A DNA stretch of 64,000 nucleotides from IMG/VR virus record IMGVR_UViG_3300045988_154566, positions 6,167 to 70,166 of that record; one strand, 5' to 3'. Below are positions 1 to 64,000 of this stretch, in pieces. A program made the position numbers and the translations under genes. The notes below the pieces were generated by a model. The model saw nothing but the letters and a program-made list of their open reading frames with translations. It ran no database searches and was not told the DNA's origin. How positions within the stretch are numbered: position 1 is the stretch's first letter; every line of letters starts with the position of its first letter. This stretch comes from a virus.

Positions 1-468
1 TAATGTTTTACACTCTGCGACGAAATACTTCGCATGATATTTTTCTACAATAGCCTTTACAACAGTGCTTTGCTTTTGTGTCTCACAATAGACATTGAAT
101 AATATATACTTCTCAATATCTATGTAGCTATATGGAATCCTTAAAGTGTCTAAAGTTTCCATTAACTCTTTAGCATAATGTGGCTTCACTGTCATTTCAA
201 CTTTCCATAACTTATCTTTTGTACTCTTTTCTTCAATCAGCTTTACAATGTAAACTCCGATAAGATTACACATAGCTATTATGAAAGCCTTTAAGAGAAG
301 CGGAAGGTCGCACATCATATATATTACTACAATAGTATATAGACCATAAGCTAATGCGTTGATTGCGGCGGCAGCCCCTTTTCCGCACTTGACAGTTATT
401 AAAGACTTAGCTGTCTGAATGATAACATTTACAATGTTAAGGATAATAAATAAAACTAATAAATTCAT
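1..468 (-). CDS. partial membrane protein running off the window start; hydrophobic N-terminus followed by a DUF2179/YitT-C-terminal-like domain
   Basis: Manual reverse translation from ATG at 466-468: MNLLVLFIILNIVNV...VKPHYAKELMETLDTLRIPYSYIDIEKY. No stop codon before position 1. Confidence 0.3.
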   Translation of the reverse strand, partial: MNLLVLFIILNIVNVIIQTAKSLITVKCGKGAAAAINALAYGLYTIVVIYMMCDLPLLLKAFIIAMCNLIGVYIVKLIEEKSTKDKLWKVEMTVKPHYAKELMETLDTLRIPYSYIDIEKYILFNVYCETQKQSTVVKAIVEKYHAKYFVAECKTL

Positions 469-485
469 AATTAATACCTCTTTTC

Positions 486-692
486 TTAATATTCTTTTAC
501 TTCTCTTACTAAATCAACTGGTTCAGGTGGCACATCTGCTTCTGTAAGGTCTAACCAACAATGTCGTTCAAGCCATCTCAAAAGAACTAACTGTTCTCCT
601 GTTATGTGTAAATATGTTGGCAGATTATCTTCATCATCATAATTGCCCTCAAGGTCTAATTTCTTAATACTTACATCATATTCATCTTTCAT
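486..692 (-). CDS. hypothetical small acidic protein (early region)
   Basis: ORF track lists 486-698 with a TTG start. ATG at 692 is preceded by a GAGGT ribosome-binding site. Confidence 0.45.
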   Translation of the reverse strand: MKDEYDVSIKKLDLEGNYDDEDNLPTYLHITGEQLVLLRWLERHCWLDLTEADVPPEPVDLVREVKEY

Positions 693-772
693 AATCAATA
701 CCTCATTTCTATTTTATGCTCTTGTTAAGGATACTTGTTTTCAATCTCATTTGTTATCTGTTCCCTTGAACA

Positions 773-806
773 ATTATAATTATAACAGATTATAAGCAAA
801 TGTCAA
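773..806 (-). promoter_or_regulatory. leftward sigma70-like promoter (TTGACA-16-TATAAT) for gene 486-692
   Basis: Reverse complement of tgtcaa at 801-806 and of attata at 779-784. Conserved leader GATAACAAATGAGATTG lies at 742-758 on the minus strand. Confidence 0.45.
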
Positions 807-850
807 GTGGTTTTGGGAAAATAAAAAAATTTTTTATTTTGATTTTTCTC

Positions 851-925
851 TTGACAAAAATGCCAAAATGTGATATAATATCAAAATACCGGCGGAGCCG
901 GACGCCCACAGGGCGGTCTTTTTTG
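851..925 (+). promoter_or_regulatory. rightward consensus promoter cassette: TTGACA-17-TATAAT, conserved start-site hairpin CCGGCGGAGCCGG, then hairpin plus T-tract
   Basis: TTGACA at 851-856, TATAAT at 874-879, hairpin at 889-901, CGCCCacagGGCG followed by TCTTTTTT at 903-925. The same cassette recurs at 2396 and 3783. Confidence 0.55.
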
Positions 926-933
926 AGCATAAA

Positions 934-965
934 AAGCTGATGACTATTAGTTTAGTCATCAGCTT
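934..965. terminator. bidirectional hairpin terminator (AAGCTGATGACTA-ttagtt-TAGTCATCAGCTT)
   Basis: Perfect 13-bp inverted repeat. A/T tracts on both sides. Lies just downstream of the minus-strand gene 970-1335. Confidence 0.5.
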
Positions 966-969
966 ACAG

Positions 970-1335
970 CTACTTTTTCTTTCTATGTTTTATCAGCGAT
1001 AGCGAGTATTCATTCTCGCCTATGTTAAAGGTTAATTCTTTCTGCGGATTAGCTGTTTGGACATTACTAATTTTGCCATTCAGTGCCATTCCCTCAAGTA
1101 AGGTTTTTAAACACTCGATAAAATCAACTTTTTCATCATCGAGTTTTACTTCTCGTGGCTTCCGCGGTTTCTTTTCAGCTTCCGCACCCTTAACATAATT
1201 CTTTATTCCCTTAGCTTTGATTTCCATTTCCGCCATTTCCATAGCTTCTTCTTTTGTGACTGGCTCTCCGTCTGCTTCACATTCCTTGAAAATCTTTAAA
1301 GCTAACTTCTCTAAGGCTTCTTTTTTACTATCCAT
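970..1335 (-). CDS. hypothetical K/E-rich small protein
   Basis: ATG start with AAAGAGG ribosome-binding site. Confidence 0.5.
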   Translation of the reverse strand: MDSKKEALEKLALKIFKECEADGEPVTKEEAMEMAEMEIKAKGIKNYVKGAEAEKKPRKPREVKLDDEKVDFIECLKTLLEGMALNGKISNVQTANPQKELTFNIGENEYSLSLIKHRKKK

Positions 1336-1391
1336 GCCCTATACCTCTTTCTTTTAAATTGGGCGGTGTATTTCAACCGCCCATCCGCAGA

Positions 1392-1769
1392 TTAGACAAG
1401 TGAGAAGATTGCCTTGCCCTTTTCCTCTTCTCTCTTTGCAGTGCCATTGGCAACCATAATCTTGAGAAGTGCAACTACTTTCTGATTAGAAAGCGCCTGA
1501 ACCGCTTCATCAGCAGGGAAGTCTTTCATAGCCTTGAGCATAATCTGAGTAGAAGTACCCTTGAAACCGTCAAGGACAACCTTGAGCTTCTCAACCAGTG
1601 CTTCATTAGCCTTAGCTTTCTTATCAGAACCAGCCCCAGCCTTAGCTTTCTTCTTCTCAAGGAGTTCCTTTTCGTGCATAAGATATGTCTTGTACATCTC
1701 ATTATCCTGAATAAATTCCTCATTTAACATAGCCTCGATAACCTGTAACTTTGTAATCTTCTTTTCCAT
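1392..1769 (-). CDS. hypothetical K/E-rich small protein
   Basis: ATG start with GAGGT ribosome-binding site. Hairpin GGGCGGT...ACCGCCC lies downstream at 1347-1370. Confidence 0.5.
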   Translation of the reverse strand: MEKKITKLQVIEAMLNEEFIQDNEMYKTYLMHEKELLEKKKAKAGAGSDKKAKANEALVEKLKVVLDGFKGTSTQIMLKAMKDFPADEAVQALSNQKVVALLKIMVANGTAKREEEKGKAIFSLV

Positions 1770-1881
1770 AATGCAATACCTCGCTTTATTATAATATTTG
1801 AAGCTGATTTTTATTTTTTAATGTGGTCGATTGATGGCTTCCTTTCCTTTCCACATTTATATGATAGCACATTTTATTGCG

Positions 1882-2172
1882 CTAGTCAAGCATAAATAAT
1901 GTCATTCCGGCTATTTCCTTTTCTACCACTTCTAAAGTATCTAAATGAATAGTGGCTCTGACTATCTTCCAACAGCCAGTTTCAAACTTGTTGTGTTCAT
2001 GGCGGCGTGGTAGTCTCTCTGCGGCATGGACTGCACTCTGACAATCTTCAAATACACCATCTATAACATAAGCAACTTGCGTTCCCATGCAATCTAAGTA
2101 TCTCATTACTTTTAAGACATACTTAGTCTCTGTTTTTCTTGGTACATGCTTAGTCTCTGTTCCCATAACCAT
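1882..2172 (-). CDS. hypothetical protein (Cys/His-containing)
   Basis: ATG start. Leftward promoter TTGACA-17-TATAAT lies about 2185-2215, with a poly(A) tract upstream on the minus strand. Confidence 0.45.
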   Translation of the reverse strand: MVMGTETKHVPRKTETKYVLKVMRYLDCMGTQVAYVIDGVFEDCQSAVHAAERLPRRHEHNKFETGCWKIVRATIHLDTLEVVEKEIAGMTLFMLD

Positions 2173-2226
2173 TACTTCCTTTCTATACCCTTATTATATC
2201 ACTTAGGTATCTATTTGTCAAGCATT

Positions 2227-2261
<35 letters not shown>

Positions 2262-2330
2262 TTCGGGTTGTTTAGCAATCTCATTTGTTATCTCCCTTAC
2301 AAGTATCATTATAGCAGACTGCCCCAAAAT

Positions 2331-2446
2331 TGCAATAGTCAAAACTGCACAAGATTTCGGGAAAATTTTTGTGCAACTTTATATCATTTTTCTCTTGACA
2401 AAAAGCGCTAAGTATGCTACAATAGTGAAATACCGGCTTTGCCGGA
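2331..2446 (+). promoter_or_regulatory. divergent promoter cassette 2: operator palindrome TGCACAA-N15-TTGTGCA, rightward TTGACA-17-TACAAT, start-site hairpin CCGGCtttGCCGG
   Basis: Palindrome at 2346-2375. TTGACA at 2396-2401, TACAAT at 2419-2424, hairpin at 2434-2446. Leftward TTGCAA-16-TATAAT with conserved leader at 2276-2292. Confidence 0.5.
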
Positions 2447-2473
2447 CGCGCGCTGCGCGGTCTTTCTGTGACA

Positions 2474-2498
2474 AAAAAAGTAGGCGTTTCCGCCTACT
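2474..2498 (-). terminator. hairpin GTAGGCGtttcCGCCTAC with T-tract on the minus strand; terminator for gene 2494-2679
   Basis: Inverted repeat flanked by A7 on the plus strand, which is T7 on the minus strand. Confidence 0.45.
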
Positions 2499-2679
2499 CT
2501 TCATCTGTATATTCAATATTGAATATTGTTCTGCTTGTATTATCTAGTGCAAGTACATCATCAAAAATTTCATTAAAGCTATATGAATCTAACTCTGCGT
2601 CACTAGAAATTATGTTACAAAATTTTTTAATTACATCATGCTCCGCCTTTGACATTTTAACAGTTCTTACAATATTCAT
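2494..2679 (-). CDS. hypothetical small protein
   Basis: ORF track. Compact tandem arrangement with neighbouring minus-strand genes. Confidence 0.35.
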   Translation of the reverse strand: MNIVRTVKMSKAEHDVIKKFCNIISSDAELDSYSFNEIFDDVLALDNTSRTIFNIEYTDEE

Positions 2680-2683
2680 AATA

Positions 2684-2920
2684 TTATTCCTCCATTTTTC
2701 TTATTTTACATTTAGTATATCCATATTTTTTTAAAACTGTACCTTTCCAGTAGCGTTTCGCGCATATCTTTTCAATTCCTCTCTGTATGATTGGCGCTCT
2801 TTTTTCTTTATCCTTAGATAAATCCATACTAGCGTCCTCTTGTTCATAAGAGACTATACTGGCGACTGGTCTATATTGACCAGTCGTACAAAATAATGTA
2901 ACTTGATAATTTACTAACAT
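2684..2920 (-). CDS. hypothetical small basic protein
   Basis: ORF track. Abuts neighbouring genes. Confidence 0.35.
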   Translation of the reverse strand: MLVNYQVTLFCTTGQYRPVASIVSYEQEDASMDLSKDKEKRAPIIQRGIEKICAKRYWKGTVLKKYGYTKCKIRKMEE

Positions 2921-2922
2921 GA

Positions 2923-3117
2923 TTATTCCTCCTCATACTTATACTTTGTTATAACTTTTTCGTCCTCTTCAGTAACTAGCATACAGTTGCTACCTATTAA
3001 CTCTGCTAACTCACAAGCCTTATGATATACTTCATATGCGGCTTCCATACCAGTTACTCTTGCTATTATTGTTATTCCTAAAATAACCCAATATGTCATA
3101 ATATCAACTCCTTTCAT
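2923..3117 (-). CDS. hypothetical small protein with C-terminal hydrophobic segment
   Basis: ORF track. Confidence 0.35.
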   Translation of the reverse strand: MKGVDIMTYWVILGITIIARVTGMEAAYEVYHKACELAELIGSNCMLVTEEDEKVITKYKYEEE

Positions 3118-3129
3118 TTTAAAATAATA

Positions 3130-3477
3130 TTACAAATATTTATTACATGCCCTTTCAATATCTTGTCTTATTTTTTCTCTATACTTCTTAGGAATAGCTT
3201 TAAAGAACTTTTCCTTATCCTCCGTGGATAATTGCGTATAAAAATATTTAGTCTCATTAGCTGAAATATGGAAAGGATTTACTCCTCTTTTCAGCATAAA
3301 AAGATATGTTCTACTAAAAACAATAGTCTCACTAAATCTTGAGAAAACTGCTTTTCCAAAAGTGAGGATAATTAACTGACCATCTCTCAATTCATAAGTA
3401 TTAACTTTCAATTGAATAAAATCCATAACAATAGCTCCAACAACAAATGCAATAATAATCTTAATCATAAATATCAA
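3130..3477 (-). CDS. hypothetical membrane protein (N-terminal transmembrane segment)
   Basis: ORF track. Hydrophobic N-terminus IIIAFVVGAIVM. Confidence 0.4.
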   Translation of the reverse strand: MIFMIKIIIAFVVGAIVMDFIQLKVNTYELRDGQLIILTFGKAVFSRFSETIVFSRTYLFMLKRGVNPFHISANETKYFYTQLSTEDKEKFFKAIPKKYREKIRQDIERACNKYL

Positions 3478-3489
3478 CTCCTTTCAACT

Positions 3490-3652
3490 AATAATAATCA
3501 TAATAAGATGAACAACTACAATAGCTAGGCTGGCTATTCTTCCATACATAAGTTAAACTATCATCTTCTTCACACTGACTGATTGCCTCTGCCTCTGTCT
3601 CAACTTCCCAACCACAATCTGAACTATCTTCTCTGTTATACACTATCCACAT
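3490..3652 (-). CDS. hypothetical 54-aa acidic Cys-containing protein (below the ORF-track length cutoff)
   Basis: Manual translation: MWIVYNREDSSDCGWEVETEAEAISQCEEDDSLTYVWKNSQPSYCSCSSYYDYY. AAAGGAG ribosome-binding site 7 nt upstream. Confidence 0.4.
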
Positions 3653-3733
3653 AATATCAATCTCCTTTCAAGTGGGTACTTCTTACTTCTCTATTATAAT
3701 ACCATGTCAAGGGTAGAATTGCAAGTGACAAAA

Positions 3734-3833
3734 TGCACAATATTTTGGGATAATGTTTGTGCAATATGTCAACTTTTTTCCCTTGACAAAAATCCTAAAA
3801 GGTGGTATAATAGGCAAATTCCGGCGGGGCCGG
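3734..3833 (+). promoter_or_regulatory. promoter cassette 3: operator palindrome, TTGACA-17-TATAAT, start-site hairpin CCGGCgggGCCGG
   Basis: Palindrome at 3734-3763. TTGACA at 3783-3788, TATAAT at 3806-3811, hairpin at 3821-3833. Confidence 0.5.
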
Positions 3834-3850
3834 ACGTGCTCCGCCCGCCC

Positions 3851-4110
3851 AGTTAGTCTAGTCTAACTTAGGTTAGTTTGAAGTAACAAGTGTTTTATAA
3901 GCCTAACAATAGTTAGCTTAATCTAATTATAGTTAGTTTGAATTAACAAGGATTAGCTTAATCTAACTAGGGTTATAAAATCCTAACTAGAGTTAGTTTG
4001 AATTAACAACTGTTAAAAATTGCTAACTTTACTTTTATAAAACGAACTTTGATTCGTCTTCTCTAACTTTAATTTTATACAGCTAACTACAGATAATTAC
4101 AACTAATTAA
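3851..4110. repeat. iteron array 1: about 9 copies of the 14-bp palindrome CTAAC-N4-GTTAG interleaved with 3 copies of GTTTGAA(T/G)TAACAAG
   Basis: Examples: ctaacttaggttag, ctaacaatagttag, ctaattatagttag, ctaactagagttag. Degenerate copies continue to about 4110. Confidence 0.8.
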
Positions 4111-4140
4111 AATTAGAGAACGCAAATCAAATTGGGGAGG

Positions 4141-4166
4141 GTTGCCGCTACTTGGCAACCCAAACC
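4141..4166. other. 8-bp-stem hairpin GGGTTGCC-N7-GGCAACCC overlapping the 3' end of gene 4148-4429
   Basis: Inverted repeat seen in sequence. Confidence 0.5.
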
Positions 4167-4429
4167 TTTAATAATATGTCGTCATATTTAGTCGACTGGT
4201 CATCAACATCAAATAACATCTTGACATTAGTTCCCTCTGCGATATCACAACCATCATACTCCCAGATATCGCCCGCCCTATCAGCAATCCGCACAAATCC
4301 GTTGTCATTGCTGATTACTCTTCCTTCTCTTGTACAGTGACCCTCAAGATATATTGCGCCTAAGAAAAGCGTTCCTAAAACTAAACCCAGGGCTACTCTC
4401 TTAACTATTCTCTTACTATTGTTTTTCAT
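4148..4429 (-). CDS. hypothetical secreted or membrane-anchored small protein
   Basis: ATG at 4429 with GAGGT ribosome-binding site. The ORF track extends to a GTG at 4444. N-terminal hydrophobic signal-like segment. Confidence 0.45.
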   Translation of the reverse strand: MKNNSKRIVKRVALGLVLGTLFLGAIYLEGHCTREGRVISNDNGFVRIADRAGDIWEYDGCDIAEGTNVKMLFDVDDQSTKYDDILLKVWVAK

Positions 4430-4493
4430 AATTTTAAACCTCACTTTTCATTTTTATTTTTATATGCGGGCTTGGCTTCCCAAGCCCTAATCA

Positions 4494-4802
4494 TTAACAG
4501 TATATTAAGGACATGTCTGCCCACTTCAATATTGATATCTGTGCGCACTGTCTACCCAGTGCTAATGCGTCTCTTTTTGTAGACACTCTGTGGCTCTTGT
4601 CTACAAAGTAAACTCCATTTTCTAACCATAAGCCGCAATTTCCACCGTATGCCCTAACGGCTTTAATTGCCTCTTCGGGAGTTGTAACCATTACTCCCTC
4701 TGTAGCTACTTGATAACCACTCTTGTATGTGATTATCTTACCATTCTTGAGGGTAAGTCCTCCACACTCTGTTATCTTTCTTATTGTCCTAATGTTTATC
4801 AT
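4494..4802 (-). CDS. hypothetical protein
   Basis: ATG start with GAGGT ribosome-binding site. Confidence 0.45.
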   Translation of the reverse strand: MINIRTIRKITECGGLTLKNGKIITYKSGYQVATEGVMVTTPEEAIKAVRAYGGNCGLWLENGVYFVDKSHRVSTKRDALALGRQCAQISILKWADMSLIYC

Positions 4803-4840
4803 ATTATTACCTCGCTTTCTTTTTCTTGGGAGGTCCCGGC

Positions 4841-5113
4841 TTAATAGCCGAGACTTATTAATTTGCTAATGTAAGAGTTTAAAACTGCAATTAACTGTTT
4901 TTCAGTCATTCCATTTTTAAACTGCGGTGCGCTTGCTGTGACTGGTGGAAGCTCATGCCCCTCAACAACTACTGAAAAGCTACATTCAGGGTCTTTATTG
5001 ATAATATTGAAAACTGCCTTAATATGTAAGTTTTCCTTATAAAGTCCACTGTAGCCCTCTTTAGCTACAAGTACTAAATTTAATCCTTTACTTCCAAAAT
5101 TTAACTTTTTCAT
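4841..5113 (-). CDS. hypothetical protein
   Basis: ATG at 5113 with GAGG ribosome-binding site. The ORF track extends to a GTG at 5176. Confidence 0.4.
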   Translation of the reverse strand: MKKLNFGSKGLNLVLVAKEGYSGLYKENLHIKAVFNIINKDPECSFSVVVEGHELPPVTASAPQFKNGMTEKQLIAVLNSYISKLISLGY

Positions 5114-5437
5114 AATAACCTCTTTTCTGTCTCTCTCTTGAAAGACTATCAATTTTATTTTACGGTTTTCGTTCACCGCACCATTATAATATCATACCCA
5201 GTTTTTAATGTCAACACTTTTTTCAAAAATTTTTAAAATTTTTTTCATGCCCTATTTTCAAGGCTTTTCACGCACCCAAACACATGCAGCAGACAGTTAT
5301 TTGACTACATTTTTAGTCATCAATAGTGACGATGTGTCTACTTTTGTAGTCAGATAGTCACTCATTATGGGATATGATTAGTCTTGTAGTCGCACCCAAT
5401 GTCGATTTGAAAAGTTTAATTAAGTAGTCAAATAGGC

Positions 5438-5470
5438 AAAATGCGGTGCGCTTTATGGGAGGAAGCGCGC
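5438..5470 (+). promoter_or_regulatory. conserved module AAAATGCGGTGCGCTTTATGGGAGGAAGCGC, copy 1: hairpin GCGCTT/AAGCGC with GGGAGG in the loop and a tiny ORF MGGSAP
   Basis: Near-identical copy at 6895-6926. Both are preceded by AT-rich TGACTA-containing sequence with TTGAAA-18-(-10-like) spacing. Confidence 0.45.
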
Positions 5471-5487
5471 CGTTCAAAATAACTAAC

Positions 5488-5610
5488 CAAAGTTAGTCAA
5501 GCTTAACAATAGTTAGACTAAACTAATTAGATTTCGGGAAGACTAACTTGAGTTAGTTTGAATTAACAAGCATTAAGCTTGACTAACTTAAGTTAGTTTC
5601 CTTAAACTGG
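5488..5610. repeat. iteron array 2: about 5 copies of CTAAC-N4-GTTAG plus one GTTTGAATTAACAAG
   Basis: Copies: ctaaccaaagttag, ttaacaatagttag, ctaacttgagttag, ctaacttaagttag. Followed by hairpin GTGCGGA...TCCGCAC at 5617-5639. Confidence 0.8.
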
Positions 5611-5794
5611 GTGAGTGCGGATTAGCAGTTTCCGCACTTATCTAATAAACTAGACATAAAGCCAATAATGAACTCCATAAGACTAAGAAGTTCGTCATCA
5701 GATATGACTATGTGTGTAAGTACAAAGTCAATCTGACTATTGGCTTCTGTGACAGTGGAGCATTGCTCCACCATCACTATTGCTTCTATAAAGG

Positions 5795-6271
5795 TCATGC
5801 TATCACCTCCCCTGTTTTCTCATTCACCAAGTCACATCTAAGACCTAGTATCTTGCAGGCTTTAGCAGTATTGTAGAACACTGCCTGTGCCTTGCCATAA
5901 CTCTCAATCTTTGTAAAGATTGGAGTATTGCCATTATAAATTCCATAAGATTCAGCTTCTTTTGTCTGAATCTCATAGTCGCCCACACAATGAGCGACAT
6001 GGTCGAGAATGAAGTTTAACACTTCACCCTCAAACTCCAACTCTGGAGCTGAATTGAGGCAATCAACCTCATATTCCCAAGGGAACCATTCTCCCTCAGT
6101 GAATATTGCCCCTCTTAAAAGGAGTTGACAGAGGTGCGGAGCTGCTGAATACTCCTTGACCTCCTCAAGACGGATAACAGCCTCTCCGTCTGTGCAGAGG
6201 TAAGTTCCTTCCTCTGCTTTACCATAGCCTGCCAGTGGCATGTCCACTGGCATTTTAAAGCCTCTAATCAT
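5795..6271 (-). CDS. hypothetical acidic protein
   Basis: ATG start with GGAGAGGAAGG ribosome-binding site. Confidence 0.5.
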   Translation of the reverse strand: MIRGFKMPVDMPLAGYGKAEEGTYLCTDGEAVIRLEEVKEYSAAPHLCQLLLRGAIFTEGEWFPWEYEVDCLNSAPELEFEGEVLNFILDHVAHCVGDYEIQTKEAESYGIYNGNTPIFTKIESYGKAQAVFYNTAKACKILGLRCDLVNEKTGEVIA

Positions 6272-6319
6272 ATTTTATTCCTTCCTCTCCGTCAAGCCGA
6301 TGAGCCAGCTAAATCTATA

Positions 6320-6583
6320 TTAGACTGCTGGAATACTTCCACAGCCCCAAGGACCACTATAGTCCCTGTCAAAAATGTGAGCCTGTGTCCTATTAAGGAA
6401 CACACCTACACAATTGTAATCAACAGTTGTGTAGTCATCTTCGATATAATCGAAGATTTCTCCACGCAATTTGTTTAAAGTTGCGCGAAGCTCACCCTTA
6501 CCATAAGGGGCTTTGAACTCCACAATGGAAGTTCTTTCTATGAGAAGGTTCTCCTTCTCCATTATTATGATTACCTGATTCAT
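6320..6583 (-). CDS. hypothetical protein
   Basis: ORF track. Tandem with 5795-6271. Confidence 0.4.
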   Translation of the reverse strand: MNQVIIIMEKENLLIERTSIVEFKAPYGKGELRATLNKLRGEIFDYIEDDYTTVDYNCVGVFLNRTQAHIFDRDYSGPWGCGSIPAV

Positions 6584-6695
6584 ATCTTACCTCTTTCTGC
6601 CCTTGTCTTTCAAGGACTGTTTATTTTATTTTGTCGCCATTGCCTTACGACACCATTATAATACACCCACCGCACACTCATTACAATATGCAAAA

Positions 6696-6725
6696 TGCAC
6701 AAAGTTTGACAGATATTTTTGTGCA
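6696..6725. promoter_or_regulatory. operator palindrome TGCACAA-N15-TTGTGCA, third copy, overlapping a TTGACA -35 element
   Basis: Same inverted repeat as at 2346-2375 and 3734-3763. Confidence 0.5.
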
Positions 6726-6867
6726 ATTTGTACAAAAGAAAATACACCAGTTGGAAGCACCGAACATTTGTTCACCGTTTTGTTCAGCTCCGAGAATAGT
6801 TTAGTTTTTTAGACGCATGAGTTGTGGGAAAATTTATTTGACTATTTGATTAGACTTTTAGAATTTG

Positions 6868-6926
6868 AAATGTTTAAATGACTAGAAATATAGTAAAATG
6901 CGGTGCGCTTTATGGGAGGAAGCGCT
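6868..6926 (+). promoter_or_regulatory. rightward promoter-like TTGAAA-18-TATAGT followed by conserved module copy 2 (GCGGTGCGCTTTATGGGAGGAAGCGC)
   Basis: TTGAAA at 6868-6873, TATAGT at 6892-6897. Module at 6895-6926 is identical to 5438-5470 over about 30 nt. Confidence 0.4.
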
Positions 6927-7171
6927 CCGACGATTTGAAAATGTACGGGACTATACTCTTGATGTGTACTGATTATTTTTTGATAAAACTACAGACCATA
7001 CGCAAGAGGTAGCCAGCAGTTTAAAATAAAAAAAATTTTTCTCTTTTACCCGGGGATATATTATGGGAAAATGAAAAATTAATTCGATGAAATCATATTT
7101 AGCTGGTACATTCACACACCCCAAATTTTTTGAAATTTAAAATACGAAACACCCCAAATTAAAATACGAGA

Positions 7172-7477
7172 TTAATTCCGAACAACTCTCCCATGTTTCC
7201 CCGTTTGTTTATATGCCATAAATAAGTTATTTAATTTAATATTATCTCCATCTCCTAAATTAATTAATAGGAAATCACAATTTTTTATAATATCTGCGGT
7301 TTCCGCATTTTTTATGTAGCGAGTCGGCGCACCAACCGATTCAGCCCACTTAGCGGCAATACTATCTTTATTTGTTACCAACATATAAAATAAATAGCAT
7401 TGACTTTCCGCAATTAACTTCTGCATTTCCGCATCAATATCTTCAATTTTATTAAAACCAATTGCCGCGACTATCAT
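7172..7477 (-). CDS. hypothetical protein (possible Rossmann-like fold)
   Basis: ORF track. MIVAAIGFNK N-terminus and LINLGDGDN motif. Confidence 0.35.
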   Translation of the reverse strand: MIVAAIGFNKIEDIDAEMQKLIAESQCYLFYMLVTNKDSIAAKWAESVGAPTRYIKNAETADIIKNCDFLLINLGDGDNIKLNNLFMAYKQTGKHGRVVRN

Positions 7478-7543
7478 TCTATCACTCCTTTATAATAATT
7501 ATATCAAAAAATTTTTTTCTTTTCAAATTATCTACTTTTGTCC

Positions 7544-7572
7544 TTGACTTATGAAAATTTTTTTGGTATAAT
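7544..7572 (+). promoter_or_regulatory. rightward sigma70-like promoter TTGACT-17-TATAAT at the head of the structural operon
   Basis: TTGACT at 7544-7549, TATAAT at 7567-7572. AGGAGAG ribosome-binding site before the 7603 ATG. Confidence 0.5.
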
Positions 7573-7602
7573 TATTATAAGAATAAGAATAAGGAGAGAC
7601 TA

Positions 7603-8685
7603 ATGGAGCAACAAAAAGAAAATAGTGATTATATTAAAATGGATTTTAGTATTGAATCACCTGCAGAAAGAGTAGAAAAAGTAAAAGAAATTATTGCCAA
7701 CACTCCTCCTGAAAGATTAACTCATTCTTACTTAGAAAAATTAAGTAACTACATAATTTTTGCTATGGATAAAGAAGAAAGAAAACAAAATAAAATCTTA
7801 ACAGATAACCATATGCAAACAGTAAATGTAAGAGAGACATCTTTTGAAGGACTTGTAGGCAGATTAGAAAATGGCGAAGATGGCATATATAATATGATTG
7901 CGAATGACAAAAATATTATATTTAAACCAAAATTTGAAATCACAGATGCGGATGTCGCGGAAATGCCTGAGTTAAGGGAACTCCGCAAGGGTATAGAAGA
8001 ATTAAAGGAACAATTAAAAACAGCAAGAGGCAAAAAAGCATATCAAATAAAAAAACATATCATAGAAGCAAGTCAAGACCAGTATGTAATAAAAAATTCT
8101 TATAAAAAACCTATCTATTGTATAAATCCCCTTAAAAGTGTAGCAAAATTAGATTTAGATGAACATGTAACTGTTGATGAAAATGATGAAATTCATACTG
8201 ATGGTATTTTAAGTTTACTCGTGCCGCAACATATTTGCGCGGTATTGTGTAATTATGAAAAATTAAGAATCCAAACTTGGAATAAACTAAATAGTGATGT
8301 TAAATGGTTTCTCGTAGATTTAGACAATCTAATAGATGAGACCTTAAAATATGATTATCCAATATATTATGATATTACTCTTTTAAAGATTCGCGGCTAT
8401 CAGAATGTAGATATCCAAGAATACTTAGAAATAAAATATAAAGTAAATCATTCTGTTGAATATATATCTTCTCTTTGGCGGAATAAGATACCAAAATTAC
8501 TCGCGGAAAAGGCACAAGAGAAATGGTTAGTTTGGTATTATACTAACAAAGCAGAAGGAAAATGGAAAAAATGTTCAAGATGTGGGCAAATTAAGTTAGC
8601 TAGTAATAGATTCTTTTCAAAAAATAATACAAGCAAAGACCATTTTTACAGTATATGTAAGTGTTGTAGAAATAAAAGAAAATAA
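7603..8685 (+). CDS. hypothetical protein with C-terminal Cys4 zinc-ribbon-like motif
   Basis: C-terminus: CSRCGQIKLASNRFFSKNNTSKDHFYSICKCCRNK. Confidence 0.5.
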   Translation: MEQQKENSDYIKMDFSIESPAERVEKVKEIIANTPPERLTHSYLEKLSNYIIFAMDKEERKQNKILTDNHMQTVNVRETSFEGLVGRLENGEDGIYNMIANDKNIIFKPKFEITDADVAEMPELRELRKGIEELKEQLKTARGKKAYQIKKHIIEASQDQYVIKNSYKKPIYCINPLKSVAKLDLDEHVTVDENDEIHTDGILSLLVPQHICAVLCNYEKLRIQTWNKLNSDVKWFLVDLDNLIDETLKYDYPIYYDITLLKIRGYQNVDIQEYLEIKYKVNHSVEYISSLWRNKIPKLLAEKAQEKWLVWYYTNKAEGKWKKCSRCGQIKLASNRFFSKNNTSKDHFYSICKCCRNKRK

Positions 8686-8703
8686 TGTAAAGGAGTTGAC
8701 TAA

Positions 8704-9996
8704 ATGGGCGCACAAGAAGTAGAGCCAGGGAAATATTACTGTGAAAAATGTCGTAAGACAATGGGCGCAGTACAATTTTTTACTTATAAAGATGGTAGTA
8801 AAAGCGAATTATGTAAACAATGCTTAACTATGCATATTAATAACTGGGAGCCAGAAACATTCAAATGGCTATTGGAAAAATTTGATGTTCCATATCTCCC
8901 TTGGGAATGGGATAAGATTAGAGACAAACAATATGCGAAAGACCCCTATAAAATGACTGGAAATAGTGTTTTTGGTCGTTATCTCGCGAAAATGAAATTA
9001 AATCAGTGGAATAAATATCATTGGTCTGATACTGAGCGGCTGGTGCGGGAAGCAGATGAACTTGCTAATAGGGCGGCTGCGGCAAAAGAAGAAGATGAAA
9101 AACTTGAGAATATGCGGAAGCTCGCGGATGAAGGTGCAATTAGTGAATCTCAATATCAAACATACGCGGAAACGCAGATTGAGAAACCTATACCTAAGCC
9201 AGAGAGTTTACCCAACCCATATGAGAATGGACAAGCTAATCCGGCATATCGGGCTGCCGCGCGAGCATCTGTTTATCCTGTAAATAATAATCCATTTGAA
9301 GAAATTGATTTACCAGATGTTGGAAATGATTTAACACAAGAGGATAAGATTTATTTAGCTACAAAATGGGGTAGATTTTATTCTGCGGAAGAGTGGGTAA
9401 CTTTAGAAAAGAAATATAATGATTTTACAAATTCATTTGATATACATTCTGCGGCAACTATAGATACTTTAATTTTTATTTGTAAGACTTCATTAAAAAT
9501 GAATCAGGCTCTTGATAGCGGAGACATTGAATCTTATCAAAAATTATCAAGAGTTTATGATGCACAAATGAAAGCTGCGAAGTTTACGGAAGCACAGAAT
9601 AAAGAAGATAAAAGTAATGACTTTGATGCTATTGGTTGCATAGTAGAGTTTTGTGAAAAAGAGGGCGGATTTATTCCAAGATTTTATACAGAAACTCCGC
9701 AGGATAAGGTTGATGTTGTTATTGCAGATGAAAAATCTTATGTTAAGTCTCTTGTTGATGGTGATTCTGGATTAGCGCAACAGATAGAGCAGTATCTTAA
9801 GAAGCGTGAAATCCTTGAAGAACAAAAGAGAAATAAGGAAAAAGCAAAATTAGAAGGTAAAGAGCAGATTGAATTAACAGATAAAGATATTCAAGAGTAT
9901 ATAGAGCATCAACAGAAAGAAAAAGAAAAAGATAATATCGCGGAAGATGATGATGAAGATAATTTTGGAAGTCTCTTTAGTATGGAGGTTGAGTAA
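8704..9996 (+). CDS. hypothetical protein with N-terminal Cys4 zinc ribbon (same motif as 7603-8685) and acidic C-terminus
   Basis: N-terminus: YYCEKCRKTMGAVQFFTYKDGSKSELCKQCL. Its position immediately upstream of the terminase makes a small-terminase or DNA-recognition role possible. Confidence 0.5.
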   Translation: MGAQEVEPGKYYCEKCRKTMGAVQFFTYKDGSKSELCKQCLTMHINNWEPETFKWLLEKFDVPYLPWEWDKIRDKQYAKDPYKMTGNSVFGRYLAKMKLNQWNKYHWSDTERLVREADELANRAAAAKEEDEKLENMRKLADEGAISESQYQTYAETQIEKPIPKPESLPNPYENGQANPAYRAAARASVYPVNNNPFEEIDLPDVGNDLTQEDKIYLATKWGRFYSAEEWVTLEKKYNDFTNSFDIHSAATIDTLIFICKTSLKMNQALDSGDIESYQKLSRVYDAQMKAAKFTEAQNKEDKSNDFDAIGCIVEFCEKEGGFIPRFYTETPQDKVDVVIADEKSYVKSLVDGDSGLAQQIEQYLKKREILEEQKRNKEKAKLEGKEQIELTDKDIQEYIEHQQKEKEKDNIAEDDDEDNFGSLFSMEVE

Positions 9997-10619
9997 TGAG
10001 TTTACAAAGTATACTAGACCTTTCCGCGGAAAGAGATAATAAAAAAGTAGGTTGTTCAGAAGAAAGATTAAGAGAATGCCTTCCCGAATTGCGGAAGGCT
10101 ATTGCTTTTTATCGTGAATATCCAGATATCTTTGTTGATGATATTAAAGGACCAGATTGTAACTTCCAATTTTATTTTTATCAGAGAGTTTTCTTAAGGT
10201 CGGTTATGAGACATCGTCGAGTCTATGCAGTTTTTCCACGTGCATATAGTAAATCATTCTTGACTATGATGGCTTTAATGTTGCGTGCAATTCTTTATCC
10301 AGGTGCGGCATTATTTGTAACTACAGGTGGAAAAGAGCAAGCTGCAAGTATTACAATCGCAAAGATTGAAGAAATTTGTCGGCTTATTCCCGCGCTAAAT
10401 AAAGAAATTAATTGGGATAGAGGAGCCTCAAAAAAATCAAAAGATAATGTAAAATATATCTTTAAGAATGGCTCTACTATTGATATTCTTGCGGCAAGGG
10501 AGTCATCCAGAGGTCAACGTCGTACAGGTGGAGCTATGGAAGAGTGTGTACTTATTGATGGAACTGCTTTGAACGAAATAATTATTCCTAGACTTATAAG
10601 GTTGTGGGACCTAATTTAG
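9996..10619 (+). CDS. terminase large subunit, N-terminal ATPase part (exon 1 or N-terminal fragment)
   Basis: Walker-A-like VFPRAYSKSF. Walker-B-like ECVLIDG near the end. Start overlaps the upstream stop (TAATGA). Confidence 0.6.
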   Translation: MSLQSILDLSAERDNKKVGCSEERLRECLPELRKAIAFYREYPDIFVDDIKGPDCNFQFYFYQRVFLRSVMRHRRVYAVFPRAYSKSFLTMMALMLRAILYPGAALFVTTGGKEQAASITIAKIEEICRLIPALNKEINWDRGASKKSKDNVKYIFKNGSTIDILAARESSRGQRRTGGAMEECVLIDGTALNEIIIPRLIRLWDLI

Positions 10620-11700
10620 TAATAAATTAGTGCATGAACGGTGTGAACCCATTGGTTATGGGGTGTAGTATAAGGATATACTGCTAACGGTTAGGCTATA
10701 AATAAAGTGAGACCGTGCTAAGTTTATATTTGTTATAAAAAAGTGTAGAGACTATCCAGAGGAGAAATACGCCTGGTTAGGGCTGAGAATAACCACAGCT
10801 CGAAGCGCACCGCAACTTTTTAAAATTTTTGGTCAAAAATATAAAATAAAATTGTTCATTTTTTTAATTTTATTGAGGGTATGTATATCCCGGGATAAAA
10901 CTGAGTTATAGAAAGGAATTAAAAAAATGATTCAATGGAAAAAAATTTTTATAGATGAAAAAGAGACTAATTACAGTGTTTCTAGCACTGGAGAGGTTAG
11001 AAATGATATAACTAAAAAAATATTATCACAAAGAATTCAACAAGGGTATAAACATGTAACTTTATCATTACCAAATAAGATAAAATCATGTCGAGTTCAT
11101 AGACTTGTAGCACAAGCCTTTATTAAGAATCCTGAAAACAAGCCCTATGTGAATCATATTGATTGTGATAGAAGTAACAATAATGTTGAAAATTTAGAAT
11201 GGGTAACGCCAAAAGAGAATTCTCAAAAAGCGGTTCTAGAAGGTAAATTTTTAAATAGTTCCCATTTAAGACCTGTTGTTCAATATAATTTAGCAGGGAA
11301 AAAGATTAGAACTTTTGAAAGTGCCACTGAGGCAGCAAGACAGTTAAATTTACAACAATCTAAAATAACAGAATGTTGTAGAAGAAATAGAAAAAGAACC
11401 GGAGAATATCAATGGAGATATGCAGATGAAGAATGTCTTCAATTAGAACCTATTCAAAAACAAAATCACCCTGGAGTGAAAGTTGCAAGATGCAACGATG
11501 ATTTAGTTATATTAGAAATTTATAATTCTTATAAAGAAGCAGCAAATGCAATAAAAGGTAGTTATCAAGCTATTGCTGCAATATGTAATGGAACAACTAT
11601 AAATATTCATCATAAAGGCTGGAGATGGAAAAAAGTTGATGATATAGTCCAATCAAAAAAAGATTGACAACTAATGTTGATAGACGACTCGCAGATGGTA
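10600..11700 (+). mobile_element. putative group I intron, or a free-standing homing-endonuclease insertion, interrupting the terminase large-subunit gene and carrying an HNH ORF
   Basis: About 300 nt of structured non-coding sequence at 10620-10926 with GAGACC/GAGACTA-type elements. The HNH ORF has its own ribosome-binding site. The terminase ATPase motif III (ITTAG) resumes downstream in the same frame as exon 1. Boundaries are approximate. Confidence 0.45.
10927..11667 (+). CDS. HNH homing endonuclease (NUMOD4 N-terminus, HNH_3 core, NUMOD1-like C-terminal DNA-binding repeats)
   Basis: Motifs WKKIFIDE...YSVSSTGEVRN and HRLVAQAF...NHIDCDRSNNNVENLEWVTPKEN. Confidence 0.8.
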   Translation: MIQWKKIFIDEKETNYSVSSTGEVRNDITKKILSQRIQQGYKHVTLSLPNKIKSCRVHRLVAQAFIKNPENKPYVNHIDCDRSNNNVENLEWVTPKENSQKAVLEGKFLNSSHLRPVVQYNLAGKKIRTFESATEAARQLNLQQSKITECCRRNRKRTGEYQWRYADEECLQLEPIQKQNHPGVKVARCNDDLVILEIYNSYKEAANAIKGSYQAIAAICNGTTINIHHKGWRWKKVDDIVQSKKD

Positions 11701-12815
11701 GTAGAGACCCTAAAGAGACAGTAAATAAAAGTCAGGTATATATTACGACTGCGGGATGGAAGAATTCATTCGCATACGAGCACCTCATTGAGATGTTAAT
11801 TGATTCAATTCTAGACCCAGGTGAAGTAATGATATTAGGTGGAACATATGAAGTTCCAGTTGAAGCGGGCTTGTTAAGTGAAGACTTTGTAGACCAGTTA
11901 AAATTACAAGGTACTTTCAATGATGCCTCCTTTGACCGAGAATATCGGAGTATTTGGTCAGGAGATGCGGAAAATGCTTTCTTCTCTAATGAATTATTTG
12001 ATAAATATCGTCAATTACTTCAACCAGAATATGAATTCAGTTCAAGAAGTTCAAAGAACGCATACTATATACTTTCAGTCGATGTAGGTCGTTTTGGATG
12101 TACAACTGAGGTTATGGTTATAAAGGTAACGCCGCAAGTGCAAGGAACAGCATTGAAGACTCTTGTTAATATTTATAGCTATGATGAAGAACATTTTGGA
12201 GTTCAAGCTATAAATATAAAAAAACTTTATTACAAATATCGTGCGAGAACCGTGGTTATAGATGCCAATGGTCTAGGTGCTGGACTTGTGGACTTTATGA
12301 TAATAGGTCAAGAAGACCCGAAAACAGGAGAATATTATCCACCTTTTGGAGTAGAAGGCGGAACTTTCGATGATTGGTATGACCAGTATAAGAAATTTAA
12401 AACAGATGATATGGTTAGAGATGCGATGTATTTAATTAAGGCTAATGCGCCAATCAATACTGAAGCTCATAGCTATTGTCAAACTCAAATATCTAGTGGA
12501 AAAATTAAATTTTTAATTGATGAAAGAGATGCAAAAATAAAGTTAATGTCTACAAAAGTTGGTCAAGAAATGACTCCAGAGCAACGTGCAGAAAGGTTGA
12601 TACCATTCACTTTAACCACGATACTAAAGGAACAGATGTTGAATCTGGTGGAAGAGAACGAGGGTGTAAATATTATTCTTAAGCAAGCTAATAGAGGAAT
12701 TAAGAAAGATAAATTCTCTGCTTTTGAGTATGGATTATATTATATAAAACAGCAAGAAGATAGGAAAAAAGATAGACATAGTAGAGATATTTCAAAGATG
12801 ATGTTTTTCAGTTAA
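11664..12815 (+). CDS. terminase large subunit, C-terminal part (rest of ATPase plus RNase-H-like nuclease)
   Basis: ITTAGW motif III. Nuclease motifs ILSVDVGRFG and VVIDANGLGAGL. The ORF-track start is a TTG overlapping the HNH stop. The true 5' end is probably a splice junction near 11690-11720. Confidence 0.6.
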   Translation: MTTNVDRRLADGSRDPKETVNKSQVYITTAGWKNSFAYEHLIEMLIDSILDPGEVMILGGTYEVPVEAGLLSEDFVDQLKLQGTFNDASFDREYRSIWSGDAENAFFSNELFDKYRQLLQPEYEFSSRSSKNAYYILSVDVGRFGCTTEVMVIKVTPQVQGTALKTLVNIYSYDEEHFGVQAINIKKLYYKYRARTVVIDANGLGAGLVDFMIIGQEDPKTGEYYPPFGVEGGTFDDWYDQYKKFKTDDMVRDAMYLIKANAPINTEAHSYCQTQISSGKIKFLIDERDAKIKLMSTKVGQEMTPEQRAERLIPFTLTTILKEQMLNLVEENEGVNIILKQANRGIKKDKFSAFEYGLYYIKQQEDRKKDRHSRDISKMMFFS

Positions 12816-12820
12816 AAAAT

Positions 12821-12857
12821 GCGGGCAGATTTATGTAATTTGCCCGTACTTATTTTT
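12821..12857 (+). terminator. intrinsic terminator after the terminase gene
   Basis: Hairpin CGGGCA-N13-TGCCCG followed by a T-rich run. Confidence 0.4.
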
Positions 12858-12893
12858 AATTAATATAGTAAGGATTACATCATTGCACATAAT

Positions 12894-13265
12894 GTGGAGG
12901 TGAGTAATTTGAGAAGTTCTCGCGGAGAAATAAAAATTGAAGAAATTTTAACAATGGCAAATTTACCTTTTCAAGAGGAATATAGTTTTCCAGACTTAGT
13001 AAGTTCAAGTGGAAGACCATTGCGTTTTGACTTCTGTGTATTCGATGATAATGGAGATATAGATTTCTTAATCGAGTATCAAGGTATCCAACACTACGAG
13101 GCCAAGTCGAAATTTGGAGGTACTAAAGGATTATATCGCCAGCAATACAATGATAAGATGAAAAGAATTTATTGTCAACAACATAATTATACTTTAGTTA
13201 TTGTTCCTTATTGGGAAGAAGGACTCGTAGATTACGATTATTTATTAAAAGCCGCAGGTTATTGA
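12894..13265 (+). CDS. hypothetical small protein, possibly a Vsr/DUF559-like PD-(D/E)xK nuclease
   Basis: Pattern RFDFCVFDD...FLIEYQGIQHYE. Weak motif-level similarity only. Confidence 0.35.
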   Translation: MEVSNLRSSRGEIKIEEILTMANLPFQEEYSFPDLVSSSGRPLRFDFCVFDDNGDIDFLIEYQGIQHYEAKSKFGGTKGLYRQQYNDKMKRIYCQQHNYTLVIVPYWEEGLVDYDYLLKAAGY

Positions 13266-13316
13266 CTTTTAACGAAAATTTTGATATAATAAGAAAGTAA
13301 AGGGGGCGAAAGATTA

Positions 13317-14921
13317 GTGACTGAAAGAACCAAGGAGATTAGAGAAAAAGGTTTTGATATGTTCAATAAAGAACCTTCAGCTCCGACAACCTTTTACAAA
13401 GATATGTTTTCTGAAGATAAATCAGATATCTATTTTAGTAGTGTAAAAGTAGGTCAAAAGAAACTTGATGATGCAACTTTAACACTTAGTGATTTAAAGA
13501 AAGCAAATCCAAGATTGGCTGATAAAAATACTATTTTACAAGCAATAGATAGATATGATTTAAAACAAATGAGAGAAATCTCTGATTTCTTTTATCGAAC
13601 AAGTGGGATTTATTCCAGAATATTAAGATATATGGCATTTATGTATAGATATGACTATTTTATTACTCCTTATGTTAATGACCCAAATATGAATAAAGAA
13701 AAACTATTAAAAGGTTTTTATAATTCAATGTCAACTTTAGATAATTTTAAAGTTAAAAAAACATTGGGTGAAATTGCATTAAAAGTATTAAGACATGGAT
13801 GTTATTATGGATATAAAGTTGAACAAAGCGGTGGAATTGTGTTACAAGAATTACCACCAAATTATTGCAGAAGCAGATTCTCAGCTAATGGTAAACCCGC
13901 AGTTGAATTTAATATGAAATTTTTTGATGATAATTTTAGAGATATTCAACAGAGATTACAAGTATTAAACATATTCCCAAAAGAGTTTTCTAAAGGATAT
14001 GTAAAATATAAAAAAGGTTTATTACCACCTCAATTTTCAGGTGACACAAATGGTTGGTATTTATTAGACCCAAAACAAACAGTTAGATTCACTGCAAATG
14101 GAGAAGAATATCCTGCTTTTATTTCTGTGATTCCTTTAATATTAGATTTAGATGAAGCACAAGGTCTTGATAGAAAGAAAACCTTACAAAGATTATTAAA
14201 ACTTGTCGTTCAAAAAATGCCTTTAGACAAGAATGGAGAAATGATTTTTGATGTTGATGAAATGAGGGCTTTTCATAATAATGCAGTTATGATGTTAAAA
14301 AATGCTTTAGGCTTAGAGGTTTTAACAACACTTGCGGATGTTAGTGTAGAAGATATGACTGATAGTAATGCATCTGCGCAAACGGATGATTTGCAAAGAG
14401 TTGAGCGTCAGTTATATAATGAAGCGGGTGTGTCTCAAATGCAGTTTAATACAGATGGTAATATTGCATTAGAGAAATCTATTTTAAATGATGAAGCTAC
14501 AATGTATAATATGCTTTTACAATTTGAATATTTTTTAAATGAGTTACTAGAACCTTATAACAAAAGTCCAAAGAAAGTTCAATATAAAGTACAGTTATTA
14601 ACTACAACTATTTATAATTATAAAGAACTTTCAAAAGCATATAAAGAACAAACCCAATTAGGTTATTCTAAGATGTTGCCGCAGATAGCTTTAGGTCAAA
14701 CTCAAAGTAGTATTTTAGCTACTGCTTATTTTGAGAATGAAGTTCTTGATTTAGTTAGTTTATTCATCCCACCTATGCAAAGTAGCGTAATGAACGCAGA
14801 TATGTTAGATAGAACATCTAAAAAAATTGCAAATGGAAATGAAAAAGAGGCGGGAAGACCTGAAAAAGAAGATGACCAAAAATCAACTAAAACTTTACAG
14901 AATAAAGAAAGTATGAGCTAG
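13317..14921 (+). CDS. portal protein candidate
   Basis: 534 aa, immediately downstream of the terminase. GTG start per the ORF track. Assignment is positional only. Confidence 0.4.
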   Translation: MTERTKEIREKGFDMFNKEPSAPTTFYKDMFSEDKSDIYFSSVKVGQKKLDDATLTLSDLKKANPRLADKNTILQAIDRYDLKQMREISDFFYRTSGIYSRILRYMAFMYRYDYFITPYVNDPNMNKEKLLKGFYNSMSTLDNFKVKKTLGEIALKVLRHGCYYGYKVEQSGGIVLQELPPNYCRSRFSANGKPAVEFNMKFFDDNFRDIQQRLQVLNIFPKEFSKGYVKYKKGLLPPQFSGDTNGWYLLDPKQTVRFTANGEEYPAFISVIPLILDLDEAQGLDRKKTLQRLLKLVVQKMPLDKNGEMIFDVDEMRAFHNNAVMMLKNALGLEVLTTLADVSVEDMTDSNASAQTDDLQRVERQLYNEAGVSQMQFNTDGNIALEKSILNDEATMYNMLLQFEYFLNELLEPYNKSPKKVQYKVQLLTTTIYNYKELSKAYKEQTQLGYSKMLPQIALGQTQSSILATAYFENEVLDLVSLFIPPMQSSVMNADMLDRTSKKIANGNEKEAGRPEKEDDQKSTKTLQNKESMS

Positions 14922-14933
14922 GAGGATTAAATA

Positions 14934-16283
14934 ATGAAAAGAGCTTTTAATCGTAGTGTTGCTACTATTGATAAGCCAGAATTTATAAATGTCACTTCAA
15001 TTAATCCTCTTATCTCCGAATGTGAAGTAAAGGTTTTATATGTAGGTGAAAACCGCAATAAATCTTTAATCACAAAAGAAGTTGCTAGAAATATGGCAGA
15101 AACACTTCCAGGCTGTCCTATTGTTGGATATTATAGGGCAGATAAAGAAGACTTTTTTGACCATGGCGATATTCTTACTATTGATGGAGATGGGATAAAA
15201 TTTAGTGATGCAACAAGACCTTATGGTTTTGTAGCTCCAAATGCAAAAATTTGGTTTCAGAAATTTATTGATACTGATGAAAATGGAGTAGAAACGGAAA
15301 GAGAATATTTAATGACTACAGCTTTTTTATGGACTGGTTCTTATCCAGAATGTGAACAAGCTTTAGATAATAACAATCCGCAATCTATGAAATTAGAAAA
15401 AGACAGTTTAAAAGGAAATTGGGCAAAAACGGGAAATTCTAATGTTGAATTTTTCATAATAAATGACGCAATAATTCAGAACTTATGTATTTTAGGAAAT
15501 GATATTGAACCTTGTTTTGAAGGTGCAAATGTATCTGAACCAGACATAAGTGCTAATTTTAGTAAAGAAGATAATATTACTACTTTATTTACTATGATGA
15601 AGCAATTAAAAGAATTATTAACTACTCAAAAAGAAGGAGGACAAAGTTCAATGAGTATGGTCGAAGAGACTAAGCTTGATGAAACTTCTGTTGAAAATTT
15701 TTCAAAAGAGCAGGACAAAACTGATGAAACTGTTCAAAAGAAAAATGAAAATACAATAGAAGAGTTCAAGAAACAGGATGAAGAAGAGAAACCTTCTAAC
15801 AATAAAGAAGATGAATCTAAGGATAATAAGGAAGAAGAATCTTCTGATAATAAAGACAAAAAAGATAGTGAAGATAAAAAAGAAGACGAAGATAAGAAGA
15901 AAAATGAAAATTTTGAATTACTTCAGTCAGAGTTTGATGCCCTTCAGGCTAAATATACTTCATTAGAGGAGTCTTATAACGAACTCGTAGCTTTCAAGAA
16001 AAGCATCGAAGATAAGCAGAAAGATGAATTAATTCAGTCTTTCTATATGCTTAGCGATGAAGATAAGAAAGATGTCATTGAAAACAAGTCTAATTATAGT
16101 TTAGATGATATTGAAAAAGAACTTTCAGTTATTTGTGTAAGAAAGAAAGTTAATTTCAATTTAGATGATGACAAAGAAGATTCTAAAGATGTTTCAACAA
16201 CATTTAATTTAGATTCTTTAGAATCTGATAGTGATTTACCAGCTTGGTTAAAAGCGGTAGAGTCTACAGCTAAAAAGCATTAA
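14934..16283 (+). CDS. scaffold-like / head morphogenesis protein with long K/E/D-rich low-complexity linker
   Basis: Linker EEEKPSNNKEDESKDNKEEESSDNKDKKDSEDKKEDEDKKK, then a coiled-coil C-terminus. Position between portal and capsid genes. Confidence 0.4.
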   Translation: MKRAFNRSVATIDKPEFINVTSINPLISECEVKVLYVGENRNKSLITKEVARNMAETLPGCPIVGYYRADKEDFFDHGDILTIDGDGIKFSDATRPYGFVAPNAKIWFQKFIDTDENGVETEREYLMTTAFLWTGSYPECEQALDNNNPQSMKLEKDSLKGNWAKTGNSNVEFFIINDAIIQNLCILGNDIEPCFEGANVSEPDISANFSKEDNITTLFTMMKQLKELLTTQKEGGQSSMSMVEETKLDETSVENFSKEQDKTDETVQKKNENTIEEFKKQDEEEKPSNNKEDESKDNKEEESSDNKDKKDSEDKKEDEDKKKNENFELLQSEFDALQAKYTSLEESYNELVAFKKSIEDKQKDELIQSFYMLSDEDKKDVIENKSNYSLDDIEKELSVICVRKKVNFNLDDDKEDSKDVSTTFNLDSLESDSDLPAWLKAVESTAKKH

Positions 16284-16305
16284 TTAAAATAGGAGGAACA
16301 TAAAA

Positions 16306-17013
16306 ATGGCATTTACTAGAATTGGTTTTGGTCAGGTTGAAGAAAACCAGATGTCTTACTACCATACAGGTCAGATGTTTGCTAGTTTACCTCTTGATAC
16401 ATCAGTACAGTTACTTCAGAATGGTGAATTTATGTACTATGATTACGCAAGTGGAAAGGTAACAGCAGAACCTAAAGTTGAGGGCGTAGAACCTATGTTA
16501 GTATTAAATGAAATTAAGGTTTATGAAGATTACCTTGCAAATAAAGATTTTGCTATGATGAGAGTAGGAGAGAACTATGTTACTAATCCTGCGGCAATCG
16601 GTAGAATTACTTCTGTAGTTATTGACCCAGCAACAGGTGGGGCAGCTAATCCTTACGGTGGTGGTTCAAAAACTGTAAGCGCAACAATTGACCCAGCTCA
16701 TACAGAGTATGGTTATAGAATGAGTGGTATAGCTCCAAGAGTTGTAAAGACTAATATTGGAGATATTTATACAACAAACATGGTAGCTACAGGTGTTGAT
16801 TATGCAGTTGGTAATATTTTAGTTCCAACAGTAACAGAAACAACAGTTAATGATTTAACTAATGGTGGAACAACAACACAGAAAACTTTAGTTCTTACAA
16901 AGAACGCTGATGGTGAAACTGCAGTACCTACTAAGGGTATGGCATGGGCAGTTGTTAAGGTTTATACAATGCCAGACGGACAGCCTGGATTAAAGTTACA
17001 AAGAGTACAGTAA
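16306..17013 (+). CDS. capsid-associated protein (decoration or minor capsid candidate)
   Basis: AGGAGG ribosome-binding site, beta-rich composition, position just before the capsid gene. Confidence 0.35.
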   Translation: MAFTRIGFGQVEENQMSYYHTGQMFASLPLDTSVQLLQNGEFMYYDYASGKVTAEPKVEGVEPMLVLNEIKVYEDYLANKDFAMMRVGENYVTNPAAIGRITSVVIDPATGGAANPYGGGSKTVSATIDPAHTEYGYRMSGIAPRVVKTNIGDIYTTNMVATGVDYAVGNILVPTVTETTVNDLTNGGTTTQKTLVLTKNADGETAVPTKGMAWAVVKVYTMPDGQPGLKLQRVQ

Positions 17014-17031
17014 TAGGAGGAAAAGATAATA

Positions 17032-18066
17032 ATGGCATTACAGTATAGTGATATGTTAGCATTATGTAAGACAGTTGCTAAAGCTAATCCAGCTTCTCCT
17101 GTTGCTTATAGCTTCGGAGATAAAAAGTTTGGTTATGAAGATATGCATGAAACACTTCGTTCAGAGTTTCAGGCTTTAGCTCCAGATTACAGAACTTATG
17201 TAGAAAATCAGAATACAATATTCAGATTATTAGAAGAAACTTTCGATGATGTTTTACCAGAGAGAGTTATGCAGCAATATTCTCAGTTTGCTGAAATTAA
17301 GACATTCGCACAGGGAGATAAACCTATTTTCTTACAGAGAATTACAACAGCTTCTCGTAGAAGAGCAAAACAGTTCATCGGTAAGGTTGGTTTAAATGGT
17401 ATGTACGAGGCATTCAGACTTGATGGTCGTGCTTACGAAGTAACAACTAACGCTATTGGTGGCGCTGCTAGAATTGGTTTCGAGGAATTCCTTGATGGTC
17501 GTGTAAATATGGCAGATGTCCTTGATATCGTTCTTGAAGGTCTTGATGAATGTATTTATGTTGAGATTGAGAAGCAGTTAATTGGAGCTGCTAAGAATGT
17601 TCAGGCAGCAAATAAGCATTCAGATAGTAAATTCAATGAATCACAGATGGATAGATTACTTTCTATCGCTGATTCTTATGGAAAGTCAACAATTTATTGT
17701 ACTTTTGAATTTGCAGCAACAATGATTCCTTCAGAGGGTTGGATTTCAGATGAGATGAGAAATCAGAAGTGGAACAATGGTTACCTTGGTAACTATAAGG
17801 GACATACAGTAATTGTATTACCACAGTCTTTTGAAGATGAAACAAATACAACAAAGGTTATTGACCCATCATATGCATTTATTATTCCTACTGGTGCTGA
17901 AAAGCCAGTTAAGATTGCATTTGAAGGTGGTACAATCGCTAAGAGCTTCACAGGATATGATAATTCAGAAGAAATTCATATTTATAAGAAGGTTGGCGTA
18001 AGAGCTATATTCTCTAATGCAATTTGTGTATATCAGAACACAACTCTTAAGAGAACAGCAGCCTAA
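17032..18066 (+). CDS. major capsid protein candidate
   Basis: 344 aa, AGGAGG ribosome-binding site, strong terminator directly downstream. Assigned from position and size, not from recognised motifs. Confidence 0.45.
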   Translation: MALQYSDMLALCKTVAKANPASPVAYSFGDKKFGYEDMHETLRSEFQALAPDYRTYVENQNTIFRLLEETFDDVLPERVMQQYSQFAEIKTFAQGDKPIFLQRITTASRRRAKQFIGKVGLNGMYEAFRLDGRAYEVTTNAIGGAARIGFEEFLDGRVNMADVLDIVLEGLDECIYVEIEKQLIGAAKNVQAANKHSDSKFNESQMDRLLSIADSYGKSTIYCTFEFAATMIPSEGWISDEMRNQKWNNGYLGNYKGHTVIVLPQSFEDETNTTKVIDPSYAFIIPTGAEKPVKIAFEGGTIAKSFTGYDNSEEIHIYKKVGVRAIFSNAICVYQNTTLKRTAA

Positions 18067-18079
18067 GTAAAATTTAATA

Positions 18080-18114
18080 GGGGAGATAATTAATTTTATC
18101 TCCCCATTTTTTTT
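18080..18114 (+). terminator. intrinsic terminator after the capsid gene
   Basis: Hairpin GGGGAGATAA-N6-TTATCTCCCC followed by T8. Confidence 0.7.
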
Positions 18115-18139
18115 AGAGATAAAAGGAGAAGAAAAGATA

Positions 18140-18733
18140 ATGGATGGAAATAAATTAATTTCAGTTAGAAATAGAAATAATGGTTCTACAGGATATTCTA
18201 TTCCAGATAGAAATATTACTAGACTTTGGAATGTACCAGGAGAGACAAAAAATATTCCTTTCGCGGAATTACAGAGTTTACAGTATGTTCCTGGCGGAGA
18301 ATATATTCTTGAGAATCTTTTAATTGTTGAAGATGATGAAGCTCTAAACGCATTAAATATGCATGTTGAGCCAGAATATAAATATACAGAAGAAGATATT
18401 AAGAGTATACTTTTATCTGTAGATGATGATAGCTTAGATAGACTTGAAGATTTCTTAAACTTCAGTCCAGCAGGTGGAATTGATTTAGCTCAAAAATTAG
18501 CAGTTGAGTTAGAAATTCCAGATACAAGAAAAAGAAAAATGATTTCTGAGAAAACAGGATTAAATATAGATAATGCTATTATGATTAATCATATGATGAA
18601 TGATGATGATAGCGAAGAAGAAAAAGCTGATGCTCCAAAAAGAAAGACAACTCCATTAAGAGAAGAAAAGAAAAGCACAGCCCCAGTAAGAAAGACAACT
18701 CCTAAGTATGTTGTAACATCAATGGGAAAATAA
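18140..18733 (+). CDS. hypothetical head-tail connector / neck-region protein
   Basis: ORF track with ribosome-binding site, in the morphogenesis block. Confidence 0.4.
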   Translation: MDGNKLISVRNRNNGSTGYSIPDRNITRLWNVPGETKNIPFAELQSLQYVPGGEYILENLLIVEDDEALNALNMHVEPEYKYTEEDIKSILLSVDDDSLDRLEDFLNFSPAGGIDLAQKLAVELEIPDTRKRKMISEKTGLNIDNAIMINHMMNDDDSEEEKADAPKRKTTPLREEKKSTAPVRKTTPKYVVTSMGK

Positions 18734-18761
18734 TATAGGAAAGAGAGGTGCTTTATTTACA

Positions 18762-19364
18762 ATGAGCAAAATATACACCTCATTCTCTACCATATATGAT
18801 AATTTTTTAACAAGAGTAACTTCTGATATGTACATGGAATGGACTGAATTAGATACTTATAGTCATTTACAAGATTTATTAACAGTATCAATTCCTAGAT
18901 TTGAATTTCCGCGATTCAATATTTTTGATTATGAAGAAGGATATTATGATAGTTTAGGTACATATAAAGGAGTAGAAAGTAACAATATTGAAGTGCCTGC
19001 GGCCGGATGGGTCGGAGGCACTTTTCATAATGACTTAACTCTTGAAGAGATTAATATTATTGCATTAGATATGGTTATAGAATGGTTAGGACAGCAATTG
19101 TCAACAACAGATAATACTGTTATGAGATATAGCGGAAGTGATTTTAAATTTACATCACAAGCAAATCATATGGCAAAAATTAAAAACTTACTTGAAAAAT
19201 ATGAACAAGAATCTAATCATCTTCAAAAGTTATATAAAAGAAGAATTGTTGATAAAGATGGTTCTATAAAGACTACTATTCCTACATTAATGATGCCTTT
19301 CTCTTCTCCGGAAGAAGAACGAATGAAAGGAGTGTTTTTTAATGGTTATGAAATACGACATTGA
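18762..19364 (+). CDS. hypothetical neck-region protein
   Basis: ORF track. Confidence 0.4.
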   Translation: MSKIYTSFSTIYDNFLTRVTSDMYMEWTELDTYSHLQDLLTVSIPRFEFPRFNIFDYEEGYYDSLGTYKGVESNNIEVPAAGWVGGTFHNDLTLEEINIIALDMVIEWLGQQLSTTDNTVMRYSGSDFKFTSQANHMAKIKNLLEKYEQESNHLQKLYKRRIVDKDGSIKTTIPTLMMPFSSPEEERMKGVFFNGYEIRH

Positions 19365-19653
19365 TATTAGTATTAAAGCAGTTGAAAAAAACTTAGATAG
19401 AATTACAAATCGTATTTTTAAATTACTTCCTTCAAGAGAAGAAGGAGATGATTGGCAGACTCCTTTAAAAAATTTAATTGTAGAAATTGGTGGAATGTCA
19501 AGTCTGTTATACGACCAAACAGATTTATTACATTTATTATGTAAATTAGAAGGATTATTAGTCTTAACTGAAGATACTGATTTTTTAGTATTTAGAGCAA
19601 CTATTTTTGAATGTTTAGGACTAATAAATAAAATAAAACAATGTCTGGCTTAG
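19342..19653 (+). CDS. hypothetical neck-region protein
   Basis: Start overlaps the upstream gene. Confidence 0.4.
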   Translation: MVMKYDIDISIKAVEKNLDRITNRIFKLLPSREEGDDWQTPLKNLIVEIGGMSSLLYDQTDLLHLLCKLEGLLVLTEDTDFLVFRATIFECLGLINKIKQCLA

Positions 19654-20591
19654 ATAATATGAAGCAAAGACTTGATAGCCGCGGTGGTTTTCTTAATGGT
19701 CGTAATGTAAAAGGAAAATTAAATTCTTTTCATGCCGCGCTTAATAATTCATATCAGTCAGAGTGGATAACAGTTAATAAGGGAAAAGAAAATGAACAAA
19801 AAGTGCATTGTCTTATAAATCCTAGTCGATTAACAGAAGAGTTTGATAAGAAAGTTATTTCTGTTGATTTTGATAAAGGTATAACTGAAGGAACTGTATT
19901 CTATTGGGATAGAACAGAGAAATATTGGATTGTAAATTTACAGCAACATACTGAAGAAGCTTACTTTAGAGGAGATATTACAAGATGCGATTATCAAGTT
20001 GATATTGATGGAGAGCATTATTGGGTTTATCTTCGTGGTCCAATAGAAACAGATATATCTTGGAGTCAAAAACATGGTATATATTTTAATAATCTTAATT
20101 ACTCTATGTTAATGCATATAACAAAAAATAAAAAGACTTTAAATTACTTTTCACGATTTAATGTAGTTAAAGTAAGTTTTTCTTATATAGATGAAAATGG
20201 TGAAAAGCAAGAAGAATGGCATAGATGGCAAGTTGCGGCAACGGATAAATATTCTAATAATAATATTATTGAAGTTTATCTAAATGAATATGCGGATAAC
20301 CAGATTGAAGAAGATAAAGTCAAGGAAGAAGAGAAAGAATTTTCTCCTGAAGAAGCTTATATCGACGGTCCGCAATTTATAAATCCTTATGATGAAAATG
20401 TCATTTATACTATTAAAAATAATACTGGTGGAAAATTTGTAGTTAATTCTAATAAAGTTAAAATTGTTGAATCGAATGATAATTCATTAATATTAAATGT
20501 TTTAACAGGAAAATCTGCAAAATTTGATATCGTATATCGGAAACCAGATGAAGATGATATTGTTCTTAATGTAACAATTAAATCATTATAG
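19641..20591 (+). CDS. hypothetical structural protein
   Basis: ORF track. Start overlaps the upstream gene. Confidence 0.4.
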   Translation: MSGLDNMKQRLDSRGGFLNGRNVKGKLNSFHAALNNSYQSEWITVNKGKENEQKVHCLINPSRLTEEFDKKVISVDFDKGITEGTVFYWDRTEKYWIVNLQQHTEEAYFRGDITRCDYQVDIDGEHYWVYLRGPIETDISWSQKHGIYFNNLNYSMLMHITKNKKTLNYFSRFNVVKVSFSYIDENGEKQEEWHRWQVAATDKYSNNNIIEVYLNEYADNQIEEDKVKEEEKEFSPEEAYIDGPQFINPYDENVIYTIKNNTGGKFVVNSNKVKIVESNDNSLILNVLTGKSAKFDIVYRKPDEDDIVLNVTIKSL

Positions 20592-20611
20592 AGATAAAAG
20601 GAGAATAGAGA

Positions 20612-21220
20612 ATGGGAGTTAGAAGTCAGAAAATGAACTCGACTCTTCAAGGAGAGCCAAAATCTTCTTTTCTTTCATGCGAAAAAGATTTGGAATCAAT
20701 TATTCGTAAGCTTTTTATAGAAGATAAAACTGTAAGTAATTATTTAAAAAGATTACTTGCAGTAAATACTTCAGATTGTTTAATTGACAAAACAAATCCT
20801 GCTTATATAGATAAAGTAAACAGATTATCTATAAAGAAATTATTGGATGATGGATATATCAGGATAAGTCCAAAGATTGAGAGAAAAGAAAATGAAGAAG
20901 TAAAATCATATATTAGAATTAATTTTGATAATTTTACTGAATCTAGTAATCCAGAATATAGAGACTGTATAGTAGAGATAGATGTTTTATGTCATACTGA
21001 TTACTGGGAATTAGAAAATTATCAATTAAGACCAATAAAGATTGTTGGATATATAGATGCTATTTTAAATAAAACAAAACTTTCGGGAATAGGAACATTA
21101 AATTTTTTTGGTTGCACTGAAGTAACTTTAAGTAATGATTTATCTGGTTATTGCTTAATGTACCAAGCAACGCATGGAAATGATGATTCAATTCCTGAAG
21201 AAGATGAAGATAATGATTAA
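20612..21220 (+). CDS. hypothetical structural protein
   Basis: AGGAGAA ribosome-binding site. Confidence 0.4.
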   Translation: MGVRSQKMNSTLQGEPKSSFLSCEKDLESIIRKLFIEDKTVSNYLKRLLAVNTSDCLIDKTNPAYIDKVNRLSIKKLLDDGYIRISPKIERKENEEVKSYIRINFDNFTESSNPEYRDCIVEIDVLCHTDYWELENYQLRPIKIVGYIDAILNKTKLSGIGTLNFFGCTEVTLSNDLSGYCLMYQATHGNDDSIPEEDEDND

Positions 21221-21962
21221 TGAATTATTATTGTTATCAAAGAATGACATTCCCTTTATTGAGGGACGCGCGGTTATTCATAATCCAACAATGAATGAGA
21301 TTGCTCTTATAGGAGAACGAGCTTTTAATATTGGTACACAATTTTTAAATTTTTCTAAAGAACTTTTATCTTCTAAGGACAAAAATGATTTAGAGGATAA
21401 AAGCGATTTTGATATATTTATGTCAGTAATGAATAGTCATGAGCGCTATGAATATAGAACTGATGCAATGTTAGTATTAGCATTGTTATTTCCAAACTGT
21501 CAATTAAAGATAGATAAAGATAAACTTATTTTGAAAGACCAAAATGGAGGAATCTTTATGGAAATAAATAATGATAATTTTACTTCTTTTAGAGATAGAA
21601 TAAGTGATTTATTTTGTCTTAAAAAAGTTACAACCACTGCGGCGGTCTATGACCCTGCGGATAAGCAAGCCCGCAAGATAGCTGAGAAATTGAAAAAGAG
21701 ACATGAGACTCTTGATAAGAAGAAAAATGGAGAAGAAAATGAAAATCAAAAAGTTTCAATTTTTGTTCGCTATGTTTCTATTCTTTCTGTTGGTAATCAT
21801 AAAGATATAAATGAACTTATGAATTATACAGTTTATCAATTATTAGATGAGTTTACTCGTTTTCAAAAGAAACAAAGTTTTGATGCTTATGTTCAAGCTA
21901 AAATTGCAGGAGCTAAAGACTTAGAAGAAGTTGAAAATTGGATGGGAGACATCCATTCATAG
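21174..21962 (+). CDS. hypothetical structural protein
   Basis: ORF track. Confidence 0.4.
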   Translation: MEMMIQFLKKMKIMINELLLLSKNDIPFIEGRAVIHNPTMNEIALIGERAFNIGTQFLNFSKELLSSKDKNDLEDKSDFDIFMSVMNSHERYEYRTDAMLVLALLFPNCQLKIDKDKLILKDQNGGIFMEINNDNFTSFRDRISDLFCLKKVTTTAAVYDPADKQARKIAEKLKKRHETLDKKKNGEENENQKVSIFVRYVSILSVGNHKDINELMNYTVYQLLDEFTRFQKKQSFDAYVQAKIAGAKDLEEVENWMGDIHS

Positions 21963-21992
21963 CAAATTATTTATTTAAGGAGGAAAAATATA

Positions 21993-22958
21993 ATGAAGTT
22001 TGGTGTCCGCGAAATATGCGATGTAACTTTTAAGGCTACATCTAATAACCAAAAAATCGGAAAGAAAACTTTCAAAGCTGGACAGCCAGCATTTTTCATT
22101 GATAGTGCAAAAACATCTACTTTAGAGCAGGCTACAACAACAGTATATGCTCAAGGTGGTAAAGGTAACTCTCGTCTTATCGCTTGGGAAGGTGAAAAGA
22201 CTATGACATTCACAGTTGAAGATGCTTTAATTTCTCCACAGGGTCTTGCTGTACTTTCAGGTGCAGGATTACTTGAAGCTGGTGAAAATGCAATTCAGCA
22301 TGTTCATGTTACTATTGATGCAACAGTTGGTGATGAAGGTAAGGTAGAAATAAGCTTAGCTGAGCTTAATGATGAATTAGGTACAAATGAAGAAGAGCTT
22401 ACTATCTGTGGAGATATTCCAGTATATGCTACAAAGCTTGATGGTTCAGGTGCAGGTATTGATTATTATTCAGATGTTACACTTACAGGTGCAACAGGAA
22501 CAGAGAATGATTATCTTGTAAAAGTTAGTGATAATGCTGAATTTACAATTAAGGATGATGCATCTTTAGCTGTTACTAAGGGTACTGTTGTTAAGTTAGA
22601 CTTCTATGTAGCAATGAAAAAAGGTGTATCTGAAATCACTATTGCTCCAGAAGATTTCGGTGGATATTATTATGTTGAAGCTGATACTTTATTCAGAAGT
22701 GAAGCTACTGGTAAAGATATGGCAGCTACAATTACAATTCCTAAAGCTAAAGTACAGTCAGCAATGACATTTACAATGGCTTCTAGTGGAGACCCAAGTA
22801 CATTCACATTCACAATGGATGCATTCCCTGGATATACTTACTTTGATAGAACAAAGAAAGTTATGTGTACTATCCAGGTTGTAGGTACAGATGGAACAAC
22901 AGAGGATGAAACATATCATAAGGATGTTCCAGCAGATACTCACAAAGCTACACCCTAA
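21993..22958 (+). CDS. major tail protein candidate (frame-0 product)
   Basis: AAGGAGG ribosome-binding site, beta-rich sequence. A programmed-frameshift extension and a strong terminator lie downstream. Placed before the chaperone-like genes and the tape measure. Confidence 0.5.
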   Translation: MKFGVREICDVTFKATSNNQKIGKKTFKAGQPAFFIDSAKTSTLEQATTTVYAQGGKGNSRLIAWEGEKTMTFTVEDALISPQGLAVLSGAGLLEAGENAIQHVHVTIDATVGDEGKVEISLAELNDELGTNEEELTICGDIPVYATKLDGSGAGIDYYSDVTLTGATGTENDYLVKVSDNAEFTIKDDASLAVTKGTVVKLDFYVAMKKGVSEITIAPEDFGGYYYVEADTLFRSEATGKDMAATITIPKAKVQSAMTFTMASSGDPSTFTFTMDAFPGYTYFDRTKKVMCTIQVVGTDGTTEDETYHKDVPADTHKATP

Positions 22959-23256
22959 AGAAGAGCCGGCAGAGCCGGTATACACTATTTCATTAGGAGA
23001 ACCTGATAGTAGTGTTGTAGGAAAAGTATCATGGGATGTTACAGTTCAGAAAGACGGAAAAACAGAAGGAACTTGCGCATTAGTAAGTTCTACTGTAAAC
23101 GCTCTTGATGCAACAGAGAACACAACAGTAGTAGGAAATAAAGTAACAGTTGACTATACAGCAGCAGGAGGAACTACTGATGAAGAAGTTAAGATTGTTG
23201 TTAAATGTGTAGAAGACAATACTAAGACAGCTACTGGAACTTATACAATCGCGTAA
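22953..23256 (+). CDS. +1 frameshift extension of the major tail protein encoding a C-terminal Ig-like (Big_2-type) domain
   Basis: CCC_UAA at 22953-22958. +1 reading gives KEEPAEPVYTISLGEPDSSVVGKVSWDVTV...TATGTYTIA. The +1 frame stays open from 22891 to 23256. Confidence 0.5.
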
Positions 23257-23285
23257 GCGGGGAATCCCGGTCAAGGATTTCTTTA

Positions 23286-23326
23286 GCGGGGTCGGGTTAT
23301 TATACTCGACCCCGCATTTTTTTTTG
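23286..23326 (+). terminator. intrinsic terminator after the major tail gene and its frameshift extension
   Basis: Hairpin GCGGGGTCG-N12-CGACCCCGC followed by T9. Confidence 0.7.
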
Positions 23327-23344
23327 TTTATAGGAGGTGAGACA

Positions 23345-24607
23345 ATGCGTAATTATTCTACCCTTTTTACAGAAGATGAAGTAACATCAATAATCAAAGA
23401 ATTAGATGGTGTTTTTCAAACTGAAGATATTCAACAAATGAGTCAAAAAATTTTAGCAAATTTAAAATCTATGCAAAAGGAACTCAAACACTTATTAAAA
23501 GATTTAGAAACTCTTGATTCTTTGGAGGAGGTTCAAAATAAAAAAGAGCAAATTGAAGCAAAGTGGAAAAACGAGGGACATGAGAATGAAATAACTCCAG
23601 CAAAAATGAAAACAGCATTAAGCTCACTTGCATTGAAAGAATCAGATATGAGTCAATTTAAAAGTATACAACAAGGAATTTCAGCAACATACGGAGCTGT
23701 AAATAAAACAATTTCAACAAAGAGAGCCCAGATATATGGAAAAGCCTATGTTTATGTTATGAAAATAAGAGAAATACTTACTGACCAAAAAGTAGATTAT
23801 CATATCTATGCAAAAACAGATAGCGGTGATACAATTTTAGTAGAGTTAGATGATTATGAAGTTTTATATGCAATGAAAGAAAATGATAATAAAATTGGAG
23901 TGGCTTGTTATACTGCTTTAAATGCAATTAATGAAGCTAAAATGAAGAATAATACACAACTTCATGAAAAACAATCAGGACTGAATGCACAGGCAAAAAA
24001 AGGTTTTGACTTATTTAAACAAGCTATAGATAAAAAAGTCTTAGTAGAGACTAAAGTAACAGATGAAGATGGTAAAGAAAGAATGATGTACCAAGTTGCA
24101 TATAATGGCAATAAAAAATGGTATAAAGATAAAAACTTGTCTAATGAAAAAGCAAAATTTAATAAAGGACATTTTTTTGAAGCTTTTGATATAATCGCTT
24201 CAAAAATGATACAAAATCAAACTTTTGAAAAAATAAAATATAATAATGTTATAAATAATTTGGAACATGATAATGTAGATGCTTGGGCTGGCGGAGATAA
24301 TGCTGAAGATTTTTATTTACAACATTCTGTTAAAGCTATTATAGGACAATCTAGTGCTACTATTAAATCATATAAATCTGTTCAGAATATCCTTAATATT
24401 CTTATAAATTTAATAGATGGTATAACTACAAAAGGCTTTTCAAGAGAAGAAGTTAAAAAACAATTAGAAAAGAACTTCTTTGATAAAAATAAATACGATG
24501 CTTTAGGAAAAACAACAAAAGCAATGAATAAGGATGTAGAAAAAGCAGTAGATAGAATGCTAGAAATATTTAAGTCACAACAAGTTGACAATTCAAAAAA
24601 AATATGA
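23345..24607 (+). CDS. hypothetical K-rich coiled-coil protein (tail assembly chaperone region)
   Basis: ATG at 23345 with GGAGGTG ribosome-binding site. The ORF track lists 23324. Confidence 0.4.
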   Translation: MRNYSTLFTEDEVTSIIKELDGVFQTEDIQQMSQKILANLKSMQKELKHLLKDLETLDSLEEVQNKKEQIEAKWKNEGHENEITPAKMKTALSSLALKESDMSQFKSIQQGISATYGAVNKTISTKRAQIYGKAYVYVMKIREILTDQKVDYHIYAKTDSGDTILVELDDYEVLYAMKENDNKIGVACYTALNAINEAKMKNNTQLHEKQSGLNAQAKKGFDLFKQAIDKKVLVETKVTDEDGKERMMYQVAYNGNKKWYKDKNLSNEKAKFNKGHFFEAFDIIASKMIQNQTFEKIKYNNVINNLEHDNVDAWAGGDNAEDFYLQHSVKAIIGQSSATIKSYKSVQNILNILINLIDGITTKGFSREEVKKQLEKNFFDKNKYDALGKTTKAMNKDVEKAVDRMLEIFKSQQVDNSKKI

Positions 24608-24642
24608 TATACTATAATTAAGAAATAAAAGGAGGGCTAATA

Positions 24643-25170
24643 ATGCCAAGTTTTAAAGAGTTAGATATATCAGTAAACTCTGATTTATATTATGAGGGAG
24701 CAACTATAAATAATCACCCTATAAAAGTGAAGCAATATATTCCTATCGAAGAAAAAATAGAAATTGCAACAAATGTATTAAAAAATTCTTTTGATGAAAA
24801 GAATAGTTTTGCTAATCCTTTTAAAGTGTCTGTGTATTTTGCTTTAGGGGTTATATATCATTATACAGATATTTTCTTTACAGATGAAGAAAAAGAAGAC
24901 CCTACTAATTTATATAACATTCTTGAAAGTAATGATGCTATAAGTGCAGTTATTTCATTAATACCAAGAGATGAATATGATTATTTAAAATCAACTACAG
25001 ATGAGTTAATTAAGAATTTTTATACTTATCGTAATTCTGTTTTAGGTATTTTAGAAGCAGTTAATGAAGATTATGCTACTACACAGGCAGATTTAGATAA
25101 TATCATTAAGGAAGTTGAAGACCCTAATTCATTAGGATTATTAAAAGAAATTATGACAAAATTGGGCTAA
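24643..25170 (+). CDS. hypothetical acidic protein (tail assembly chaperone candidate)
   Basis: AAAGGAGG ribosome-binding site. Position immediately before the tape measure gene. Confidence 0.4.
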   Translation: MPSFKELDISVNSDLYYEGATINNHPIKVKQYIPIEEKIEIATNVLKNSFDEKNSFANPFKVSVYFALGVIYHYTDIFFTDEEKEDPTNLYNILESNDAISAVISLIPRDEYDYLKSTTDELIKNFYTYRNSVLGILEAVNEDYATTQADLDNIIKEVEDPNSLGLLKEIMTKLG

Positions 25171-25226
25171 AATGTTCTATCGGTTCATAAGTTTCTCGAA
25201 ATATTTTAGAAAAAGAAAATTATAAT

Positions 25227-25262
25227 GGGAATGTGATATTCGTATCGCATTCCCATTTTTTA
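25227..25262 (+). terminator. hairpin plus T-tract before the tape measure gene
   Basis: Hairpin GGGAATG-N14-CATTCCC followed by ATTTTTT. Confidence 0.45.
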
Positions 25263-25287
25263 GTATAGAGAAAAAGGAGAAAAATGA

Positions 25288-28200
25288 ATGGCAGGAAGAA
25301 AAAGAATTGATATTGATATAGGTTTCAATACCGATACCTCAAGAGCAAAAGCTCAAATTCAAGATTTACAGAAACAGATAGTTAATTTATCAGTTGCCGC
25401 AAAGCAGAATACAGCAACTAATACTTTATCTTCTGATATTTCCAAAGCTGTAATAGAAGCTAGTAAATTAAATGGTATATTATCACAATCAATGACTTTC
25501 AAGGGAGATAACCTTGACTTATCTAAATTTGTTACAAACTTAAATAAGTCTGGTACTACTATTTCTCAAGTTCGTAAGAATTTAGAATCATTAGGTCCTC
25601 AAGGTCAAAAAGCATTTACATCTTTAGCGCAATCTATTATGTCTGCGGAAGTTCCTTTAAGACAGTCTGAAGGACTTTTAAAGAGTTTTTCTACTACTCT
25701 TACAAATAGTGCGAAATGGACTGTAGCTTCAGGTGCCGTTCATCAAGTACAGACAGAATTTAGTAAAGCTTTTGAGTATAGTAGAAAGCTTGATAAATCA
25801 TTAAATGAAATTAGAATAGTATCTGGAGAAAGTTCAGATAATATGGCTAAATTTGCTAAACAAGCAAATGAATCTGCCAAAGCTTTAAATACAACAACAA
25901 CTGCATATACAAATGCGGCATTAATCTTCTATCAGCAAGGTCTTGATACTGCCGCAGTTAAAGAGCGTACTGATGCAGTTACAAAGATGGCAAGTGTTAC
26001 AGGAGAGACTGCTGCAGATGTATCTTCTTACATGACTGCTATTTGGAATAACTTTAATGATGGTTCAAAAAGCGTAGAATACTTTGCAGATGTTCTTACT
26101 GCATTAGGTGCGGCAACTGCATCTAGTACAGATGAAATTGCGGAAGGTCTTGAAAAGTTTGCTTCTATTGGTAATACCGTAGGTTTATCATATGAATATG
26201 CTACTTCTGCTCTTGCAACTGTTGTTGCAGAAACTCGTCAGTCCGCAGATACTGTAGGTACTGCATTTAAAACATTATTCGCGCGTATCCAGGACTTAGA
26301 GTTAGGCAATACATTAGATGATGGAACAACATTAGGTCAGTATTCTAAGGCTCTTGAAGCTATTGGGGTAAATATCAAAGATTCAAAGGGCGAAATTCGT
26401 GATATGGACGATATCTTAGACGATATGGGTTCTAAATGGAAGACTATCTCTAAGGATACTCAGATTGCGGTTGCACAAGCAGTTGCAGGTACTCGTCAGT
26501 ATAGTCAATTAATTGCCTTAATGGATAAGTGGGATGTTTTCCAAGAGAACTTAAATACAGCTAAAGGTGCGGAAGGTTCTTTACAACAGCAAGCTGATAT
26601 TTATGCAGAATCATGGGATGCCGCATCTAAGAAAATAAAAACTTCATTAGAAGAAATTTATTCAAATCTTATTGATAGTAAAACTATGGTTGATTTAATG
26701 AAATTCCTTAGTAAAGCTATTGAAGGTTTTGGTCATTTTATTGATTCTGTTGGTGGAGTTAGAACTGCTTTTATTTTATTAGCAAATACTATAATTTCTA
26801 ATCAAGGTCCTCAAATAAGCAAATATGTTGATAAAGTTGTTGATAACTTTAAAATCAAATTTGGTATTATGGGCAAAGAGATTGAGGCAACTAGAGAGAA
26901 AGCTCAAAAAGAATATAAAGCTATGATTGCAGGAATGGATATAAAGACTCCAGAAGACCGTGCACAAGTAGCTAATATGAAAGCAAATTATGATATTGAA
27001 AATGCTATTTTTGAGAAGAAAAAAGAATTAGCTAAAATAAATGCAAATTTAACTGAATCTCAAATAGAACAAATAGCCAATGAGAAAGCTCAATTAAAAC
27101 AATTAGAAGAAGAATCTGAAGTCACAGCTAGGATTTATGATACTAAAAAGAAAGCTAGACATGCTGCACATGATGATGTCTTATCTCTTGGTAGTAGATT
27201 TAAAAATACCAATTTATCTTTAGATAAAGTAGAAAATATAAAAATTCGTAATGACATTCTTTCAAAGTTTTTACCTGAAGATACTTTACAAGAAGCTTAT
27301 GCAAAAAAAGTATTGTTAGGTGAAATGGATGAAATGGAGTCTGAAAAATATCTCCAAGAGAATTACTCTAAAAATGAAAGAGTTAGACAGCGTAACCAAA
27401 ATTTTAGAGATATGGTAAAACAAGTTGACCCTAATAAAAAGTTTTCAAAGCAAGAGCGTAGACCTTCACGAACTACTAAAATAGAAGATTATAACTCTTA
27501 TGCTCAAGTATTAGAGGATACAAGAAAAGCATTAGAGTCTCAAGATTATCAAGAACCAATACAAAAAATTCTTCAAAAACAATTTACTAAAGATTATAAT
27601 GCTGCGATACAAGCATATGAGACAAATGAGACTAATATTTCTACTAGTAATAAAGTTTTAAATTTATTTGATATGGAAAAAGTTAAGTCAGGTAAATTTT
27701 CTTTAAAAGGTATGCAAGAAACATTATCCACTCTTTATAATTCTTCAAAAGAAAATAAGCGAATGATTGATGACCTTATGAGATTAGATGAATATAAAGA
27801 AAAGGATGATATTAAAAAACTTATTACTGGTCAAGATGTAGAAGGTATAAATAAATCAGACTATACTCATATGCTACAAACAATTGAAAAGAAAAGAGCA
27901 GGTTATCTTACAAAACGAGATGATATTAGTGGTAATATCAGAGGACTTTTACAAGATTATGGTTTTGGAGCTCCTGATGTTGCAAAAATGTCTGATGCAC
28001 TCGATAAACAGCATAAAATAATAGAAGATACAGATGAATCTTTAACAGCTCATGTAAAAGTATTACTGGATGTTCAAAATCATTCTAATTCAGTAGTTGA
28101 TTCTATTAACAAGATGGGATTTTCTGTAGGAAGCATCGGTGAAAACTTTACTAATGGCGCGAATGCAATGAGTAATTTTGCAATGACTGCTAATAGTGTT

Positions 28201-31200
28201 TATTCTGTTTTTGAATCTATAGAAGAAATGATATCTGGAGATTTAAAAGTAAGTATGGGTTCTCTCATAGGACTTTTTACACAAGCAGGTTTTGCCATTT
28301 CGGGTTTAATACAAACAGGAAAAGCTTTTAGTCAATTTTCAAATATGCTTTCAGGAACTATTGGAAATAGAGTCACTTTAAAAGACCAACAAGCATTAGA
28401 GAATAGAAGATATAATTTAGTAGAAGCAAGAAATAATATTGATACTTCATTTAAAGAATACCTTAGCAAAAAAAGTAGATTAAAAGATGATGAAGATAAA
28501 CAAAAAAGATTATCCAATTTTACAAGTCTATTAAATGAAGATGGAATAGAATTACCAGATAACTTATCTGCGATGAGCAAAGATGAAAGAAGAGCATGGC
28601 TTGGTCAAATAAGCGGACATAGCATCACTAAGAATAACACAACTAGTCAACATTCTTCAATATACGGACTTACTGGTGAGTTAATGTCCGATGAAGGTTG
28701 GGCAAACTTTACTGAAAGTTTAAAACAGAGAAGAGCTGCTGCGCAAGAAGAACAAGATATTATAGCAACAACTCAAGCGGTTGAAGGTCGTGGCGTTCAA
28801 ATCGCAAGTAAAGTTTCAAAAGCTATGGGTGCGATTGGTATCGCGGTTCAGGTCGCAACAGCAGCGTATGCCGCATATAATCTTATTCATAAAGCAGTTG
28901 TAGCTAATTTACAAAAAGAAGCAGAAGAAAGTCTTAGAGTAGCACAAAATACAACAGAAAAGACAAAACAATATAAAGAAGAATCAGATAAAGTTAGTGA
29001 ATTAAAGAAAGCTTATGATGAATTATATAATAAGTATAATGATGGAGAATTATCAGCTTCTGCGTTAAAGAGACAAAGCTATGACCTTTGTATGCAATAT
29101 GGTGAAGAAGAGCTTGCAGTAAAAGCATTAAGTGGAGAGTATAAGAGTCTTGAAGAAGCTATGAAGTCTATTGAGAGTGAAAAAACAGAGAAAACACTTA
29201 ATTCTGCAAAACAAGAACAGAAAAATTATGAAGTAGCTCTTAGAGACCAATTAAGTGCAAGTGCAGAAGAAGATTCAAGTAGAAGAGATTTTGTTAATAG
29301 TATCGAGACTATTGATTTAAAAGGTATGGTTACAAGAAATGCTAAAGAAGATAATTTAGCTAACCAACTTCAAAAATTAGGAGTTGAATTTATCAACAAA
29401 GACCATATTAATCTTCAGAGTTTTGTTGCTGCAATTAAAACAGATACGGATGCTGTTCAGTCTGTATTGAATGAATCTGATACTTCTGCAGCGAGACAGT
29501 TAAGACAGTATTTATCAAGTGCTAAAGACCAGGTTGATGGTTTAACAGAATCTATTGATACTGCGCATGAAGCACAAAAAACTATGATTATAGATGCTCA
29601 AAACTTTGATGCTATTGATTCTATTGAAGATTATACTGCGACATGGAGAAGTATGGTTCATGAAGCATTGAGTAAAGGTGTTTATGATTCTATCGAAGAT
29701 GCTTCAAAATGGGCAAATTCATACATGTCTGCTATTGATAGCGTAAAAGAATACGCTCAAACTGCCACAGTTGCTGATACCTTAGCTGGAAACACATCTG
29801 AAGAAGTACTTAAAGAAGTACTTGAACAAAAAAAGAATATTGACAATTTTACAGCTGAAGATTATGTCAATGAGTTAGGCGATAAAGCTCAATATAAATA
29901 TCGTACAATTGGAGTTCTTCAAGGAGGAGTTGGAGGCGGCACACCAAATGAAGCTGATAGTTATGTAACTGATGCAAATTTAGGAAAAAAAGAAATAGAC
30001 CAGGATGCCGTTGCAGAATGGAGAGAAAATAAAAAGCGTAATTATGGATTAAGTAATAGTTTAGATTATTATACATCTATGACACAAGCATTAGATAAAT
30101 ATAGTGCTTATGAGCAGAGTTTCTTTACTAATTTCTCTCAAAAACTTAGTGAAGCAATAGAAAAAAATGATGGAAATGTTGAAACAGCTTTATCTTCGCT
30201 TGCAGAAAAAATACCTAATGTATTTAAAGAAGCTGCAGAAAAAGGCGAGGCTGATTATGCACAAACTTTAATTGATGGTTTAATTACTGATAAAACAGAA
30301 TTAACAGATAAGCAAAAGAAACAAGTTCTTAATACTCTTGATTTTTCAGGTGTTACATCTGAAGGCGTATCAGTTGATGAAAAAACTTTAAATAATATGG
30401 ATTATTCTTCTCAAGCTACTCTTATGGCAGCCTTTTATGGCGAGAAGTTAAAATTGATTGAAGAGACCGGTGACGCTGCAAGAGAGGAAGCTCAAAAAGA
30501 AGCTGAGACATATAAAGAAACATATAAAGACCAAATAGATGATTATAAAGAAGCTCAAAAAGAGTTAGAATTATTATCAGAAGATTCAGATGCTAATTTT
30601 ACTCAAGAGAGTATTAATAAATTAGCTGATGAATTTAATGGTGACAACTTAAATGACCTTAAGAATAAAGACGCATTTACTGAATTAACAAAGGTTATGC
30701 AAAAACAAGGTTATAAGACTGATGATAATACTATGAAGCAATTCTTTGAAGGTCTTAGTAATAAGAAATATGCAGACCAGTTAGAAAAACTCGATAATTT
30801 AGTTAAAGACCTTACTGTTGATTCAGAAGATTGGAATAAAGTTGTTAAAGCAGGCAAGAAAGCTCAAGAAGCTAATAGCAGTGTTATTGATGATATTCAA
30901 GCTGGATATAAAACTTTAACATCTGCTATGAAGGATTATAATGCTAATGGTTACTTTACTATGGATAATCTTCAAGCTATCCTTGAACTTGAACCTAAAT
31001 ATCTTTCAGCTTTAGAGTGGGATGGAAGTCAATTTAAGTTAAATACTGCTGACTTAAAAGAGATGACTAAGGCTAAACTTGCAGATATGGCAGTAAGCCA
31101 AGCAGAAATTACTGTAGCTAAAGTTAAGTCTATTTTATCAAGTGATAATATAGTTAATGCGGCTATGGAATTAGAAATGACTCAAAAGTTGACCACATCA

Positions 31201-34200
31201 ACAATGAGTTATGCAGAAAGCTTAATTGCAAGTGCTAGAGGTTTAGCTACTAATAATAAAGAGCTTCAGAATAATGCTGCAGCAATGCAACAAGTTATGA
31301 TGTACATTGATGCGCAGGAAAATGCAATTGCCGCGATAGGTAATGTTTATGATAACATAGATGCGCATTTTGATAAGATTATGGGTGGTAGTTCTGCTGC
31401 TTCATCTTCAAAGAAGAAATACTTTGAAGATGAGTTCGATAGATATTGGGAGTTTAAGAAGGCTATTGATGAAGTTGCTCATGCAATGGAACGCCTTGAA
31501 GATGAACAAGATAATTTATATGGACAAGAATTAATTGATAATCTTAATCAAGTAAATGATTTATTAGTAACTCAAAAAGCTAACTATGAAGCTTTATATG
31601 AAGCACAAAAAGTTGAAGCAGAAGAGTTAAGAAGTTCATTAAGCGCATATGGGGCATTATTTGATGAAGAAGGTCGTCTCACAAATTACGCAGATATTAC
31701 GACATCTATGTTTGCTCAGTATGGTAATGTTGATGATTCAGAAACATATGAAGAGTTTAAAAAGTATCTTGAGAGATATGATACTCTTTATTATTCTGAA
31801 ATGGTTGATACTACAGATAAGATTGTAGAAGAATCTAAGAAGATACTTGAAAATAATCTTAAAATTTGGGAAACAGATATCCAGATTAACTTAGATTTAA
31901 AACAAGCTGAAAGAGACTGGAATGATTTCTTAAAAGAGATTAATAGAAACTTTAAATCAACATTTAGTGATGCTGGACAAGAAATTAAATATGCTTTAAA
32001 GAAAGCTCAAACATTTAACCTAGATGATGGAACTCTTGCAAGTGATATTCAGAAAGTTGAAAATATCAATTATGAGATAAATCAATTACAGAATGGCGGA
32101 ACTAGTAATTTATTTAACTCTTTATCAGAAGCGGAAAATGCTTTAAAAGAAGCTAATAAGACACTTCAAGATGATGCTGAAGAATTATTCTCAACATATG
32201 AAGAAGGTTGGAATGCTTATTTAGATTATATTGATGATGTAGGAACACATCTTGATAATATTAATAAGAAATATGAAGAATTAAATGAAGAACTTGAACA
32301 TCAAGCTAATTTAATTAGTCTTTTATATGGAGACCAAGCTTATGATAAACTTGCTAAGTTATATGATACTCAACAGAAGAATAATTTAGCTCAATTAAAA
32401 TCTTTAAGACAGCAAACAGATTTTTATCAAGCACAATATGAAAAAGCTGTTCAATTAGATGGCGAAGATAGCAAGTCCGCAGAGAAGTGGCTTGAAAAGA
32501 AGAGACAGGCTATGCAGGACCTTCGTTCAGAAGAAGAGACTTATATTAAAACTATTCAAAGTAAATACAATAATACTATTGATAGTATTATTCAAAAAGC
32601 TAGAATGGCTACAAATGGCGGAGTTGATACTGATTGGGCTAGAACTATGTATGAGTTAACAAAGACTAAATCAGAAGGTAATTATGACGATGTTGAAAGA
32701 GTATATCAATTAACCTCATTACAGTCTAAATGGAATAAATTAATTGCGGATACTACAGGAACTAAGAATCAAGAGAAGTTAAAGAAGATTATGGATGAGC
32801 AATTAGCTAATCTTGAAAAGAAATCTACTTTAACAGAATATGATATTGGTCTTGCGGAAAAAGCACTCGCAGTAGAGCAAGCTAGAATAGCACTTGAGCA
32901 AGCTCAAAATTCAAAAGATAGTATGAAGCTTACTAGAAATGCAGAGGGTAATTGGTCTTATCAGTATGTAGCAGATGAAGATAATGTTGCGGAAAAGCAA
33001 CAAGATTTATTAGATGCTATTAATGATAAATACGAATATGTAAAATCTGCAAATCAACAAGCCTTAGATGATTTACTTCAATATGAAGAAGACTTCTGGA
33101 CTAAATATGCAGAAATTATGAAAGATGTTTCTTTATCTGACGAAGAAAGACAAAGTAGAATAGCTCAACTCTATGAAATGTATTATGGAGAAGAAGGTAT
33201 TCTTACTCAAGCTTATCAGGATTCTGCACAAACACAGCAAGATTTAAACCTTGTTACAGCAGAACAGTTGTGGGCGATTTATGAATCAGACCAAGAGAAG
33301 TATGCTACTATGACTGCCGCAGAGCAAGAGCTAATAGATGGTTTAAAGAATGGAACTATTAAATCTTATGAAGATATTCAAGAAGCTGGTCAAAGAGTTA
33401 ATGATGAAAGTCTTGACTATTGGAATACAACTGCACAAGCAATGGCAGATGCATGGAATGCAGATGACGGAATGAGCATTAAATCTCAGGTTAATGAAGC
33501 ATTAAAGGATTGCTCAACTGCATTAGGAGATTATAATGCAGATGTAGATGCAGGATGTGCAGCCGCAGGTGAAGATTTTACAGATGTAGGTAATGCAATA
33601 GATGATGTATCTAATGCTATTGATGACTTAGATGGAACAACTGAAGATTATATTGATAATGCAGAAAAATTAATTGATGACTACATAAATAGTTTAAAAG
33701 AATTAGAATCTCAATGGAAAGAAGTTAAGTCTATTGTTGAAAAGAATATTGAAACTATGAAAAAATATGAGTTAGCTGCAAAGAGTGCTTCTACTGCTTA
33801 TAGTCCAGCTGCTGCCACACCATCAAGCGGAGGTAGTGGAGGTGGAGATGCTACTGATATTGCAGATAACAACCCTCCGGAAGAAACAGTTCATTATTAT
33901 GCTGTAGATAGCGCACCAGATGGTGATGGTTTAGTAGTAACAGTATATGAAAGAACGGGGAATAGCGAAAAAGCAATAGGACGAGATGGAGAAGAGCCAA
34001 AAGATTATAGAGACCATAGAATTAGTTCTGTTTGGGAAGCTAGAGATTATATAAATCAAGTTTTATCTGACAATGGATACGATGAAGAATTAGACCCTAA
34101 TGTAAATGTCCAAACAAGCGGTTACAAATATTATTTAGATAATGCAAGAGTAAACACTTATTCCTTTGATACTGGTGGCTACACTGGAGAATGGGATAAT

Positions 34201-34533
34201 TCAGGAAGACTTGCTATCTTACATCAAAAAGAATTAGTTTTAAATAAGGATGATACAGAAAATATTCTTAATGCAGTTGAATTTGTTCGTGGAATTGCAA
34301 ACTCTATAGGAGCTTCATTATTATCTCAACTTGCAGGAATGACAAATGCTACTTCTAGTATTCGTCCTGTTGGAGCTGATTACTTATCTTCTAATGTTAG
34401 TAATGCTTCTAGTAGTAATGTTTATAATGTTACTGCGGAGTTCCCTAATGCGGAAAGTGTTCAAGACATTAGAGAAGCTTTATTAAGTTTACCTAATTTA
34501 GTTAGTCAAAAAGTTAATGAAAAAAATATTTAA
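25288..34533 (+). CDS. tail tape measure protein, 3081 aa, with TP901-family core region near the N-terminus
   Basis: Motif KALNTTTTAYTNAALIFYQQGLD...MASVTGETAADVSSYMTAIWNNF. Extensive coiled coil. GGSGGGDATD linker. C-terminal globular region. Confidence 0.8.
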   Translation: MAGRKRIDIDIGFNTDTSRAKAQIQDLQKQIVNLSVAAKQNTATNTLSSDISKAVIEASKLNGILSQSMTFKGDNLDLSKFVTNLNKSGTTISQVRKNLESLGPQGQKAFTSLAQSIMSAEVPLRQSEGLLKSFSTTLTNSAKWTVASGAVHQVQTEFSKAFEYSRKLDKSLNEIRIVSGESSDNMAKFAKQANESAKALNTTTTAYTNAALIFYQQGLDTAAVKERTDAVTKMASVTGETAADVSSYMTAIWNNFNDGSKSVEYFADVLTALGAATASSTDEIAEGLEKFASIGNTVGLSYEYATSALATVVAETRQSADTVGTAFKTLFARIQDLELGNTLDDGTTLGQYSKALEAIGVNIKDSKGEIRDMDDILDDMGSKWKTISKDTQIAVAQAVAGTRQYSQLIALMDKWDVFQENLNTAKGAEGSLQQQADIYAESWDAASKKIKTSLEEIYSNLIDSKTMVDLMKFLSKAIEGFGHFIDSVGGVRTAFILLANTIISNQGPQISKYVDKVVDNFKIKFGIMGKEIEATREKAQKEYKAMIAGMDIKTPEDRAQVANMKANYDIENAIFEKKKELAKINANLTESQIEQIANEKAQLKQLEEESEVTARIYDTKKKARHAAHDDVLSLGSRFKNTNLSLDKVENIKIRNDILSKFLPEDTLQEAYAKKVLLGEMDEMESEKYLQENYSKNERVRQRNQNFRDMVKQVDPNKKFSKQERRPSRTTKIEDYNSYAQVLEDTRKALESQDYQEPIQKILQKQFTKDYNAAIQAYETNETNISTSNKVLNLFDMEKVKSGKFSLKGMQETLSTLYNSSKENKRMIDDLMRLDEYKEKDDIKKLITGQDVEGINKSDYTHMLQTIEKKRAGYLTKRDDISGNIRGLLQDYGFGAPDVAKMSDALDKQHKIIEDTDESLTAHVKVLLDVQNHSNSVVDSINKMGFSVGSIGENFTNGANAMSNFAMTANSVYSVFESIEEMISGDLKVSMGSLIGLFTQAGFAISGLIQTGKAFSQFSNMLSGTIGNRVTLKDQQALENRRYNLVEARNNIDTSFKEYLSKKSRLKDDEDKQKRLSNFTSLLNEDGIELPDNLSAMSKDERRAWLGQISGHSITKNNTTSQHSSIYGLTGELMSDEGWANFTESLKQRRAAAQEEQDIIATTQAVEGRGVQIASKVSKAMGAIGIAVQVATAAYAAYNLIHKAVVANLQKEAEESLRVAQNTTEKTKQYKEESDKVSELKKAYDELYNKYNDGELSASALKRQSYDLCMQYGEEELAVKALSGEYKSLEEAMKSIESEKTEKTLNSAKQEQKNYEVALRDQLSASAEEDSSRRDFVNSIETIDLKGMVTRNAKEDNLANQLQKLGVEFINKDHINLQSFVAAIKTDTDAVQSVLNESDTSAARQLRQYLSSAKDQVDGLTESIDTAHEAQKTMIIDAQNFDAIDSIEDYTATWRSMVHEALSKGVYDSIEDASKWANSYMSAIDSVKEYAQTATVADTLAGNTSEEVLKEVLEQKKNIDNFTAEDYVNELGDKAQYKYRTIGVLQGGVGGGTPNEADSYVTDANLGKKEIDQDAVAEWRENKKRNYGLSNSLDYYTSMTQALDKYSAYEQSFFTNFSQKLSEAIEKNDGNVETALSSLAEKIPNVFKEAAEKGEADYAQTLIDGLITDKTELTDKQKKQVLNTLDFSGVTSEGVSVDEKTLNNMDYSSQATLMAAFYGEKLKLIEETGDAAREEAQKEAETYKETYKDQIDDYKEAQKELELLSEDSDANFTQESINKLADEFNGDNLNDLKNKDAFTELTKVMQKQGYKTDDNTMKQFFEGLSNKKYADQLEKLDNLVKDLTVDSEDWNKVVKAGKKAQEANSSVIDDIQAGYKTLTSAMKDYNANGYFTMDNLQAILELEPKYLSALEWDGSQFKLNTADLKEMTKAKLADMAVSQAEITVAKVKSILSSDNIVNAAMELEMTQKLTTSTMSYAESLIASARGLATNNKELQNNAAAMQQVMMYIDAQENAIAAIGNVYDNIDAHFDKIMGGSSAASSSKKKYFEDEFDRYWEFKKAIDEVAHAMERLEDEQDNLYGQELIDNLNQVNDLLVTQKANYEALYEAQKVEAEELRSSLSAYGALFDEEGRLTNYADITTSMFAQYGNVDDSETYEEFKKYLERYDTLYYSEMVDTTDKIVEESKKILENNLKIWETDIQINLDLKQAERDWNDFLKEINRNFKSTFSDAGQEIKYALKKAQTFNLDDGTLASDIQKVENINYEINQLQNGGTSNLFNSLSEAENALKEANKTLQDDAEELFSTYEEGWNAYLDYIDDVGTHLDNINKKYEELNEELEHQANLISLLYGDQAYDKLAKLYDTQQKNNLAQLKSLRQQTDFYQAQYEKAVQLDGEDSKSAEKWLEKKRQAMQDLRSEEETYIKTIQSKYNNTIDSIIQKARMATNGGVDTDWARTMYELTKTKSEGNYDDVERVYQLTSLQSKWNKLIADTTGTKNQEKLKKIMDEQLANLEKKSTLTEYDIGLAEKALAVEQARIALEQAQNSKDSMKLTRNAEGNWSYQYVADEDNVAEKQQDLLDAINDKYEYVKSANQQALDDLLQYEEDFWTKYAEIMKDVSLSDEERQSRIAQLYEMYYGEEGILTQAYQDSAQTQQDLNLVTAEQLWAIYESDQEKYATMTAAEQELIDGLKNGTIKSYEDIQEAGQRVNDESLDYWNTTAQAMADAWNADDGMSIKSQVNEALKDCSTALGDYNADVDAGCAAAGEDFTDVGNAIDDVSNAIDDLDGTTEDYIDNAEKLIDDYINSLKELESQWKEVKSIVEKNIETMKKYELAAKSASTAYSPAAATPSSGGSGGGDATDIADNNPPEETVHYYAVDSAPDGDGLVVTVYERTGNSEKAIGRDGEEPKDYRDHRISSVWEARDYINQVLSDNGYDEELDPNVNVQTSGYKYYLDNARVNTYSFDTGGYTGEWDNSGRLAILHQKELVLNKDDTENILNAVEFVRGIANSIGASLLSQLAGMTNATSSIRPVGADYLSSNVSNASSSNVYNVTAEFPNAESVQDIREALLSLPNLVSQKVNEKNI

Positions 34534-34538
34534 AAAAT

Positions 34539-34568
34539 GGGGCAGGAAACTGCCCCAATATTTTTTTG
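34539..34568 (+). terminator. intrinsic terminator after the tape measure gene
   Basis: Hairpin GGGGCAGgaaaCTGCCCC followed by AATATTTTTTT. Confidence 0.7.
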
Positions 34569-34637
34569 GTCAGTTTTAAATAATTTTGCCCAAAGAAAAA
34601 TTAATTATTGTAAGAGATTAAAAGGAGGTTTTACAGA

Positions 34638-37600
34638 ATGTCAAATAAGAATAGTCAAGATATTTCTTCAGCTTTATTAGCGGCATTTGAGACTTATAGT
34701 AAAAGTACTGCCGCGTCAGTAAAAGCATCTGTTACTATTGAATGTACAATTACTGGTATCGTAGATAGAGCTGCGGGCATCTATACTGTTAAATATCAAA
34801 ATAATATATTTAATGTATATTCTAATAATGCTGACTACTCTATTAAAGATATTGTCTATGTTTTAGTTCCAGAAAATGATTTCTCAAAAAAGAAAATGAT
34901 TGTAGGGTTAATAAAACATAATACGGATGAATCAGCATCTTCCGCGGAAGAAGATTCTACAGCTAGTCAATATCTTGTAATTGCAGACAATGTTTTAGAT
35001 ATTAACTCAAAAGAAGTTATAAACCTTTGTTCTTTTCATACAGAAACTAAAGATGTTTTTTCAAGTAATGTAGATTCCGCAGACCAAGTTTTAATGCCAA
35101 AATATTTAAAGCATTATAAAACTTATGCTTTATCTATGAAAGTAAAAACTTCATTAATAGATAGTCAAAGAGTTGGCGGAGATTATGGTATTACATTACA
35201 GCTTCCATTCTTCAGATATAGTGAAGATAATGATAAAATGATTAATGATAAAACTTTAACATTTGATATTCATAAGATGTTAGGTAATCCATATAATTAT
35301 CAAGTTTGGACACAGCAAACTTATTATTTTACATTAGAAGAAAATGATGAAGAATTTTATGATAGCCGCAGAAGCCCCATTATTTCTGCTTTTGTAAGAG
35401 ATTTTAATCAAGATGAAAATGTTGATACAAATGATATTTTTATTAAAGATGTTCAATTTTTAGTTGTTCAAGCTTTAACAGAAATAGAAATGCAAGGTAA
35501 TTATTTAAAAATAAAATCTGATACTGGAGAATACTTTTTAAAGAATTACTTTGAAACAAAGAAAATTTTAAAACCAATTTTAAAGATAAAAGGACAAGAA
35601 AAGAATATCAGCGGATATGATTGCTATTGGTTTGTAAAAGATGCTTCAGTTAATGCAACTAACAATCCTGACTATTGTACAAAAGGCGGACTTGGTTGGA
35701 AATGTCTTAATGAGAAAACTAAAGTTAATACAAATGACAATGGAGATACTTCTTATCAATATGTTACAAATATATACAGTTATCAAGTAAAAATAGAAGA
35801 TGTTAAAACATCATTGATTTATAAGTGTGTATTAACAAAAGATACAGAAAGAATTTCTGGTGAATTAGAAATTGTAAATCTTAATTCAGATATTAAGTTT
35901 AGTTTATATTCAACAACAGGAAACAATAATTTTGTAAAAAATATAGGTAAAGTAAGTCTTGCAGCAGACCTTTATTATCCAGGAATTACAGATAATGAAA
36001 ATTCAACAAGTAATTTTAAATATTACTGGGATAGATACGCAAAAGATGGAACTTACTTAGATAGTGATTTCTTAACTTTTAGTGATATAAATACAAAAGA
36101 GAATGGACATTATATTACTAAAGGCGCTTATCCGACTTCTAAAATGCAAGATAGCAATTTAATCACTTGTACAGTATTTGAAGAAAAACAACGCGCGGAT
36201 AGTAGTATAGAGAGCATTAACCTTGGTAGCGCGGATTTAGCTATCGCCGCAGTAGATAGCTATGAATATGTAACTTATTTATATAATGCAACTAGATTAT
36301 ATAATTATGATTCAGATGGAGATTCTCCTTTTACAAGATATTATGATAAAGATACGGTAAACTTAAATGAAATTGAACCAATTACATTTAAAATATATAA
36401 AGCAAATGGAAATGAATTAACAGAAACAGAATATTTAGCTGTTAATATTATTTGGAGAATACCAAAGAAATCTTTGATTAATATTAATCCTGTTTTAATT
36501 AGTGAGGAAGACGATAATTATTATTATGTTCGTGGCGAGAGAAATCTTCCTTATACTATTGACGCTACATACAATCCTTCAAAAAGCAATAATGAGATTA
36601 CTTTATATACCACTTTTGCGGGAGTTGAGATGTTAAATAATACATCATTTACTTTTGTTAAAGATGGCGGAAATGGTACTAATGGTACAAACTATAGTGC
36701 AGAAATTATTATTGATGGATACGCATATGGACAAAAGAATCCTACTACAAATGGAGTATATAAACTTTGCTATGTTTATTTTGCGGATAGCGCAAAATGG
36801 ATGTTATATGATATGCAAAATAATCAATTAATTGATGATACAGCATTAAGAACTCTTGATGTAAGAGTATTTAGTCAAGGTAAAGTTATTACTGATGATA
36901 CCTTATATACAGTAACATGGAGTATGTTTGATGATAAAGCAACTAATCCTTGCTTTACTTTTGATAGTACAAAAAATCAGTTAGTTCCATCAGTAGCATT
37001 TAACCCTTCAGAAGTATATTGCAATATTTTGCAAGCAGAAGTAACTGTTACAGATACAAGCGTTGCTAATAAGAATTGGATAATTTATGCTTACTATCCT
37101 ATTGAAATTACTTATTGTGCAAAAGAATCAGATGTTATTTATACAGATGAAAAAGGTAATAAGAGATGCGCGGTTCCAGTGCTTAATGGCGGATATTCAG
37201 AAGTCTTATTTGCTTCAGATGGTACAAATCCAAAGTGGGACAATAGTTCTAACTTTACCGTTGTAGATAATCTATATAGTATAGATAGCTCAAATGTTTA
37301 TGATTATGAATGGGAGACTTCAGAAAACTTAAACATTTCAGAATATAGAAGTGCAGACTTACCAGAAAATCAGAAAGTAATTGAGCCTACTTCAAAATTT
37401 GATAGTGGTATTAGTAAGAACTATATAAAGACAACACTTACTCTTGATTCAAAGACTAAAGAGGGATTAATTAAAACAAAAGCAGAATATGATAAAGAAG
37501 CAGAAGATTATCAAAATCAAATTACTACTTTAACAACTAATTATTCAACTTTAAAAAATGTTTTAAGCTATTTCCAATATAAACCTTGGTTAAATGTTTT

Positions 37601-40076
37601 AACAGAAGTAAAAGATTATATTTCTCTCAATAATGATATGATTAGAACTTTAAGAGAAAGTGAAAGCCTTTTAAGTGATGTTAGTAAATATTATCAACAA
37701 CATACTGAAATTGGTGGAATTGTAACTATTGATTTTGTTACTTATAATAACTATATCAATAGAGATGTTACAAATGCATTGTTAGGTAAAACTTTGCCAG
37801 TTTCTTTTTCGACTAGAAAGATTGATTTAACAGATAGACAACTCGCTAGATTGAAAGAAAAACTTGATATTTCTGTTTATAATGTATTTGTAAATTATGT
37901 AAATATATATAATGATAAAGTAGAGGTAGTTCTTCAATATAAGAATCAGTTAATTGCAGAAGAAGGCGGTGCTAGAAAGTATGAAAGCAAAAGAGAAAAA
38001 CTCTATAATCTTTGTTCTGGAGATTCTACTAGCGCAATTACAGAAGGAATCTATCCTGTTTCCCGCATGATTTCTACTTTTGATAAGATTAAAACAACAT
38101 ATAAAAATTCCTATGATAATCTGGTCGCATTACAAAATCATTTCACAGAGATAAGTTCTTATTCTGAATACAGCGATATTTTTGAAAATATGAAAAAGAC
38201 ACTGTTAGATTATGGAAAATTATCAGATTCAGAAGAGAATATGGAAATTAAAGAAAATCTTACACTTGATTACAATAATAAATTAAGTTTATTATATACC
38301 GATAAAATAGCAGCTATCGTTCAAGCCAATGCTTACGATGTCTTAATTGGTGTTGAAATGAATAGAATTATTCATATTAAACCAATTATTATGTTGTATA
38401 ATAGATATGCTATGTCTAATATTAATGGTTGGGATGGTAATAAAATATATACAGGTGATGAAGATAGTTTCTTATTAGCTCCGCAAGTAGGCGCAGGTAA
38501 AAAAGATAGTAATAATAAATTCACAGGTATGGTTATGGGACTTAGAAATTTGAATAAGACATCTGCCGCAGAAGACACTCAGGTAGGTCTTTTCGGATAT
38601 AGCGGTGGCGCGCAATCACTTTTCTTAAATGCAGAAGATGGTTCTGCAATATTTGGTCTTCATAAAAGAGGGCAGATTATCATTGACCCATTAACATCAC
38701 AAGCCTTATTATATAGTGGTAATTTTTATAAAGAATTTGATAGAGATGGAAAACCAATCAACTATTCTTCTCAAAATAGGAATAACCAAGGAATGCAGAT
38801 TGATTTAACAACACCTAAAATTGAGTTCGGCTCTGGTAACTTTATAGTCACTCCAGAAGGACATGTAACTGCAAAAGGTGGAGGTTCAATTGCAGGTTGG
38901 AAAATTGGAAATACAACTTTAACAAGCTCTGATGAAAATATTACTTTAGATTCTGCGAATACTAAGATTTATGGTCATAATCATTCTACTCTTGACAGTA
39001 CTAATGATGGATTCTACTTAAGCCCAGATGGTATTAGTATAGGTTCTTGTTTTAGAGTAAATCAAGATACTTTATTATTAGGAAGTTTAAGAAGTGGTAG
39101 TAGACATTGGGAGTTAAAATATGACGCAGAAAATAGCTATTTAAGATATGGTACAAAAGGAAATAGTAATTCTGTTTATGTGGGAACAGATGCAATCACT
39201 TTAGGTCGAAAATTCAGTGTTAATAACGAAGGTGAATTAGCTGCGACATTAGGACACATAGGTGGCTGGGAAATTGGAGATAAGAGTTTATCTTGCGATA
39301 GTAGAAGTGCTTCTATGTATAGCGGCAGTCATACTACTTTAGATTCAACATCGAGTGGATTTTATTTAAGCTCAGATGGCTTTAGTCTTGGTAAACATTT
39401 TAAATTTAAAGAAAATGGAGAAGGAACTGTTGGTAATTTATATGTTTCTGATTCGGGTTGGTTAGCTTTAAATGTAAATGAAGATAATGAATGTGGTATA
39501 GGTACTAGCTCATCTGCATTTTATGGCGGAAGTCCAGACTCAAGTACGGCACCTTTTAGAGTTACTTATGATGGTCATTTATATTCAACTAATGCTACTA
39601 TATCTGGTGATATAACTGCATCAAGTGGAACTATTGGTGGTTGTACTATCGAAGAAGGTGTCTTAAAAGTAGATACTATAAATATTAGAACTGGTGCGGT
39701 TACTGCAAATGAAATTGCTTCACACACTATTACATCTGATGAAATAGATACTGATAGATTATATTGTAATGCTGCGAATGTTAAAGGAACTCTTACTGCA
39801 AATCAAATAGATTGTCAAGGTGTTATTGATGCTGGAACTATTAATGCAGACAATATCACAACAGGAACTCTTTCTGTAGAAAGATTAAGTGGTCCAAAGC
39901 ATACGAAGGCTATTGAATGGTATAGCTATTTTATACCTGGTTTTACGCAAAAAACAATTCAGGTTAATGAAAAACAGGCTGATGGGACATATCTTTTTCA
40001 TGATGTTACAATTGATGTAATTCAAAGTAATACTCAACATTACTTCTTAGCAGCAGTACCTGATACTGGTAATTAA
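34638..40076 (+). CDS. large tail protein (1812 aa; distal tail, fiber or tail-associated candidate) with internal C-terminal repeats
   Basis: AAAGGAGG ribosome-binding site. Repeated blocks GGGSIAGWKIGNTTLTS...HSTLDSTNDGFYLSPDGISIG and HIGGWEIGDKSLSC...HTTLDSTSSGFYLSSDGFSLG. Confidence 0.5.
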   Translation: MSNKNSQDISSALLAAFETYSKSTAASVKASVTIECTITGIVDRAAGIYTVKYQNNIFNVYSNNADYSIKDIVYVLVPENDFSKKKMIVGLIKHNTDESASSAEEDSTASQYLVIADNVLDINSKEVINLCSFHTETKDVFSSNVDSADQVLMPKYLKHYKTYALSMKVKTSLIDSQRVGGDYGITLQLPFFRYSEDNDKMINDKTLTFDIHKMLGNPYNYQVWTQQTYYFTLEENDEEFYDSRRSPIISAFVRDFNQDENVDTNDIFIKDVQFLVVQALTEIEMQGNYLKIKSDTGEYFLKNYFETKKILKPILKIKGQEKNISGYDCYWFVKDASVNATNNPDYCTKGGLGWKCLNEKTKVNTNDNGDTSYQYVTNIYSYQVKIEDVKTSLIYKCVLTKDTERISGELEIVNLNSDIKFSLYSTTGNNNFVKNIGKVSLAADLYYPGITDNENSTSNFKYYWDRYAKDGTYLDSDFLTFSDINTKENGHYITKGAYPTSKMQDSNLITCTVFEEKQRADSSIESINLGSADLAIAAVDSYEYVTYLYNATRLYNYDSDGDSPFTRYYDKDTVNLNEIEPITFKIYKANGNELTETEYLAVNIIWRIPKKSLININPVLISEEDDNYYYVRGERNLPYTIDATYNPSKSNNEITLYTTFAGVEMLNNTSFTFVKDGGNGTNGTNYSAEIIIDGYAYGQKNPTTNGVYKLCYVYFADSAKWMLYDMQNNQLIDDTALRTLDVRVFSQGKVITDDTLYTVTWSMFDDKATNPCFTFDSTKNQLVPSVAFNPSEVYCNILQAEVTVTDTSVANKNWIIYAYYPIEITYCAKESDVIYTDEKGNKRCAVPVLNGGYSEVLFASDGTNPKWDNSSNFTVVDNLYSIDSSNVYDYEWETSENLNISEYRSADLPENQKVIEPTSKFDSGISKNYIKTTLTLDSKTKEGLIKTKAEYDKEAEDYQNQITTLTTNYSTLKNVLSYFQYKPWLNVLTEVKDYISLNNDMIRTLRESESLLSDVSKYYQQHTEIGGIVTIDFVTYNNYINRDVTNALLGKTLPVSFSTRKIDLTDRQLARLKEKLDISVYNVFVNYVNIYNDKVEVVLQYKNQLIAEEGGARKYESKREKLYNLCSGDSTSAITEGIYPVSRMISTFDKIKTTYKNSYDNLVALQNHFTEISSYSEYSDIFENMKKTLLDYGKLSDSEENMEIKENLTLDYNNKLSLLYTDKIAAIVQANAYDVLIGVEMNRIIHIKPIIMLYNRYAMSNINGWDGNKIYTGDEDSFLLAPQVGAGKKDSNNKFTGMVMGLRNLNKTSAAEDTQVGLFGYSGGAQSLFLNAEDGSAIFGLHKRGQIIIDPLTSQALLYSGNFYKEFDRDGKPINYSSQNRNNQGMQIDLTTPKIEFGSGNFIVTPEGHVTAKGGGSIAGWKIGNTTLTSSDENITLDSANTKIYGHNHSTLDSTNDGFYLSPDGISIGSCFRVNQDTLLLGSLRSGSRHWELKYDAENSYLRYGTKGNSNSVYVGTDAITLGRKFSVNNEGELAATLGHIGGWEIGDKSLSCDSRSASMYSGSHTTLDSTSSGFYLSSDGFSLGKHFKFKENGEGTVGNLYVSDSGWLALNVNEDNECGIGTSSSAFYGGSPDSSTAPFRVTYDGHLYSTNATISGDITASSGTIGGCTIEEGVLKVDTINIRTGAVTANEIASHTITSDEIDTDRLYCNAANVKGTLTANQIDCQGVIDAGTINADNITTGTLSVERLSGPKHTKAIEWYSYFIPGFTQKTIQVNEKQADGTYLFHDVTIDVIQSNTQHYFLAAVPDTGN

Positions 40077-40095
40077 AAAAGGAGATAAAAGGATA

Positions 40096-40275
40096 ATGGA
40101 AAAATTAAGATTAAAATTAATAGAAGATATTAATGCAAGCGGACTTCCGCTTGAAGCAATTGTTTTTGTAGTTAGAGATGTTTATAGAGATGCTCAAGAA
40201 ACATATCAAAAATATCAACTTGCACAACAAACTCAAACTACAGAAGAAAAGAAAGAAGATATAGACCACCAGTAA
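40096..40275 (+). CDS. hypothetical 59-aa protein (below the ORF-track length cutoff)
   Basis: AAAGGAGATAAAAGGA ribosome-binding site. Sequence MEKLRLKLIEDINASGLPLEAIVFVVRDVYRDAQETYQKYQLAQQTQTTEEKKEDIDHQ. Confidence 0.4.
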   Translation: MEKLRLKLIEDINASGLPLEAIVFVVRDVYRDAQETYQKYQLAQQTQTTEEKKEDIDHQ

Positions 40276-40295
40276 TGGTGGTCTTATTTTTTTGG
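40265..40295 (+). terminator. intrinsic terminator
   Basis: Hairpin GACCACCagtaatGGTGGTC followed by TTATTTTTTT. Confidence 0.65.
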
Positions 40296-40325
40296 TCTAA
40301 AATATGTAATTTATATTTTTTAGAT
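40296..40325 (+). promoter_or_regulatory. conserved post-terminator motif GGTCTAAAATATGTAATTTAT (putative late promoter or re-initiation element)
   Basis: Near-identical motif at 48198-48225 (GGTCAAAGTTTTGTAATTTAT). TTTTTTTGGTC also follows the tape measure terminator at 34562-34572. Confidence 0.35.
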
Positions 40326-40362
40326 TTTAAATGTAATATAGGATAGGAGGTAGCTTATCTAA

Positions 40363-40815
40363 ATGTTAGCTTTATTGAAATCTTATTCTGTTGGAGAAAT
40401 TTTTATCTTCATAGTTGTGCTTGCTTTGGCGGTAAAGGAAGCTATCTCATTATATCAATATTTTGCAAAAGGAATTTCTGATAACTTTGATAAGAAGTAT
40501 AAAAAGCAGGAAACTCTTAATAGTTTAAGTGAGAAAATAAACCAATTAACAATAATGGTTAAACAACTTCAAGAAAATAATGAACAGCAAAATAAGAAAA
40601 TCGAGAACTTAATTGATTCTGATGTACAAGATATAAGAAGTTGGATTGTGCAACAACATCATGCGTGTCAACAAGGAAAACGTTTAGACTCGTTTGAAAT
40701 GGATTGTATTGAAAAAAGATATGCGTGTTATGATAAAGAAGGCGGCAATTCATACATCCATAATCTTGTAGAGGGGATTAGAAAAATGAATAATAGTCAA
40801 GAACAAGAGAAATAA
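40363..40815 (+). CDS. membrane protein with N-terminal transmembrane segment and coiled coil (holin-like or XhlA-like candidate)
   Basis: Transmembrane segment IFIFIVVLALAV. GGAGG ribosome-binding site. Confidence 0.4.
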   Translation: MLALLKSYSVGEIFIFIVVLALAVKEAISLYQYFAKGISDNFDKKYKKQETLNSLSEKINQLTIMVKQLQENNEQQNKKIENLIDSDVQDIRSWIVQQHHACQQGKRLDSFEMDCIEKRYACYDKEGGNSYIHNLVEGIRKMNNSQEQEK

Positions 40816-40831
40816 AAGGAGGCATATTTCG

Positions 40832-43411
40832 ATGGCAAGTAATACTTTATATGCACCAACATTAAGTAGTTATATGCCAGCTTTTCTTGCAAGTAGCAAT
40901 TCTTGCAGAATATATTTTTCTCTATCTAAATTTAATACCGCCGCAGATGTTAAGTCCGCTCATATTTCAGTTGTTAAACAACCGAGCGGACTTAGCGTTG
41001 TTGAAACAAATTCTGGAGCGAGAATAAATAATAGATATAGAAATACTGGTATTATAGTTAATGCGGAAGTACATGCCGCAGATAATGACTTATATTATGT
41101 TGAATTATTTGGAAATGAATTAAAAAATAATAATTATGATAAAGATTCTTCTTCAGGCATAACAGCTCTTGGTCGTGTAGGTTTTACAGCCGGATGGATT
41201 TATAAAATTCAAATTCGATTATGTGGAACGGAGAATTATACAGCTTCTTCTATTGGTTTGGCGCAATGGCTTGTTGATAATTCAAATACTTTTTCTGAAT
41301 GGTCTACAGTAACTTTAACTAAAGCTATTGATGATACTAGAATTCAGATTAATACATTAGATTTTGATTCTTCTGTTATTAATAATGTAAATGAAGATAA
41401 AAGTTTATATTTATCAACATTAGATTTAAAAGGTAAATATAGTTGTAAAGATACAACTGAATTACTTTATTCATATCAATTAAAATTATATGGAGAAGAT
41501 TATATTTCCGCGGATTCTGAGGAAGGTTTATTAGAAGATAGCGGAATTAAATATGGAAATCAGTATGAAGCAAGTCAAAATGAATTTGGACATACTTTTA
41601 AAACAGAATTAAAAGATGGACAGAATTACACATTAGTATTTTCATATATGACTACCAATAAATATGAAAAACAACTAATTATTCCTTTTGATGTTATAGT
41701 AGATGAACTACCCGAGGTTGATGCGGAAGTTTATACAATAGATAGTTTTAGTCCTTATAATCATCATAAGCCTGAAACTAAAAATTTTATGCGAGCTATT
41801 ACAGATTTAGCAACAGAAGAAGAAGAAGGTTATATTTGCTTAAAGTTACATACATCAAGTGAAAATTTATATAATGGAGTTATTTGTTTGCGCAGAGCAG
41901 ATAGTAAAGATAATTTCAAGACATGGCAAGATATTAAATTAATTTATATCAAAAATCAAAATATTAATGATATTCCTGAAGTATATGATTTTGCTATTGA
42001 AAGTGGTGTTTGGTATAAATATGGTATTCAGACATATTCAGAGTTAGGTCGTGGCATATTAAAGTCTATGTCTGTACCTGTTATAAGAAATTTTGAGCAT
42101 ATGTTTCTTTTAGGAGAGAACAATCAACAATTAAAGATTGAATTTAATCCAAAGATAAATAGTTATAAATATAACGTATCAGATGGAAAAACTGATACTA
42201 TTGGCGGCAAGTATCCATTTATTACAAGAAATGGTGCAGTTCGATATAGAACAATTCCACTTGAAGGTCTTATTTCTTTTAACATGGATGAGAACGGACA
42301 TTTTATAACAAAAAATAAAATATATGGAAAAGAGATTGCGGATTTACATAGAGCTTATGAACAAGAACATGGAATTGATTTTTATAATTATAATTATGAA
42401 AAAGATTTTCGTGAAGAAGTATTAAAGTTCTTATTAGATGGAAAACCAAAGCTTTTCAAATCTCCAACTGAAGGAAATATTATTCTGAGATTAATGGATG
42501 TTAGTTGTACACCAAATCAGCAGTTGGCAAGAATGATATATACATTTACTGCGAATGGGCATGAAATTGCGGAAAATACTTTAGAGAATTATGTAAAGTA
42601 TAATTTCTATGACCCAGGTCAATATGGAGAAGATGAAATGTCAACAGAAGTAAGACTTGGGCAATATTGCGGAACTATTAAGTTAGGAGAGAATATCCTT
42701 GCGAAAGTAAAAGAGAAATATAACTTTAAAAATGAAAGTTTAAATCTCCAAGAAGAGTTTGTTAAATTATCAAATGTAAGAATCGAAATTCAAGATGGAA
42801 AAGGTGTTACATCTAATATTCTTCAAAAACCTGGATATACTTTAGTCTATAATAATAATATACCTATTAACTTATTTGGACCAAATGAAGAATATCAATT
42901 TGACGAGATGATAGAGATTGCCGTAGATGATAATTTACATATTGTAAGTGCAGAAGAGACTAATCCAAACACTATAGTTACTGTACAAATGGATTATTTA
43001 TATACTGTTTCTATTGGCGCCTATACTGCAAAGCCAGTGAAATCAAGAATTATTAGAAGAAATATTGGACAGATATATGATGTATTTGAACCTAATACTT
43101 CTCTATATAATGAAATATATTATAAATATTATATTGACTGGGATAATCAATATAGAAAATTATATAATTTAAGTTCTATTTCTATTGAAGCAGAACCTGG
43201 AGCAACTTTTAATATCAAAACTAAAGATAACAAAGAAGCTAGTAAGTATATAATTGGCGCAAATGGGCGATTAACATTAGGAGATATTACAACTATTACT
43301 GCAATAGATTTTATTGGATATACTACTGCAGATGGTCAAGCAGAAGAAAAGGCTATGCAGATTATGCTTGACTATACTTATAGTGTAATATCTGGTGAAT
43401 ATATAGGATAG
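40832..43411 (+). CDS. baseplate or tail fiber structural protein (859 aa)
   Basis: Large beta-rich protein in the tail module. AAAGGAGG ribosome-binding site. Confidence 0.45.
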   Translation: MASNTLYAPTLSSYMPAFLASSNSCRIYFSLSKFNTAADVKSAHISVVKQPSGLSVVETNSGARINNRYRNTGIIVNAEVHAADNDLYYVELFGNELKNNNYDKDSSSGITALGRVGFTAGWIYKIQIRLCGTENYTASSIGLAQWLVDNSNTFSEWSTVTLTKAIDDTRIQINTLDFDSSVINNVNEDKSLYLSTLDLKGKYSCKDTTELLYSYQLKLYGEDYISADSEEGLLEDSGIKYGNQYEASQNEFGHTFKTELKDGQNYTLVFSYMTTNKYEKQLIIPFDVIVDELPEVDAEVYTIDSFSPYNHHKPETKNFMRAITDLATEEEEGYICLKLHTSSENLYNGVICLRRADSKDNFKTWQDIKLIYIKNQNINDIPEVYDFAIESGVWYKYGIQTYSELGRGILKSMSVPVIRNFEHMFLLGENNQQLKIEFNPKINSYKYNVSDGKTDTIGGKYPFITRNGAVRYRTIPLEGLISFNMDENGHFITKNKIYGKEIADLHRAYEQEHGIDFYNYNYEKDFREEVLKFLLDGKPKLFKSPTEGNIILRLMDVSCTPNQQLARMIYTFTANGHEIAENTLENYVKYNFYDPGQYGEDEMSTEVRLGQYCGTIKLGENILAKVKEKYNFKNESLNLQEEFVKLSNVRIEIQDGKGVTSNILQKPGYTLVYNNNIPINLFGPNEEYQFDEMIEIAVDDNLHIVSAEETNPNTIVTVQMDYLYTVSIGAYTAKPVKSRIIRRNIGQIYDVFEPNTSLYNEIYYKYYIDWDNQYRKLYNLSSISIEAEPGATFNIKTKDNKEASKYIIGANGRLTLGDITTITAIDFIGYTTADGQAEEKAMQIMLDYTYSVISGEYIG

Positions 43412-43421
43412 GAGGAATTGA

Positions 43422-45713
43422 ATGAATAGCAATGATTATTTACAAGATTATTCTTTCTTAAAAGAATTAGATAATGAAAGAATAAAAGTTTATTATGTTA
43501 AAATCATTGTTTTAACATTAGATGAACTTCCTATTAGAGCTATTGAAGGAAGAGTCGGGGCCGGCTCTTCTATATCAATAGCCGCGAATTCTGCGGTTCG
43601 TAGAACATGTAGTTTAAATTTTGTTGCAGAAGATTCTGATAATGATTTAAGAGATATTGATAACTTATTAAGTATGAATAGAAAGATTAAAATACTTATA
43701 GGTTTTGAAAATACAATTAATGATAAATATGATAAGATAGTGTGGTTTCCGCAAGGAATTTATGTTATTAATCAAATTTCTTTAACACATAGTATGACAG
43801 GAGTTAATGTTTCAATCTCTTGTAAAGATAAGATGTGTTTATTAAATGGAGAAAATGGTGGTAATTTCCCTACTTCTGTTACATTTAATCCATATGACCA
43901 GTTATATGGTTATATGAAAATTGATTATGATAGTGATGATATACCATTTCCTGCAGATTATAATGATTATACAATTTATGGATTTTATAGTACTGTTACA
44001 AAAAGTATTTCTTATTATTATCATAGTAAAGATACTGGTTTATGGACAGAGGGCGGAGAAGATTTAATCAACTCTACAGTTTCTATTGAAACAAAAATAT
44101 ATGATATTATTCAAACAGTTGTGTGTAACTATGGTGGAGAATCTATAGATAAAATTTTAATTAGCGACATTCCGCTTCGTATAAAACAGTTGTCTCATTA
44201 TGGTGGTTCTAATGTTTTATATTACAATAATAAGAACAATTATTATACTACTAATGAGAAGTATGTTGCAGAAGATACAAGGAGCAATACAGAGGAGACT
44301 TCCGCATGGCAGCAATTTTCTTTTAATGAAGATGTTGGATATGAATATGTTGATTTTGTTTATCCTAAAGAGCTTACTGGCGGAATGGGGGATAATGTTT
44401 GTACTATCTTAGACACTATTGTTTCCACGCTAGGCAATTATGAATACTTTTATGATATAGATGGAAATTTTGTTTTTCAAGAGAAAAAGAATTATCTTAA
44501 TAATTCTTATACTCCTGATAATTATTATAGATTAGATAATGGAAAGCCAATGGCTTTAAATAGTTTAAATAATATGGTTGTATTAGATAATACTAATTAT
44601 CAAGTTGATTTTACTGGAAACACTGAATCTGTATATACCTTTAACGAAGGTAATGGGCTAATATCATCTTATTCAAATAATCCTTCTTATACAAATATTA
44701 AGAATGATTATCATATTTGGGGTAAAGATGATAATTCTAATGCTATTCATTATCATTTAGTTATAAAAGAAAAGCCTAAAATAGAAAATGAATATAAAGT
44801 TATTTTCTTAAAAAATATAGATGGTCAGTATAATGGTAAAATTAGATTAGCTTTACCTAATGAAATAAATGCTATGCTAGAATATAATGAGAATCAAAAG
44901 TCTCTTGATATGAGCGGCAATGCTTCATTTAAGTATGATGAAAAAAGTGGTACTTATATCATTGATACTAATTATTATGGTCAAGTAGATAAATCTGCAT
45001 TGCAAATTGATGGTAATACAATTTATAATTATATTCCGGATGATTGGCGTGCAGAGATATACTTACAAGGTTTAACAAAGTTACAAGCTTCTCAGAGACC
45101 AGATATTTATGAACAAGAATTATTAGATAATTTTAATTCTATTTATGAGTTTTGTTATTATAATGAAGATAATGAATTCATTCCGCATGGTCGTTTTAAA
45201 GAAGATGTATTTAAGCCAAATAATTTAAAATATTATATTGACTATTTAGAACCCGTTGATAGTATGTATGATTTCTCTGTTGATGCTATCAATAGTAAGA
45301 TATATACTTATCAGCAAGATAGTATTAAGAAAATTTATGATAGAGATGTTCCAAATGTTATTTTAATAGATATCAACGATGAACAAAGAGATTCTCTTAT
45401 AAAAGAATGTGAATTAGCGGGACAGACTTATTCAAATATTGATTCCGCATTGTTTAAGAATATTATTCCAACGACAGTAGGATATTCTGCTGCGGAAATA
45501 GCTAGACAAGCGCTATATCAATATATTACTTATAATGAGTCAATTTCACTTCAAAGTAGACCTATTTATTATTTAGATGTAAATAGAAGAATTACAGTAG
45601 AAGATAAAGCATCAAAGATATCAGGAGATTATATTATATCATCTATCTCAATGCCATTAGATGCGTCTGGCAGTATGTCTATAACAGCCACTCGCGCAGC
45701 AGATAGGTTATAA
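43422..45713 (+). CDS. baseplate or tail-associated structural protein (763 aa)
   Basis: GGAGG ribosome-binding site, tail module. Confidence 0.45.
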   Translation: MNSNDYLQDYSFLKELDNERIKVYYVKIIVLTLDELPIRAIEGRVGAGSSISIAANSAVRRTCSLNFVAEDSDNDLRDIDNLLSMNRKIKILIGFENTINDKYDKIVWFPQGIYVINQISLTHSMTGVNVSISCKDKMCLLNGENGGNFPTSVTFNPYDQLYGYMKIDYDSDDIPFPADYNDYTIYGFYSTVTKSISYYYHSKDTGLWTEGGEDLINSTVSIETKIYDIIQTVVCNYGGESIDKILISDIPLRIKQLSHYGGSNVLYYNNKNNYYTTNEKYVAEDTRSNTEETSAWQQFSFNEDVGYEYVDFVYPKELTGGMGDNVCTILDTIVSTLGNYEYFYDIDGNFVFQEKKNYLNNSYTPDNYYRLDNGKPMALNSLNNMVVLDNTNYQVDFTGNTESVYTFNEGNGLISSYSNNPSYTNIKNDYHIWGKDDNSNAIHYHLVIKEKPKIENEYKVIFLKNIDGQYNGKIRLALPNEINAMLEYNENQKSLDMSGNASFKYDEKSGTYIIDTNYYGQVDKSALQIDGNTIYNYIPDDWRAEIYLQGLTKLQASQRPDIYEQELLDNFNSIYEFCYYNEDNEFIPHGRFKEDVFKPNNLKYYIDYLEPVDSMYDFSVDAINSKIYTYQQDSIKKIYDRDVPNVILIDINDEQRDSLIKECELAGQTYSNIDSALFKNIIPTTVGYSAAEIARQALYQYITYNESISLQSRPIYYLDVNRRITVEDKASKISGDYIISSISMPLDASGSMSITATRAADRL

Positions 45714-45730
45714 TATTAGAAAGGAGAATA

Positions 45731-46480
45731 ATGAATTATAGTATTGGGCAATACAATAATATAAATGAATCTTTACAGATTATGAGTCCTGTGAATCAAA
45801 GCGGCGACCCATATGAAGTAGAGACTGTAATTGAAGATACTGGTATTGTTTTTAAAGACCCCGCAGTTAAATTAAGTGGGTCTTTATCTAGTAATAACAA
45901 TTATTTTTTACATTGTAAAATAAAACGACTTAGTACAGAACAAACCTTTTATATTAAGTTAAGAACCGCGGATGATGCAGAAACAAAAGAACAAAATATT
46001 AAGATTGTAACTGTAAAACAAGGTGCGGGATGGTTTGACCTTCAAATAGTTTTTAATCCAATTATAAATTCTTTTAATGAAATTTTATTTAATTTAACAA
46101 GAAGTACAATTGATTATACTAGTACTCCAAGAAAACCAATTATTATTTTTGAAGAATTATCTGAATTACAAAATTTATTAGGCGGAAGTGCAATTCCCGC
46201 AAGTGTAGTTTTAAAATTAGGAGTTCAAGCAGGACCAGGTCTTAATATGTGTATTAATGGAGAAGGTGTTATGGTTGGTAATAGTGGAAAATATGAAGTT
46301 AATAATGGAAAAGTTTATGTAACTTTTCTTTCTATTGTTACAACCGCAACAGATACAGATATAGAAGATAAGCAAGCTGAAAATAAAACAATCTGTTTAT
46401 TTAACAGAGTGGATGGAGATAATAGAGTACGAAAAGTACGACCATTTACTATTGATTATATTTATGAGGAAGGAGAATAA
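45731..46480 (+). CDS. baseplate or tail structural protein (249 aa)
   Basis: AAGGAG ribosome-binding site. Confidence 0.4.
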   Translation: MNYSIGQYNNINESLQIMSPVNQSGDPYEVETVIEDTGIVFKDPAVKLSGSLSSNNNYFLHCKIKRLSTEQTFYIKLRTADDAETKEQNIKIVTVKQGAGWFDLQIVFNPIINSFNEILFNLTRSTIDYTSTPRKPIIIFEELSELQNLLGGSAIPASVVLKLGVQAGPGLNMCINGEGVMVGNSGKYEVNNGKVYVTFLSIVTTATDTDIEDKQAENKTICLFNRVDGDNRVRKVRPFTIDYIYEEGE

Positions 46481-46483
46481 TAA

Positions 46484-48163
46484 ATGGAAAGCTTTTATGG
46501 CGGAAGACAAGGTAAATCATTTATTCTAGTTGACCATTTTGACACAATTGCGGATATGGAAAAATGCTTTGCCGCAGGTGGTAGTACAACAGATAGAGTG
46601 AATTATGGCGAATATGTTATTATTGATACTATCATAAATAGACATGATAAACAAGATTTGAACAATGGCAAAGTCTATATGCGTAAGATAGATAATACTG
46701 CAGAATATATAGGTCAAATTGTAGGACCACAAGGTAATTGTCCTATTGTTGATTTTCAAGAATTTAATGACCCTAACCATTATTTAACTGATGGTACACA
46801 GATTTCTACTATTTCTAATACAGGACTCGTACCAGGTAAAGATAGCGCGGGTAATTATAATGATAGTGTAACTACTAAATGGGGAATCATGAGAGACAAA
46901 TATAATAATGTAATAGGCTGTTATATTGGTTTAAAGTTTCCTTATTTAGTTGAAGATTATACTGCAACAAGCGTTTCTGCATATGTAGATGCATCTATTG
47001 ATAAAATAGAAGATGAGCATCCATTTTATAAGAAATGGAGAATTAATGTTCCAAAAGGTATTAAAGGTGATGCTGTTACTGGAGTTGAAACAGTAACAAA
47101 TAGCGAAAGACAATATTATAGATTTACAATTACTAACTATGATAATTCAGCTCCAACAACAAGAACTGTTGATTTTGATTATAATATTATCAGTGGTATT
47201 ACCGTTGCGGATAATGGTACTTTAACAATATCATTAACTTGCCATGATGACATTATATTTAGCAATAGATTAAGATGGATTGACCAAATGGTGTTAAGCG
47301 ATACTGGTATTTTAAGTGTTAAATATAATAATATTGATAGCTCAACTAATATTAATCAAGATAATCCAATTAGATGGGTTAATAACATGAATATTGCGGC
47401 AGATGGTAAAGTATCTACAACATATAACACTTCAACAACGCCGGTTATTATTAATAATGGCAATCCTATTAAATGGATTGAGTCTATATCATTTGCACAA
47501 AATGGTAAAGTTAGTGTAAAATATAATACACAAGAAACTGCTACAATAGTAAATAGTGAAAATCCTATTTTATGGATTGCCGCAATGTCGATTGATGATG
47601 AAGGTCATGTCGTTGCTACCATGAATGATAATAGTGAAAAGAAATCAACTGGTCATTTAAAGTGGTTTGATAATGTCACACTCGCGGCAGATGGTACACT
47701 TACTTTTGTTTATCATAATTCAGAAGATGGAAACGTTATTTTTAGTAAAGCTATTAAATGGATTAGTGGTATTAAAGTTAATACAGGAGATAGTGAAGGC
47801 GAAGGAAATCAAAAGCTTAATATAAGTTATAATAATGGAACTAATGAAGATATTGGTAATCCTATTAACTATATTATGGAAGCTATTGTCTCTCAACCAA
47901 ATGTTGAAAATTCAACAGCAGAACCTTACCATTTATTGATTTTATATGCGGACCCTGCATATCGTGCAGCTTTAGTCTCACCAGTTAGTTATCCGAGTCA
48001 GAAATTTAATACTTTAAGAACAGATTGGTTTGATGCGGGTATGATTCGTGGAGAAAAAGGTGAAGTGACTGGAATAGTTCCAAGTCAGATTATTAGTACA
48101 TCTGCAGATAGCTTAGTAGAGAATGGTATCTTATTAAATACAGTAACAATAAAACATGCTTAG
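46484..48163 (+). CDS. tail fiber or baseplate protein (559 aa) with internal (I/V)(K/R)W(I/V) repeats
   Basis: Repeated RWIDQM, IRWVNNM, IKWIESI, ILWIAAM, LKWFDNV, IKWISGI motifs about every 30-40 aa. Confidence 0.45.
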   Translation: MESFYGGRQGKSFILVDHFDTIADMEKCFAAGGSTTDRVNYGEYVIIDTIINRHDKQDLNNGKVYMRKIDNTAEYIGQIVGPQGNCPIVDFQEFNDPNHYLTDGTQISTISNTGLVPGKDSAGNYNDSVTTKWGIMRDKYNNVIGCYIGLKFPYLVEDYTATSVSAYVDASIDKIEDEHPFYKKWRINVPKGIKGDAVTGVETVTNSERQYYRFTITNYDNSAPTTRTVDFDYNIISGITVADNGTLTISLTCHDDIIFSNRLRWIDQMVLSDTGILSVKYNNIDSSTNINQDNPIRWVNNMNIAADGKVSTTYNTSTTPVIINNGNPIKWIESISFAQNGKVSVKYNTQETATIVNSENPILWIAAMSIDDEGHVVATMNDNSEKKSTGHLKWFDNVTLAADGTLTFVYHNSEDGNVIFSKAIKWISGIKVNTGDSEGEGNQKLNISYNNGTNEDIGNPINYIMEAIVSQPNVENSTAEPYHLLILYADPAYRAALVSPVSYPSQKFNTLRTDWFDAGMIRGEKGEVTGIVPSQIISTSADSLVENGILLNTVTIKHA

Positions 48164-48167
48164 TATA

Positions 48168-48197
48168 GGGCGGCTTAATTGCCGCCCATTTTTTTTA
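48168..48197 (+). terminator. intrinsic terminator
   Basis: Hairpin GGGCGGCttaattGCCGCCC followed by ATTTTTTTT. Confidence 0.7.
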
Positions 48198-48265
48198 TTG
48201 GTCAAAGTTTTGTAATTTATTAATTGAGATTTTTATATTATATATAAATATGGAGGTGTTGTTTA

Positions 48266-48481
48266 ATGAGTAAAAGTGATTCATCTAAGTTCATCTCACA
48301 AATAACACTTGGAGAAGATAAAGTTGTATTAAAAGACCCAAATGCTATTGAGAGAGAAAAAGATAGTGATGTTGAAGCTGTTTTAAATTTTGTAAATGGT
48401 TTTAATATTTTTGGTATGAATATAACTTTAAACAAGGAAGATAATACGATTAATTTTGGAAAACAGGAGGGTGAAGAATGA
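48266..48481 (+). CDS. small protein, paralog of 48478-48822
   Basis: Shared KDPNAI...E(K/D)S...NF(V/S)NG...FG(M/I)...D..IN FG pattern. ATGA overlap with the next gene. Confidence 0.5.
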   Translation: MSKSDSSKFISQITLGEDKVVLKDPNAIEREKDSDVEAVLNFVNGFNIFGMNITLNKEDNTINFGKQEGEE

Positions 48482-48822
48482 GTGATAAAGTAAGTACGAA
48501 GATTACTTTTGAAAATGAAGTTTATACTGTAAAAGACCCAAATGCAATAAATAAATATGAAGATAGCGCTGATTCTGATGAAGTACAAGGTCAGGGTGAT
48601 GTAACTGGAATTTTAAATTTTTCAAATGGAATGAAATTATTTGGAATTACTGGTGTTGATTATGATAAAGATACTGAAACAATTAACTTTGGGGAATATA
48701 ATCCTGAAGATAATGCGCCAGTATATAAATTTAAAATAATGACAGAAGATGAGTATTCTGTTTTAACTGATAAAGACCCTTATACTTTTTATTTATTAGA
48801 AAAAAGTAGTAAGGAGGAATAA
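48478..48822 (+). CDS. small protein, tandem paralog, with C-terminal DEYxxLxxKDPYTFYLL motif
   Basis: See the paralog above. C-terminal motif resembles the C-terminus of the fiber 50734-52287. Confidence 0.5.
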   Translation: MSDKVSTKITFENEVYTVKDPNAINKYEDSADSDEVQGQGDVTGILNFSNGMKLFGITGVDYDKDTETINFGEYNPEDNAPVYKFKIMTEDEYSVLTDKDPYTFYLLEKSSKEE

Positions 48823-50720
48823 TGCAAGAATATTATTTAGATAGCAATGATAATAAAACTAAATCAAGTTTTTATCAAGATATTAATAGTGGTATATATA
48901 ATAATGTTGCTATTGGTAAAATATATTTTGATAATAAGTTACTTTGGACTGCGCCAAAGAAAAAATATGCTATTATTAATACAAATGCTTTAAATAAAAT
49001 TAGAATGTCTGAAGGAGACCAATATAATTATTTAGGTAATGATTTGAATTTTATTAAAAGTGCTTTACCAGAGCAATATAATGTTGCCTTAGAGGGGTCT
49101 ACTGCCGCAATTTATGCAAAAGAAGGAAAATTATATTCTTTTGCAGACTATGCATATTTTGATACATTAGAATTGTTAAGTCAGAAAATTGGGTTATTTA
49201 AAGAACCTGGTATTTATAATAACAATCCTTCACAAATGAATATTAATTTTTTAAATTCTCAAATCTATTTTAATAAAGTTTTTAATAATTATTCAGATAC
49301 TTGTTTTTTTACTTTTCAGAATACTTCTATTGGAATGGATTTTAATAATTTTACTTTTCCAAAAAACATTACTCATTTGAATTTTACTTTTTCAAATGCA
49401 TGGGGATTGGCAATGTCATTGCCGGTATGTCCAAATACAGTTTTAGATATGATAGGGACTTATGAAGATGCTGGAGGCGGCGTTTACTATAATAATATTT
49501 TAAATCAATATTGCAGACTTACAAATTGTTACTCTAGTAAATGGGCGCCATTGTTCTTCGGAGATGGTTATTACCATAGTCGAGGAGGAACTGTTATTGG
49601 AGATAATGTTATAAAGATGGATAGAACTTTTCAAAATTCAGCTTTATATTTTTATCATCCTGATTATAATTTATTTGGACCTAATACGAGTTGGCTATTA
49701 AATACTTATAGAAATTGTCAATCTCTTGAATGCACTAATTTTAATAATAATTTTTTTCATAATAATATTGGTATTGCCTCATGGACTTTCGCAGATTGTA
49801 GAAATTTACGTGCAGTTACTGTAGGATGTTTAAACAAAAAAGCTCAATTATCTGGAATTTATTATAATTGTCCAAATATTCAAACTGTAGATATTGATGC
49901 AGATGTAACTTCTTTATATTATGGTAATGAGGATACTCCTTTTTATTGGAATATTGGTAGTGGAAATAATTATAAACATAATATCAATGTATATATAACA
50001 AATTATTATGGAGATGGAAAGTTATTAGATGCATGTTGGTTATATAAAATGTTTGATGATTATTCTGTTGTAAATAAAGTTGAATTAAATCAAGCGAGAA
50101 ATCTTGTAAATATTGCTTACTGTTGTAGCTATCTTGATGAACTTACAACTTTTATTCTTTATGGAAATAATATTGTAAATATGGACCACTGTTGTGCAGG
50201 ATGTTATAATTTAGTGAATTTTTATCAATCTGATGGTTGGTATTATGGAAATTATGGTAGTAACTTAATAGATGCAAGCCATGCTTTCTATAAGTGTGGA
50301 AATTTATCATTTTTTTCATCACTTATATTTAAGTCTAGAAATTTACAAAAAATAGATTATGCTTTTTCTCAATGTCAAAATTTGAGAAATATAAATGCAT
50401 ATAGTGGACCATGGAGTGTAATTGGCGGAAATCAATTAATTGAAATTAATAATCCTTTTGATAATTGTTTTAATCTAGGAGGAAATTTATTCTTTTCTTC
50501 AGAAAATATAAGAATGGCAAATTTAGGTTGTGAGAATAATCATAACAATATTTTAAATATATTTATTAAATCAAATACTTTAACAAATAATAGTTTTAGT
50601 AATAAGTATGGAAAAAATATTTGGTCTAATAATAATGGATATGATGATGCTGTGAATAATATTTTTATATATTATGCAGATAAACATCAGCATTATTATA
50701 TATATGAGAATTGGGGATAA
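48822..50720 (+). CDS. BspA-type leucine-rich-repeat (LRR_5-like) protein; receptor-binding candidate
   Basis: Repeated AFxxCxNLxxI pattern: WTFADCRNLRAV, IAYCCSYLDEL, HCCAGCYNLVNF, AFYKCGNLSFF, YAFSQCQNLRNI. N/Y/F-rich. Confidence 0.55.
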   Translation: MQEYYLDSNDNKTKSSFYQDINSGIYNNVAIGKIYFDNKLLWTAPKKKYAIINTNALNKIRMSEGDQYNYLGNDLNFIKSALPEQYNVALEGSTAAIYAKEGKLYSFADYAYFDTLELLSQKIGLFKEPGIYNNNPSQMNINFLNSQIYFNKVFNNYSDTCFFTFQNTSIGMDFNNFTFPKNITHLNFTFSNAWGLAMSLPVCPNTVLDMIGTYEDAGGGVYYNNILNQYCRLTNCYSSKWAPLFFGDGYYHSRGGTVIGDNVIKMDRTFQNSALYFYHPDYNLFGPNTSWLLNTYRNCQSLECTNFNNNFFHNNIGIASWTFADCRNLRAVTVGCLNKKAQLSGIYYNCPNIQTVDIDADVTSLYYGNEDTPFYWNIGSGNNYKHNINVYITNYYGDGKLLDACWLYKMFDDYSVVNKVELNQARNLVNIAYCCSYLDELTTFILYGNNIVNMDHCCAGCYNLVNFYQSDGWYYGNYGSNLIDASHAFYKCGNLSFFSSLIFKSRNLQKIDYAFSQCQNLRNINAYSGPWSVIGGNQLIEINNPFDNCFNLGGNLFFSSENIRMANLGCENNHNNILNIFIKSNTLTNNSFSNKYGKNIWSNNNGYDDAVNNIFIYYADKHQHYYIYENWG

Positions 50721-50733
50721 AAGGAGGGTTTAA

Positions 50734-52287
50734 ATGAAAAATTGGAACTTTAATGGTTCATTAAAAGAAAATAATAAAAGAGTTCTTACAGAAGCAGAAG
50801 GTTCTGTTAATATGATTAGCGCAAGAAAAGACCCTTCTGTATCTTTTAATAATGATAATGGCACATTAAAAATGACATTAAACATTCCCGCTGGTGGAGG
50901 CTCTGGAAGTGGCGGAGGAGAAACTGAATCTGGAGTAGGTAGAACTTATGTAACTAAAGATGGTGAAAGCCGTGGAGAATATTTTAATGTTTATGAAGCA
51001 CCTGAAGGAACTGATTATATTGGAAATGCATGGGGGCATGGCTCTCATGCAGAGGGCGGAAATTTATGGAGAAGTGATGTTTCTCAAACACCTTTTTATT
51101 TAGAGTATGATGCAGAAAAAATACCTTATGATATAATAGCTAGAGATACTCTTTTTATAGCAGGGTCTTGCGTATATATTCATACCTCTGCAGCGATAGG
51201 CTTAAATTCTCATGCTGAGGGATATCAATGTATTGCTGCGGGAGATGCTTCTCATGCAGAAGGATACAAAACGTTTGCAGATAGTAGTGCATGTGGAGCG
51301 TCGCATGCTGAGGGGTATAAGACAAGTGCAACTGGTAAATACAGTCATGCAGAAGGTTATAATACGGTAGCTAGTGGAGGTGCATCTCATGTAGAAGGTA
51401 CTAGTGCAAAAGCTACTGGATGGTGTTCTCATGCAGAAGGTAATTATACGACAGTGGAAGCCTCATATAGCCATGTAGAAGGTCGTGAAAATACTATCTC
51501 AGCGTCTGGATGTTCAAGTCATGTTGAAGGATTTAATAATAACCTTAAAGGTGCTAGAAATCATATTGAAGGTACAGATAATACAATAACAAATGATTAT
51601 GTTAAGGGTGTTCATATAGAAGGTGGAAGTAATACTTGTGACTTTGGTGTTTATAGTCATATTGAAGGACATAATAATATAGGTGATGATTCTTATTATT
51701 CGCATATTGAGGGAAAAAACAATAGAGATTATGGCAATTATAGCCATATTGAAGGATATAATAACGAATGTGATGATGCAAATTATTGTCATATTGAAGG
51801 AAGAGAGAACTCCACAGGCGATGGTGCTTATGAAAATCATATAGAAGGTAGCTATAATAGAAGTAATTATAATACTAAGTATTTTCATATAGAGGGACAG
51901 CATAACAATTTTTCTTATTGTAGAGGACCTGCGCATGTAGAGGGATCTAATAATACACAATCTGGATTTTCAGAAGACCCATACTTATATATGGAGAATA
52001 CTCATATTCAAGGGAAATATGCTAAAATAGATAAGACAATGTTTAAATATTCCCAATCATCTGGTAATTATAGAGATTTTAAATATGCTGATGTTGTAGG
52101 CGGTGGAACGAGTGACTCAGATAGAAAAAATATTTCAACTCTTGATTGGGATGGAAATCAAACAATAGCTGGAGAATTATATATCAAAAACTCAGACCAA
52201 CCACTTATTAAATGTTTAACACAATCTGAATATGATAATTTAGCTACTAAAAATCCATATACTTTATATCTTATAAAGGAGGCTTAA
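50734..52287 (+). CDS. tail fiber with about 20 tandem 14-16-aa SH[AIV]EG repeats
   Basis: Examples: SHAEGYKTSATGKY, SHAEGYNTVASGGA, SHVEGTSAKATGWC, ...HIEGKNNRDYGNY, SHIEGYNNECDD... N-terminal 55 aa are paralogous to 52418-53089. Confidence 0.6.
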   Translation: MKNWNFNGSLKENNKRVLTEAEGSVNMISARKDPSVSFNNDNGTLKMTLNIPAGGGSGSGGGETESGVGRTYVTKDGESRGEYFNVYEAPEGTDYIGNAWGHGSHAEGGNLWRSDVSQTPFYLEYDAEKIPYDIIARDTLFIAGSCVYIHTSAAIGLNSHAEGYQCIAAGDASHAEGYKTFADSSACGASHAEGYKTSATGKYSHAEGYNTVASGGASHVEGTSAKATGWCSHAEGNYTTVEASYSHVEGRENTISASGCSSHVEGFNNNLKGARNHIEGTDNTITNDYVKGVHIEGGSNTCDFGVYSHIEGHNNIGDDSYYSHIEGKNNRDYGNYSHIEGYNNECDDANYCHIEGRENSTGDGAYENHIEGSYNRSNYNTKYFHIEGQHNNFSYCRGPAHVEGSNNTQSGFSEDPYLYMENTHIQGKYAKIDKTMFKYSQSSGNYRDFKYADVVGGGTSDSDRKNISTLDWDGNQTIAGELYIKNSDQPLIKCLTQSEYDNLATKNPYTLYLIKEA

Positions 52288-52293
52288 TAAATA

Positions 52294-52395
52294 ATGATTT
52301 TTATGGGTACTTCTAATATACAAGATTTAAAATATGGTAATATAAACATCGTCCGAGTATATTGGGGAAATAATCTAATTTGGATAAAAATATAA
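52294..52395 (+). CDS. possible 33-aa micro-ORF between the fiber genes
   Basis: MIFMGTSNIQDLKYGNINIVRVYWGNNLIWIKI. GGAGG lies 11 nt upstream. Weakly supported. Confidence 0.2.
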   Translation: MIFMGTSNIQDLKYGNINIVRVYWGNNLIWIKI

Positions 52396-52417
52396 TAAAA
52401 GGAGGTTAAAATAATAA

Positions 52418-53089
52418 ATGAAGAATTGGAATTTTAACGGCTCCTTAAAAGAGAATGGCACAAGAGTATTAACTGACGCGGAAGGCGTAATTAATATGAT
52501 TGGCGCTAGAGAAGATGCAGAATGCAAATTCACAAATGATAATGGAAAATTAAAAATACTTCTTAAGATACCTGCGGGAGGCGGTACTGGTGGAAGTATA
52601 GATGTTGATGATGAAATTAGTGATACTTCTGAAAATCCAGTTCAGAATAAAGTAATTGCAGCAGCTTTAAAAAATGTGAAAATTCCAGTTGATGATGAAA
52701 TTAACGCGGAAAGCGAAAATCCAGTTCAGAATAAAGTGATTGCCGCAGAATTAGAAAAACTTTTTCAATCTGTCAGTGAAGGAAAACGACTTATAGCACT
52801 CGCCATCACTGACAGAGGTGTTATAACGAGTGCTACAGATAGTTTTGAACAGATGGCAAAGAATATTATGTCATTAAAGAGAAATGACTTAGATATTAGA
52901 GTTTCTGATACATTTAGTCCAGTTAAAATTGAGAGTTCATTTAAAATTGCGACAATGCAAGATTCTGTCGAGGTTAAGAGACAAGTACCAACAGCCGCGG
53001 TTATATCCGAAACATTTAAGCCTATTAAATTAGGTGGCGGATTTAGAATTGCAGGAATGGCTGATTCTGTTGAGTTTGATAAGATATAA
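52418..53089 (+). CDS. short tail fiber paralog (shared N-terminal domain, distinct C-terminus with internal duplications)
   Basis: N-terminus MKNWNFNGSLKEN..RVLT.AEG..NMI.AR.D....F.NDNG.LK..L.IPAGGG is shared with 50734. DDEI..ENPVQNKVIAA is duplicated. Confidence 0.55.
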   Translation: MKNWNFNGSLKENGTRVLTDAEGVINMIGAREDAECKFTNDNGKLKILLKIPAGGGTGGSIDVDDEISDTSENPVQNKVIAAALKNVKIPVDDEINAESENPVQNKVIAAELEKLFQSVSEGKRLIALAITDRGVITSATDSFEQMAKNIMSLKRNDLDIRVSDTFSPVKIESSFKIATMQDSVEVKRQVPTAAVISETFKPIKLGGGFRIAGMADSVEFDKI

Positions 53090-53266
53090 GATAATTGAAA
53101 CTACTACTATTGAAACTGTTGAAGCTGGAAAATATACCATCTGAAGTATGGAACTCTGCAATTGTAGGAGTCAGTTTTTCAAAATAAGATTTACATTATC
53201 AACCGCGGAAGATAGTGTCAGTAAAATTTTAATAGATTTTTCAAATTAAGAAAGGAGATAAAAGGA

Positions 53267-54598
53267 ATGGCGTTACATGGACACGCTAAAATTGAATTAA
53301 CAAACGCAAAGACTGGAGAAGTTCAGATTATTGAAGAAGATAATATGATTACTAATGGACTTGCTAATTTATTTTCTCAAATACCTTATATGTATGCAAT
53401 ATCTTCAGTACAAGACCAAAATTTACTAAATAATTTTTTACCTTTAAATAACAAGGCAATGGGAGGTCTATTATTATTTCAAAATCCTTTAAATGAGAGT
53501 ATAGATAATATTACAATACCTAAAAATTCAGACAATCCTATTATTGGTTATGCTTCAAATAATGTTAATAATGGTTCAGATATTAAAAGAGGTTCTCGTA
53601 ATTTAACTGAAAGTATTAAATTAGATAATGGTTATAAATTTGTATGGGATTTTTCAACATCTCAAGGTAATGGACAGATATCGGCTTTAAGCTTGACACA
53701 TGCTGATACGGGTTTAAATCCTATAAGTATGAATATAGTAGATACAGCACATGGCATATTAACATCACAGGATTCTAACATATATACTTATGTACAGTAT
53801 ATATGTGATTTTGATTGGAATTCTAATATTGCAACCTGTATTGAAACTATAGATTCAACGCATCTTAGAATTACAAAATTAAAAATAGTTATAGGTGATA
53901 CTATATCTATAAATGATAAGATTGGCTCAATATTTGTTATTTCTCAAACAACTAAAGAATTATCTACAGCATTAGCAAAAATTACTTACTTACATTGGAG
54001 TCCGAGTGATGATGATTACTATTATGGAATGGCAGGTGATAGTTATAATTCAGGTGGTACAATGTATTTTTATAGAATATCTAAATCAGATTATACATTA
54101 GATACAAATTTCACATTTACATGGAGAACAAATGTTTCTTATGTATATGGATATAATTCAAAATTAACACATAAAAATATATTATATATTGGTTCAAAAG
54201 ATAGGCAAATACTTAAAATAAATTTATCTACAAAAAATGTAGTCTCTATTAACGGTTTAGGTTATACAATTGTAAATGATAATAAAAGAGATATTCTTCA
54301 TGCTGGAAACATTTTTATTTTAGAAAATGGTAATATAGTATCTCGTAATAATACTGTAAATTTTTTTAATACTGGTACTAATGGAGATAATGAACAAGCA
54401 ATATTTATAGATTCAACTAAACGTAAAGTATTATGTATTAAAACATCATATTCTTATGGCAATGCTTATATATATTTTAATATAGGTATACTAAAAGATT
54501 ATCTTGCAACTATTAATAATCTTGATACTCCAATAACTAAAACTTCAGACCAAAGTATGAAAATTACTTACACAATTACAGAAGTGGAGGATAAATAA
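53267..54598 (+). CDS. tail fiber or receptor-binding candidate (443 aa)
   Basis: AAAGGAGATAAAAGGA ribosome-binding site. N/Y/S/T-rich, beta-rich. Confidence 0.4.
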   Translation: MALHGHAKIELTNAKTGEVQIIEEDNMITNGLANLFSQIPYMYAISSVQDQNLLNNFLPLNNKAMGGLLLFQNPLNESIDNITIPKNSDNPIIGYASNNVNNGSDIKRGSRNLTESIKLDNGYKFVWDFSTSQGNGQISALSLTHADTGLNPISMNIVDTAHGILTSQDSNIYTYVQYICDFDWNSNIATCIETIDSTHLRITKLKIVIGDTISINDKIGSIFVISQTTKELSTALAKITYLHWSPSDDDYYYGMAGDSYNSGGTMYFYRISKSDYTLDTNFTFTWRTNVSYVYGYNSKLTHKNILYIGSKDRQILKINLSTKNVVSINGLGYTIVNDNKRDILHAGNIFILENGNIVSRNNTVNFFNTGTNGDNEQAIFIDSTKRKVLCIKTSYSYGNAYIYFNIGILKDYLATINNLDTPITKTSDQSMKITYTITEVEDK

Positions 54599-55032
54599 TG
54601 ACAGCAACTGTAATAAATAGCTTAACTAAAAAAGCTGAAAATTCAGATACTACATACCAAATTGCAGTAAAACAATTTCTAGTAGAACCTTTAAGAGGTT
54701 CTACTGGAGTTAATAATCTTGAAGAACAATTTTTATTAGGAATTGATTGTGTAACAACAGAACAAGAAGATTCTAGTACGCATGTAAAAACAATAGTACA
54801 AGAATTTAGAAACGCGGATTCTGTTACAACTAATTATTATACAATCACTTCAACTATACAACCAGGACCAAGTGCGGGATACACTGCCGCGTATACTGAG
54901 ACAGAAAGACATGTTCTTTCTTTTGTTTCTGCGGCGGGCACTGTTACTGTGGCAACTAAGGTTGTATCAAAAAAGAAAGAAAATAATATTACTTCTACTA
55001 AGACAGTAATTACAAATAGTTTGGCGGGTTAA
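54598..55032 (+). CDS. hypothetical T/S-rich protein (fiber-associated)
   Basis: ATGA overlap with the upstream gene. Confidence 0.4.
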   Translation: MTATVINSLTKKAENSDTTYQIAVKQFLVEPLRGSTGVNNLEEQFLLGIDCVTTEQEDSSTHVKTIVQEFRNADSVTTNYYTITSTIQPGPSAGYTAAYTETERHVLSFVSAAGTVTVATKVVSKKKENNITSTKTVITNSLAG

Positions 55033-55051
55033 AATACCCGCCTTCTTTTTT
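55023..55051 (+). terminator. intrinsic terminator
   Basis: Hairpin GGCGGGTtaaaatACCCGCC followed by TTCTTTTTT. Confidence 0.7.
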
Positions 55052-55136
55052 GTAGTTAGCTGTAATCTAATTTTCTTTGTCAATTCGGACAAGTTTTCAT
55101 TTTAAAAAATAATCGTATGTCTCCTGTTAAATTGCG

Positions 55137-55196
55137 AATTTCTACACGAATCAATTAAAATTTTCCAAAATTTCGTGACAATTCTACACAAATCAC
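55137..55196 (+). promoter_or_regulatory. direct repeats AATTTCTACACGAATCA and AATTCTACACAAATCAC upstream of the 55243 gene module
   Basis: Two 17-nt imperfect direct repeats about 43 nt apart. TATAGT lies at 55212-55217. Confidence 0.3.
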
Positions 55197-55242
55197 TTAA
55201 CGCTATTTTTATATAGTATTGCAAGGGAAAGGAGAAAGAAAA

Positions 55243-55653
55243 ATGTATAATCAAATGCCTTATTTTGGTCAACAAACTCAGTCGCCGTATAGCTTGCCAC
55301 AATACTACCAGCAAGCACCAACGCCGCAACCACAGTTTGTAGCACCACAACCACAACAACCTGCATTAAAGGGAAGACCGGTTTCATCAATAGATGAGGC
55401 TAAAGCCTCTCAGATTGATTTTGATGGAAGTTTATATCTATTTCCAGATATTGCCAATAAAAGAATTTATACAAAACAAATAGGTGAAAATGGAATAGCT
55501 ATAATGAATTCTTATTCTTTGCAAGAAGAAATTTCCACCCTTCCGCAAGAGTATGTAACTAAGGAAGAGTTTGACAAGGTTGTTGCGCAATTAAAGTCTC
55601 TATTGGAAGAAAGAGATAAAAAAGAAACACCGAAAGCAACTATGAGTTTTTAA
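55243..55653 (+). CDS. Q/P/Y-rich protein
   Basis: GGAGAAAG ribosome-binding site. N-terminus MYNQMPYFGQQTQSPYSLPQYYQQAPTPQPQFVAPQPQQP. Confidence 0.5.
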   Translation: MYNQMPYFGQQTQSPYSLPQYYQQAPTPQPQFVAPQPQQPALKGRPVSSIDEAKASQIDFDGSLYLFPDIANKRIYTKQIGENGIAIMNSYSLQEEISTLPQEYVTKEEFDKVVAQLKSLLEERDKKETPKATMSF

Positions 55654-55665
55654 TAGGAGGTTTTA

Positions 55666-55902
55666 ATGAGTAATGGAATAAATCCAATGCAACTACTTGG
55701 AATGATTAGAAATGGTTCTAACCCACAGCAATTAATGCTGTCAATTTTAGAACAGAATCCTAACATGAAGACATTAACAGATTTAGCAAAAGCTAATAAT
55801 GCAAGTGGTATTGAGAATTTTGTTAGAAATTATGTTAATAGTCAAGGCGGGGATTTTGATAAAGATTTTAATGCCTTTAAACAAATGTTGGGCGTTAAAT
55901 AA
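55666..55902 (+). CDS. hypothetical small protein
   Basis: AGGAGG ribosome-binding site. Confidence 0.45.
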   Translation: MSNGINPMQLLGMIRNGSNPQQLMLSILEQNPNMKTLTDLAKANNASGIENFVRNYVNSQGGDFDKDFNAFKQMLGVK

Positions 55903-55929
55903 ATAAATTTTATAAGGAGGACAAAAGAA

Positions 55930-56718
55930 ATGTTCAATTCAAACAGTGGTTATTCATTAGCCGATATTGCTGCGGCAACCGGCAATAATAACTGTAACAA
56001 TGGCGGATGGAATGACGGAGGCGCCTGGTGGATTATTATCTTGTTCTTATTCTGCTTTGCTGGCGGATGGGGAAATGGACGAGGTGGACTCTTCGGAGGT
56101 TCAGATTCTACAGGTAGTGGTATAACAGATGGTTATATCTTAACTTCAGATTTTGCTAACATCGAAAGGAAAATAGACAATGTAAACAACGGTATCTGCG
56201 ATGGATTCTATGCTATGAATACTGGTATGTTAAATGGCTTCGGTCAGGTAAATAACAATATTACACAGCAAACAATAGCAGACATGCAGAATACTAACGC
56301 AGTAACTGCTCAGATTACTGCATTAGGTACTCAGATGAGTCAATGCTGCTGTGATAACAAATATCAATCTGCAACACAAGCTGCTGACTTAAATTATCGC
56401 TTAGCTGAACAGAGCTGCCAGACTCGCCAGGCTATCGCGGACGCTGCACAGGCAGTAACATTAGGAAATGATGCTAATACTCGTAGCATCTTAGCTGCTA
56501 TCCAGGATATGAATACTCAAGCATTACAAGATAAGATTGCTACTCTTACAGCAGACAATCAAGCTCTTAAGTTTGCTGCTTCTCAGCAAGCTCAGAATGC
56601 TTACCTTGTTCACACTTTAGCACCAAGCCCAAATCCTGCATATATTGTTCCTAATCCTTATACAGGAAATTATGGATACAATAACTGCGGTGGATGCGGT
56701 TGTGCATGCGTAGGTTAA
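55930..56718 (+). CDS. Gly/Trp-rich membrane protein with Q/A/N-rich coiled coil and Cys-rich C-terminus
   Basis: NNCNNGGWNDGGAWWIIILFLFCFAGGWGNGRGG transmembrane segment. CCCDNKYQ motif. C-terminal NNCGGCGCACVG. Confidence 0.5.
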   Translation: MFNSNSGYSLADIAAATGNNNCNNGGWNDGGAWWIIILFLFCFAGGWGNGRGGLFGGSDSTGSGITDGYILTSDFANIERKIDNVNNGICDGFYAMNTGMLNGFGQVNNNITQQTIADMQNTNAVTAQITALGTQMSQCCCDNKYQSATQAADLNYRLAEQSCQTRQAIADAAQAVTLGNDANTRSILAAIQDMNTQALQDKIATLTADNQALKFAASQQAQNAYLVHTLAPSPNPAYIVPNPYTGNYGYNNCGGCGCACVG

Positions 56719-56734
56719 TTTAAGGAGGTCTATA

Positions 56735-57157
56735 ATGGAGATTACAGCAAATGCAGTTCAAACAGTAACAGCAAATTCAAATGTAATATTTACAGACACT
56801 CCGGTGTCAGGTAATTGCTCTATTGTTCACAGAGAAGGCTCAGGTCTCGTAAAGTTACGCGGCCTGACTTCTACTCAATGTAGAGCAAGATTTAGAGCTA
56901 GTTTTGGAGCAAATATCGCATTGCCAGATGGCGGTACTGCTGGTCCAATTTCAGTAACTATCTCTCTTGATGGAGAACCAATCTCTGCTACTAGGATGGT
57001 TGTTACACCAGCCGCAGTTAATAATTATTTTAATGTTTCTGCGGATATCTTTATAGATGTACCTAAAAATTGTTGTGCTACAGTGGCAGTTACAAATACA
57101 AGTGGAGTAACTATTGTAGTACAGAACGCTAATTTAATTGTTGAGCGAGTAGCTTAA
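56735..57157 (+). CDS. BclA C-terminal-domain-like (C1q/TNF-like jelly-roll) protein without collagen repeats
   Basis: AAGGAGG ribosome-binding site. About 140 aa, beta-rich, ending ...VVQNANLIVERVA. Pattern resembles the Bacillus BclA C-terminal domain, which ends ...IIIEKVA. Similarity judged from memory. Confidence 0.4.
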   Translation: MEITANAVQTVTANSNVIFTDTPVSGNCSIVHREGSGLVKLRGLTSTQCRARFRASFGANIALPDGGTAGPISVTISLDGEPISATRMVVTPAAVNNYFNVSADIFIDVPKNCCATVAVTNTSGVTIVVQNANLIVERVA

Positions 57158-57171
57158 AGAAAGGAGTCCTT

Positions 57172-57732
57172 ATGAATAACTTAAAAAGTATGAAAGAGCA
57201 ATTAACCAGTGTTGTCCAAGCACAAATGGGAAATATGCAAAATGTAAGTGCTAAAGAGTTAGGCGAAGCTGTTGATATGATAAAGGACCTCTCTGAAGCT
57301 ATTTACTATTGTACAATTACAGAAGCTATGGAAGCAAAAGAAAAGGAAGAACATGAATATGGTAATGTTCATTATTATACAGACAAAAGGTATCCAGATT
57401 ACTACAGAGATGTAGATAGAGAATACGGAAGAATGTATTATGATGATAAACCTGGTGCAGGAACTGGATATACTGGTACACGAATGATGTATACAGAACA
57501 AATTCCAAAGACAATGATGCGTGATTCTAGAGAAGGTAGAAGTGGTATGAGCCGCCGCATGTATATGGAATCTAAAGAAATGCACAAAGATAGTGCTACC
57601 CAAATGCATGAGTTAGATAATTATATTAAAGAATTAGGTAGTGATATCACAGAAATGATAAAAGATTCTACTCCAGAAGAAAAACAAGTTCTCCAACAGA
57701 AAATAGCTAATTTAGCTGCAAAGATAAAATAA
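57172..57732 (+). CDS. Tyr/Arg/Met-rich hypothetical protein
   Basis: AAGGAG ribosome-binding site. Central region HYYTDKRYPDYYRDVDREYGRMYYDDKPGAGTGYTGTRMMY. Confidence 0.45.
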   Translation: MNNLKSMKEQLTSVVQAQMGNMQNVSAKELGEAVDMIKDLSEAIYYCTITEAMEAKEKEEHEYGNVHYYTDKRYPDYYRDVDREYGRMYYDDKPGAGTGYTGTRMMYTEQIPKTMMRDSREGRSGMSRRMYMESKEMHKDSATQMHELDNYIKELGSDITEMIKDSTPEEKQVLQQKIANLAAKIK

Positions 57733-58049
57733 TGAAAATAAATGGTATTGATTGGAGGGTTTACTTTGTTGAAAAAGATAATGAAAAATTACAAAGAAGC
57801 GATGGCTCATATACCCTCGGTTCATGCGATAATAATACTAATATTATTTATCTTAGAGAGGATTTGTATGGAAGGTCATTGAAGAAAGTCTTATGTCATG
57901 AGTTAGCGCATGCGGCAATGTTTTCGTATCAAATTAATTTGACATTAGACCAAGAAGAACTAATTGCAGATTTTATTGCAACCTATGGAGAAGAAATTAT
58001 TGATATTACAAATTTTCTTTTTAATAAGTTAAAGGAGAGGTCTTATTGA
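57732..58049 (+). CDS. small HExxH zinc-metallopeptidase-like protein
   Basis: LCHELAHAAM motif. ATGA overlap with the upstream gene. Confidence 0.45.
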   Translation: MKINGIDWRVYFVEKDNEKLQRSDGSYTLGSCDNNTNIIYLREDLYGRSLKKVLCHELAHAAMFSYQINLTLDQEELIADFIATYGEEIIDITNFLFNKLKERSY

Positions 58050-58066
58050 CCTCTCCTATTTTTTTT
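58033..58066. terminator. bidirectional terminator between convergent modules
   Basis: Hairpin AGGAGAGGTCttattGACCTCTCCT followed by T8. Lies between the plus-strand 58049 stop and the minus-strand 58070 stop. Confidence 0.7.
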
Positions 58067-58069
58067 GTC

Positions 58070-58594
58070 TTAAAAAGCAGACTTAGTAGGTATACTATTA
58101 GCCTTAACTTTCTGAGCACTTGTAGTTCCATTTTTTAAATAAGCATCTAAAATACAGATAGCATCTGCTTCATCATCATTAACTGTTTTATTATAATTAT
58201 TCTTTACATATGCTATATCTGCCGCTTTTAACTTATCTCTTGTAACTCCACGTCCAGTATGAATACCAATAGCACTTCTCCAGGAATTTGGTAATATTGT
58301 TTCAATTTTTATATTCTTATTATATTCCCAGACCGCAACTCTTAAGCATCCTTGTAACCAATTTAATTTTTGATTAACTGTTGAATTGTGCGTATACTCT
58401 GCATGAACCTCTTCTATTACTATTGTATCTATATCATATTTTTTTATAAGTTTTAGTATTTCATCTCGCATATATGCGATTCTTTTTTCTATTGATGTAC
58501 TTGCGGAAGCTATGCATCCTGATTCTCTTGTTTCTCCATTTTTAATACTCCAACCTGTTGATTTAGTACTGGCATCTAATGCTAATATATTCAT
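58070..58594 (-). CDS. ruvC: RuvC-family Holliday junction resolvase
   Basis: MNILALDASTKSTGWSI N-terminal catalytic Asp motif. Acidic residues DTIVIEEVH and DEADAICILDAY. Confidence 0.7.
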   Translation of the reverse strand: MNILALDASTKSTGWSIKNGETRESGCIASASTSIEKRIAYMRDEILKLIKKYDIDTIVIEEVHAEYTHNSTVNQKLNWLQGCLRVAVWEYNKNIKIETILPNSWRSAIGIHTGRGVTRDKLKAADIAYVKNNYNKTVNDDEADAICILDAYLKNGTTSAQKVKANSIPTKSAF

Positions 58595-58767
58595 TGTCTT
58601 TTTCTCCTATCTAAAATTTGATTTAAAAAAATCCAAAACCTAATTTTGTCTTCTATTTACGAGTGTCTACAGCCTGAGCAGACTTTTTCTCTTACATTTA
58701 GTATACCAAATTTTTTCTTTAGAGTCAATGAGTCTAATGTAGAAAATAAAAAAAAATGGAGAGTGAA

Positions 58768-59019
58768 TTAACACTCTCCATCAAACATGCAAATAAAATT
58801 TTTATGTTCTCTATTACAATACTCTTTCATCAGTCTATTATGATAATATTCTAAGTCTTTAAAAGTAATAAACTTATTTCCAACATTATCACACATATCA
58901 TTGGCAACGATTTTCTCTGCTGTTATTACTCCAGTTTTTAAATTATTTGCATCAATAGTAGTTGAAATATTACTTATTTCCGGAAGAACCAAAACCGCCA
59001 TCTCCTCTATCTGTCTCAC
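58768..59019 (-). CDS. hypothetical protein (its 5' end overlaps the dUTPase gene; true start uncertain)
   Basis: ORF track only. Confidence 0.3.
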   Translation of the reverse strand: MRQIEEMAVLVLPEISNISTTIDANNLKTGVITAEKIVANDMCDNVGNKFITFKDLEYYHNRLMKEYCNREHKNFICMFDGEC

Positions 59020-59428
59020 TTAAATCACTAACTTCTGTGAACTCCATTGATTGATATGGTAATAAAATCATCTGCGCAATTCTATCTCCAGGCGCGATAA
59101 CTGTATTTCTATTCGAGTCATTATGAATAGCTACAATAACCTCACCTCGGTAGTCACAGTCAACCACGCCTACGCAATTAGCTGGTCTAAGTCCCTGCTT
59201 AGTAGCTAATCCACTTCTAGCAAAAATTCCCGCAAAGAATCCTTCAGGTAACTCAAAGGCTAAACCAGTCCCAATCTTAACAGTTTCTTCAGATTTAATT
59301 GTAATTGGTGTATCAATAGCTGCATAAAGGTCATATCCAGCAGCATACTGCGAACCCTGAGTAGGAATAAGAGCGTCATCCCGCAATTTCTTAACATTAA
59401 CCATAAATGTATTACTTAAAAGACTCAT
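58970..59428 (-). CDS. dut: dUTP diphosphatase (trimeric dUTPase)
   Basis: Motifs AGYDL, RSGL, GVVDCDYRGE, RIAQMIL, RGDGGFGSSG. Confidence 0.9.
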   Translation of the reverse strand: MSLLSNTFMVNVKKLRDDALIPTQGSQYAAGYDLYAAIDTPITIKSEETVKIGTGLAFELPEGFFAGIFARSGLATKQGLRPANCVGVVDCDYRGEVIVAIHNDSNRNTVIAPGDRIAQMILLPYQSMEFTEVSDLSETDRGDGGFGSSGNK

Positions 59429-59721
59429 TAATCTTCATCCTCCTCATCTTCTCTTGTTACTGTTGGAAAACTACCAAATTTTCTTGAATAATCCACTGAA
59501 ATAGTAGAATCTGGCTCTTTTTCTTCCTGGAATACTCTATTAAGAGTAACACGATACCATGACTGAACAACTTCGCCTTTAACTTTCTGTTCTTTATATT
59601 CTGATGAATACTTTGCTAAGATAGAAGTTTTTTCATTCTTAGCTTCTTCAATAAGAGCTTTTGCTTCAGATTCTGAATCTACTCTCCACTGCTCTTGCGT
59701 TTTTATTAAATACTTTGACAT
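59428..59721 (-). CDS. hypothetical protein with acidic C-terminus
   Basis: ATG at 59721 with AAAGGAG ribosome-binding site. The ORF track extends to 59772. Confidence 0.4.
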   Translation of the reverse strand: MSKYLIKTQEQWRVDSESEAKALIEEAKNEKTSILAKYSSEYKEQKVKGEVVQSWYRVTLNRVFQEEKEPDSTISVDYSRKFGSFPTVTREDEEDED

Positions 59722-59735
59722 TTTATTAACTCCTT

Positions 59736-59996
59736 TTATCTCGAAACAATATTTATATTCAAATCTTCGCAATCATACTTAGTAAAGAAATCTTTCTTAT
59801 ATTTTTCAAGATAAGCTGTATTTCCTATTAAGTCTATATTATTTATTGAATATTCTTTACAAAAACCAATTATAGCATCTACTAAAGAGTCAGTAGGCGC
59901 AGATTGTAATTCTACGCCTCTGCCATGTTTATAGATAGCTATTAATTGGTCATAATCTCCTATATTAAACAATACAATTATTTTATCCATTAGCAC
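59736..59996 (-). CDS. hypothetical protein
   Basis: ORF track. Confidence 0.4.
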   Translation of the reverse strand: MLMDKIIVLFNIGDYDQLIAIYKHGRGVELQSAPTDSLVDAIIGFCKEYSINNIDLIGNTAYLEKYKKDFFTKYDCEDLNINIVSR

Positions 59997-60358
59997 TCAA
60001 TTACTCCTTGTGACCAGTCTGCTAAGTAATATACAAAACTATCATTTAACTGCGGATTTTTTATCCATATCTCATAGGCATCGCCTTCAGATTGTTTAAT
60101 AATATCCATAACTTCTCCAAGAGAATGAAGAATTTCTGATAGCTTTAAAGTGATATTATCCCAATCCGCATTTTTACAATTAAACAATGTATAATAATGA
60201 GTTTCATTATTTACAAGTATAAAATATGTCTGCTTATCACTCATATATCCTGAAACTTGATTAAGCTTTTTATTATATTCAATAGGGTCTAAAGGCTGAC
60301 CTTGATTTATAATCTGCTTATTAATCTCATATATAGTTCCTAACTGAACCTTTGCCAT
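59990..60358 (-). CDS. hypothetical protein
   Basis: ORF track. Confidence 0.4.
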   Translation of the reverse strand: MAKVQLGTIYEINKQIINQGQPLDPIEYNKKLNQVSGYMSDKQTYFILVNNETHYYTLFNCKNADWDNITLKLSEILHSLGEVMDIIKQSEGDAYEIWIKNPQLNDSFVYYLADWSQGVIEC

Positions 60359-60409
60359 TCTTTTCTTACCTTTCTTCTTTTTATTAATTATATCATAATT
60401 TTTTAAAAA

Positions 60410-62566
60410 TTACAAATGTAATACTCTATCTCTTATTTCTTCTGTTCTTCCCTGATTCCAGAAATTCGTGCCTATGTAGCCACACGTCCTTCTAGCAACA
60501 TTCATCTTGTTAGTATCTGTATTACCGCAGTTAGGACATCTCCAATAGAGTTTATGATTATCATCTTCCTCAATCATTATTTGTCCTGTGTATCCGCAAC
60601 ATTGACAGTAATCAGATTTAGTATTAATTTCGGCATACATAATATTGCCATAAATAAATTGTAAAACTGATTCAATAGCTTCAATATTATTTTGCATATC
60701 AGGAACTTCGATATAACTAATTGCGCCACCAGGAGAAAGTTTCTGAAATTCTGATTCAAGTTTCAATTTCTTAAAGGCATCTATTTTTTCTCTTACGCAT
60801 ACATGATAAGAATTTGTAATATAATCATGGTCTGTTACATTCTCAATAATACCAAATCTTTTCTTTAAACATTTTGCAAATTTATATGTTGTTGATTCCA
60901 AAGGAGTTCCATATACAGAATAATCTATATCTTCTGCGGCTTTCCATTGTTCACATTTATCATTAAGATACCGCATTACAGATAAAGCAAAACTCTTTCC
61001 TTCTTCTGTTGTATGAGATTTTCCTAGCATTCGATATGTCATTTCATACAATCCTGCATAACCTAAAGATATAGTAGAATAGCCATGATACAATAATTCA
61101 TTAATGTTATCATCCTTACTTAATCTTGCTATTGCACCATGCTGCCATAATATTGGTGCAATTTGAGAAGATGTATTTAATAGCCTATCATGCCTACATT
61201 TTAAAGCTGTATGACATAACTCAAGTCTTTCTTCTAACAATTTCCAAAATTCATCGAAGTCTCCATTAGAAGAACATGCAACATCTACTAAATTAATAGT
61301 AACAACACCTTGATTAAATCTACCATAATATTTACCTTTATTTTTATCATAGTTTAAGGCATTAGCATAATTTTTCTTCATTCTATCAACTGTCAAGAAA
61401 CTGCGGCAACCCATACAAGGATATAAGTCACCTTCTTTAATTTCTTTTTCAATTTTATTAGAAATATAATCTGGAACCATTCTTTTAGCAGTGCATTGAG
61501 CAGCTAAATGTGTTAAGTACCAATATTTACTATCTTTATGAATATTTATATCATCAAGAGCATAGATTAACTTAGGAAAGGCTGGAGTGATATATACACC
61601 CTTTTCATTCTTTACGCCTTGTATTCTTTGTTTTAAAACTTCTTCAATAACAAGAGCCAAATCATCTCTATCTCGTCCTTCTTCGACTTCTACTAAGTTC
61701 ATATAAACAGTAATAAAAGGAGCTTGACCATTTGTAGTCATTAAAGTAACTATCTGATATTGTAAAGTTTGAACGCCCGCGCGAACATCATTTAAAACCA
61801 TTTTTTCAATAGTGTCTTCTGAAAGTTCTGGATAATCTTTTCTAAATTTCTTTCTACTTTCTTCAACAAAAGGAGACAAATGAGCTAAACTTACTGATTG
61901 TCCGCCATATTGAGAACTTGCAACTTGAGCAATTATTTGAGTGGCAATATTACAAGCTGTTGAAAACTTATGAGGTTTATCAATTTTTGTTTTACTTATA
62001 ACAGTTCCATTTTGTAACATATCTTCCAGATTTATTAAACAGCAATTATAAATTCTTTGAATAAAATAATCTGCATCGTGAAAATGTAAAATTCCTTTTT
62101 CATGAGCATCTACAATTTCTTGCGGTAATAAGAATCTTTTAGTTACATCTACTGAAACTTCACCAGCTACATAGTCTCTCTGTGTAGTAGCAAGCATTGC
62201 ATCTTTATTTGAATTTTCATGTAAATAATAATCATTTGAAGAATCTACAATTTCATTAATTGTATCATCTATTGTATTTTTTCTTTTTTTATTTCTTTTT
62301 TCACGAAATAGTATATAGGATTTTGCTACATCTTTTCTTTTTGTTGACATAAGACCTTTTTCAACATAGTCTTGAATCTCCTCTATTGTTAAAGTTTTTT
62401 CTTCTGCAATGTCGCTAATATAGTCTGCAATATTACCGGCTTTTTCAATAGCATAATCATCTACACTACCATTGTCAACATCTTTAAACGCGGCAAGTAC
62501 AGCATCAATAATCTTATTTCTATCAAATTTCTGTACTCTTCCATCTCTTTTTATAATAGTTTTCAT
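60410..62566 (-). CDS. nrdD: anaerobic ribonucleoside-triphosphate reductase (class III RNR, NrdD)
   Basis: N-terminal ATP-cone MKTIIKRDGRVQKF. C-terminal glycyl-radical motif RRTCGYIGT. Zinc site CQCCGY...CPNCG. ATG at 62566 has a GGAGG ribosome-binding site. The ORF track starts 4 codons upstream. Confidence 0.9.
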   Translation of the reverse strand: MKTIIKRDGRVQKFDRNKIIDAVLAAFKDVDNGSVDDYAIEKAGNIADYISDIAEEKTLTIEEIQDYVEKGLMSTKRKDVAKSYILFREKRNKKRKNTIDDTINEIVDSSNDYYLHENSNKDAMLATTQRDYVAGEVSVDVTKRFLLPQEIVDAHEKGILHFHDADYFIQRIYNCCLINLEDMLQNGTVISKTKIDKPHKFSTACNIATQIIAQVASSQYGGQSVSLAHLSPFVEESRKKFRKDYPELSEDTIEKMVLNDVRAGVQTLQYQIVTLMTTNGQAPFITVYMNLVEVEEGRDRDDLALVIEEVLKQRIQGVKNEKGVYITPAFPKLIYALDDINIHKDSKYWYLTHLAAQCTAKRMVPDYISNKIEKEIKEGDLYPCMGCRSFLTVDRMKKNYANALNYDKNKGKYYGRFNQGVVTINLVDVACSSNGDFDEFWKLLEERLELCHTALKCRHDRLLNTSSQIAPILWQHGAIARLSKDDNINELLYHGYSTISLGYAGLYEMTYRMLGKSHTTEEGKSFALSVMRYLNDKCEQWKAAEDIDYSVYGTPLESTTYKFAKCLKKRFGIIENVTDHDYITNSYHVCVREKIDAFKKLKLESEFQKLSPGGAISYIEVPDMQNNIEAIESVLQFIYGNIMYAEINTKSDYCQCCGYTGQIMIEEDDNHKLYWRCPNCGNTDTNKMNVARRTCGYIGTNFWNQGRTEEIRDRVLHL

Positions 62567-62652
62567 TAGAACCTCCATTATTTTTATATTTTTGAGTCTA
62601 TAAGTATATAACTTTTATATGTTAAAAGTTATATACTTTTGACCAATGGAAA

Positions 62653-62925
62653 CTATTCTGTATAACCTAATTTTACATCATCACTTGGTGTTGGAATATT
62701 GCATAGCTCCTTATATTTATTGATATACCAATCTGATTTTCGCATATCTTCTTCTCCATTCTTATAAAGCGCTCTTTTCCTATATTTCCAAGCATTTAAT
62801 TTACAAAAAGATTTAACTTCCTCTTTTCCAAAAATTAAAATCATTTCATCTATACATTCCATAGACCCTTCTCTACAATAATGAGAAGGGTGATTTACAA
62901 CATCATGCTTTTGTGATTCTGACAT
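62653..62925 (-). CDS. DUF3310-family phage protein
   Basis: HPSHY...IE.ID......C..NAWKYRKR motif pattern. Confidence 0.55.
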   Translation of the reverse strand: MSESQKHDVVNHPSHYCREGSMECIDEMILIFGKEEVKSFCKLNAWKYRKRALYKNGEEDMRKSDWYINKYKELCNIPTPSDDVKLGYTE

Positions 62926-62954
62926 TTTTATCTCCTTTAATCATAATATTCTTC

Positions 62955-63641
62955 TTATGGTTGGATATCTTTCCACCGTTGATTATACCAGATACCATCG
63001 AAGCTACTTATAGAACTAAAATACTCTTTATATTTTAGATATCCTTCTTTTCGAGATAGCCCATCTTTTTTATCAGTGCGAATTTGTAAGACTAATTTTT
63101 CTGTCATTTTACTATTTTTCCTCTTTGCAGAAACATTTCTTTTTGATATCTTTTTTGCTTTTTCAAGATTATTATAAGTGAAATCTTCAGGTTTTATTTC
63201 TTTATAAGTTGTTCCTTGCCAGATATCTTTAAAAGTTCCTTCTGCTATATAAGAATAATCATTATAAACATCTGAAAAATTTTCGCATTGTAATCTGCGT
63301 TTTCTTATATTTAATACATCTTCATTATTGACTTTTCTCGCCCATGTTCCAAAATTATCTCCACCAATGGTTTCATTATAGCCATCATAATAAGTATTAA
63401 AATATTGAATCCATTTTTGTTCTAAAGAATTAAGCTGTTCTAGTTTACATAATTCAATTATTTCAAATGTGAAATTATCTATTCCATATTCCTTCATAGC
63501 TTTATGAAGGGTGTATTGAGGATTCTTAGCAGCTCTTCGATGGCTCTTCCATCTAGCTTGTATATTTATAGATTGTCCAATATAACTTTTATTATTAATT
63601 ATATTAGTAATTTTATAAATTCCACATAAATCTTTTTTCAT
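62955..63641 (-). CDS. GIY-YIG homing endonuclease (free-standing)
   Basis: GIYKITNIINNKSYIGQSINIQARWKSHRR N-terminal GIY-YIG motif. Basic C-terminal DNA-binding region. Confidence 0.8.
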   Translation of the reverse strand: MKKDLCGIYKITNIINNKSYIGQSINIQARWKSHRRAAKNPQYTLHKAMKEYGIDNFTFEIIELCKLEQLNSLEQKWIQYFNTYYDGYNETIGGDNFGTWARKVNNEDVLNIRKRRLQCENFSDVYNDYSYIAEGTFKDIWQGTTYKEIKPEDFTYNNLEKAKKISKRNVSAKRKNSKMTEKLVLQIRTDKKDGLSRKEGYLKYKEYFSSISSFDGIWYNQRWKDIQP

Positions 63642-63679
63642 TATTGTTATTTACCTTTGTTTTATTAAAATTCTATTAT

Positions 63680-63934
63680 TTAATCATAATACTCCTCTTC
63701 TTCATAAGAATCAAGAGCGCTAAAGCGCTCGTGAGTGATTTGCATTTTATCTCCCATAACATTTGTGATTTTATACAACTGATGTGCATTTGTTGATTTA
63801 TAAGTTTTTCCAACAAAAGTATCTTCTCTTCTAAAACCTGTTATCATTAACATTGTTCCTCTTGTGAACCAACCTTTTTCCATAACGGTTTTAGTTCCAT
63901 CAGGGTTTCTTCTACTAATTTGCTTTTTAAACAT
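63680..63934 (-). CDS. hypothetical protein
   Basis: ORF track. Confidence 0.4.
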   Translation of the reverse strand: MFKKQISRRNPDGTKTVMEKGWFTRGTMLMITGFRREDTFVGKTYKSTNAHQLYKITNVMGDKMQITHERFSALDSYEEEEYYD

Positions 63935-64000
63935 TGCATAATATTCTCTTGTAAATTTTACATTTACAACACCTGTTGTTGTTAATAAAGAAATTGACGA

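Follow-up and report, generated by a model that had tools for sequence, protein, structure and literature searches.

In gene 17.1 of Bacillus phage SPP1, a ribosomal pause at CCC is followed by a shift to CCU within the sequence CCCUAA, which yields gp17.1*, a tail protein with an 87-aa FN3-like extension that is present at a 3:1 ratio, or in roughly one subunit in four (PMC6316719). The extension is dispensable for infectivity (PMC6316719, PMC8718954), and tail decorations of this kind have been proposed to mediate adhesion to cell-wall carbohydrates (PMC6316719). In the Listeria phages PSA, A118, and A500, the gene for the tail shaft protein, tsh, shifts +1 at CCC_UGA, and the capsid protein gene of PSA, cps, shifts +1 at ACA_CCC with a pseudoknot (PMC5009743). 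The same review records −1 frameshifting in Lactobacillus phage A2 and describes Ig-like domains as moving by recombination and landing in or out of frame, with some of the out-of-frame domains rescued by a +1 or −1 shift (PMC5009743).

We describe here a locus of this kind in a 64,000-nt stretch of viral DNA (positions 6,167 to 70,166 of IMG/VR record IMGVR_UViG_3300045988_154566), referred to below as the window. The original prediction, made from the letters of the window, had proposed that a +1 shift at CCC_UAA appends an Ig-like domain to the major tail protein. It had invoked two precedents, both of which are found in the literature: CCC followed by a stop codon as a +1 context in Gram-positive phages (SPP1 CCCUAA, PMC6316719; Listeria tsh CCC_UGA, PMC5009743) and Ig-like decorations reached by frameshifting on tail tube proteins (FN3 in SPP1 gp17.1*, PMC6316719; reviewed in PMC5009743). 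From the arrangement of the locus, its pattern of selection, and its conservation in relatives, we infer that such a shift very probably takes place. The features of the locus are as follows.

21977–21983, plus strand: Shine-Dalgarno sequence AAGGAGG of the tail tube gene, read from the sequence (anti-SD duplex −11.1 kcal/mol)
21993–22958, plus strand: tail tube (major tail) protein gene, probably of the YomU_Tube type, frame 0, 321 aa
22950–22958, plus strand: proposed +1 shift site ACA CCC UAA, with re-pairing from CCC (22953–55) to CCU (22954–56) and decoding resuming at AAA (22957–59)
22957–22980, plus strand: linker KEEPAEPV, the first 8 residues of the extension, with lower model confidence and a P-x-E-P motif kept in relatives
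22959–22964, plus strand: 6-nt spacer from the stop codon to the hairpin, constant in length and variable in sequence among relatives
22965–22979, plus strand: GC-rich 6-bp hairpin GCCGGC-AGA-GCCGGU, proposed shift stimulator, present in the MFE fold (z = −2.7)
22981–23253, plus strand: Ig-like beta-sandwich decoration domain in the +1 frame, about 91 aa, predicted fold
23254–23256, plus strand: TAA stop of the extension frame
23286–23325, plus strand: intrinsic terminator closing the tube transcription unit 3′ of the extension, with a 12-bp stem (9 GC pairs, 23286–23315) and then T9

Genomic Context

The open reading frame at 21993–22958 ends in AAA GCT ACA CCC TAA (ACA at 22950–52, CCC at 22953–55, TAA at 22956–58), in agreement with the coordinates first proposed, and its assignment as a major tail gene is borne out by homologues, which identify the product as the tail tube protein. 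Against PHROGs it matches phrog_2729 ("virion structural protein", E 5e-52), and tblastn retrieves large-siphophage proteins whose annotations read major tail, tail tube, or structural protein, from the Lactococcus 949 group, Bacillus Thrax1 and PJN02, Enterococcus EF1, Brevibacillus Sundance, and the gut phage Phass-1. Homologues fall into at least 8000 protein clusters at E ≤ 1e-10 in a collection of 5.8 billion proteins, and the family PF27173 (YomU_Tube) is precomputed on all 120 best of these, which are 58–97% identical. The protein of the window itself gave no YomU_Tube match by hmmscan against a Pfam copy that may not contain PF27173. An AlphaFold model of the tube built from 44 homologues has a mean pLDDT of 70.5, with a disordered loop at residues 48–68 and a disordered C-terminal tail at 303–321.

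Gene order in the relatives runs YomW, YomV, YomU_Tube, the extension where present, a gene without a Pfam match, a weak YomO match, and the tape measure, with the two genes upstream of the tube carrying PF27256 (YomW) and PF27211 (YomV_2nd). The tape measure gene of the window is ORF 25288–34533 (3081 aa; TIGR01760, E 9e-39). Related contigs measure 140–156 kb, and some derive from gut metagenomes. The phage is a large, uncultured, SPbeta-like gut siphophage of roughly 145 kb. A genome scan for a prophage or host found no relative, and the window contains no tRNA genes.

Transcription signals frame the extension together with the tube gene. The terminator had been expected after the extension and not after the frame-0 stop, and this is where it lies: its stem begins 30 nt past the extension stop and is the strongest terminator-like site within 21500–25500, a range in which no comparable site was detected 3′ of the frame-0 stop. 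The relatives keep an equivalent terminator hairpin. The next gene starts at ATG 23345 with AGGAGG upstream.

A Rare Proline Codon at the Stop

The final sense codon of the tube gene stands out in the window. Among the 366 proline codons of the window, CCC is the rarest (15, or 4.1%), after CCA (47%), CCT (40.7%), and CCG (7.9%). Eight of the nine prolines in the tube gene are encoded by CCA or CCT, and the lone CCC is the last codon. A CCC_stop ending is unique to the tube gene among the 36 plus-strand ORF ends of the window, nor does any other of these ends lead into 40 or more open out-of-frame codons, apart from cases where the codons merely belong to a following gene equipped with its own RBS. 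The coincidence of CCC_stop with a long +1 continuation exceeds chance. One further candidate, following ORF 34638–40076, proved to be an ordinary 59-aa gene preceded by its own SD.

The +1 frame, originally taken to be open from 22891 to 23256, is stop-free from 22885, contains ATGs at 22891 (the first), 22906, and 22924, and ends at TAA 23254–56. The 99 residues encoded after the CCU codon (KEEPAEPVYTISLGEPDSSVVGKVSWDVTVQKDGKTEGT...GTYTIA) include the peptide sequence EEPAEPVYTISLGEPDSSVVGK and would bring the product to 420 aa, or an estimated 45 kDa against about 35 kDa for the 321-aa form; read after a CCC-to-CCU slip, the extension is KEEPAEPVYTISLGEPDSSVVGKVSWDVTVQKDGKTEGTCALVSS...TGTYTIA. 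The predicted junction, ...HKATP-KEEPAEPVY, coincides with the one given in the original prediction, with the junction sequence ...THKATPKEEPAEPVY... and the junction stretch ...DTHKATPKEEPAEPVY....

Other routes past the stop codon were considered. A canonical −1 heptamer of the form X_XXY_YYZ is absent from the site, and the −1 frame shuts 13 codons past the stop. Stop-codon read-through was rejected, as frame 0 shuts again 15 codons past TAA and selection acts on the +1 frame. The classification of the relative Phass-1 in the code-15 clade raised the question of an alternative genetic code; this was rejected for the window, where two long ORFs (3081 and 1812 aa) remain unbroken when read with code 11 and the extension occupies a different frame. 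No SD-like stimulator 5′ of CCC, in the style of prfB, is conserved among the relatives.

The site has no homopolymer runs beyond C3 and A3, both far shorter than those that support slippage by RNA polymerase, and a conserved stop directly 3′ of CCC is a hallmark of P-site ribosomal slippage. We thus regard it as highly improbable that the second product arises from a polymerase adding or skipping a base, although transcriptional slippage is a known source of extended products in some phage and IS genes (PMC5009743).

Selection on the Extension

Substitutions among close relatives distinguish the three reading frames. Compared with the relative L004 (17 nt differences), the extension shows a dN/dS of 0.20 in the +1 frame and of 1.2 and 1.0 in the other two; compared with L022 (71 differences, dS 0.75), it shows 0.24 in +1 against 1.7 and 1.2 in the remaining two frames, with the differences between the window and L022 clustering at third positions of the +1 frame. 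Across the last 23 tube codons, most changes are silent in frame 0 and alter the encoded residue in +1. Since constraint applies to frame 0 before the stop and to +1 after it, selection switches frame at CCC_TAA. These substitution patterns indicate that the extension is under purifying selection in the +1 frame only.

Such values weigh on the view that the extension is a decaying relic, left when a 1-nt indel disrupted an in-frame tube-Ig fusion in an ancestor and the part downstream fell silent. Some relatives lack any extension and carry a terminator directly 3′ of the tube stop (L034, L005–7, L009, and L018/19), L002 ends in CCC TAG with just 14 open +1 codons, and the extension of SPP1 is dispensable (PMC8718954), all of which a relic would accommodate. 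It would not, however, be expected to show dN/dS of 0.20–0.24 at dS up to 0.75, to keep its frame intact in lineages with about 33–40% extension identity, to give a confident AF2 model, or to have the terminator placed after it, and we consider decay very unlikely.

The +1 ORF could instead be a separate gene of 116–121 aa that starts at an internal ATG (22891, 22906, or 22924), possibly by termination-reinitiation coupling, and encodes a free Ig-like protein. Automatic gene callers read the locus in this way: public calls give the extension as a separate, unnamed ORF of 112–117 aa without a Pfam match, starting at such ATGs, and at least one +1-frame ATG occurs in the overlap of every relative examined. 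No single ATG is common to all relatives, however, with the first lost in L022, the second in L025, and the third in L024, and there is no ATG, GTG, or TTG within the extension. Anti-SD pairing at the three +1-frame ATGs inside the tube gene amounts to −5.2, −5.2, and −3.1 kcal/mol; the comparison set of 36 ORFs has a median of −10.5 kcal/mol, and 29 of its members lie at or below −6. The overlap moreover evolves under frame-0 constraint, sister lineages carry homologous domains as in-frame fusions, and a separate gene would leave the invariant rare last CCC, the fixed 6-nt spacer, and the hairpin unexplained. Judged from these signals, stand-alone translation of the extension is unlikely, and so is a separate gene as the account of the locus.

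Conservation of the Site, Spacer, and Hairpin

A +1 shift at CCC_UAA, the reading we prefer, would account for features that are retained together in relatives. Ten distinct DNA versions were gathered from IMG/VR, ENA, and Logan: the window, L003/L032, L004, L022/L023, L024, L025/L026, L027/L029, L028, L030/L031, and L033. All ten keep ACA CCC followed by TAA or TAG, with tubes that are 69–97% identical, and in all ten a spacer of exactly 6 nt, variable in sequence, leads to a hairpin of the form NCCGGN-AGA-NCCGGN. The most diverged include L025, in which the tube is 69% and the extension about 40% identical to the window and the stop is TAG, and L033, in which the tube is 80% and the extension about 33% identical and a PVEPEY linker is retained. 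Metagenome assemblies commonly carry single-base indels, and one true 420-aa gene might have been split by a sequencing or assembly error; the same frame arrangement recurs in at least ten distinct sequences, which come from independent samples and were built by independent assemblers (IMG/VR, ENA, Logan), and this effectively refutes such an error.

The hairpin encodes part of the linker, PAEP, in which both prolines use the rare codon CCG. Pairing is 100% in eight distinct sequences, and two of the six pairs have changed on both sides, the inner pair occurring as C-G, U.G, and U-A and the outer pair as G.U, G-C, and U-A. The covariation score was reached by 5 of 500 shuffles, a modest statistic, and all slid registers drop to 12–46% pairing; the stem overlaps the conserved P-x-E-P codons, and no more than two diverged lineages contribute the double changes. 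When the P site holds CCC, the stem would start 10 nt downstream of that codon, which is where a structure meets the mRNA entrance of the ribosome. The conservation of the hairpin is suggestive, though not conclusive, of a role as stimulator of the shift. In the SPP1 record, the GCT CCC TAA context is confirmed and no NCCGGN-type hairpin lies downstream of CCC TAA; the mechanism does not require the hairpin, since SPP1 has no comparable one.

Predicted Fold and Homology Searches

Structure prediction assigns the extension, with high confidence, an Ig-fold beta-sandwich. In the AF2 model, residues 1–10 have a mean pLDDT of 69 and the remainder reaches 91–96, and the modeled fold agrees with the beta-sandwich of seven to eight strands and immunoglobulin topology expected of Ig-like or FN3-like decoration domains of phage structural proteins. 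The original prediction of an Ig-like beta-sandwich thus stands with respect to the predicted fold and falls with respect to Pfam family membership: the HMM comparison that it had suggested, against Big_2 and Ig-like models, returned no Pfam-A family for the 99-aa extension by hmmscan at E ≤ 1, Big_2 included. The label "Ig-like" consequently rests on predicted fold and not on membership of a family.

Searches of PHROGs and NCBIfam with the extension retrieved nothing, and tblastn against 50,697 phage records gave a lone chance-level match (E = 2). A word search of 5.8 billion proteins and an exhaustive phmmer search of 1.84 billion recovered separately called small ORFs and a weakly matching Big_1 repeat protein. 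The latter, P0006, is the sole sequence link to an Ig family (E 4.6e-6 summed over 12 repeats). Scanning metagenomes with the extension alignment added a single, near-identical locus. No in-frame fused homologue of this extension domain appeared among the 5.8 billion or the 1.84 billion proteins, and physical fusion to the tube is for this reason backed by analogy with a second type of domain.

Decoding Solutions within One Tube Family

That second decoration domain, unrelated to the first, occurs in the same tube family (tubes 53–62% identical) in three arrangements, its copies matching one another in pairwise blastp at E 1e-5 to 1e-42 and sharing the motif W-[IV]-G..I.TG..DIT.V..G.ALT..DV. 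It is fused in frame to the tube in L008 (462 aa), L010 (474 aa), and 11 of 13 long database homologues. In L011/L012, L013, L014/L015, and L017 it lies in the −1 frame, and L021 has it in +1. In-frame fusion of this domain in sister lineages implies that ORFs at this position belong to the tube protein.

Candidate shift motifs can be discerned at the out-of-frame junctions. TCT TTT TAA (U_UUU_UAA) is found in L013–L015, where the frames overlap by 19–31 nt only, ACT TTT CCG in L011, and TTT CCC GGT in L021. L017 contains the canonical heptamer C_CCA_AAA two codons before the tube stop and a −1 ORF of 156 codons. The family thereby forms a natural comparative series of +1 sites (CCC_UAA or CCC_UAG with hairpin), three −1 motifs, in-frame fusions, and losses, which bears on how recoding sites originate after domain shuffling and on how a hairpin may boost stop-assisted +1 slippage.

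A Possible Portable Cassette

IMG/VR was scanned for the exact pattern ACACCCTAR-N7-CCGG-N-AGA-N-CCGG. The matches were two contigs already collected and three others (L035, L036, and L039), in which the motif closes a major tail protein of 188–190 aa that belongs to a different family (phrog_88, E 5e-50; PF04630, Phage_TTP_1). Stop codon, spacer, and one stem base vary among these three, and what their +1 frame would add is only an acidic tail of 18 residues, PSETPVDPEDDTDDEPNG (PNSSPVEPDDEDDDEPNG in L039). By a rough estimate, a motif with 19 specified bases would have about one chance occurrence in such a collection; in-frame placement at the end of a tail tube gene is not expected by chance.

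This result hints at a cassette common to unrelated tube families. L033 retains the same elements with a downstream domain that has diverged until it is hard to recognize. We consider it possible, though rather doubtful, that the shift signal is a portable recoding cassette consisting of ACA CCC UAA/UAG, a fixed 6-nt spacer, the hairpin, and the linker P-x-x-x-P-V-E/D-P that the hairpin sequence specifies. Were this true, a frameshift signal would travel by recombination between different tail tube genes, and the small hairpin would enhance stop-assisted +1 shifting in Firmicutes phages in general.

Proposed Mechanism and Significance

In the proposed mechanism, most ribosomes would stop at UAA 22956–58 and release the 321-aa tube subunit. 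Slow termination next to peptidyl-tRNA-Pro on the rare CCC would let some P-site tRNA-Pro slide +1, from CCC to CCU. The hairpin, 6 nt past the stop and at the mRNA entrance with CCC in the P site, probably lengthens the pause and raises the frequency of shifting. Shifted ribosomes would then read AAA GAA GAG... and produce a 420-aa subunit with a flexible Pro/Glu linker and a C-terminal Ig-like beta-sandwich. Short and extended subunits would co-assemble and display sub-stoichiometric Ig-like domains on the tail exterior, where these would most likely provide weak adhesion to cell-surface or mucus carbohydrates; we infer both the ratio of the two products and this function.

Through such a shift, the very long tail of phages in a widespread gut group would bear an Ig-like decoration on its surface. 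The predicted decorated subunit is invisible in annotation because gene calls split the extension off as an unnamed ORF, and the tube family is very large (at least 8000 clusters). The conserved hairpin, the range of decoding solutions in one tube family, and the possibly portable cassette are of modest added interest.

Comparison with Known Systems

SPP1 is among the closest known systems, with CCC_UAA at the end of a tail tube gene in both phages. The tubes differ, gp17.1 having 177 aa and the tube described here being a 321-aa protein, probably of the YomU type, with an inserted beta domain; between the extension of the window and FN3, no sequence relation is detectable. CCC is preceded by GCU in SPP1 and by ACA here, and the shift was proven experimentally in SPP1, whereas here it is predicted from sequence.

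With the Listeria phages, the window would share a P-site slip of +1 at a rare CCC in a low-GC host; there the stimulus is an adjacent stop codon in tsh and a 3′ RNA structure in cps, and the ACA_CCC context of PSA cps equals the ACA CCC of the window. In tsh, the stop is UGA, in contrast to UAA or UAG here; the site in the window pairs its stop with a small hairpin, and the tube families are unrelated. The heptamer of Lactobacillus phage A2 is C_CCA_AAA. The capsid and tail proteins of that phage, with Ig-like extensions reached by −1 shifting, resemble the relative L017, which has C_CCA_AAA, whereas the window would use +1.

The picture drawn from many phages, with Ig-like domains in frame or reached by +1 or −1 shifting (PMC5009743), is reproduced within one tube family, where the second domain occurs in frame, by −1, and by +1. 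The domains covered there belong to the Pfam Ig families Big_2, I-set, and FN3 (PMC5009743), whereas the domain of the window matches none of these.

Three features of the SPP1/Tsh type are found together in the window: a tube gene, a rare CCC followed by a stop codon with CCU in the +1 frame, and a coding +1 ORF devoid of initiation signals of its own. The concept of CCC-directed shifting is unchanged by this locus, which is a well-supported, unannotated example of the known class of stop-assisted +1 shifts at CCC.

Tail genes downstream of the tube gene

In the window, two genes separate the tail tube gene from the tape measure gene, and a terminator-like hairpin immediately precedes the latter.

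Features downstream of the tube gene (window positions)
23324-24607: first intervening gene, 420 aa from the ATG at 23345
24643-25170: second intervening gene, 175 aa, weakly YomO-like in relatives
25224-25257: terminator-like hairpin
25288-34533: tape measure protein, 3081 aa, with a TIGR01760 domain at residues 159-493

A search for a family match to the 420-aa gene returned none. This gene and its 175-aa neighbor are in the position of tail assembly chaperones. Tape measure proteins usually correspond to ~1.5 Å of tail length per residue, and 3081 residues would therefore specify a tail several hundred nanometres long.

Gain and loss of tube decoration among relatives

Several relatives possess no extension at all (L034, region 1365-1440; L005-L007; L009; and L018/L019); one of them has a tube with 73% identity. 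In these relatives a terminator directly follows the tube stop. Decoration of the tube is therefore dispensable, with repeated gain or loss across relatives. The closest relative in GenBank, L002 (MT835936.1; tube identity 51%), displays another arrangement: the tube gene, like that of the window, ends in CCC and a stop (GTA CCC TAG, region 3065-3110), the +1 frame is open for 14 codons only (PSTNSPGTEEEGKN), and the −1 frame runs for 39 codons, reaching the terminator. This may represent what is left of an extension that was lost, or else a decoding event of another kind.

Other related tube genes are followed by ORFs of 136-160 codons encoding a second decoration domain, mutually homologous among the loci listed below. 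In L011-L015 and L017 the ORF for this domain occupies the −1 frame; L021 has it in the +1 frame. L008 and L010 carry the same domain as an in-frame fusion, as do 11 of 13 long homologues in the database.

Tube genes followed by the second decoration domain
L011/L012: tube stop at 3976; candidate shift motif ACT TTT CCG (L011)
L013: tube stop at 3955; candidate shift motif TCT TTT TAA
L014/L015: tube stop at 3928; candidate shift motif TCT TTT TAA
L017: tube stop at 3964; candidate shift motif C_CCA_AAA
L021: tube stop at 3982; candidate shift motif TTT CCC GGT

In the ENA contig L027 (1588-2553), the tube gene is called as 139-aa and 114-aa pieces despite an intact extension cassette; the probable cause is either faulty assembly or a genuine disruption of the gene in this contig. 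An annotated 538-aa homologue of the tube protein is present at 4001-5617 in the gut phage Phass-1 (L001, OQ749652.1), whose classification is the "Caudoviricetes code 15 clade", in which TAG is recoded. With tblastn, the window tube protein aligns to Phass-1 as two separate segments that together span 64% of the query.

The cassette in an unrelated tail protein family

The same cassette as at the window's tube gene closes the genes of a 188-190-aa major tail protein from a family unrelated to the window tube (phrog_88/PF04630).

Cassette copies in the phrog_88/PF04630 family
L035, 1185-1213, reverse strand
L036, 2683-2711
L039, 4213-4241

Each copy comprises ACA CCC TAA or TAG, 6 nt, and TCCGGT-AGA-xCCGGA, and the +1 frame that follows encodes only an 18-residue acidic tail. 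The element may be a recoding cassette that is shared, or has been transferred, between the window tube family and the phrog_88/PF04630 tail proteins.

Follow-up and report, generated by a model that had tools for sequence, protein, structure and literature searches.

The window analysed here, a stretch of 64,000 nucleotides from a virus, contains a tail module in which an open reading frame of 3081 amino acids corresponds to the tape measure protein and a tail-fibre gene lies downstream of it (50734..52287, + strand, 517 aa). The assignment of the fibre gene is based on the ORF list, a C-terminal Phage_tail_C motif, tblastn matches, and synteny in related contigs. The proteins matched by tblastn are annotated as tail spike or tail fiber and are encoded by Flavobacterium and Verrucomicrobia phages. 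The portal protein is 33-38% identical to the portals of Firmicute phages of 134-142 kb, namely Enterococcus EF1/VRE9, the gut phage Phass-1, and Brevibacillus Sundance, and the contigs that carry close fibre homologues are 110-150 kb long. A megablast search of positions 40000-60000 against GenBank phages returned no match. The phage is probably large (~140-150 kb) and siphovirus-like, with a low-GC gut Firmicute as its host.

The fibre is built from several distinct parts. Its first 58 residues (50734..50907, + strand), which are followed by a Gly/Ser linker, match the start of the product of the next gene, a second, short fibre paralogue of 223 aa (52418..53089, + strand; PHROG 26419, tail fiber protein), with 71% identity over 58 aa. 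In almost every one of 36 close relatives, this N-terminal module is conserved to 90% or more; it is presumably the attachment domain. Because the two proteins begin alike, their sequences suggest two fibres docking through one common N-terminal module. An isolated first SHAEG layer (aa 104-108; 51043..51057, + strand) is invariant in an alignment of 37 close relatives (alignment A1). It is separated from the second layer by a 50-aa insertion (51058..51207, + strand), which was modelled by AlphaFold2 with low confidence (pLDDT 34-49). Among relatives, this insertion exists as two alternative alleles, the identity to the query in this bin being either ~100% or 30-40%.

Two blocks of layers come next. 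The SHAEG-type block consists of seven layers, mostly of 14 aa (aa 159-261; 51208..51516, + strand), with the consensus S-H-A/V-E-G-x-x-T-x-A-x-G-x-x; its units fall in register with the layers of the adhesin BpaC, and it was modelled with pLDDT values of 68-87 (AlphaFold2). The H[IV]EG-N-type block consists of ten layers, mostly of 15-16 aa (aa 262-422; 51517..51999, + strand), and has position 6 occupied by Ile or Val and position 11 by Asn. The array is closed by a capping layer, THIQG, in which His is retained and Glu is replaced by Gln, together with a conserved post-repeat region (YADVVGGGT...DWDGNQTIAGELY; 52000..52215, + strand). Comparable caps, such as QHVQG, SHASG, and others, terminate arrays throughout the SHAEG family. 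The protein ends with the Phage_tail_C motif (PF24243, a 26-residue motif; aa 495-515; 52216..52278, + strand), which exceeds its cut-off of 23.7 bits with a score of 27.9 and is present in all close relatives. A Pfam scan of the single fibre sequence detected nothing but this motif, and YadA_head gave no match at E<=1. The A1 profile also matches the C-terminus of the upper fibre gp68 of phage 80alpha (6v8i, E 0.011).

The fibre holds 19 H-[AIV]-[EQ]-G motifs, and 18 of these 19 are exact H[AIV]EG. By chance, 0.036 such motifs would be expected on average, and never more than 2 arose in any of 20,000 residue shuffles. The tandem repeats that the original prediction had described in this product are thus borne out, and the three example units it quoted are all found there. 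Its figure of about 20 tandem copies is to be corrected to 17 in tandem plus 2 outliers: motif 1 stands isolated at aa 105, and a degenerate THIQG lies at aa 424, 23 aa past the last tandem motif. The first tandem motif lies at aa 160 and the last at aa 401, and successive motifs are 14 (eight times), 15 (three times), 16 (four times), or 17 aa (twice) apart, so that the period of 14-16 aa put forward earlier holds for most units within an actual range of 14-17 aa. The location given for the array (51040-51960) was also right, except that its true end lies at ~52014. As for the motif itself, Gly follows H-x-E in 17/17 tandem units. The His of the proposed SH start is confirmed, and the preceding Ser is present in only 11/17 tandem units and missing in 6/17. 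The array comprises two sub-types, SHAEGxxTxAxGxx (aa 159-261) and xH[IV]EGxxNxxxxxxY with longer layers (aa 262-422).

A recent expansion of these units is contradicted by their alignment at the DNA level. Pairs of 42-nt unit cores are 51% identical on average and 79% at most, exact direct repeats in the region reach no more than 15 nt, and the conserved Ser is encoded by TCN as well as AGY codons. Since the mean unit identity is only 51% and no exact repeat exceeds 15 nt, no recent expansion has taken place; the repeat units are old, diverged, and kept by selection on the protein. The same figures bear on the view of the region as a recently expanded, recombination-prone low-complexity repeat without defined structure. 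Weak tandem arrays detected in the repeat DNA by Tandem Repeats Finder (69-72% matches) and the varying copy number among relatives (7-20) fit that view. It conflicts, however, with the unit identity and the longest repeat, with the use of both Ser codon families, with conservation that is strictly position-specific in the family logo, and with the confident modelling of the repeat region (pLDDT 70-87, aa 150-400), and it was rejected as barely credible. The repetitiveness of the DNA had also been taken as the cause of a recombination hotspot. The intragenic identity does not support this cause, and the hotspot survives only in the sense of module shuffling between related phages.

In a related contig, the fibre gene is 87.5% identical at the nucleotide level and 84% at the amino-acid level, compared with 94-99% nucleotide identity for neighbouring genes, which makes the fibre the most divergent gene of its block. 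The segment 52453-54531 is replaced in the related contig L001 by a different gene of 387 aa, and the paralogue at 52418..53089 is absent there. The first 80 and the last 40 residues are constant across the 36 close relatives. Between these ends, 7-20 layers are arranged in shuffled blocks, the insertion after layer 1 occurs in its two alleles, and the H[IV]EG block is independently present or absent. Within the layers of the relatives, variation is absent from positions 5, 7, and 8 and strongest at positions 2, 3, 9, 10, 12, and 14. Judged by these comparisons, the fibre displays the pattern of a host-range determinant, produced in all likelihood by module exchange between phages and not by slippage on its own DNA repeats.

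The fold of the repeat was approached through homology. Of 8000 candidates scored in a homologue search, 6377 proteins passed at E<=1e-3. In many of these homologues, PF05658 (YadA_head) is combined with the fibre chaperone domain PF13884 or PF11962, and many end in Peptidase_S74, an intramolecular chaperone of trimeric fibres. When the A1 profile was compared with the PDB, it matched a series of solved adhesin heads: BpaC (7o23, E 1.7e-19), CbpF (E 2.3e-6), 9gh4 (E 8.5e-5), 3wp8 (E 5e-4), YadA (1p9h, E 2.7e-3), and BoaA (3s6l, E 6.4e-3). The register in these alignments places n-S-H-A-E-G on N3-S4-T5-A6-N7-G8. A profile is required for such matches, as phmmer with the single sequence against the PDB yielded one weak Hep_Hag match (E 3.4). 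A family logo was derived from 1758 units of exactly 14 residues in 85 distant proteins, anchored on H.EG. It gives G1 78%, S4 81%, A6 83%, T11 80%, and A13 89%, with S14 also in the consensus; H5, E7, and G8 stand at 100% by construction, owing to the anchoring. When this logo is set against the canonical YadA repeat, GxNSVAIGAxSxAx (PMC9543794), the structural small residues all coincide and the differences are confined to positions 5 and 7. In the query, the small interior residues (Ser4, Ala6, Ser/Thr11, and Ala13) are in register for aa 159-261.

The Pfam model of the head repeat recognizes the family unevenly. Distant SHAEG proteins exceed the YadA_head threshold with 50-67 bits, and the homologues P0027, P0036, P0038, and P0052 pass the cut-off with 25.9-67 bits. 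The SHAEG block of the query reaches 14.3 bits, under the cut-off of 25, and its H[IV]EG block receives no YadA_head score. A profile of the H[IV]EG block (alignment A2) has UspA1 as its only PDB match, and this match is marginal (E 0.024). The AlphaFold2 monomer model, computed with A1 as input, has a mean pLDDT of 62.5, with values of 70-87 over aa 150-400. A Foldseek comparison of the model with the PDB was uninformative; the matches in BFVD include the UniProt entry 'YadA-like head domain-containing protein [uncultured Caudovirales phage]'. Co-variation links positions 6 and 11: Ala6 occurs with Thr/Ser11 and Val/Ile6 with Asn11, with an odds ratio of 55 over all proteins and of 10 when the count is restricted to distant ones (p 5e-11). 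Layers that have Ile6 measure 15-17 aa. Both positions are predicted to face the interior of the chain's own roll, and their co-variation supports this fold.

By its sequence, the repeat can be identified as a phage version of the YadA-type 14-residue beta-roll layers and as a very common tail-fibre block, the family comprising 17,171 clusters at 50% identity with E<=1e-3 and 10,345 at 1e-10. The motif had been regarded as different from that of the HxH iron sites in myovirus fibre tips; H[AIV]EG belongs to an already known and very common repeat family, members of which are labelled YadA-like in databases. The SHAEG variant itself is without an experimental structure in the searched copy of the PDB, since a profile search of all PDB sequences contained no SHAEG-type chain among its matches.

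The original expectation that this phage tail fibre contains a repetitive beta-solenoid is supported by the Phage_tail_C motif (27.9 bits) and by the position of the gene in the tail module, downstream of the 3081-aa tape measure. The intertwined triple beta-helix that had been named as a candidate gives way to a probable left-handed parallel beta-roll of the YadA type, with a separate roll for each chain. Intertwined shafts, with one strand per repeat, are exemplified by the triple beta-helix or beta-spiral of T4 gp5/gp12 or the adenovirus fibre. Such folds are frequent in phage fibres, a monomer prediction cannot reveal intertwining, and the 15-16-aa H[IV]EG block is only weakly linked by sequence to solved rolls. 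The homology to non-intertwined rolls is nevertheless significant and in register, the monomer model, confident over the repeats, suggests a self-contained roll, and positions 6 and 11 co-vary as expected of the chain's own interior. An intertwined shaft is therefore considered very improbable. The trimeric state of the fibre would follow from its homologues, many of which end in the Peptidase_S74 chaperone, and from the resemblance of its C-terminus to that of the 80alpha fibre gp68.

The closest structural relatives of this beta-roll are bacterial. With the YadA_head roll (PF05658, formerly Hep_Hag; YadA 1P9H, BoaA 3S6L, EibD 2XQH), the fibre has in common the 14-residue period, Gly8, Ser4, Ala6, Ser/Thr11, and Ala13 in register, and significant profile similarity; its monomer model suggests a fold of this kind. 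It differs in having invariant His5 and Glu7 where YadA has Val and Ile. It also differs in being a phage tail fibre in which no signal peptide region, stalk, or membrane-anchor domain was detected. Membership in the type Vc autotransporter adhesins was considered and rejected: Pfam found only Phage_tail_C in the fibre, with no YadA-type membrane anchor, coiled-coil stalk, or neck, and the gene belongs to a phage tail module. Without anchor or stalk, and with this genomic position, the protein is not an adhesin, and the head repeat is all that the two have in common.

Individual adhesins differ from the fibre in further respects. In the C-terminal head of BpaC from Burkholderia pseudomallei (7O23), the core is neutral and water-filled, in contrast to the ionisable His and Glu at the predicted core positions of the fibre, for which there are signs of directional pairing, and the repeats result from recent triplet expansion (PMC9543794), unlike the old and diverged units described above. 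The UspA1 head of Moraxella catarrhalis (3PR7) demonstrates that layers of 15 residues are tolerated in rolls (PMC9543794). However, its YSTIGGG motif lacks His and Glu, and the H[IV]EG block matches it only marginally. The same repeat as in the query is found in SHAEG tail-fibre proteins from uncultured phages and from a small number of cultured ones, such as the tail spike of Flavobacterium phage vB_FspM_immuto. These proteins also share the caps (QHVQG...GNG...DW.GN), and their C-termini are often formed by the same Phage_tail_C or chaperone domains. Compared with them, the query adds a second block of 15-16-aa H[IV]EG-N layers, present in only a minority of relatives (e.g., P0068, P0125, and P0145), and a distinctive N-terminal module common to the neighbouring gene.

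Positions 5 and 7, at which the phage repeat departs from YadA, make up the core around the three-fold axis of solved rolls. They are hydrophobic in YadA, whereas the core of BpaC is hydrophilic, with Thr/Ser5, Asn/Ser/Thr7, and buried ordered water (PMC9543794). From the register of the alignments, His5 and Glu7 would take these trimer-core positions, where adhesins have a hydrophobic core, and would be buried there. The original prediction had proposed an axial role for the regularly spaced His and Glu; as both fall on the axis-facing face in solved homologues, this was a reasonable idea. Side-chain orientation, burial, and trimer formation would in each case follow from homology rather than from the monomer model.

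Conservation at these positions was assessed on 8155 H.EG units from 232 distant proteins. His5 and Glu7 are retained in >99% of in-phase units, the in-phase exceptions amounting to 38 single and 15 double cases. In the single exceptions, His is kept in 35/38, and Glu is replaced by Gln in 26 of these 35. In the double exceptions, the first layer lacks Glu and the second lacks His in 10/15. The ends of the arrays in the 232 proteins are asymmetric in a corresponding way. The layer preceding an array has Glu7 without His5 136 times and the reverse 30 times, and the layer following an array has His5 without Glu7 326 times and the reverse 4 times. Typical forms are SFAEG, SVAEG, and SYAEG before arrays and QHVQG, SHAGG, and SHASG after them, with THIQG in the query. 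Fisher tests of this asymmetry give p 7e-86 by occurrences and 5e-18 by distinct pentamers; both values are upper bounds on significance, because the sequences are related and their independence is overstated. The simplest reading of the array ends points to a directional ladder in which Glu of layer n would contact His of layer n+1.

A different orientation of the repeat would place the His/Glu stripe on the exposed surface, where it could serve in receptor or polysaccharide binding, as a pH sensor, or in contacts with another virion protein. The rolls would then pack otherwise than in adhesin heads, or would not trimerise through this face. This arrangement would suit the usual location of charged residues on protein surfaces, and YadA-type heads are themselves ligand-binding domains (PMC9543794); moreover, the trimer packing is deduced from homology. 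A receptor-binding face should, however, vary with the host, yet the His/Glu face is invariant in >8000 units from diverse proteins and it is the opposite face that varies. The register fits the core positions of every solved roll, and the directional end-capping suggests an internal ladder that needs termination. Consequently, an exposed stripe is considered rather unlikely.

If the axial position of His5 and Glu7 is accepted, the nature of their contacts has to be considered. In a metal-coordinating shaft, axial His and Glu would bind Fe, Zn, Ni, Ca, or other ions and thereby staple the trimer. Phage fibres offer precedents in the HxH metal sites of the T4 gp37 needle (iron), of gp12 (zinc), and of the receptor-binding protein (RBP) stem of staphylococcal phages (phi11 Gp45). 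These proteins resemble the present fibre in having regularly spaced His-x-(His/Glu) directed toward the axis of a trimeric phage fibre. T4 gp37 and gp12 differ from it in their intertwined chains, strands along the axis, six-His ligand set, and widely spaced sites. Profile and fold searches linked the fibre to neither gp37 nor gp12, and the fibre has His-x-Glu in 18/18 exact units, with no HxH periodicity.

His together with a carboxylate is, nevertheless, a classic metal ligand set, both residues occupy axis-facing roll positions, and their retention in >99% of in-phase units is stricter than that of typical core positions. Several features weigh on the other side. The first layer of an array keeps Glu and the last keeps His, which is better explained by pairwise contacts across layers, and the commonest tolerated change, Glu to Gln, preserves hydrogen bonding and yields a poor metal ligand. 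Each layer of a beta-roll rises by ~4.8 A (PMC9543794), so that filling every layer with an ion would produce a cation column without precedent. The strand that carries positions 5 and 7 runs at right angles to the axis, from which it appears that the octahedral geometry of HxH sites could not be reproduced. In addition, Pfam scans of the fibre and of its repeat blocks matched no metal-binding family. Taken together, the asymmetry of the ends and the tolerated Glu-to-Gln change favour direct pairing over a symmetric metal site within a layer, and a metal-coordinating shaft appears doubtful. As a variant, a metal may be bridged between Glu(n) and His(n+1).

The proposed architecture, which is regarded as probable though by no means assured, is a trimeric fibre made of YadA-type roll layers with a His-Glu ladder as its core and a variable outer face for host specificity. 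Each unit of 14-16 residues would form one turn with two short strands. Ser4, Ala6, Thr11, and Ala13 would pack the narrow interior of the chain's own roll, Gly8 would form the turn, and positions 2, 3, 9, 10, 12, and 14 would point toward the solvent. The invariant His5 and Glu7 would lie on the sheet face around the three-fold axis. Three such rolls would associate as a trimer whose core, instead of being hydrophobic, would be a stacked ladder of hydrogen bonds or salt bridges, with Glu7 of layer n pairing with His5 of layer n+1. Selection would then act against arrays that open with a His or close with a Glu lacking its partner. Specificity for the host receptor would reside in the hypervariable outer face and in the exchangeable repeat blocks. 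Direct pairing and the receptor-binding role of the fibre are both deduced from the patterns described above and should be read as putative. A more far-reaching version, in which ionisable His-Glu pairs, buried and stacked along the whole axis, would act as a metal-binding or pH-/ion-sensitive lock on fibre stability or triggering, is speculative and seems improbable.

In the searchable literature, no paper on phage fibres with the SHAEG repeat was found, and the papers on PF05658/Hep_Hag/YadA_head all concern bacterial adhesins. Likewise, no description of the His/Glu core signature with directional capping was found in this literature; it constitutes a structural prediction for the whole family and is not specific to the window. 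For annotation, the gene can be described as a tail fibre with a YadA-like beta-roll shaft, a roll that Pfam misses on the single sequence. Given its variable outer positions and swappable blocks, the gene is likely to determine the host range of an uncultured gut phage. A family-wide rule emerges, comprising invariant His5/Glu7, directional capping, and 6/11 co-variation with layer length, and from it a charged core would be expected in a module that ranks among the commonest of phage fibres. If the reading of an ionic core is true, the SHAEG-type roll, which is used by >10,000 protein clusters, represents a structurally uncharacterised variant of the beta-roll trimer.

Some points speak against the proposed architecture. 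The query scores below the YadA_head threshold, its H[IV]EG block is only marginally linked to a solved roll, and the overall pLDDT is 62.5. In addition, 17 stacked layers of three buried Glu each would be electrostatically demanding unless His is protonated or cations are present.

On the opposite strand, the repeat region contains two open reading frames, one of 148 aa (51514..51960, - strand) and a second at 51202..51432 (- strand). Both run in the codon-aligned mirror frame of the repeats, and their ATGs are the reverse complement of the His codon CAT, which is used for 23/23 His residues of the fibre. Such antisense ORFs and their spurious nature had been correctly anticipated; their cause, by contrast, is not the repetition of the DNA but the amino-acid composition of the fibre. 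Genuine antisense genes were rejected on the grounds that CAT His codons and the Leu-poor composition explain the open frames. The antisense frames stay open because the protein is poor in Leu and lacks TTA, CTA, and TCA codons there: these codons are absent from the fibre for 152 and 87 codons, respectively, and its Leu content is 3.3%, compared with 8.4% in the tape measure protein.

The second type of repeat layer in the 517-aa tail fibre, the H[IV]EG layers of residues 262-422 (window 51517-51999), has a high content of Tyr, Asn, Asp and Cys. The cysteines repeatedly occupy position 4 of the layer, immediately before the histidine (YCHIEG), and are also found in the preceding loop (NNECDD, SYCRG). 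This pattern is kept in close relatives, and the cysteines may form disulfides or an extra surface feature. Two giant fibre-like homologues, P0125 (2904 aa) and P0145 (2788 aa), contain both SHAEG layers, the first repeat type, and H[VI]EG-N layers in long runs, and P0145 has CHVEG units by the dozen, with Cys at position 4. The long H[VI]EG-N runs indicate that the second layer type is widespread and able to dominate a protein.

A fibre paralogue of 223 aa is encoded on the plus strand at 52418-53089 and matches PHROG 26419, a tail fiber protein family. Its first 58 residues share 71% identity with the N-terminus of the fibre, so that one putative docking module is common to the two fibre genes. 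The SENPVQNKVIAA motif occurs twice in the paralogue, at residues 72 and 100. In the closely related contig L001, the flanks of this region are 95% identical, and one gene of 387 aa, which has a faint LRR_5 match, takes the place of both the paralogue and a 443-aa gene of phrog_19291, a family without assigned function (window 52453-54531 versus L001 7557-8720). On this comparison, 52453-54531 is a swappable cassette directly 3' of the fibre gene.

Immediately 5' of the fibre gene, after a 13-nt gap, lies the plus-strand gene for a 632-aa protein (48822-50720) with abundant Asn, Tyr, Phe and Cys, whose counterpart in the related contig is 93% identical. Pfam and PHROG searches gave no match for this protein; it carries recurring Cys-x-x-Leu and Asn-rich stretches, which may be units of the leucine-rich-repeat type by their appearance.

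The tape measure protein (3081 aa, 25288-34533, plus strand) has matches to PHROG tape-measure families, confined to its first ~600 residues. At roughly 1.5 Å per residue, its length implies a tail of ~460 nm by our own estimate, which is unusually long. The gene directly after it, on the same strand (34638-40076), encodes an 1812-aa protein that matched no PHROG family at E<=1e-3 and is likely to belong to the distal tail or the baseplate.

Elsewhere in the window, a sigma factor (phrog_5767) is encoded on the plus strand at 7603-8685 and NrdD (phrog_487, E 2.5e-203), a ribonucleotide reductase of the anaerobic class, on the minus strand at 60410-62578. The possession of its own sigma factor and NrdD fits a large phage with an anaerobic gut host.

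What the first reader, a model, noticed from the sequence alone, without database searches (positions are those of the whole stretch)
55137..57732. Late-operon module of spore-surface-like and low-complexity proteins
After a terminator, and behind direct repeats AATT(T)CTACAC(G/A)AATCA, four consecutive genes encode unusual proteins. One is Q/P/Y-rich. One is a Gly/Trp-rich membrane protein with a CCC motif and a C-terminal CGGCGCAC. One is a 140-aa C1q/TNF-like protein whose C-terminus (…LIVERVA) resembles the C-terminal domain of the exosporium protein BclA. One is Tyr/Arg/Met-rich. None resembles a standard lysis or structural protein. Together they resemble spore coat or exosporium components. 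The module could be moron cargo acting on host sporulation or the host surface, or it could be an unrecognised lysis or adsorption system.
Basis: partly seen in the sequence, partly recalled or inferred. Interest (0 to 1): 0.6.

Follow-up and report, generated by a model that had tools for sequence, protein, structure and literature searches.

The report
Conserved gut-phage stalk-and-knob late cassette
The flagged genes belong to a six-gene, late-expressed cassette of unknown function that is very common in gut phages; its core is a cysteine-rich membrane-anchored helical protein next to a small protein predicted to fold like the knob of Bacillus spore-surface proteins, but the cassette is not tied to spore formation.

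Summary
Between two terminators (55023-55042 and 58033-58057) lie six tightly packed genes, not four.

No Pfam, NCBIfam or PADLOC family reaches its cutoff, and every matching PHROG is of unknown function.

The cassette is very common: C and D each match more than 7,700 protein clusters. C and D are always adjacent. The order A-B-C-D-E-F recurs in about 25 large-phage loci. A U-A-B'-C-D-E version sits after holin and lysin in small temperate phages, in Butyrivibrio phage Ceridwen and in a Vescimonas fastidiosa prophage. Neither host group forms spores.

C relatives also occur in crAss-like Bacteroides phages and in viruses assigned to methanogens. In TAG-recoded relatives the cassette carries recoded codons, as the structural genes do.

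My best reading (confidence about 0.35) is a portable, virion-independent late assembly: a Cys-locked membrane stalk (C) capped by a trimeric knob (D), with low-complexity partners and a small protease. The sporulation link is not supported.

The parts
55023..55042 (+). Intrinsic-terminator-like hairpin (GGCGGG...CCCGCC followed by a T-run) that ends the preceding tail-region transcript. It overlaps the stop codon of the 144-aa ORF 54598-55032.
   Evidence: sequence
55076..55092 (+). TTTGTCA element, a variant of the TT[GT]GTC[AT] motif that follows terminators in front of other late units of this phage. It is embedded in the palindrome TTGTC-AATTCG-GACAA (55077-55092). I infer it is a late promoter or operator.
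   Evidence: 5 hits in 1.5 kb of late-strand spacers against 12 in about 49 kb of coding sequence. TTTGT[CA]NA repeats occur in the same spacer of relatives. Function is inferred, not shown.
55137..55195 (+). Two direct repeats, AATTTCTACACGAATCA (55137-55153) and AATTCTACACAAATCA (55180-55195), with starts 43 nt apart (their 14-nt cores, 55140 and 55182, are 42 nt apart). The second ends 48 nt before the ATG of A. Possibly a regulator-binding site or part of the 5' leader.
   Evidence: about 5% of simulated spacers give an equally good repeat
55243..55653 (+). Gene A (136 aa from the ATG with a Shine-Dalgarno; an upstream TTG at 55219 is possible). It has a Q/P/Y-rich low-complexity N-terminus, a conserved segment of about 45 aa (KGRPVSSIDEAKA..DFDGS..FPD....IYTK) and a C-terminal helix (YVTKEEFDKV). 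Matches phrog_21718, unknown function.
   Evidence: Homologues found in 35 loci, including small temperate phages.
55666..55902 (+). It is conserved in the large-phage cassettes. A same-sized gene (B', phrog_22984) occupies the same position in small phages, but homology to it is not demonstrable.
   Evidence: (hhalign B against B': 6% probability)
55930..56718 (+). Gene C (262 aa), core gene. Conserved N-terminus GYSLADIAAATG; one hydrophobic helix AWWIIILFLFCFAGGW (aa 30-46) flanked by Gly/Asn-rich stretches; a low-charge N/Q/A/T-rich helical region (one long predicted helix, aa 123-230); invariant QCCCD (aa 139-141) and C163; a Pro/Tyr tail (P.P.PAY.VPNPY); and a C-terminal Cys cluster. Matches phrog_16490.
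   Evidence: CCC in 31 of 31, C163 in 30 of 31, C-terminal Cys in 31 of 31. The family extends to crAss-like, Bacteroides and archaeal-virus records.
56735..57157 (+). Gene D (140 aa), core gene. A free-standing all-beta TNF/C1q/BclA-CTD-type jelly roll with no signal peptide. Conserved C49 and C113-C114; invariant C-terminus ERVA. Matches phrog_20016.
   Evidence: pLDDT 85.8; 834 clusters at 50% identity; the listed best matches are single-domain, 77-196 aa
57172..57732 (+). Gene E (186 aa). Conserved N-terminal helix (ELGEAVDMIKDL), a variable-length Y/R/M/G/D-rich low-complexity middle, the motif RD.REGRS..SRRMYMESKE, and a C-terminal helix. Homologous to the E' genes of small phages (phrog_28802).
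   Evidence: (hhalign 97% over the N-terminal 49 columns)
57732..58049 (+). Gene F (105 aa), translationally coupled to E (TAATG). A mini zincin-like protein with H56-E-x-x-H60 and a downstream EELIADF motif. It resembles SprT, ImmA/IrrE and DUF6782, all just below Pfam cutoffs. Matches phrog_1233.
58033..58057 (+). Strong terminator-like hairpin (10 bp, 6 GC pairs, followed by T8) that closes the A-F unit at the point where gene orientation flips. RuvC, dUTPase and NrdD follow on the minus strand.

Best explanation
Region 55243-58049 is a self-contained late transcription unit of six genes (A-F). It is a copy of a portable cassette that is very common in phages of gut Firmicutes.

Proposed mechanism. 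Steps 1-3 and 5 are inferred; the evidence for step 4 is listed under 'Shown'.
1. C inserts in the cytoplasmic membrane through its single Trp/Gly-flanked helix. It oligomerises through its long, low-charge helical region into a stalk. The invariant cysteine clusters (CCC, C163, C-terminal CxC) lock the stalk, either by disulfide bonds or by bound metal.
2. D forms the trimer typical of its TNF/C1q/BclA fold and docks on the stalk, probably on the conserved Pro/Tyr-rich, Cys-tipped C-terminal tail. ExsFA/BxpB similarly grips the terminal peptides of exosporium fibres, and BclA's C-terminal domain caps its own stalk. D's conserved C49 and C113-C114 may take part in the same cross-links.
3. The low-complexity proteins A and E, and small B, are recruited as partners or matrix components. 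A small protease trims one or more of these components. Here that is the zincin-like F; in small phages it is a non-homologous, Cys-peptidase-like protein U.
4. The assembly is made late in the lytic cycle, independently of virion type.
5. It is exposed or released when the cell lyses.

It is not a sporulation device.

Shown: the gene set, order and conservation; D's predicted fold; the cysteine conservation; membership of the late (TAG-recoded) gene set in relatives; and presence in hosts that do not form spores.

Unresolved: the ultimate biological role (egress, adhesion or protection).
For: - The unit is bracketed by terminators, and each gene has a Shine-Dalgarno or is coupled to the gene before it.
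- The order A-B-C-D-E-F is the same in about 25 loci of large phages.
- C and D are adjacent, in that order, in 44 of the 47 loci where D was found; at the other three the contig or the search yielded no C.
- D is never seen fused to a stalk. There are 834 clusters at 50% identity; none of the listed best matches exceeds 196 aa, and the longer ones examined are start-site or chimeric artefacts. A stalk, if there is one, must therefore be a separate protein.
- C has one hydrophobic helix, a predicted helix of about 110 residues and only 10% charged residues.
- The cysteines are under strong selection: CCC in 31 of 31, C163 in 30 of 31, a C-terminal Cys cluster in 31 of 31; D C49 and C113-C114 in 30 of 31.
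- Portability: the same cassette occurs in phage genomes of 35-45 kb, about 150 kb and about 256 kb. The C family also occurs in crAss-like podoviruses and archaeal viruses. Homing endonucleases are often inserted inside the cassette.
- Late class: in TAG-recoded relatives, A-E each carry 1-3 in-frame TAG codons, as the tail genes do, whereas 10 of 11 minus-strand metabolism genes carry none.
- A protease-like gene accompanies the cassette in both lineages, but the two are not homologous: F (HExxH) and U (phrog_3754).
Against: - No direct evidence shows that C and D bind each other.
- The C model is poor (pLDDT 48), so neither its oligomeric state nor a coiled coil is demonstrated.
- D has no signal peptide, and the positive-inside rule weakly favours an N-out, C-in topology for C. 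The assembly would then sit on the cytoplasmic face of the membrane, an odd place for an adhesin-like stalk and knob.
- In strict anaerobes disulfide cross-linking is uncertain.
- In Bacteroides and archaeal viruses only C is detectably conserved. Its neighbours show no homology to A, B, D or E, so C may work without D.
- No function is demonstrated for any of the proteins.
Confidence: 0.35

Rival explanations
1. Lysis or egress accessory. C would be a membrane effector with the architecture of a class III holin or an i-spanin: a short N-terminal tail, one transmembrane helix, and a large helical domain with essential cysteines. D and the other proteins would regulate or complete it. The cassette would act on the cytoplasmic membrane at the end of infection.
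For: - In small Firmicutes phages and in the Vescimonas prophage the cassette directly follows the holin and endolysin.
- In crAss-like cr116_1 the C homologue lies about 1.2 kb downstream of the holin and the L,D-carboxypeptidase.
- The cytoplasmic membrane is the one target shared by Firmicutes, Bacteroides and archaeal hosts.
- The cassette belongs to the late, recoded gene class.
- Lysis cassettes are the classic portable late modules (established knowledge).
Against: - Separate holins, and XhlA-like genes, are already present upstream in the small phages.
- No muralytic enzyme lies in the cassette, or in the late strand of this window for the genes that were scanned.
- No conserved embedded or adjacent lipoprotein partner exists, and spanins are not expected in monoderm hosts.
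- C shows no sequence similarity to known holins or spanins.
- A TNF-fold trimer and two low-complexity proteins have no precedent in lysis.
Confidence: 0.2
2. Virion appendage. C and D would form a fibre or decoration (helical shaft plus TNF-like knob) attached to the capsid or tail. A and E would act as assembly factors and F as a maturation protease.
For: - C and D have the low-charge, N/Q/T/S/A-rich composition of fibre proteins.
- In this phage the cassette ends the tail-fibre region.
- In cr116_1 it lies just upstream of head genes.
Against: - The same highly conserved pair (D 52-70% identical) occurs in viruses with unrelated virion architectures and genome sizes. This is hard to reconcile with a specific docking site.
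- Receptor-binding knobs normally diverge fast, yet D is the most conserved protein of the cassette.
- C carries a strongly hydrophobic membrane-type helix.
- In temperate siphoviruses the genes lie after the lysis genes, outside the structural block.
Confidence: 0.15
3. Lysogenic-conversion cargo (moron). The cassette would be expressed from the prophage, or released at lysis, to change the bacterial surface, to exclude other phages, or to act on the animal host or mucus as a TNF/C1q-like ligand or lectin.
For: - It sits at the prophage end next to host genes in Vescimonas MM35, and between the lysin and the integrase in Dulem virus 33 and several metagenomic phages.
- It has its own terminator-bounded unit.
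- A small sigma-70 region-4-like HTH gene precedes it in small phages.
- GC3 is raised relative to the rest of the genome.
- Among the records whose source was reported (GenBank phage records, genome bins and the Vescimonas isolate), all come from animal guts or faeces.
Against: - In the large, apparently virulent lineage it is a fixed syntenic part of the late operon.
- In recoded relatives its genes contain in-frame TAG codons, which would block expression outside the late, recoded state.
- Seven co-conserved genes is unusually complex for a moron.
- D has no signal peptide (sequence), and none of the cassette proteins matches PADLOC.
Confidence: 0.15
4. One reading: phage-borne spore-coat or exosporium-like components that act on host sporulation or on the spore surface.
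For: - D's nearest solved structures are all Bacillus exosporium proteins.
- C is Cys-rich like ExsY/CotY. A and E are Q/Y-rich like some coat proteins, and a protease accompanies them. This is a resemblance in composition only (coat-protein comparison from my own knowledge).
Against: - The cassette is present in a phage of Butyrivibrio fibrisolvens and in a prophage of Vescimonas, neither of which forms spores.
- The C family occurs in Bacteroides and crAss-like phages and in viruses assigned to methanogens.
- There are no collagen repeats and no exosporium-targeting motif.
- No family in Pfam or NCBIfam, which include the sporulation families, reaches its cutoff.
- The direct repeats do not resemble the SigE, SigK, SigF or SigG consensus sequences on inspection (sequence).
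Confidence: 0.03

Closest known systems
ExsFA/BxpB (Bacillus exosporium basal-layer protein; PDB 7r1m, 8d02, 9h3d)
   Different: Sequence identity is only 14-16%, and no profile-level similarity was found. ExsFA is a chromosomal gene expressed during sporulation, whereas D is a phage late gene found in hosts that do not form spores. Whether D binds a peptide was not tested.
BclA and F-BclA C-terminal domains (PDB 1wck, 9h38)
   Different: BclA carries its own N-terminal targeting motif and collagen-like GXX stalk on the same polypeptide. D has neither. The candidate stalk (C) is a separate, helical, membrane-anchored protein. Identity is 17%.
TNF-superfamily ligands, EDA-A1 and C1q-family proteins
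   Different: In the cassette the architecture is split over two polypeptides. The stalk is helical rather than collagenous. There is no Pfam TNF or C1q match. The topology is probably inverted or cytoplasmic. No receptor is known.
Phage two-component spanins (lambda Rz/Rz1) and class III holins (T4 T)
   Same: C shares the layout: an N-terminal transmembrane helix followed by a large helical domain with conserved, probably functional cysteines. The gene also lies downstream of holin and endolysin in many genomes.
   Different: There is no homology and no lipoprotein partner. The hosts are mostly monoderm. C is larger, and it travels with a TNF-fold protein and with low-complexity proteins.
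Small ImmA/IrrE, SprT and 'PolyVal' zincins of phages (comparison for F)
   Same: F has the HExxH motif and a downstream acidic/hydrophobic motif. Its Pfam scores fall just below the gathering cutoffs for DUF6782, SprT-like and Peptidase_M78. A 'PolyVal metallopeptidase' closes the analogous gene block in Bacteroides phage C3_41T2LP.
   Different: F is only 105 aa. No XRE-family partner repressor is adjacent. No substrate is known. hhalign to the Bacteroides-phage zincins gives only 11-18% probability.

Membership tests
BclA-type exosporium collagen-like glycoproteins | C-terminal TNF-like beta jelly-roll domain | tested here: met
BclA-type exosporium collagen-like glycoproteins | Collagen-like GXX repeat stalk and N-terminal exosporium-targeting motif on the same polypeptide | tested here: not met
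   D starts at MEITANAVQ and is entirely jelly roll. None of the six proteins has GXX repeats. All listed D-family representatives are short, single-domain proteins.
BclA-type exosporium collagen-like glycoproteins | Sequence-family membership, and expression or function in sporulating cells | tested here: not met
   No hit in Pfam, NCBIfam or a PDB profile search. The cassette occurs in phages of Butyrivibrio and Vescimonas, which do not form spores.
C1q/TNF superfamily | Ten-strand jelly-roll fold | tested here: met
C1q/TNF superfamily | Match to the Pfam C1q or TNF profiles | tested here: not met
   No Pfam family at E <= 1
C1q/TNF superfamily | Homotrimer formation | not testable with these tools
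   Only monomer prediction was available. A trimer is inferred from the fold.
Two-component spanin (i-spanin plus o-spanin) | i-spanin: N-terminal transmembrane helix plus a helical domain with cysteines, encoded near holin and endolysin | tested here: inconclusive
   The architecture and gene position are compatible, but there is no homology and the topology is unknown.
Two-component spanin (i-spanin plus o-spanin) | Partner outer-membrane lipoprotein gene (embedded, overlapping or adjacent) with a lipobox | tested here: not met
   A lipobox-like alternative-frame ORF is seen only in the window and in L041, with a poor signal sequence. It is absent in 10 other C genes. A, B, D and E have no hydrophobic N-terminal segment that could serve as a signal peptide.
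Holins (any class) | Homology to a known holin family, or being the only membrane protein of the lysis cassette | tested here: not met
   No holin hit in Pfam, PHROG or NCBIfam. Separate annotated holins lie upstream in relatives.
Zincin metallopeptidases (SprT / ImmA-IrrE / DUF6782), tested for F | HExxH motif and a profile match above the curated cutoff | tested here: inconclusive
   H56-E-L-A-H60 is present. Scores are 24.2 against a cutoff of 27, 24.1 against 25.6, and 21.7 against 22 bits, all just below. phrog_1233 matches at E 5e-17 but has unknown function.
Moron / lysogenic-conversion cassette | Located between the late or lysis genes and the attachment site, with its own transcription signals | tested here: met
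   Vescimonas prophage and Dulem virus 33. Terminators bracket the unit in the window.
Moron / lysogenic-conversion cassette | Dispensable, variable cargo that is expressed in the lysogen | tested here: inconclusive
   The cassette is fixed and syntenic in the large-phage lineage, and its genes contain recoded TAG codons in relatives, which argues against this. Expression in lysogens cannot be tested here.
Known anti-phage defence systems (PADLOC) | Match to any PADLOC model | tested here: not met
   No hits for A-E. F gives only E 0.018 to LmuC.

The most novel reading that the evidence does not exclude
Gut viruses of three host groups share a previously unrecognised kind of late-made assembly. 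The groups are Firmicutes phages of all sizes, crAss-like and other Bacteroides phages, and viruses assigned to methanogenic archaea. The assembly would be built on the C family: a membrane-anchored helical stalk locked by cysteines or bound metal. In Firmicutes phages it would be capped by a free-standing TNF/C1q/BclA-fold trimer and embedded in Tyr/Gln/Arg-rich low-complexity proteins. The result would be a virus-encoded, exosporium-like or C1q-like matrix or ligand, released at lysis. Its target would be the gut environment (mucus glycans, host receptors, or protection and aggregation of progeny virions), not any host-specific envelope structure.
Probability: 0.12. Interest if true: 0.85.

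Novelty: new variant of a known kind. Interest (0 to 1): 0.6.

Why it matters
- **Abundance without a known function.** The cassette is among the most abundant conserved gene sets of gut Firmicutes phages. No Pfam, NCBIfam or PADLOC family reaches its cutoff for any of the six genes. Each has a best PHROG match (significant for A, C, D and F), and all of those families are of unknown function.
- **Breadth.** The cassette crosses phage morphotypes and genome sizes from 35 kb to 256 kb. The C protein also crosses bacterial phyla and possibly domains.
- **Structural handle.** A confident BclA/ExsFA/C1q-type fold for D, together with invariant cysteine clusters, gives the first structural starting point.
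- **Testable systems.** Two cultured systems make the question experimentally approachable: Butyrivibrio phage Ceridwen and the Vescimonas fastidiosa MM35 prophage.
- **Payoff.** Working out the function would annotate thousands of 'hypothetical' genes in gut viromes. It could also reveal a new late function, whether in egress, adhesion or virion protection.

Tried and rejected
- **Family searches.** Pfam, NCBIfam and PADLOC scans of A-F gave nothing above cutoff. PHROGs gave only unknown-function families.
- **PDB sequence and profile searches.** D gave nothing. C gave only weak coiled-coil noise: monopolin at E 0.014 and influenza HA2 at E 0.15-4. I treat the HA2 hits as chance. They probably explain why GenBank annotators labelled crAss-like homologues 'spike protein/glycoprotein'. 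A, E and F gave nothing.
- **AlphaFold of C** had pLDDT 48 and was not usable for fold search.
- **The afdb50 fold library** was unavailable.
- **Megablast of the region** against GenBank phages found no match.
- **B against the small-phage B'.** Homology is not demonstrable (hhalign 6%).
- **Neighbours of C in Bacteroides phages** show no detectable homology to A, D, E or F. I therefore do not claim the whole cassette exists there.
- **Embedded o-spanin-like lipoprotein ORF** is not conserved.
- **CCTGNTAAATT**, shared upstream of A in several relatives, is not enriched in the window.
- **Rfam and tRNA scans of the window** found nothing.
- **Apparent fusion proteins** (A N-terminus joined to D, and U joined to D) look like deletion or assembly chimeras that break the jelly roll. 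I did not use them as Rosetta-stone evidence.
- **Literature searches** for BclA- or C1q-like phage proteins, for phage Ceridwen, and for crAss-like 'spike' genes gave no functional information.
- **Sporulation-sigma promoter idea.** On inspection the repeats do not resemble the SigE, SigK, SigF or SigG consensus sequences. The spacer instead carries the phage's own TT[GT]GTC[AT] element.

Full report
**What is in the sequence**

The window is part of a large, low-GC (about 31%) tailed phage. It encodes its own sigma factor (7603-8685) and a portal (13317-14921). Two giant ORFs of 3,081 and 1,812 aa follow, and then a long plus-strand late region. After 58 kb, RuvC, dUTPase and NrdD lie on the minus strand. 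Protein C of the finding is 100% identical to a protein found on contigs of up to 147,840 bp.

A terminator-like hairpin at 55023-55042 ends the tail-region genes. The next strong hairpin is at 58033-58057. Between them lie six tightly spaced genes, each with a Shine-Dalgarno or coupled to the gene before it:

| Gene | Coordinates | Length |
|---|---|---|
| A | 55243-55653 | 136 aa |
| B | 55666-55902 | 78 aa |
| C | 55930-56718 | 262 aa |
| D | 56735-57157 | 140 aa |
| E | 57172-57732 | 186 aa |
| F | 57732-58049 | 105 aa |

The two direct repeats exist (55137-55153 and 55180-55195). On their own they are only marginally non-random: 15 of 300 simulated spacers gave an equally good repeat. The motif is not used elsewhere in the window.

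**The fold of D**

I aligned D with 40 homologues and predicted its structure. The model has pLDDT 85.8 and pTM 0.79 and is all-beta.

- Foldseek agrees. Its top hits are F-BclA, BxpB/ExsFA and BclA, with TM-scores of 0.68-0.76.
- The similarity is structural only. Identity is about 14-18%, and no Pfam or PDB-profile hit was found.

D-like proteins are always free-standing. There are 834 clusters at 50% identity; the listed best matches are 77-196 aa, and none carries a stalk. The BFVD library of predicted viral structures holds several proteins of 130-145 aa with the same fold from gut phages. Some are auto-named 'BclA protein'.

**How common it is, and what travels with it**

D and C each match more than 7,700 clusters at 90% identity.

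I collected 50 loci from GenBank phages, genome bins, metagenome contigs and one plasmid record. C and D are adjacent in that order at 44 of the 47 loci where D was found.

Two versions of the cassette exist.

1. **Large phages** (contigs of about 150 kb and about 256 kb). The full order A-B-C-D-E-F is kept, at the same place as in the window: at the end of the tail region, facing RuvC, dUTPase and NrdD.
2. **Small phages** (35-45 kb, many with an integrase).
   - The order is U-A-B'-C-D-E'(-G).
   - U is a 129-aa protein with a Cys...His...Asp pattern (phrog_3754).
   - A is clearly homologous to the window's A. E' matches E with 97% hhalign probability. B' is only a positional analogue of B.
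   - This version sits directly after the endolysin and holin. It is usually preceded by a sigma-70 region-4-like HTH protein of about 75 aa. The integrase or host DNA follows.

Homing-endonuclease genes are often inserted within the cassette. This fits a very conserved sequence that is exchanged often.

**Host range, and the sporulation idea**

- The only cultured Firmicutes phage with the cassette is Butyrivibrio phage Ceridwen. That Butyrivibrio does not form spores is my own knowledge.
- An integrated copy lies in Vescimonas fastidiosa MM35. The order there is tail genes, holin, amidase, U-A-B'-C-D-E'-G, then the host genes ldh, miaB and mutL. The genus is described as non-spore-forming (PMC11334427).
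- The C family (phrog_16490) conserves the hydrophobic helix, QCCC, AASQQAQ, the PAY.V.NPY tail and the C-terminal Cys cluster. It also occurs in many crAss-like phages, in the cultured Bacteroides phage C3_41T2LP and in viruses assigned to Methanomassiliicoccales.
- In those genomes C is followed by a beta-rich protein, a protein of about 170 aa, a short R/Y/E-rich protein and an HExxH protein. I could not show that these are homologous to D, A, E or F. Only C is demonstrably shared.

A role tied to spores or the exosporium is therefore not supported.

**Timing**

- The cassette is on the late strand.
- Its spacer carries a TTTGTCA element. This resembles the TT[GT]GTC[AT] motif that follows terminators before other late units of this phage: 5 hits in 1.5 kb of spacers against 12 in 49 kb of coding sequence.
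- In the relatives of about 256 kb that read TAG as an amino acid, A-E each contain 1-3 in-frame TAG codons, as the tail genes do. One example is the conserved VQNANLIVERVA, which there reads V*NASLIVERVA. Ten of the eleven minus-strand metabolism genes contain none.
- Recoding has been proposed to mark late structural and lysis genes (discussion in PMC12386605).

I conclude that the cassette is a late function. In the large-phage lineage it is a fixed component, not variable cargo.

**Anatomy, and the mechanism I favour**

- **C** has a conserved N-terminal peptide and one strongly hydrophobic, Trp/Gly-flanked helix (aa 30-46). About 210 further residues follow with only 10% charged residues, including a predicted continuous helix at 123-230. 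The protein ends in a Pro/Tyr-rich tail and a Cys cluster.
- **The cysteines are essentially invariant.** In C: CCC in 31 of 31, C163 in 30 of 31, C-terminal Cys in 31 of 31. In D: C49 and C113-C114 in 30 of 31. Cysteine makes up 0.9% of this phage's other late proteins.
- **D** is the most conserved member, 52-70% identical across all loci. Its extreme N- and C-termini are conserved as well. In this fold class the termini lie together at the base of the trimer (established knowledge).
- **A and E** combine short folded or helical parts with Q/P/Y-rich or Y/R/M/G-rich low-complexity stretches of variable length.
- **A small protease-like protein** accompanies the cassette in both versions, but the two are not homologous: F and U.

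The simplest model that uses all of this is a two-piece stalk-and-knob assembly.

1. C forms a membrane-anchored stalk, locked by disulfide or by bound metal.
2. D trimers cap it.
3. A, B and E act as partners.
4. F or U acts as a processing enzyme.
5. The assembly is made late, and it is independent of virion type.

The closest working analogues are ExsFA/BxpB, a free-standing TNF-fold anchor that grips fibre peptides, and the BclA/C1q/EDA design of a stalk with a trimeric head. I put this model at about 0.35. The C-D contact, the cross-links and the final role are all inferred.

**Rivals**

| Rival | Confidence | Main support | Main objection |
|---|---|---|---|
| Lysis or egress accessory | 0.2 | Position next to holin and lysin in two phyla; the cytoplasmic membrane is the universal target | Separate holins are present; no lipoprotein partner; no homology to known lysis proteins |
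| Virion fibre or decoration | 0.15 | Fibre-like composition; TNF-like knobs are common on phages | Conservation across unrelated virion types; a membrane-type helix; position after the lysis genes |
| Moron or surface or host-directed effector | 0.15 | Prophage-end position; a dedicated HTH gene; raised GC3; gut-only sources among records with a reported source | Fixed synteny in large phages; recoded TAG codons |

**Novelty and verdict**

The families are catalogued only as PHROGs of unknown function. I found no paper that deals with them. D belongs to a known fold class, and the stalk-plus-TNF-head logic is known from BclA, C1q and TNF ligands. The split, membrane-anchored, Cys-locked version has no characterised counterpart, nor does its pairing with low-complexity partners and a protease inside a phage late cassette. 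I therefore rate it a new variant of a known kind.

Interest is about 0.6. This is a real, very abundant, uncharacterised cassette. It has a confident structural lead, and two cultured systems are available for testing it. Its function is still unknown.

Noticed in passing
L003-L006 (contigs of about 256 kb), e.g. L003:7324-9802: Close relatives of this phage use TAG as a sense codon. It stands where Gln is conserved, e.g. V*NASLIVERVA. Every plus-strand late gene carries 0-3 in-frame TAG codons, while 10 of 11 minus-strand nucleotide-metabolism genes carry none. The window itself uses the standard code, and no tRNA gene was found in it.
   Followed up: partly
window 10829, 34566, 40292, 48198, 55076: The motif TT[GT]GTC[AT] recurs just downstream of terminator T-runs in front of late transcription units. 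It is about 14-fold denser in late-strand spacers than in coding sequence. It is a candidate promoter element for the phage's own sigma factor (7603-8685).
   Followed up: partly
window 55077-55092: A perfect palindrome, TTGTC-AATTCG-GACAA, overlaps the promoter-like element upstream of gene A. Relatives carry TTTGT[CA]NA repeats in the same spacer; L010 has ATTTGTCGAA about four times at a spacing of about 31 nt. This may be an operator.
   Followed up: partly
window 9996-12815: An HNH endonuclease gene (10927-11667, phrog_59) follows a 307-nt G+C-richer spacer (10620-10926). It lies between a 207-aa ORF (9996-10619, not examined) and an ORF with a weak match to the terminase large subunit (11664-12815). 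This could be a homing-endonuclease or intron-type insertion near the terminase gene. Rfam found no intron at gathering threshold.
   Followed up: no
window 25288-34533 and 34638-40076: Two giant ORFs of 3,081 and 1,812 aa. In related contigs a 2,536-aa ORF in the same tail region upstream of the cassette carries the PhageMin_Tail (tape measure) Pfam domain. That would imply a very long tail.
   Followed up: no
L002:6413-6964; L001:8443-9306; L036:2333-3376; L048:2841-3461: Homing-type endonuclease genes are inserted inside or right beside the cassette in several phages: between B' and C, between D and E', between C and D, and before C. This fits a highly conserved target that is exchanged often.
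   Followed up: partly
L022:1-2000; L028:5751-5963; L029:5653-5898; L038:2627-2830: In small temperate phages a sigma-70 region-4 or LuxR-like HTH protein of about 70-80 aa lies between the holin and the cassette. Pfam Sigma70_r4 matches at E 0.0055, below cutoff. It is a candidate dedicated regulator. No counterpart was seen in the window's cassette.
   Followed up: partly
window 55243-58049 compared with 7603-52287: Cassette genes have higher GC3 (0.19-0.31; C 0.31) than the other late genes (0.175 +/- 0.031). Only two other late genes that were checked reach 0.235-0.25 (8704-9996 and 17032-18066, both in unknown-function PHROGs). This could reflect horizontal origin or high expression.
   Followed up: partly
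proteins P0271, P0273, P0276, P0403: Database proteins that join the N-terminus of U or A to the C-terminal two thirds of D. The junction falls at a shared GSG. They are probably deletion variants or assembly chimeras of the cassette.
   Followed up: partly
L047:3084-3431 and 5664-6059; L048:6341-6805: In crAss-like cr116_1 and in Bacteroides phage C3_41T2LP, small HExxH proteins lie beside the C-homologue gene block: one on each side in cr116_1, one at the downstream end in C3_41T2LP. In C3_41T2LP it is annotated as a PolyVal metallopeptidase. The arrangement parallels gene F, but homology is not demonstrable.
   Followed up: partly
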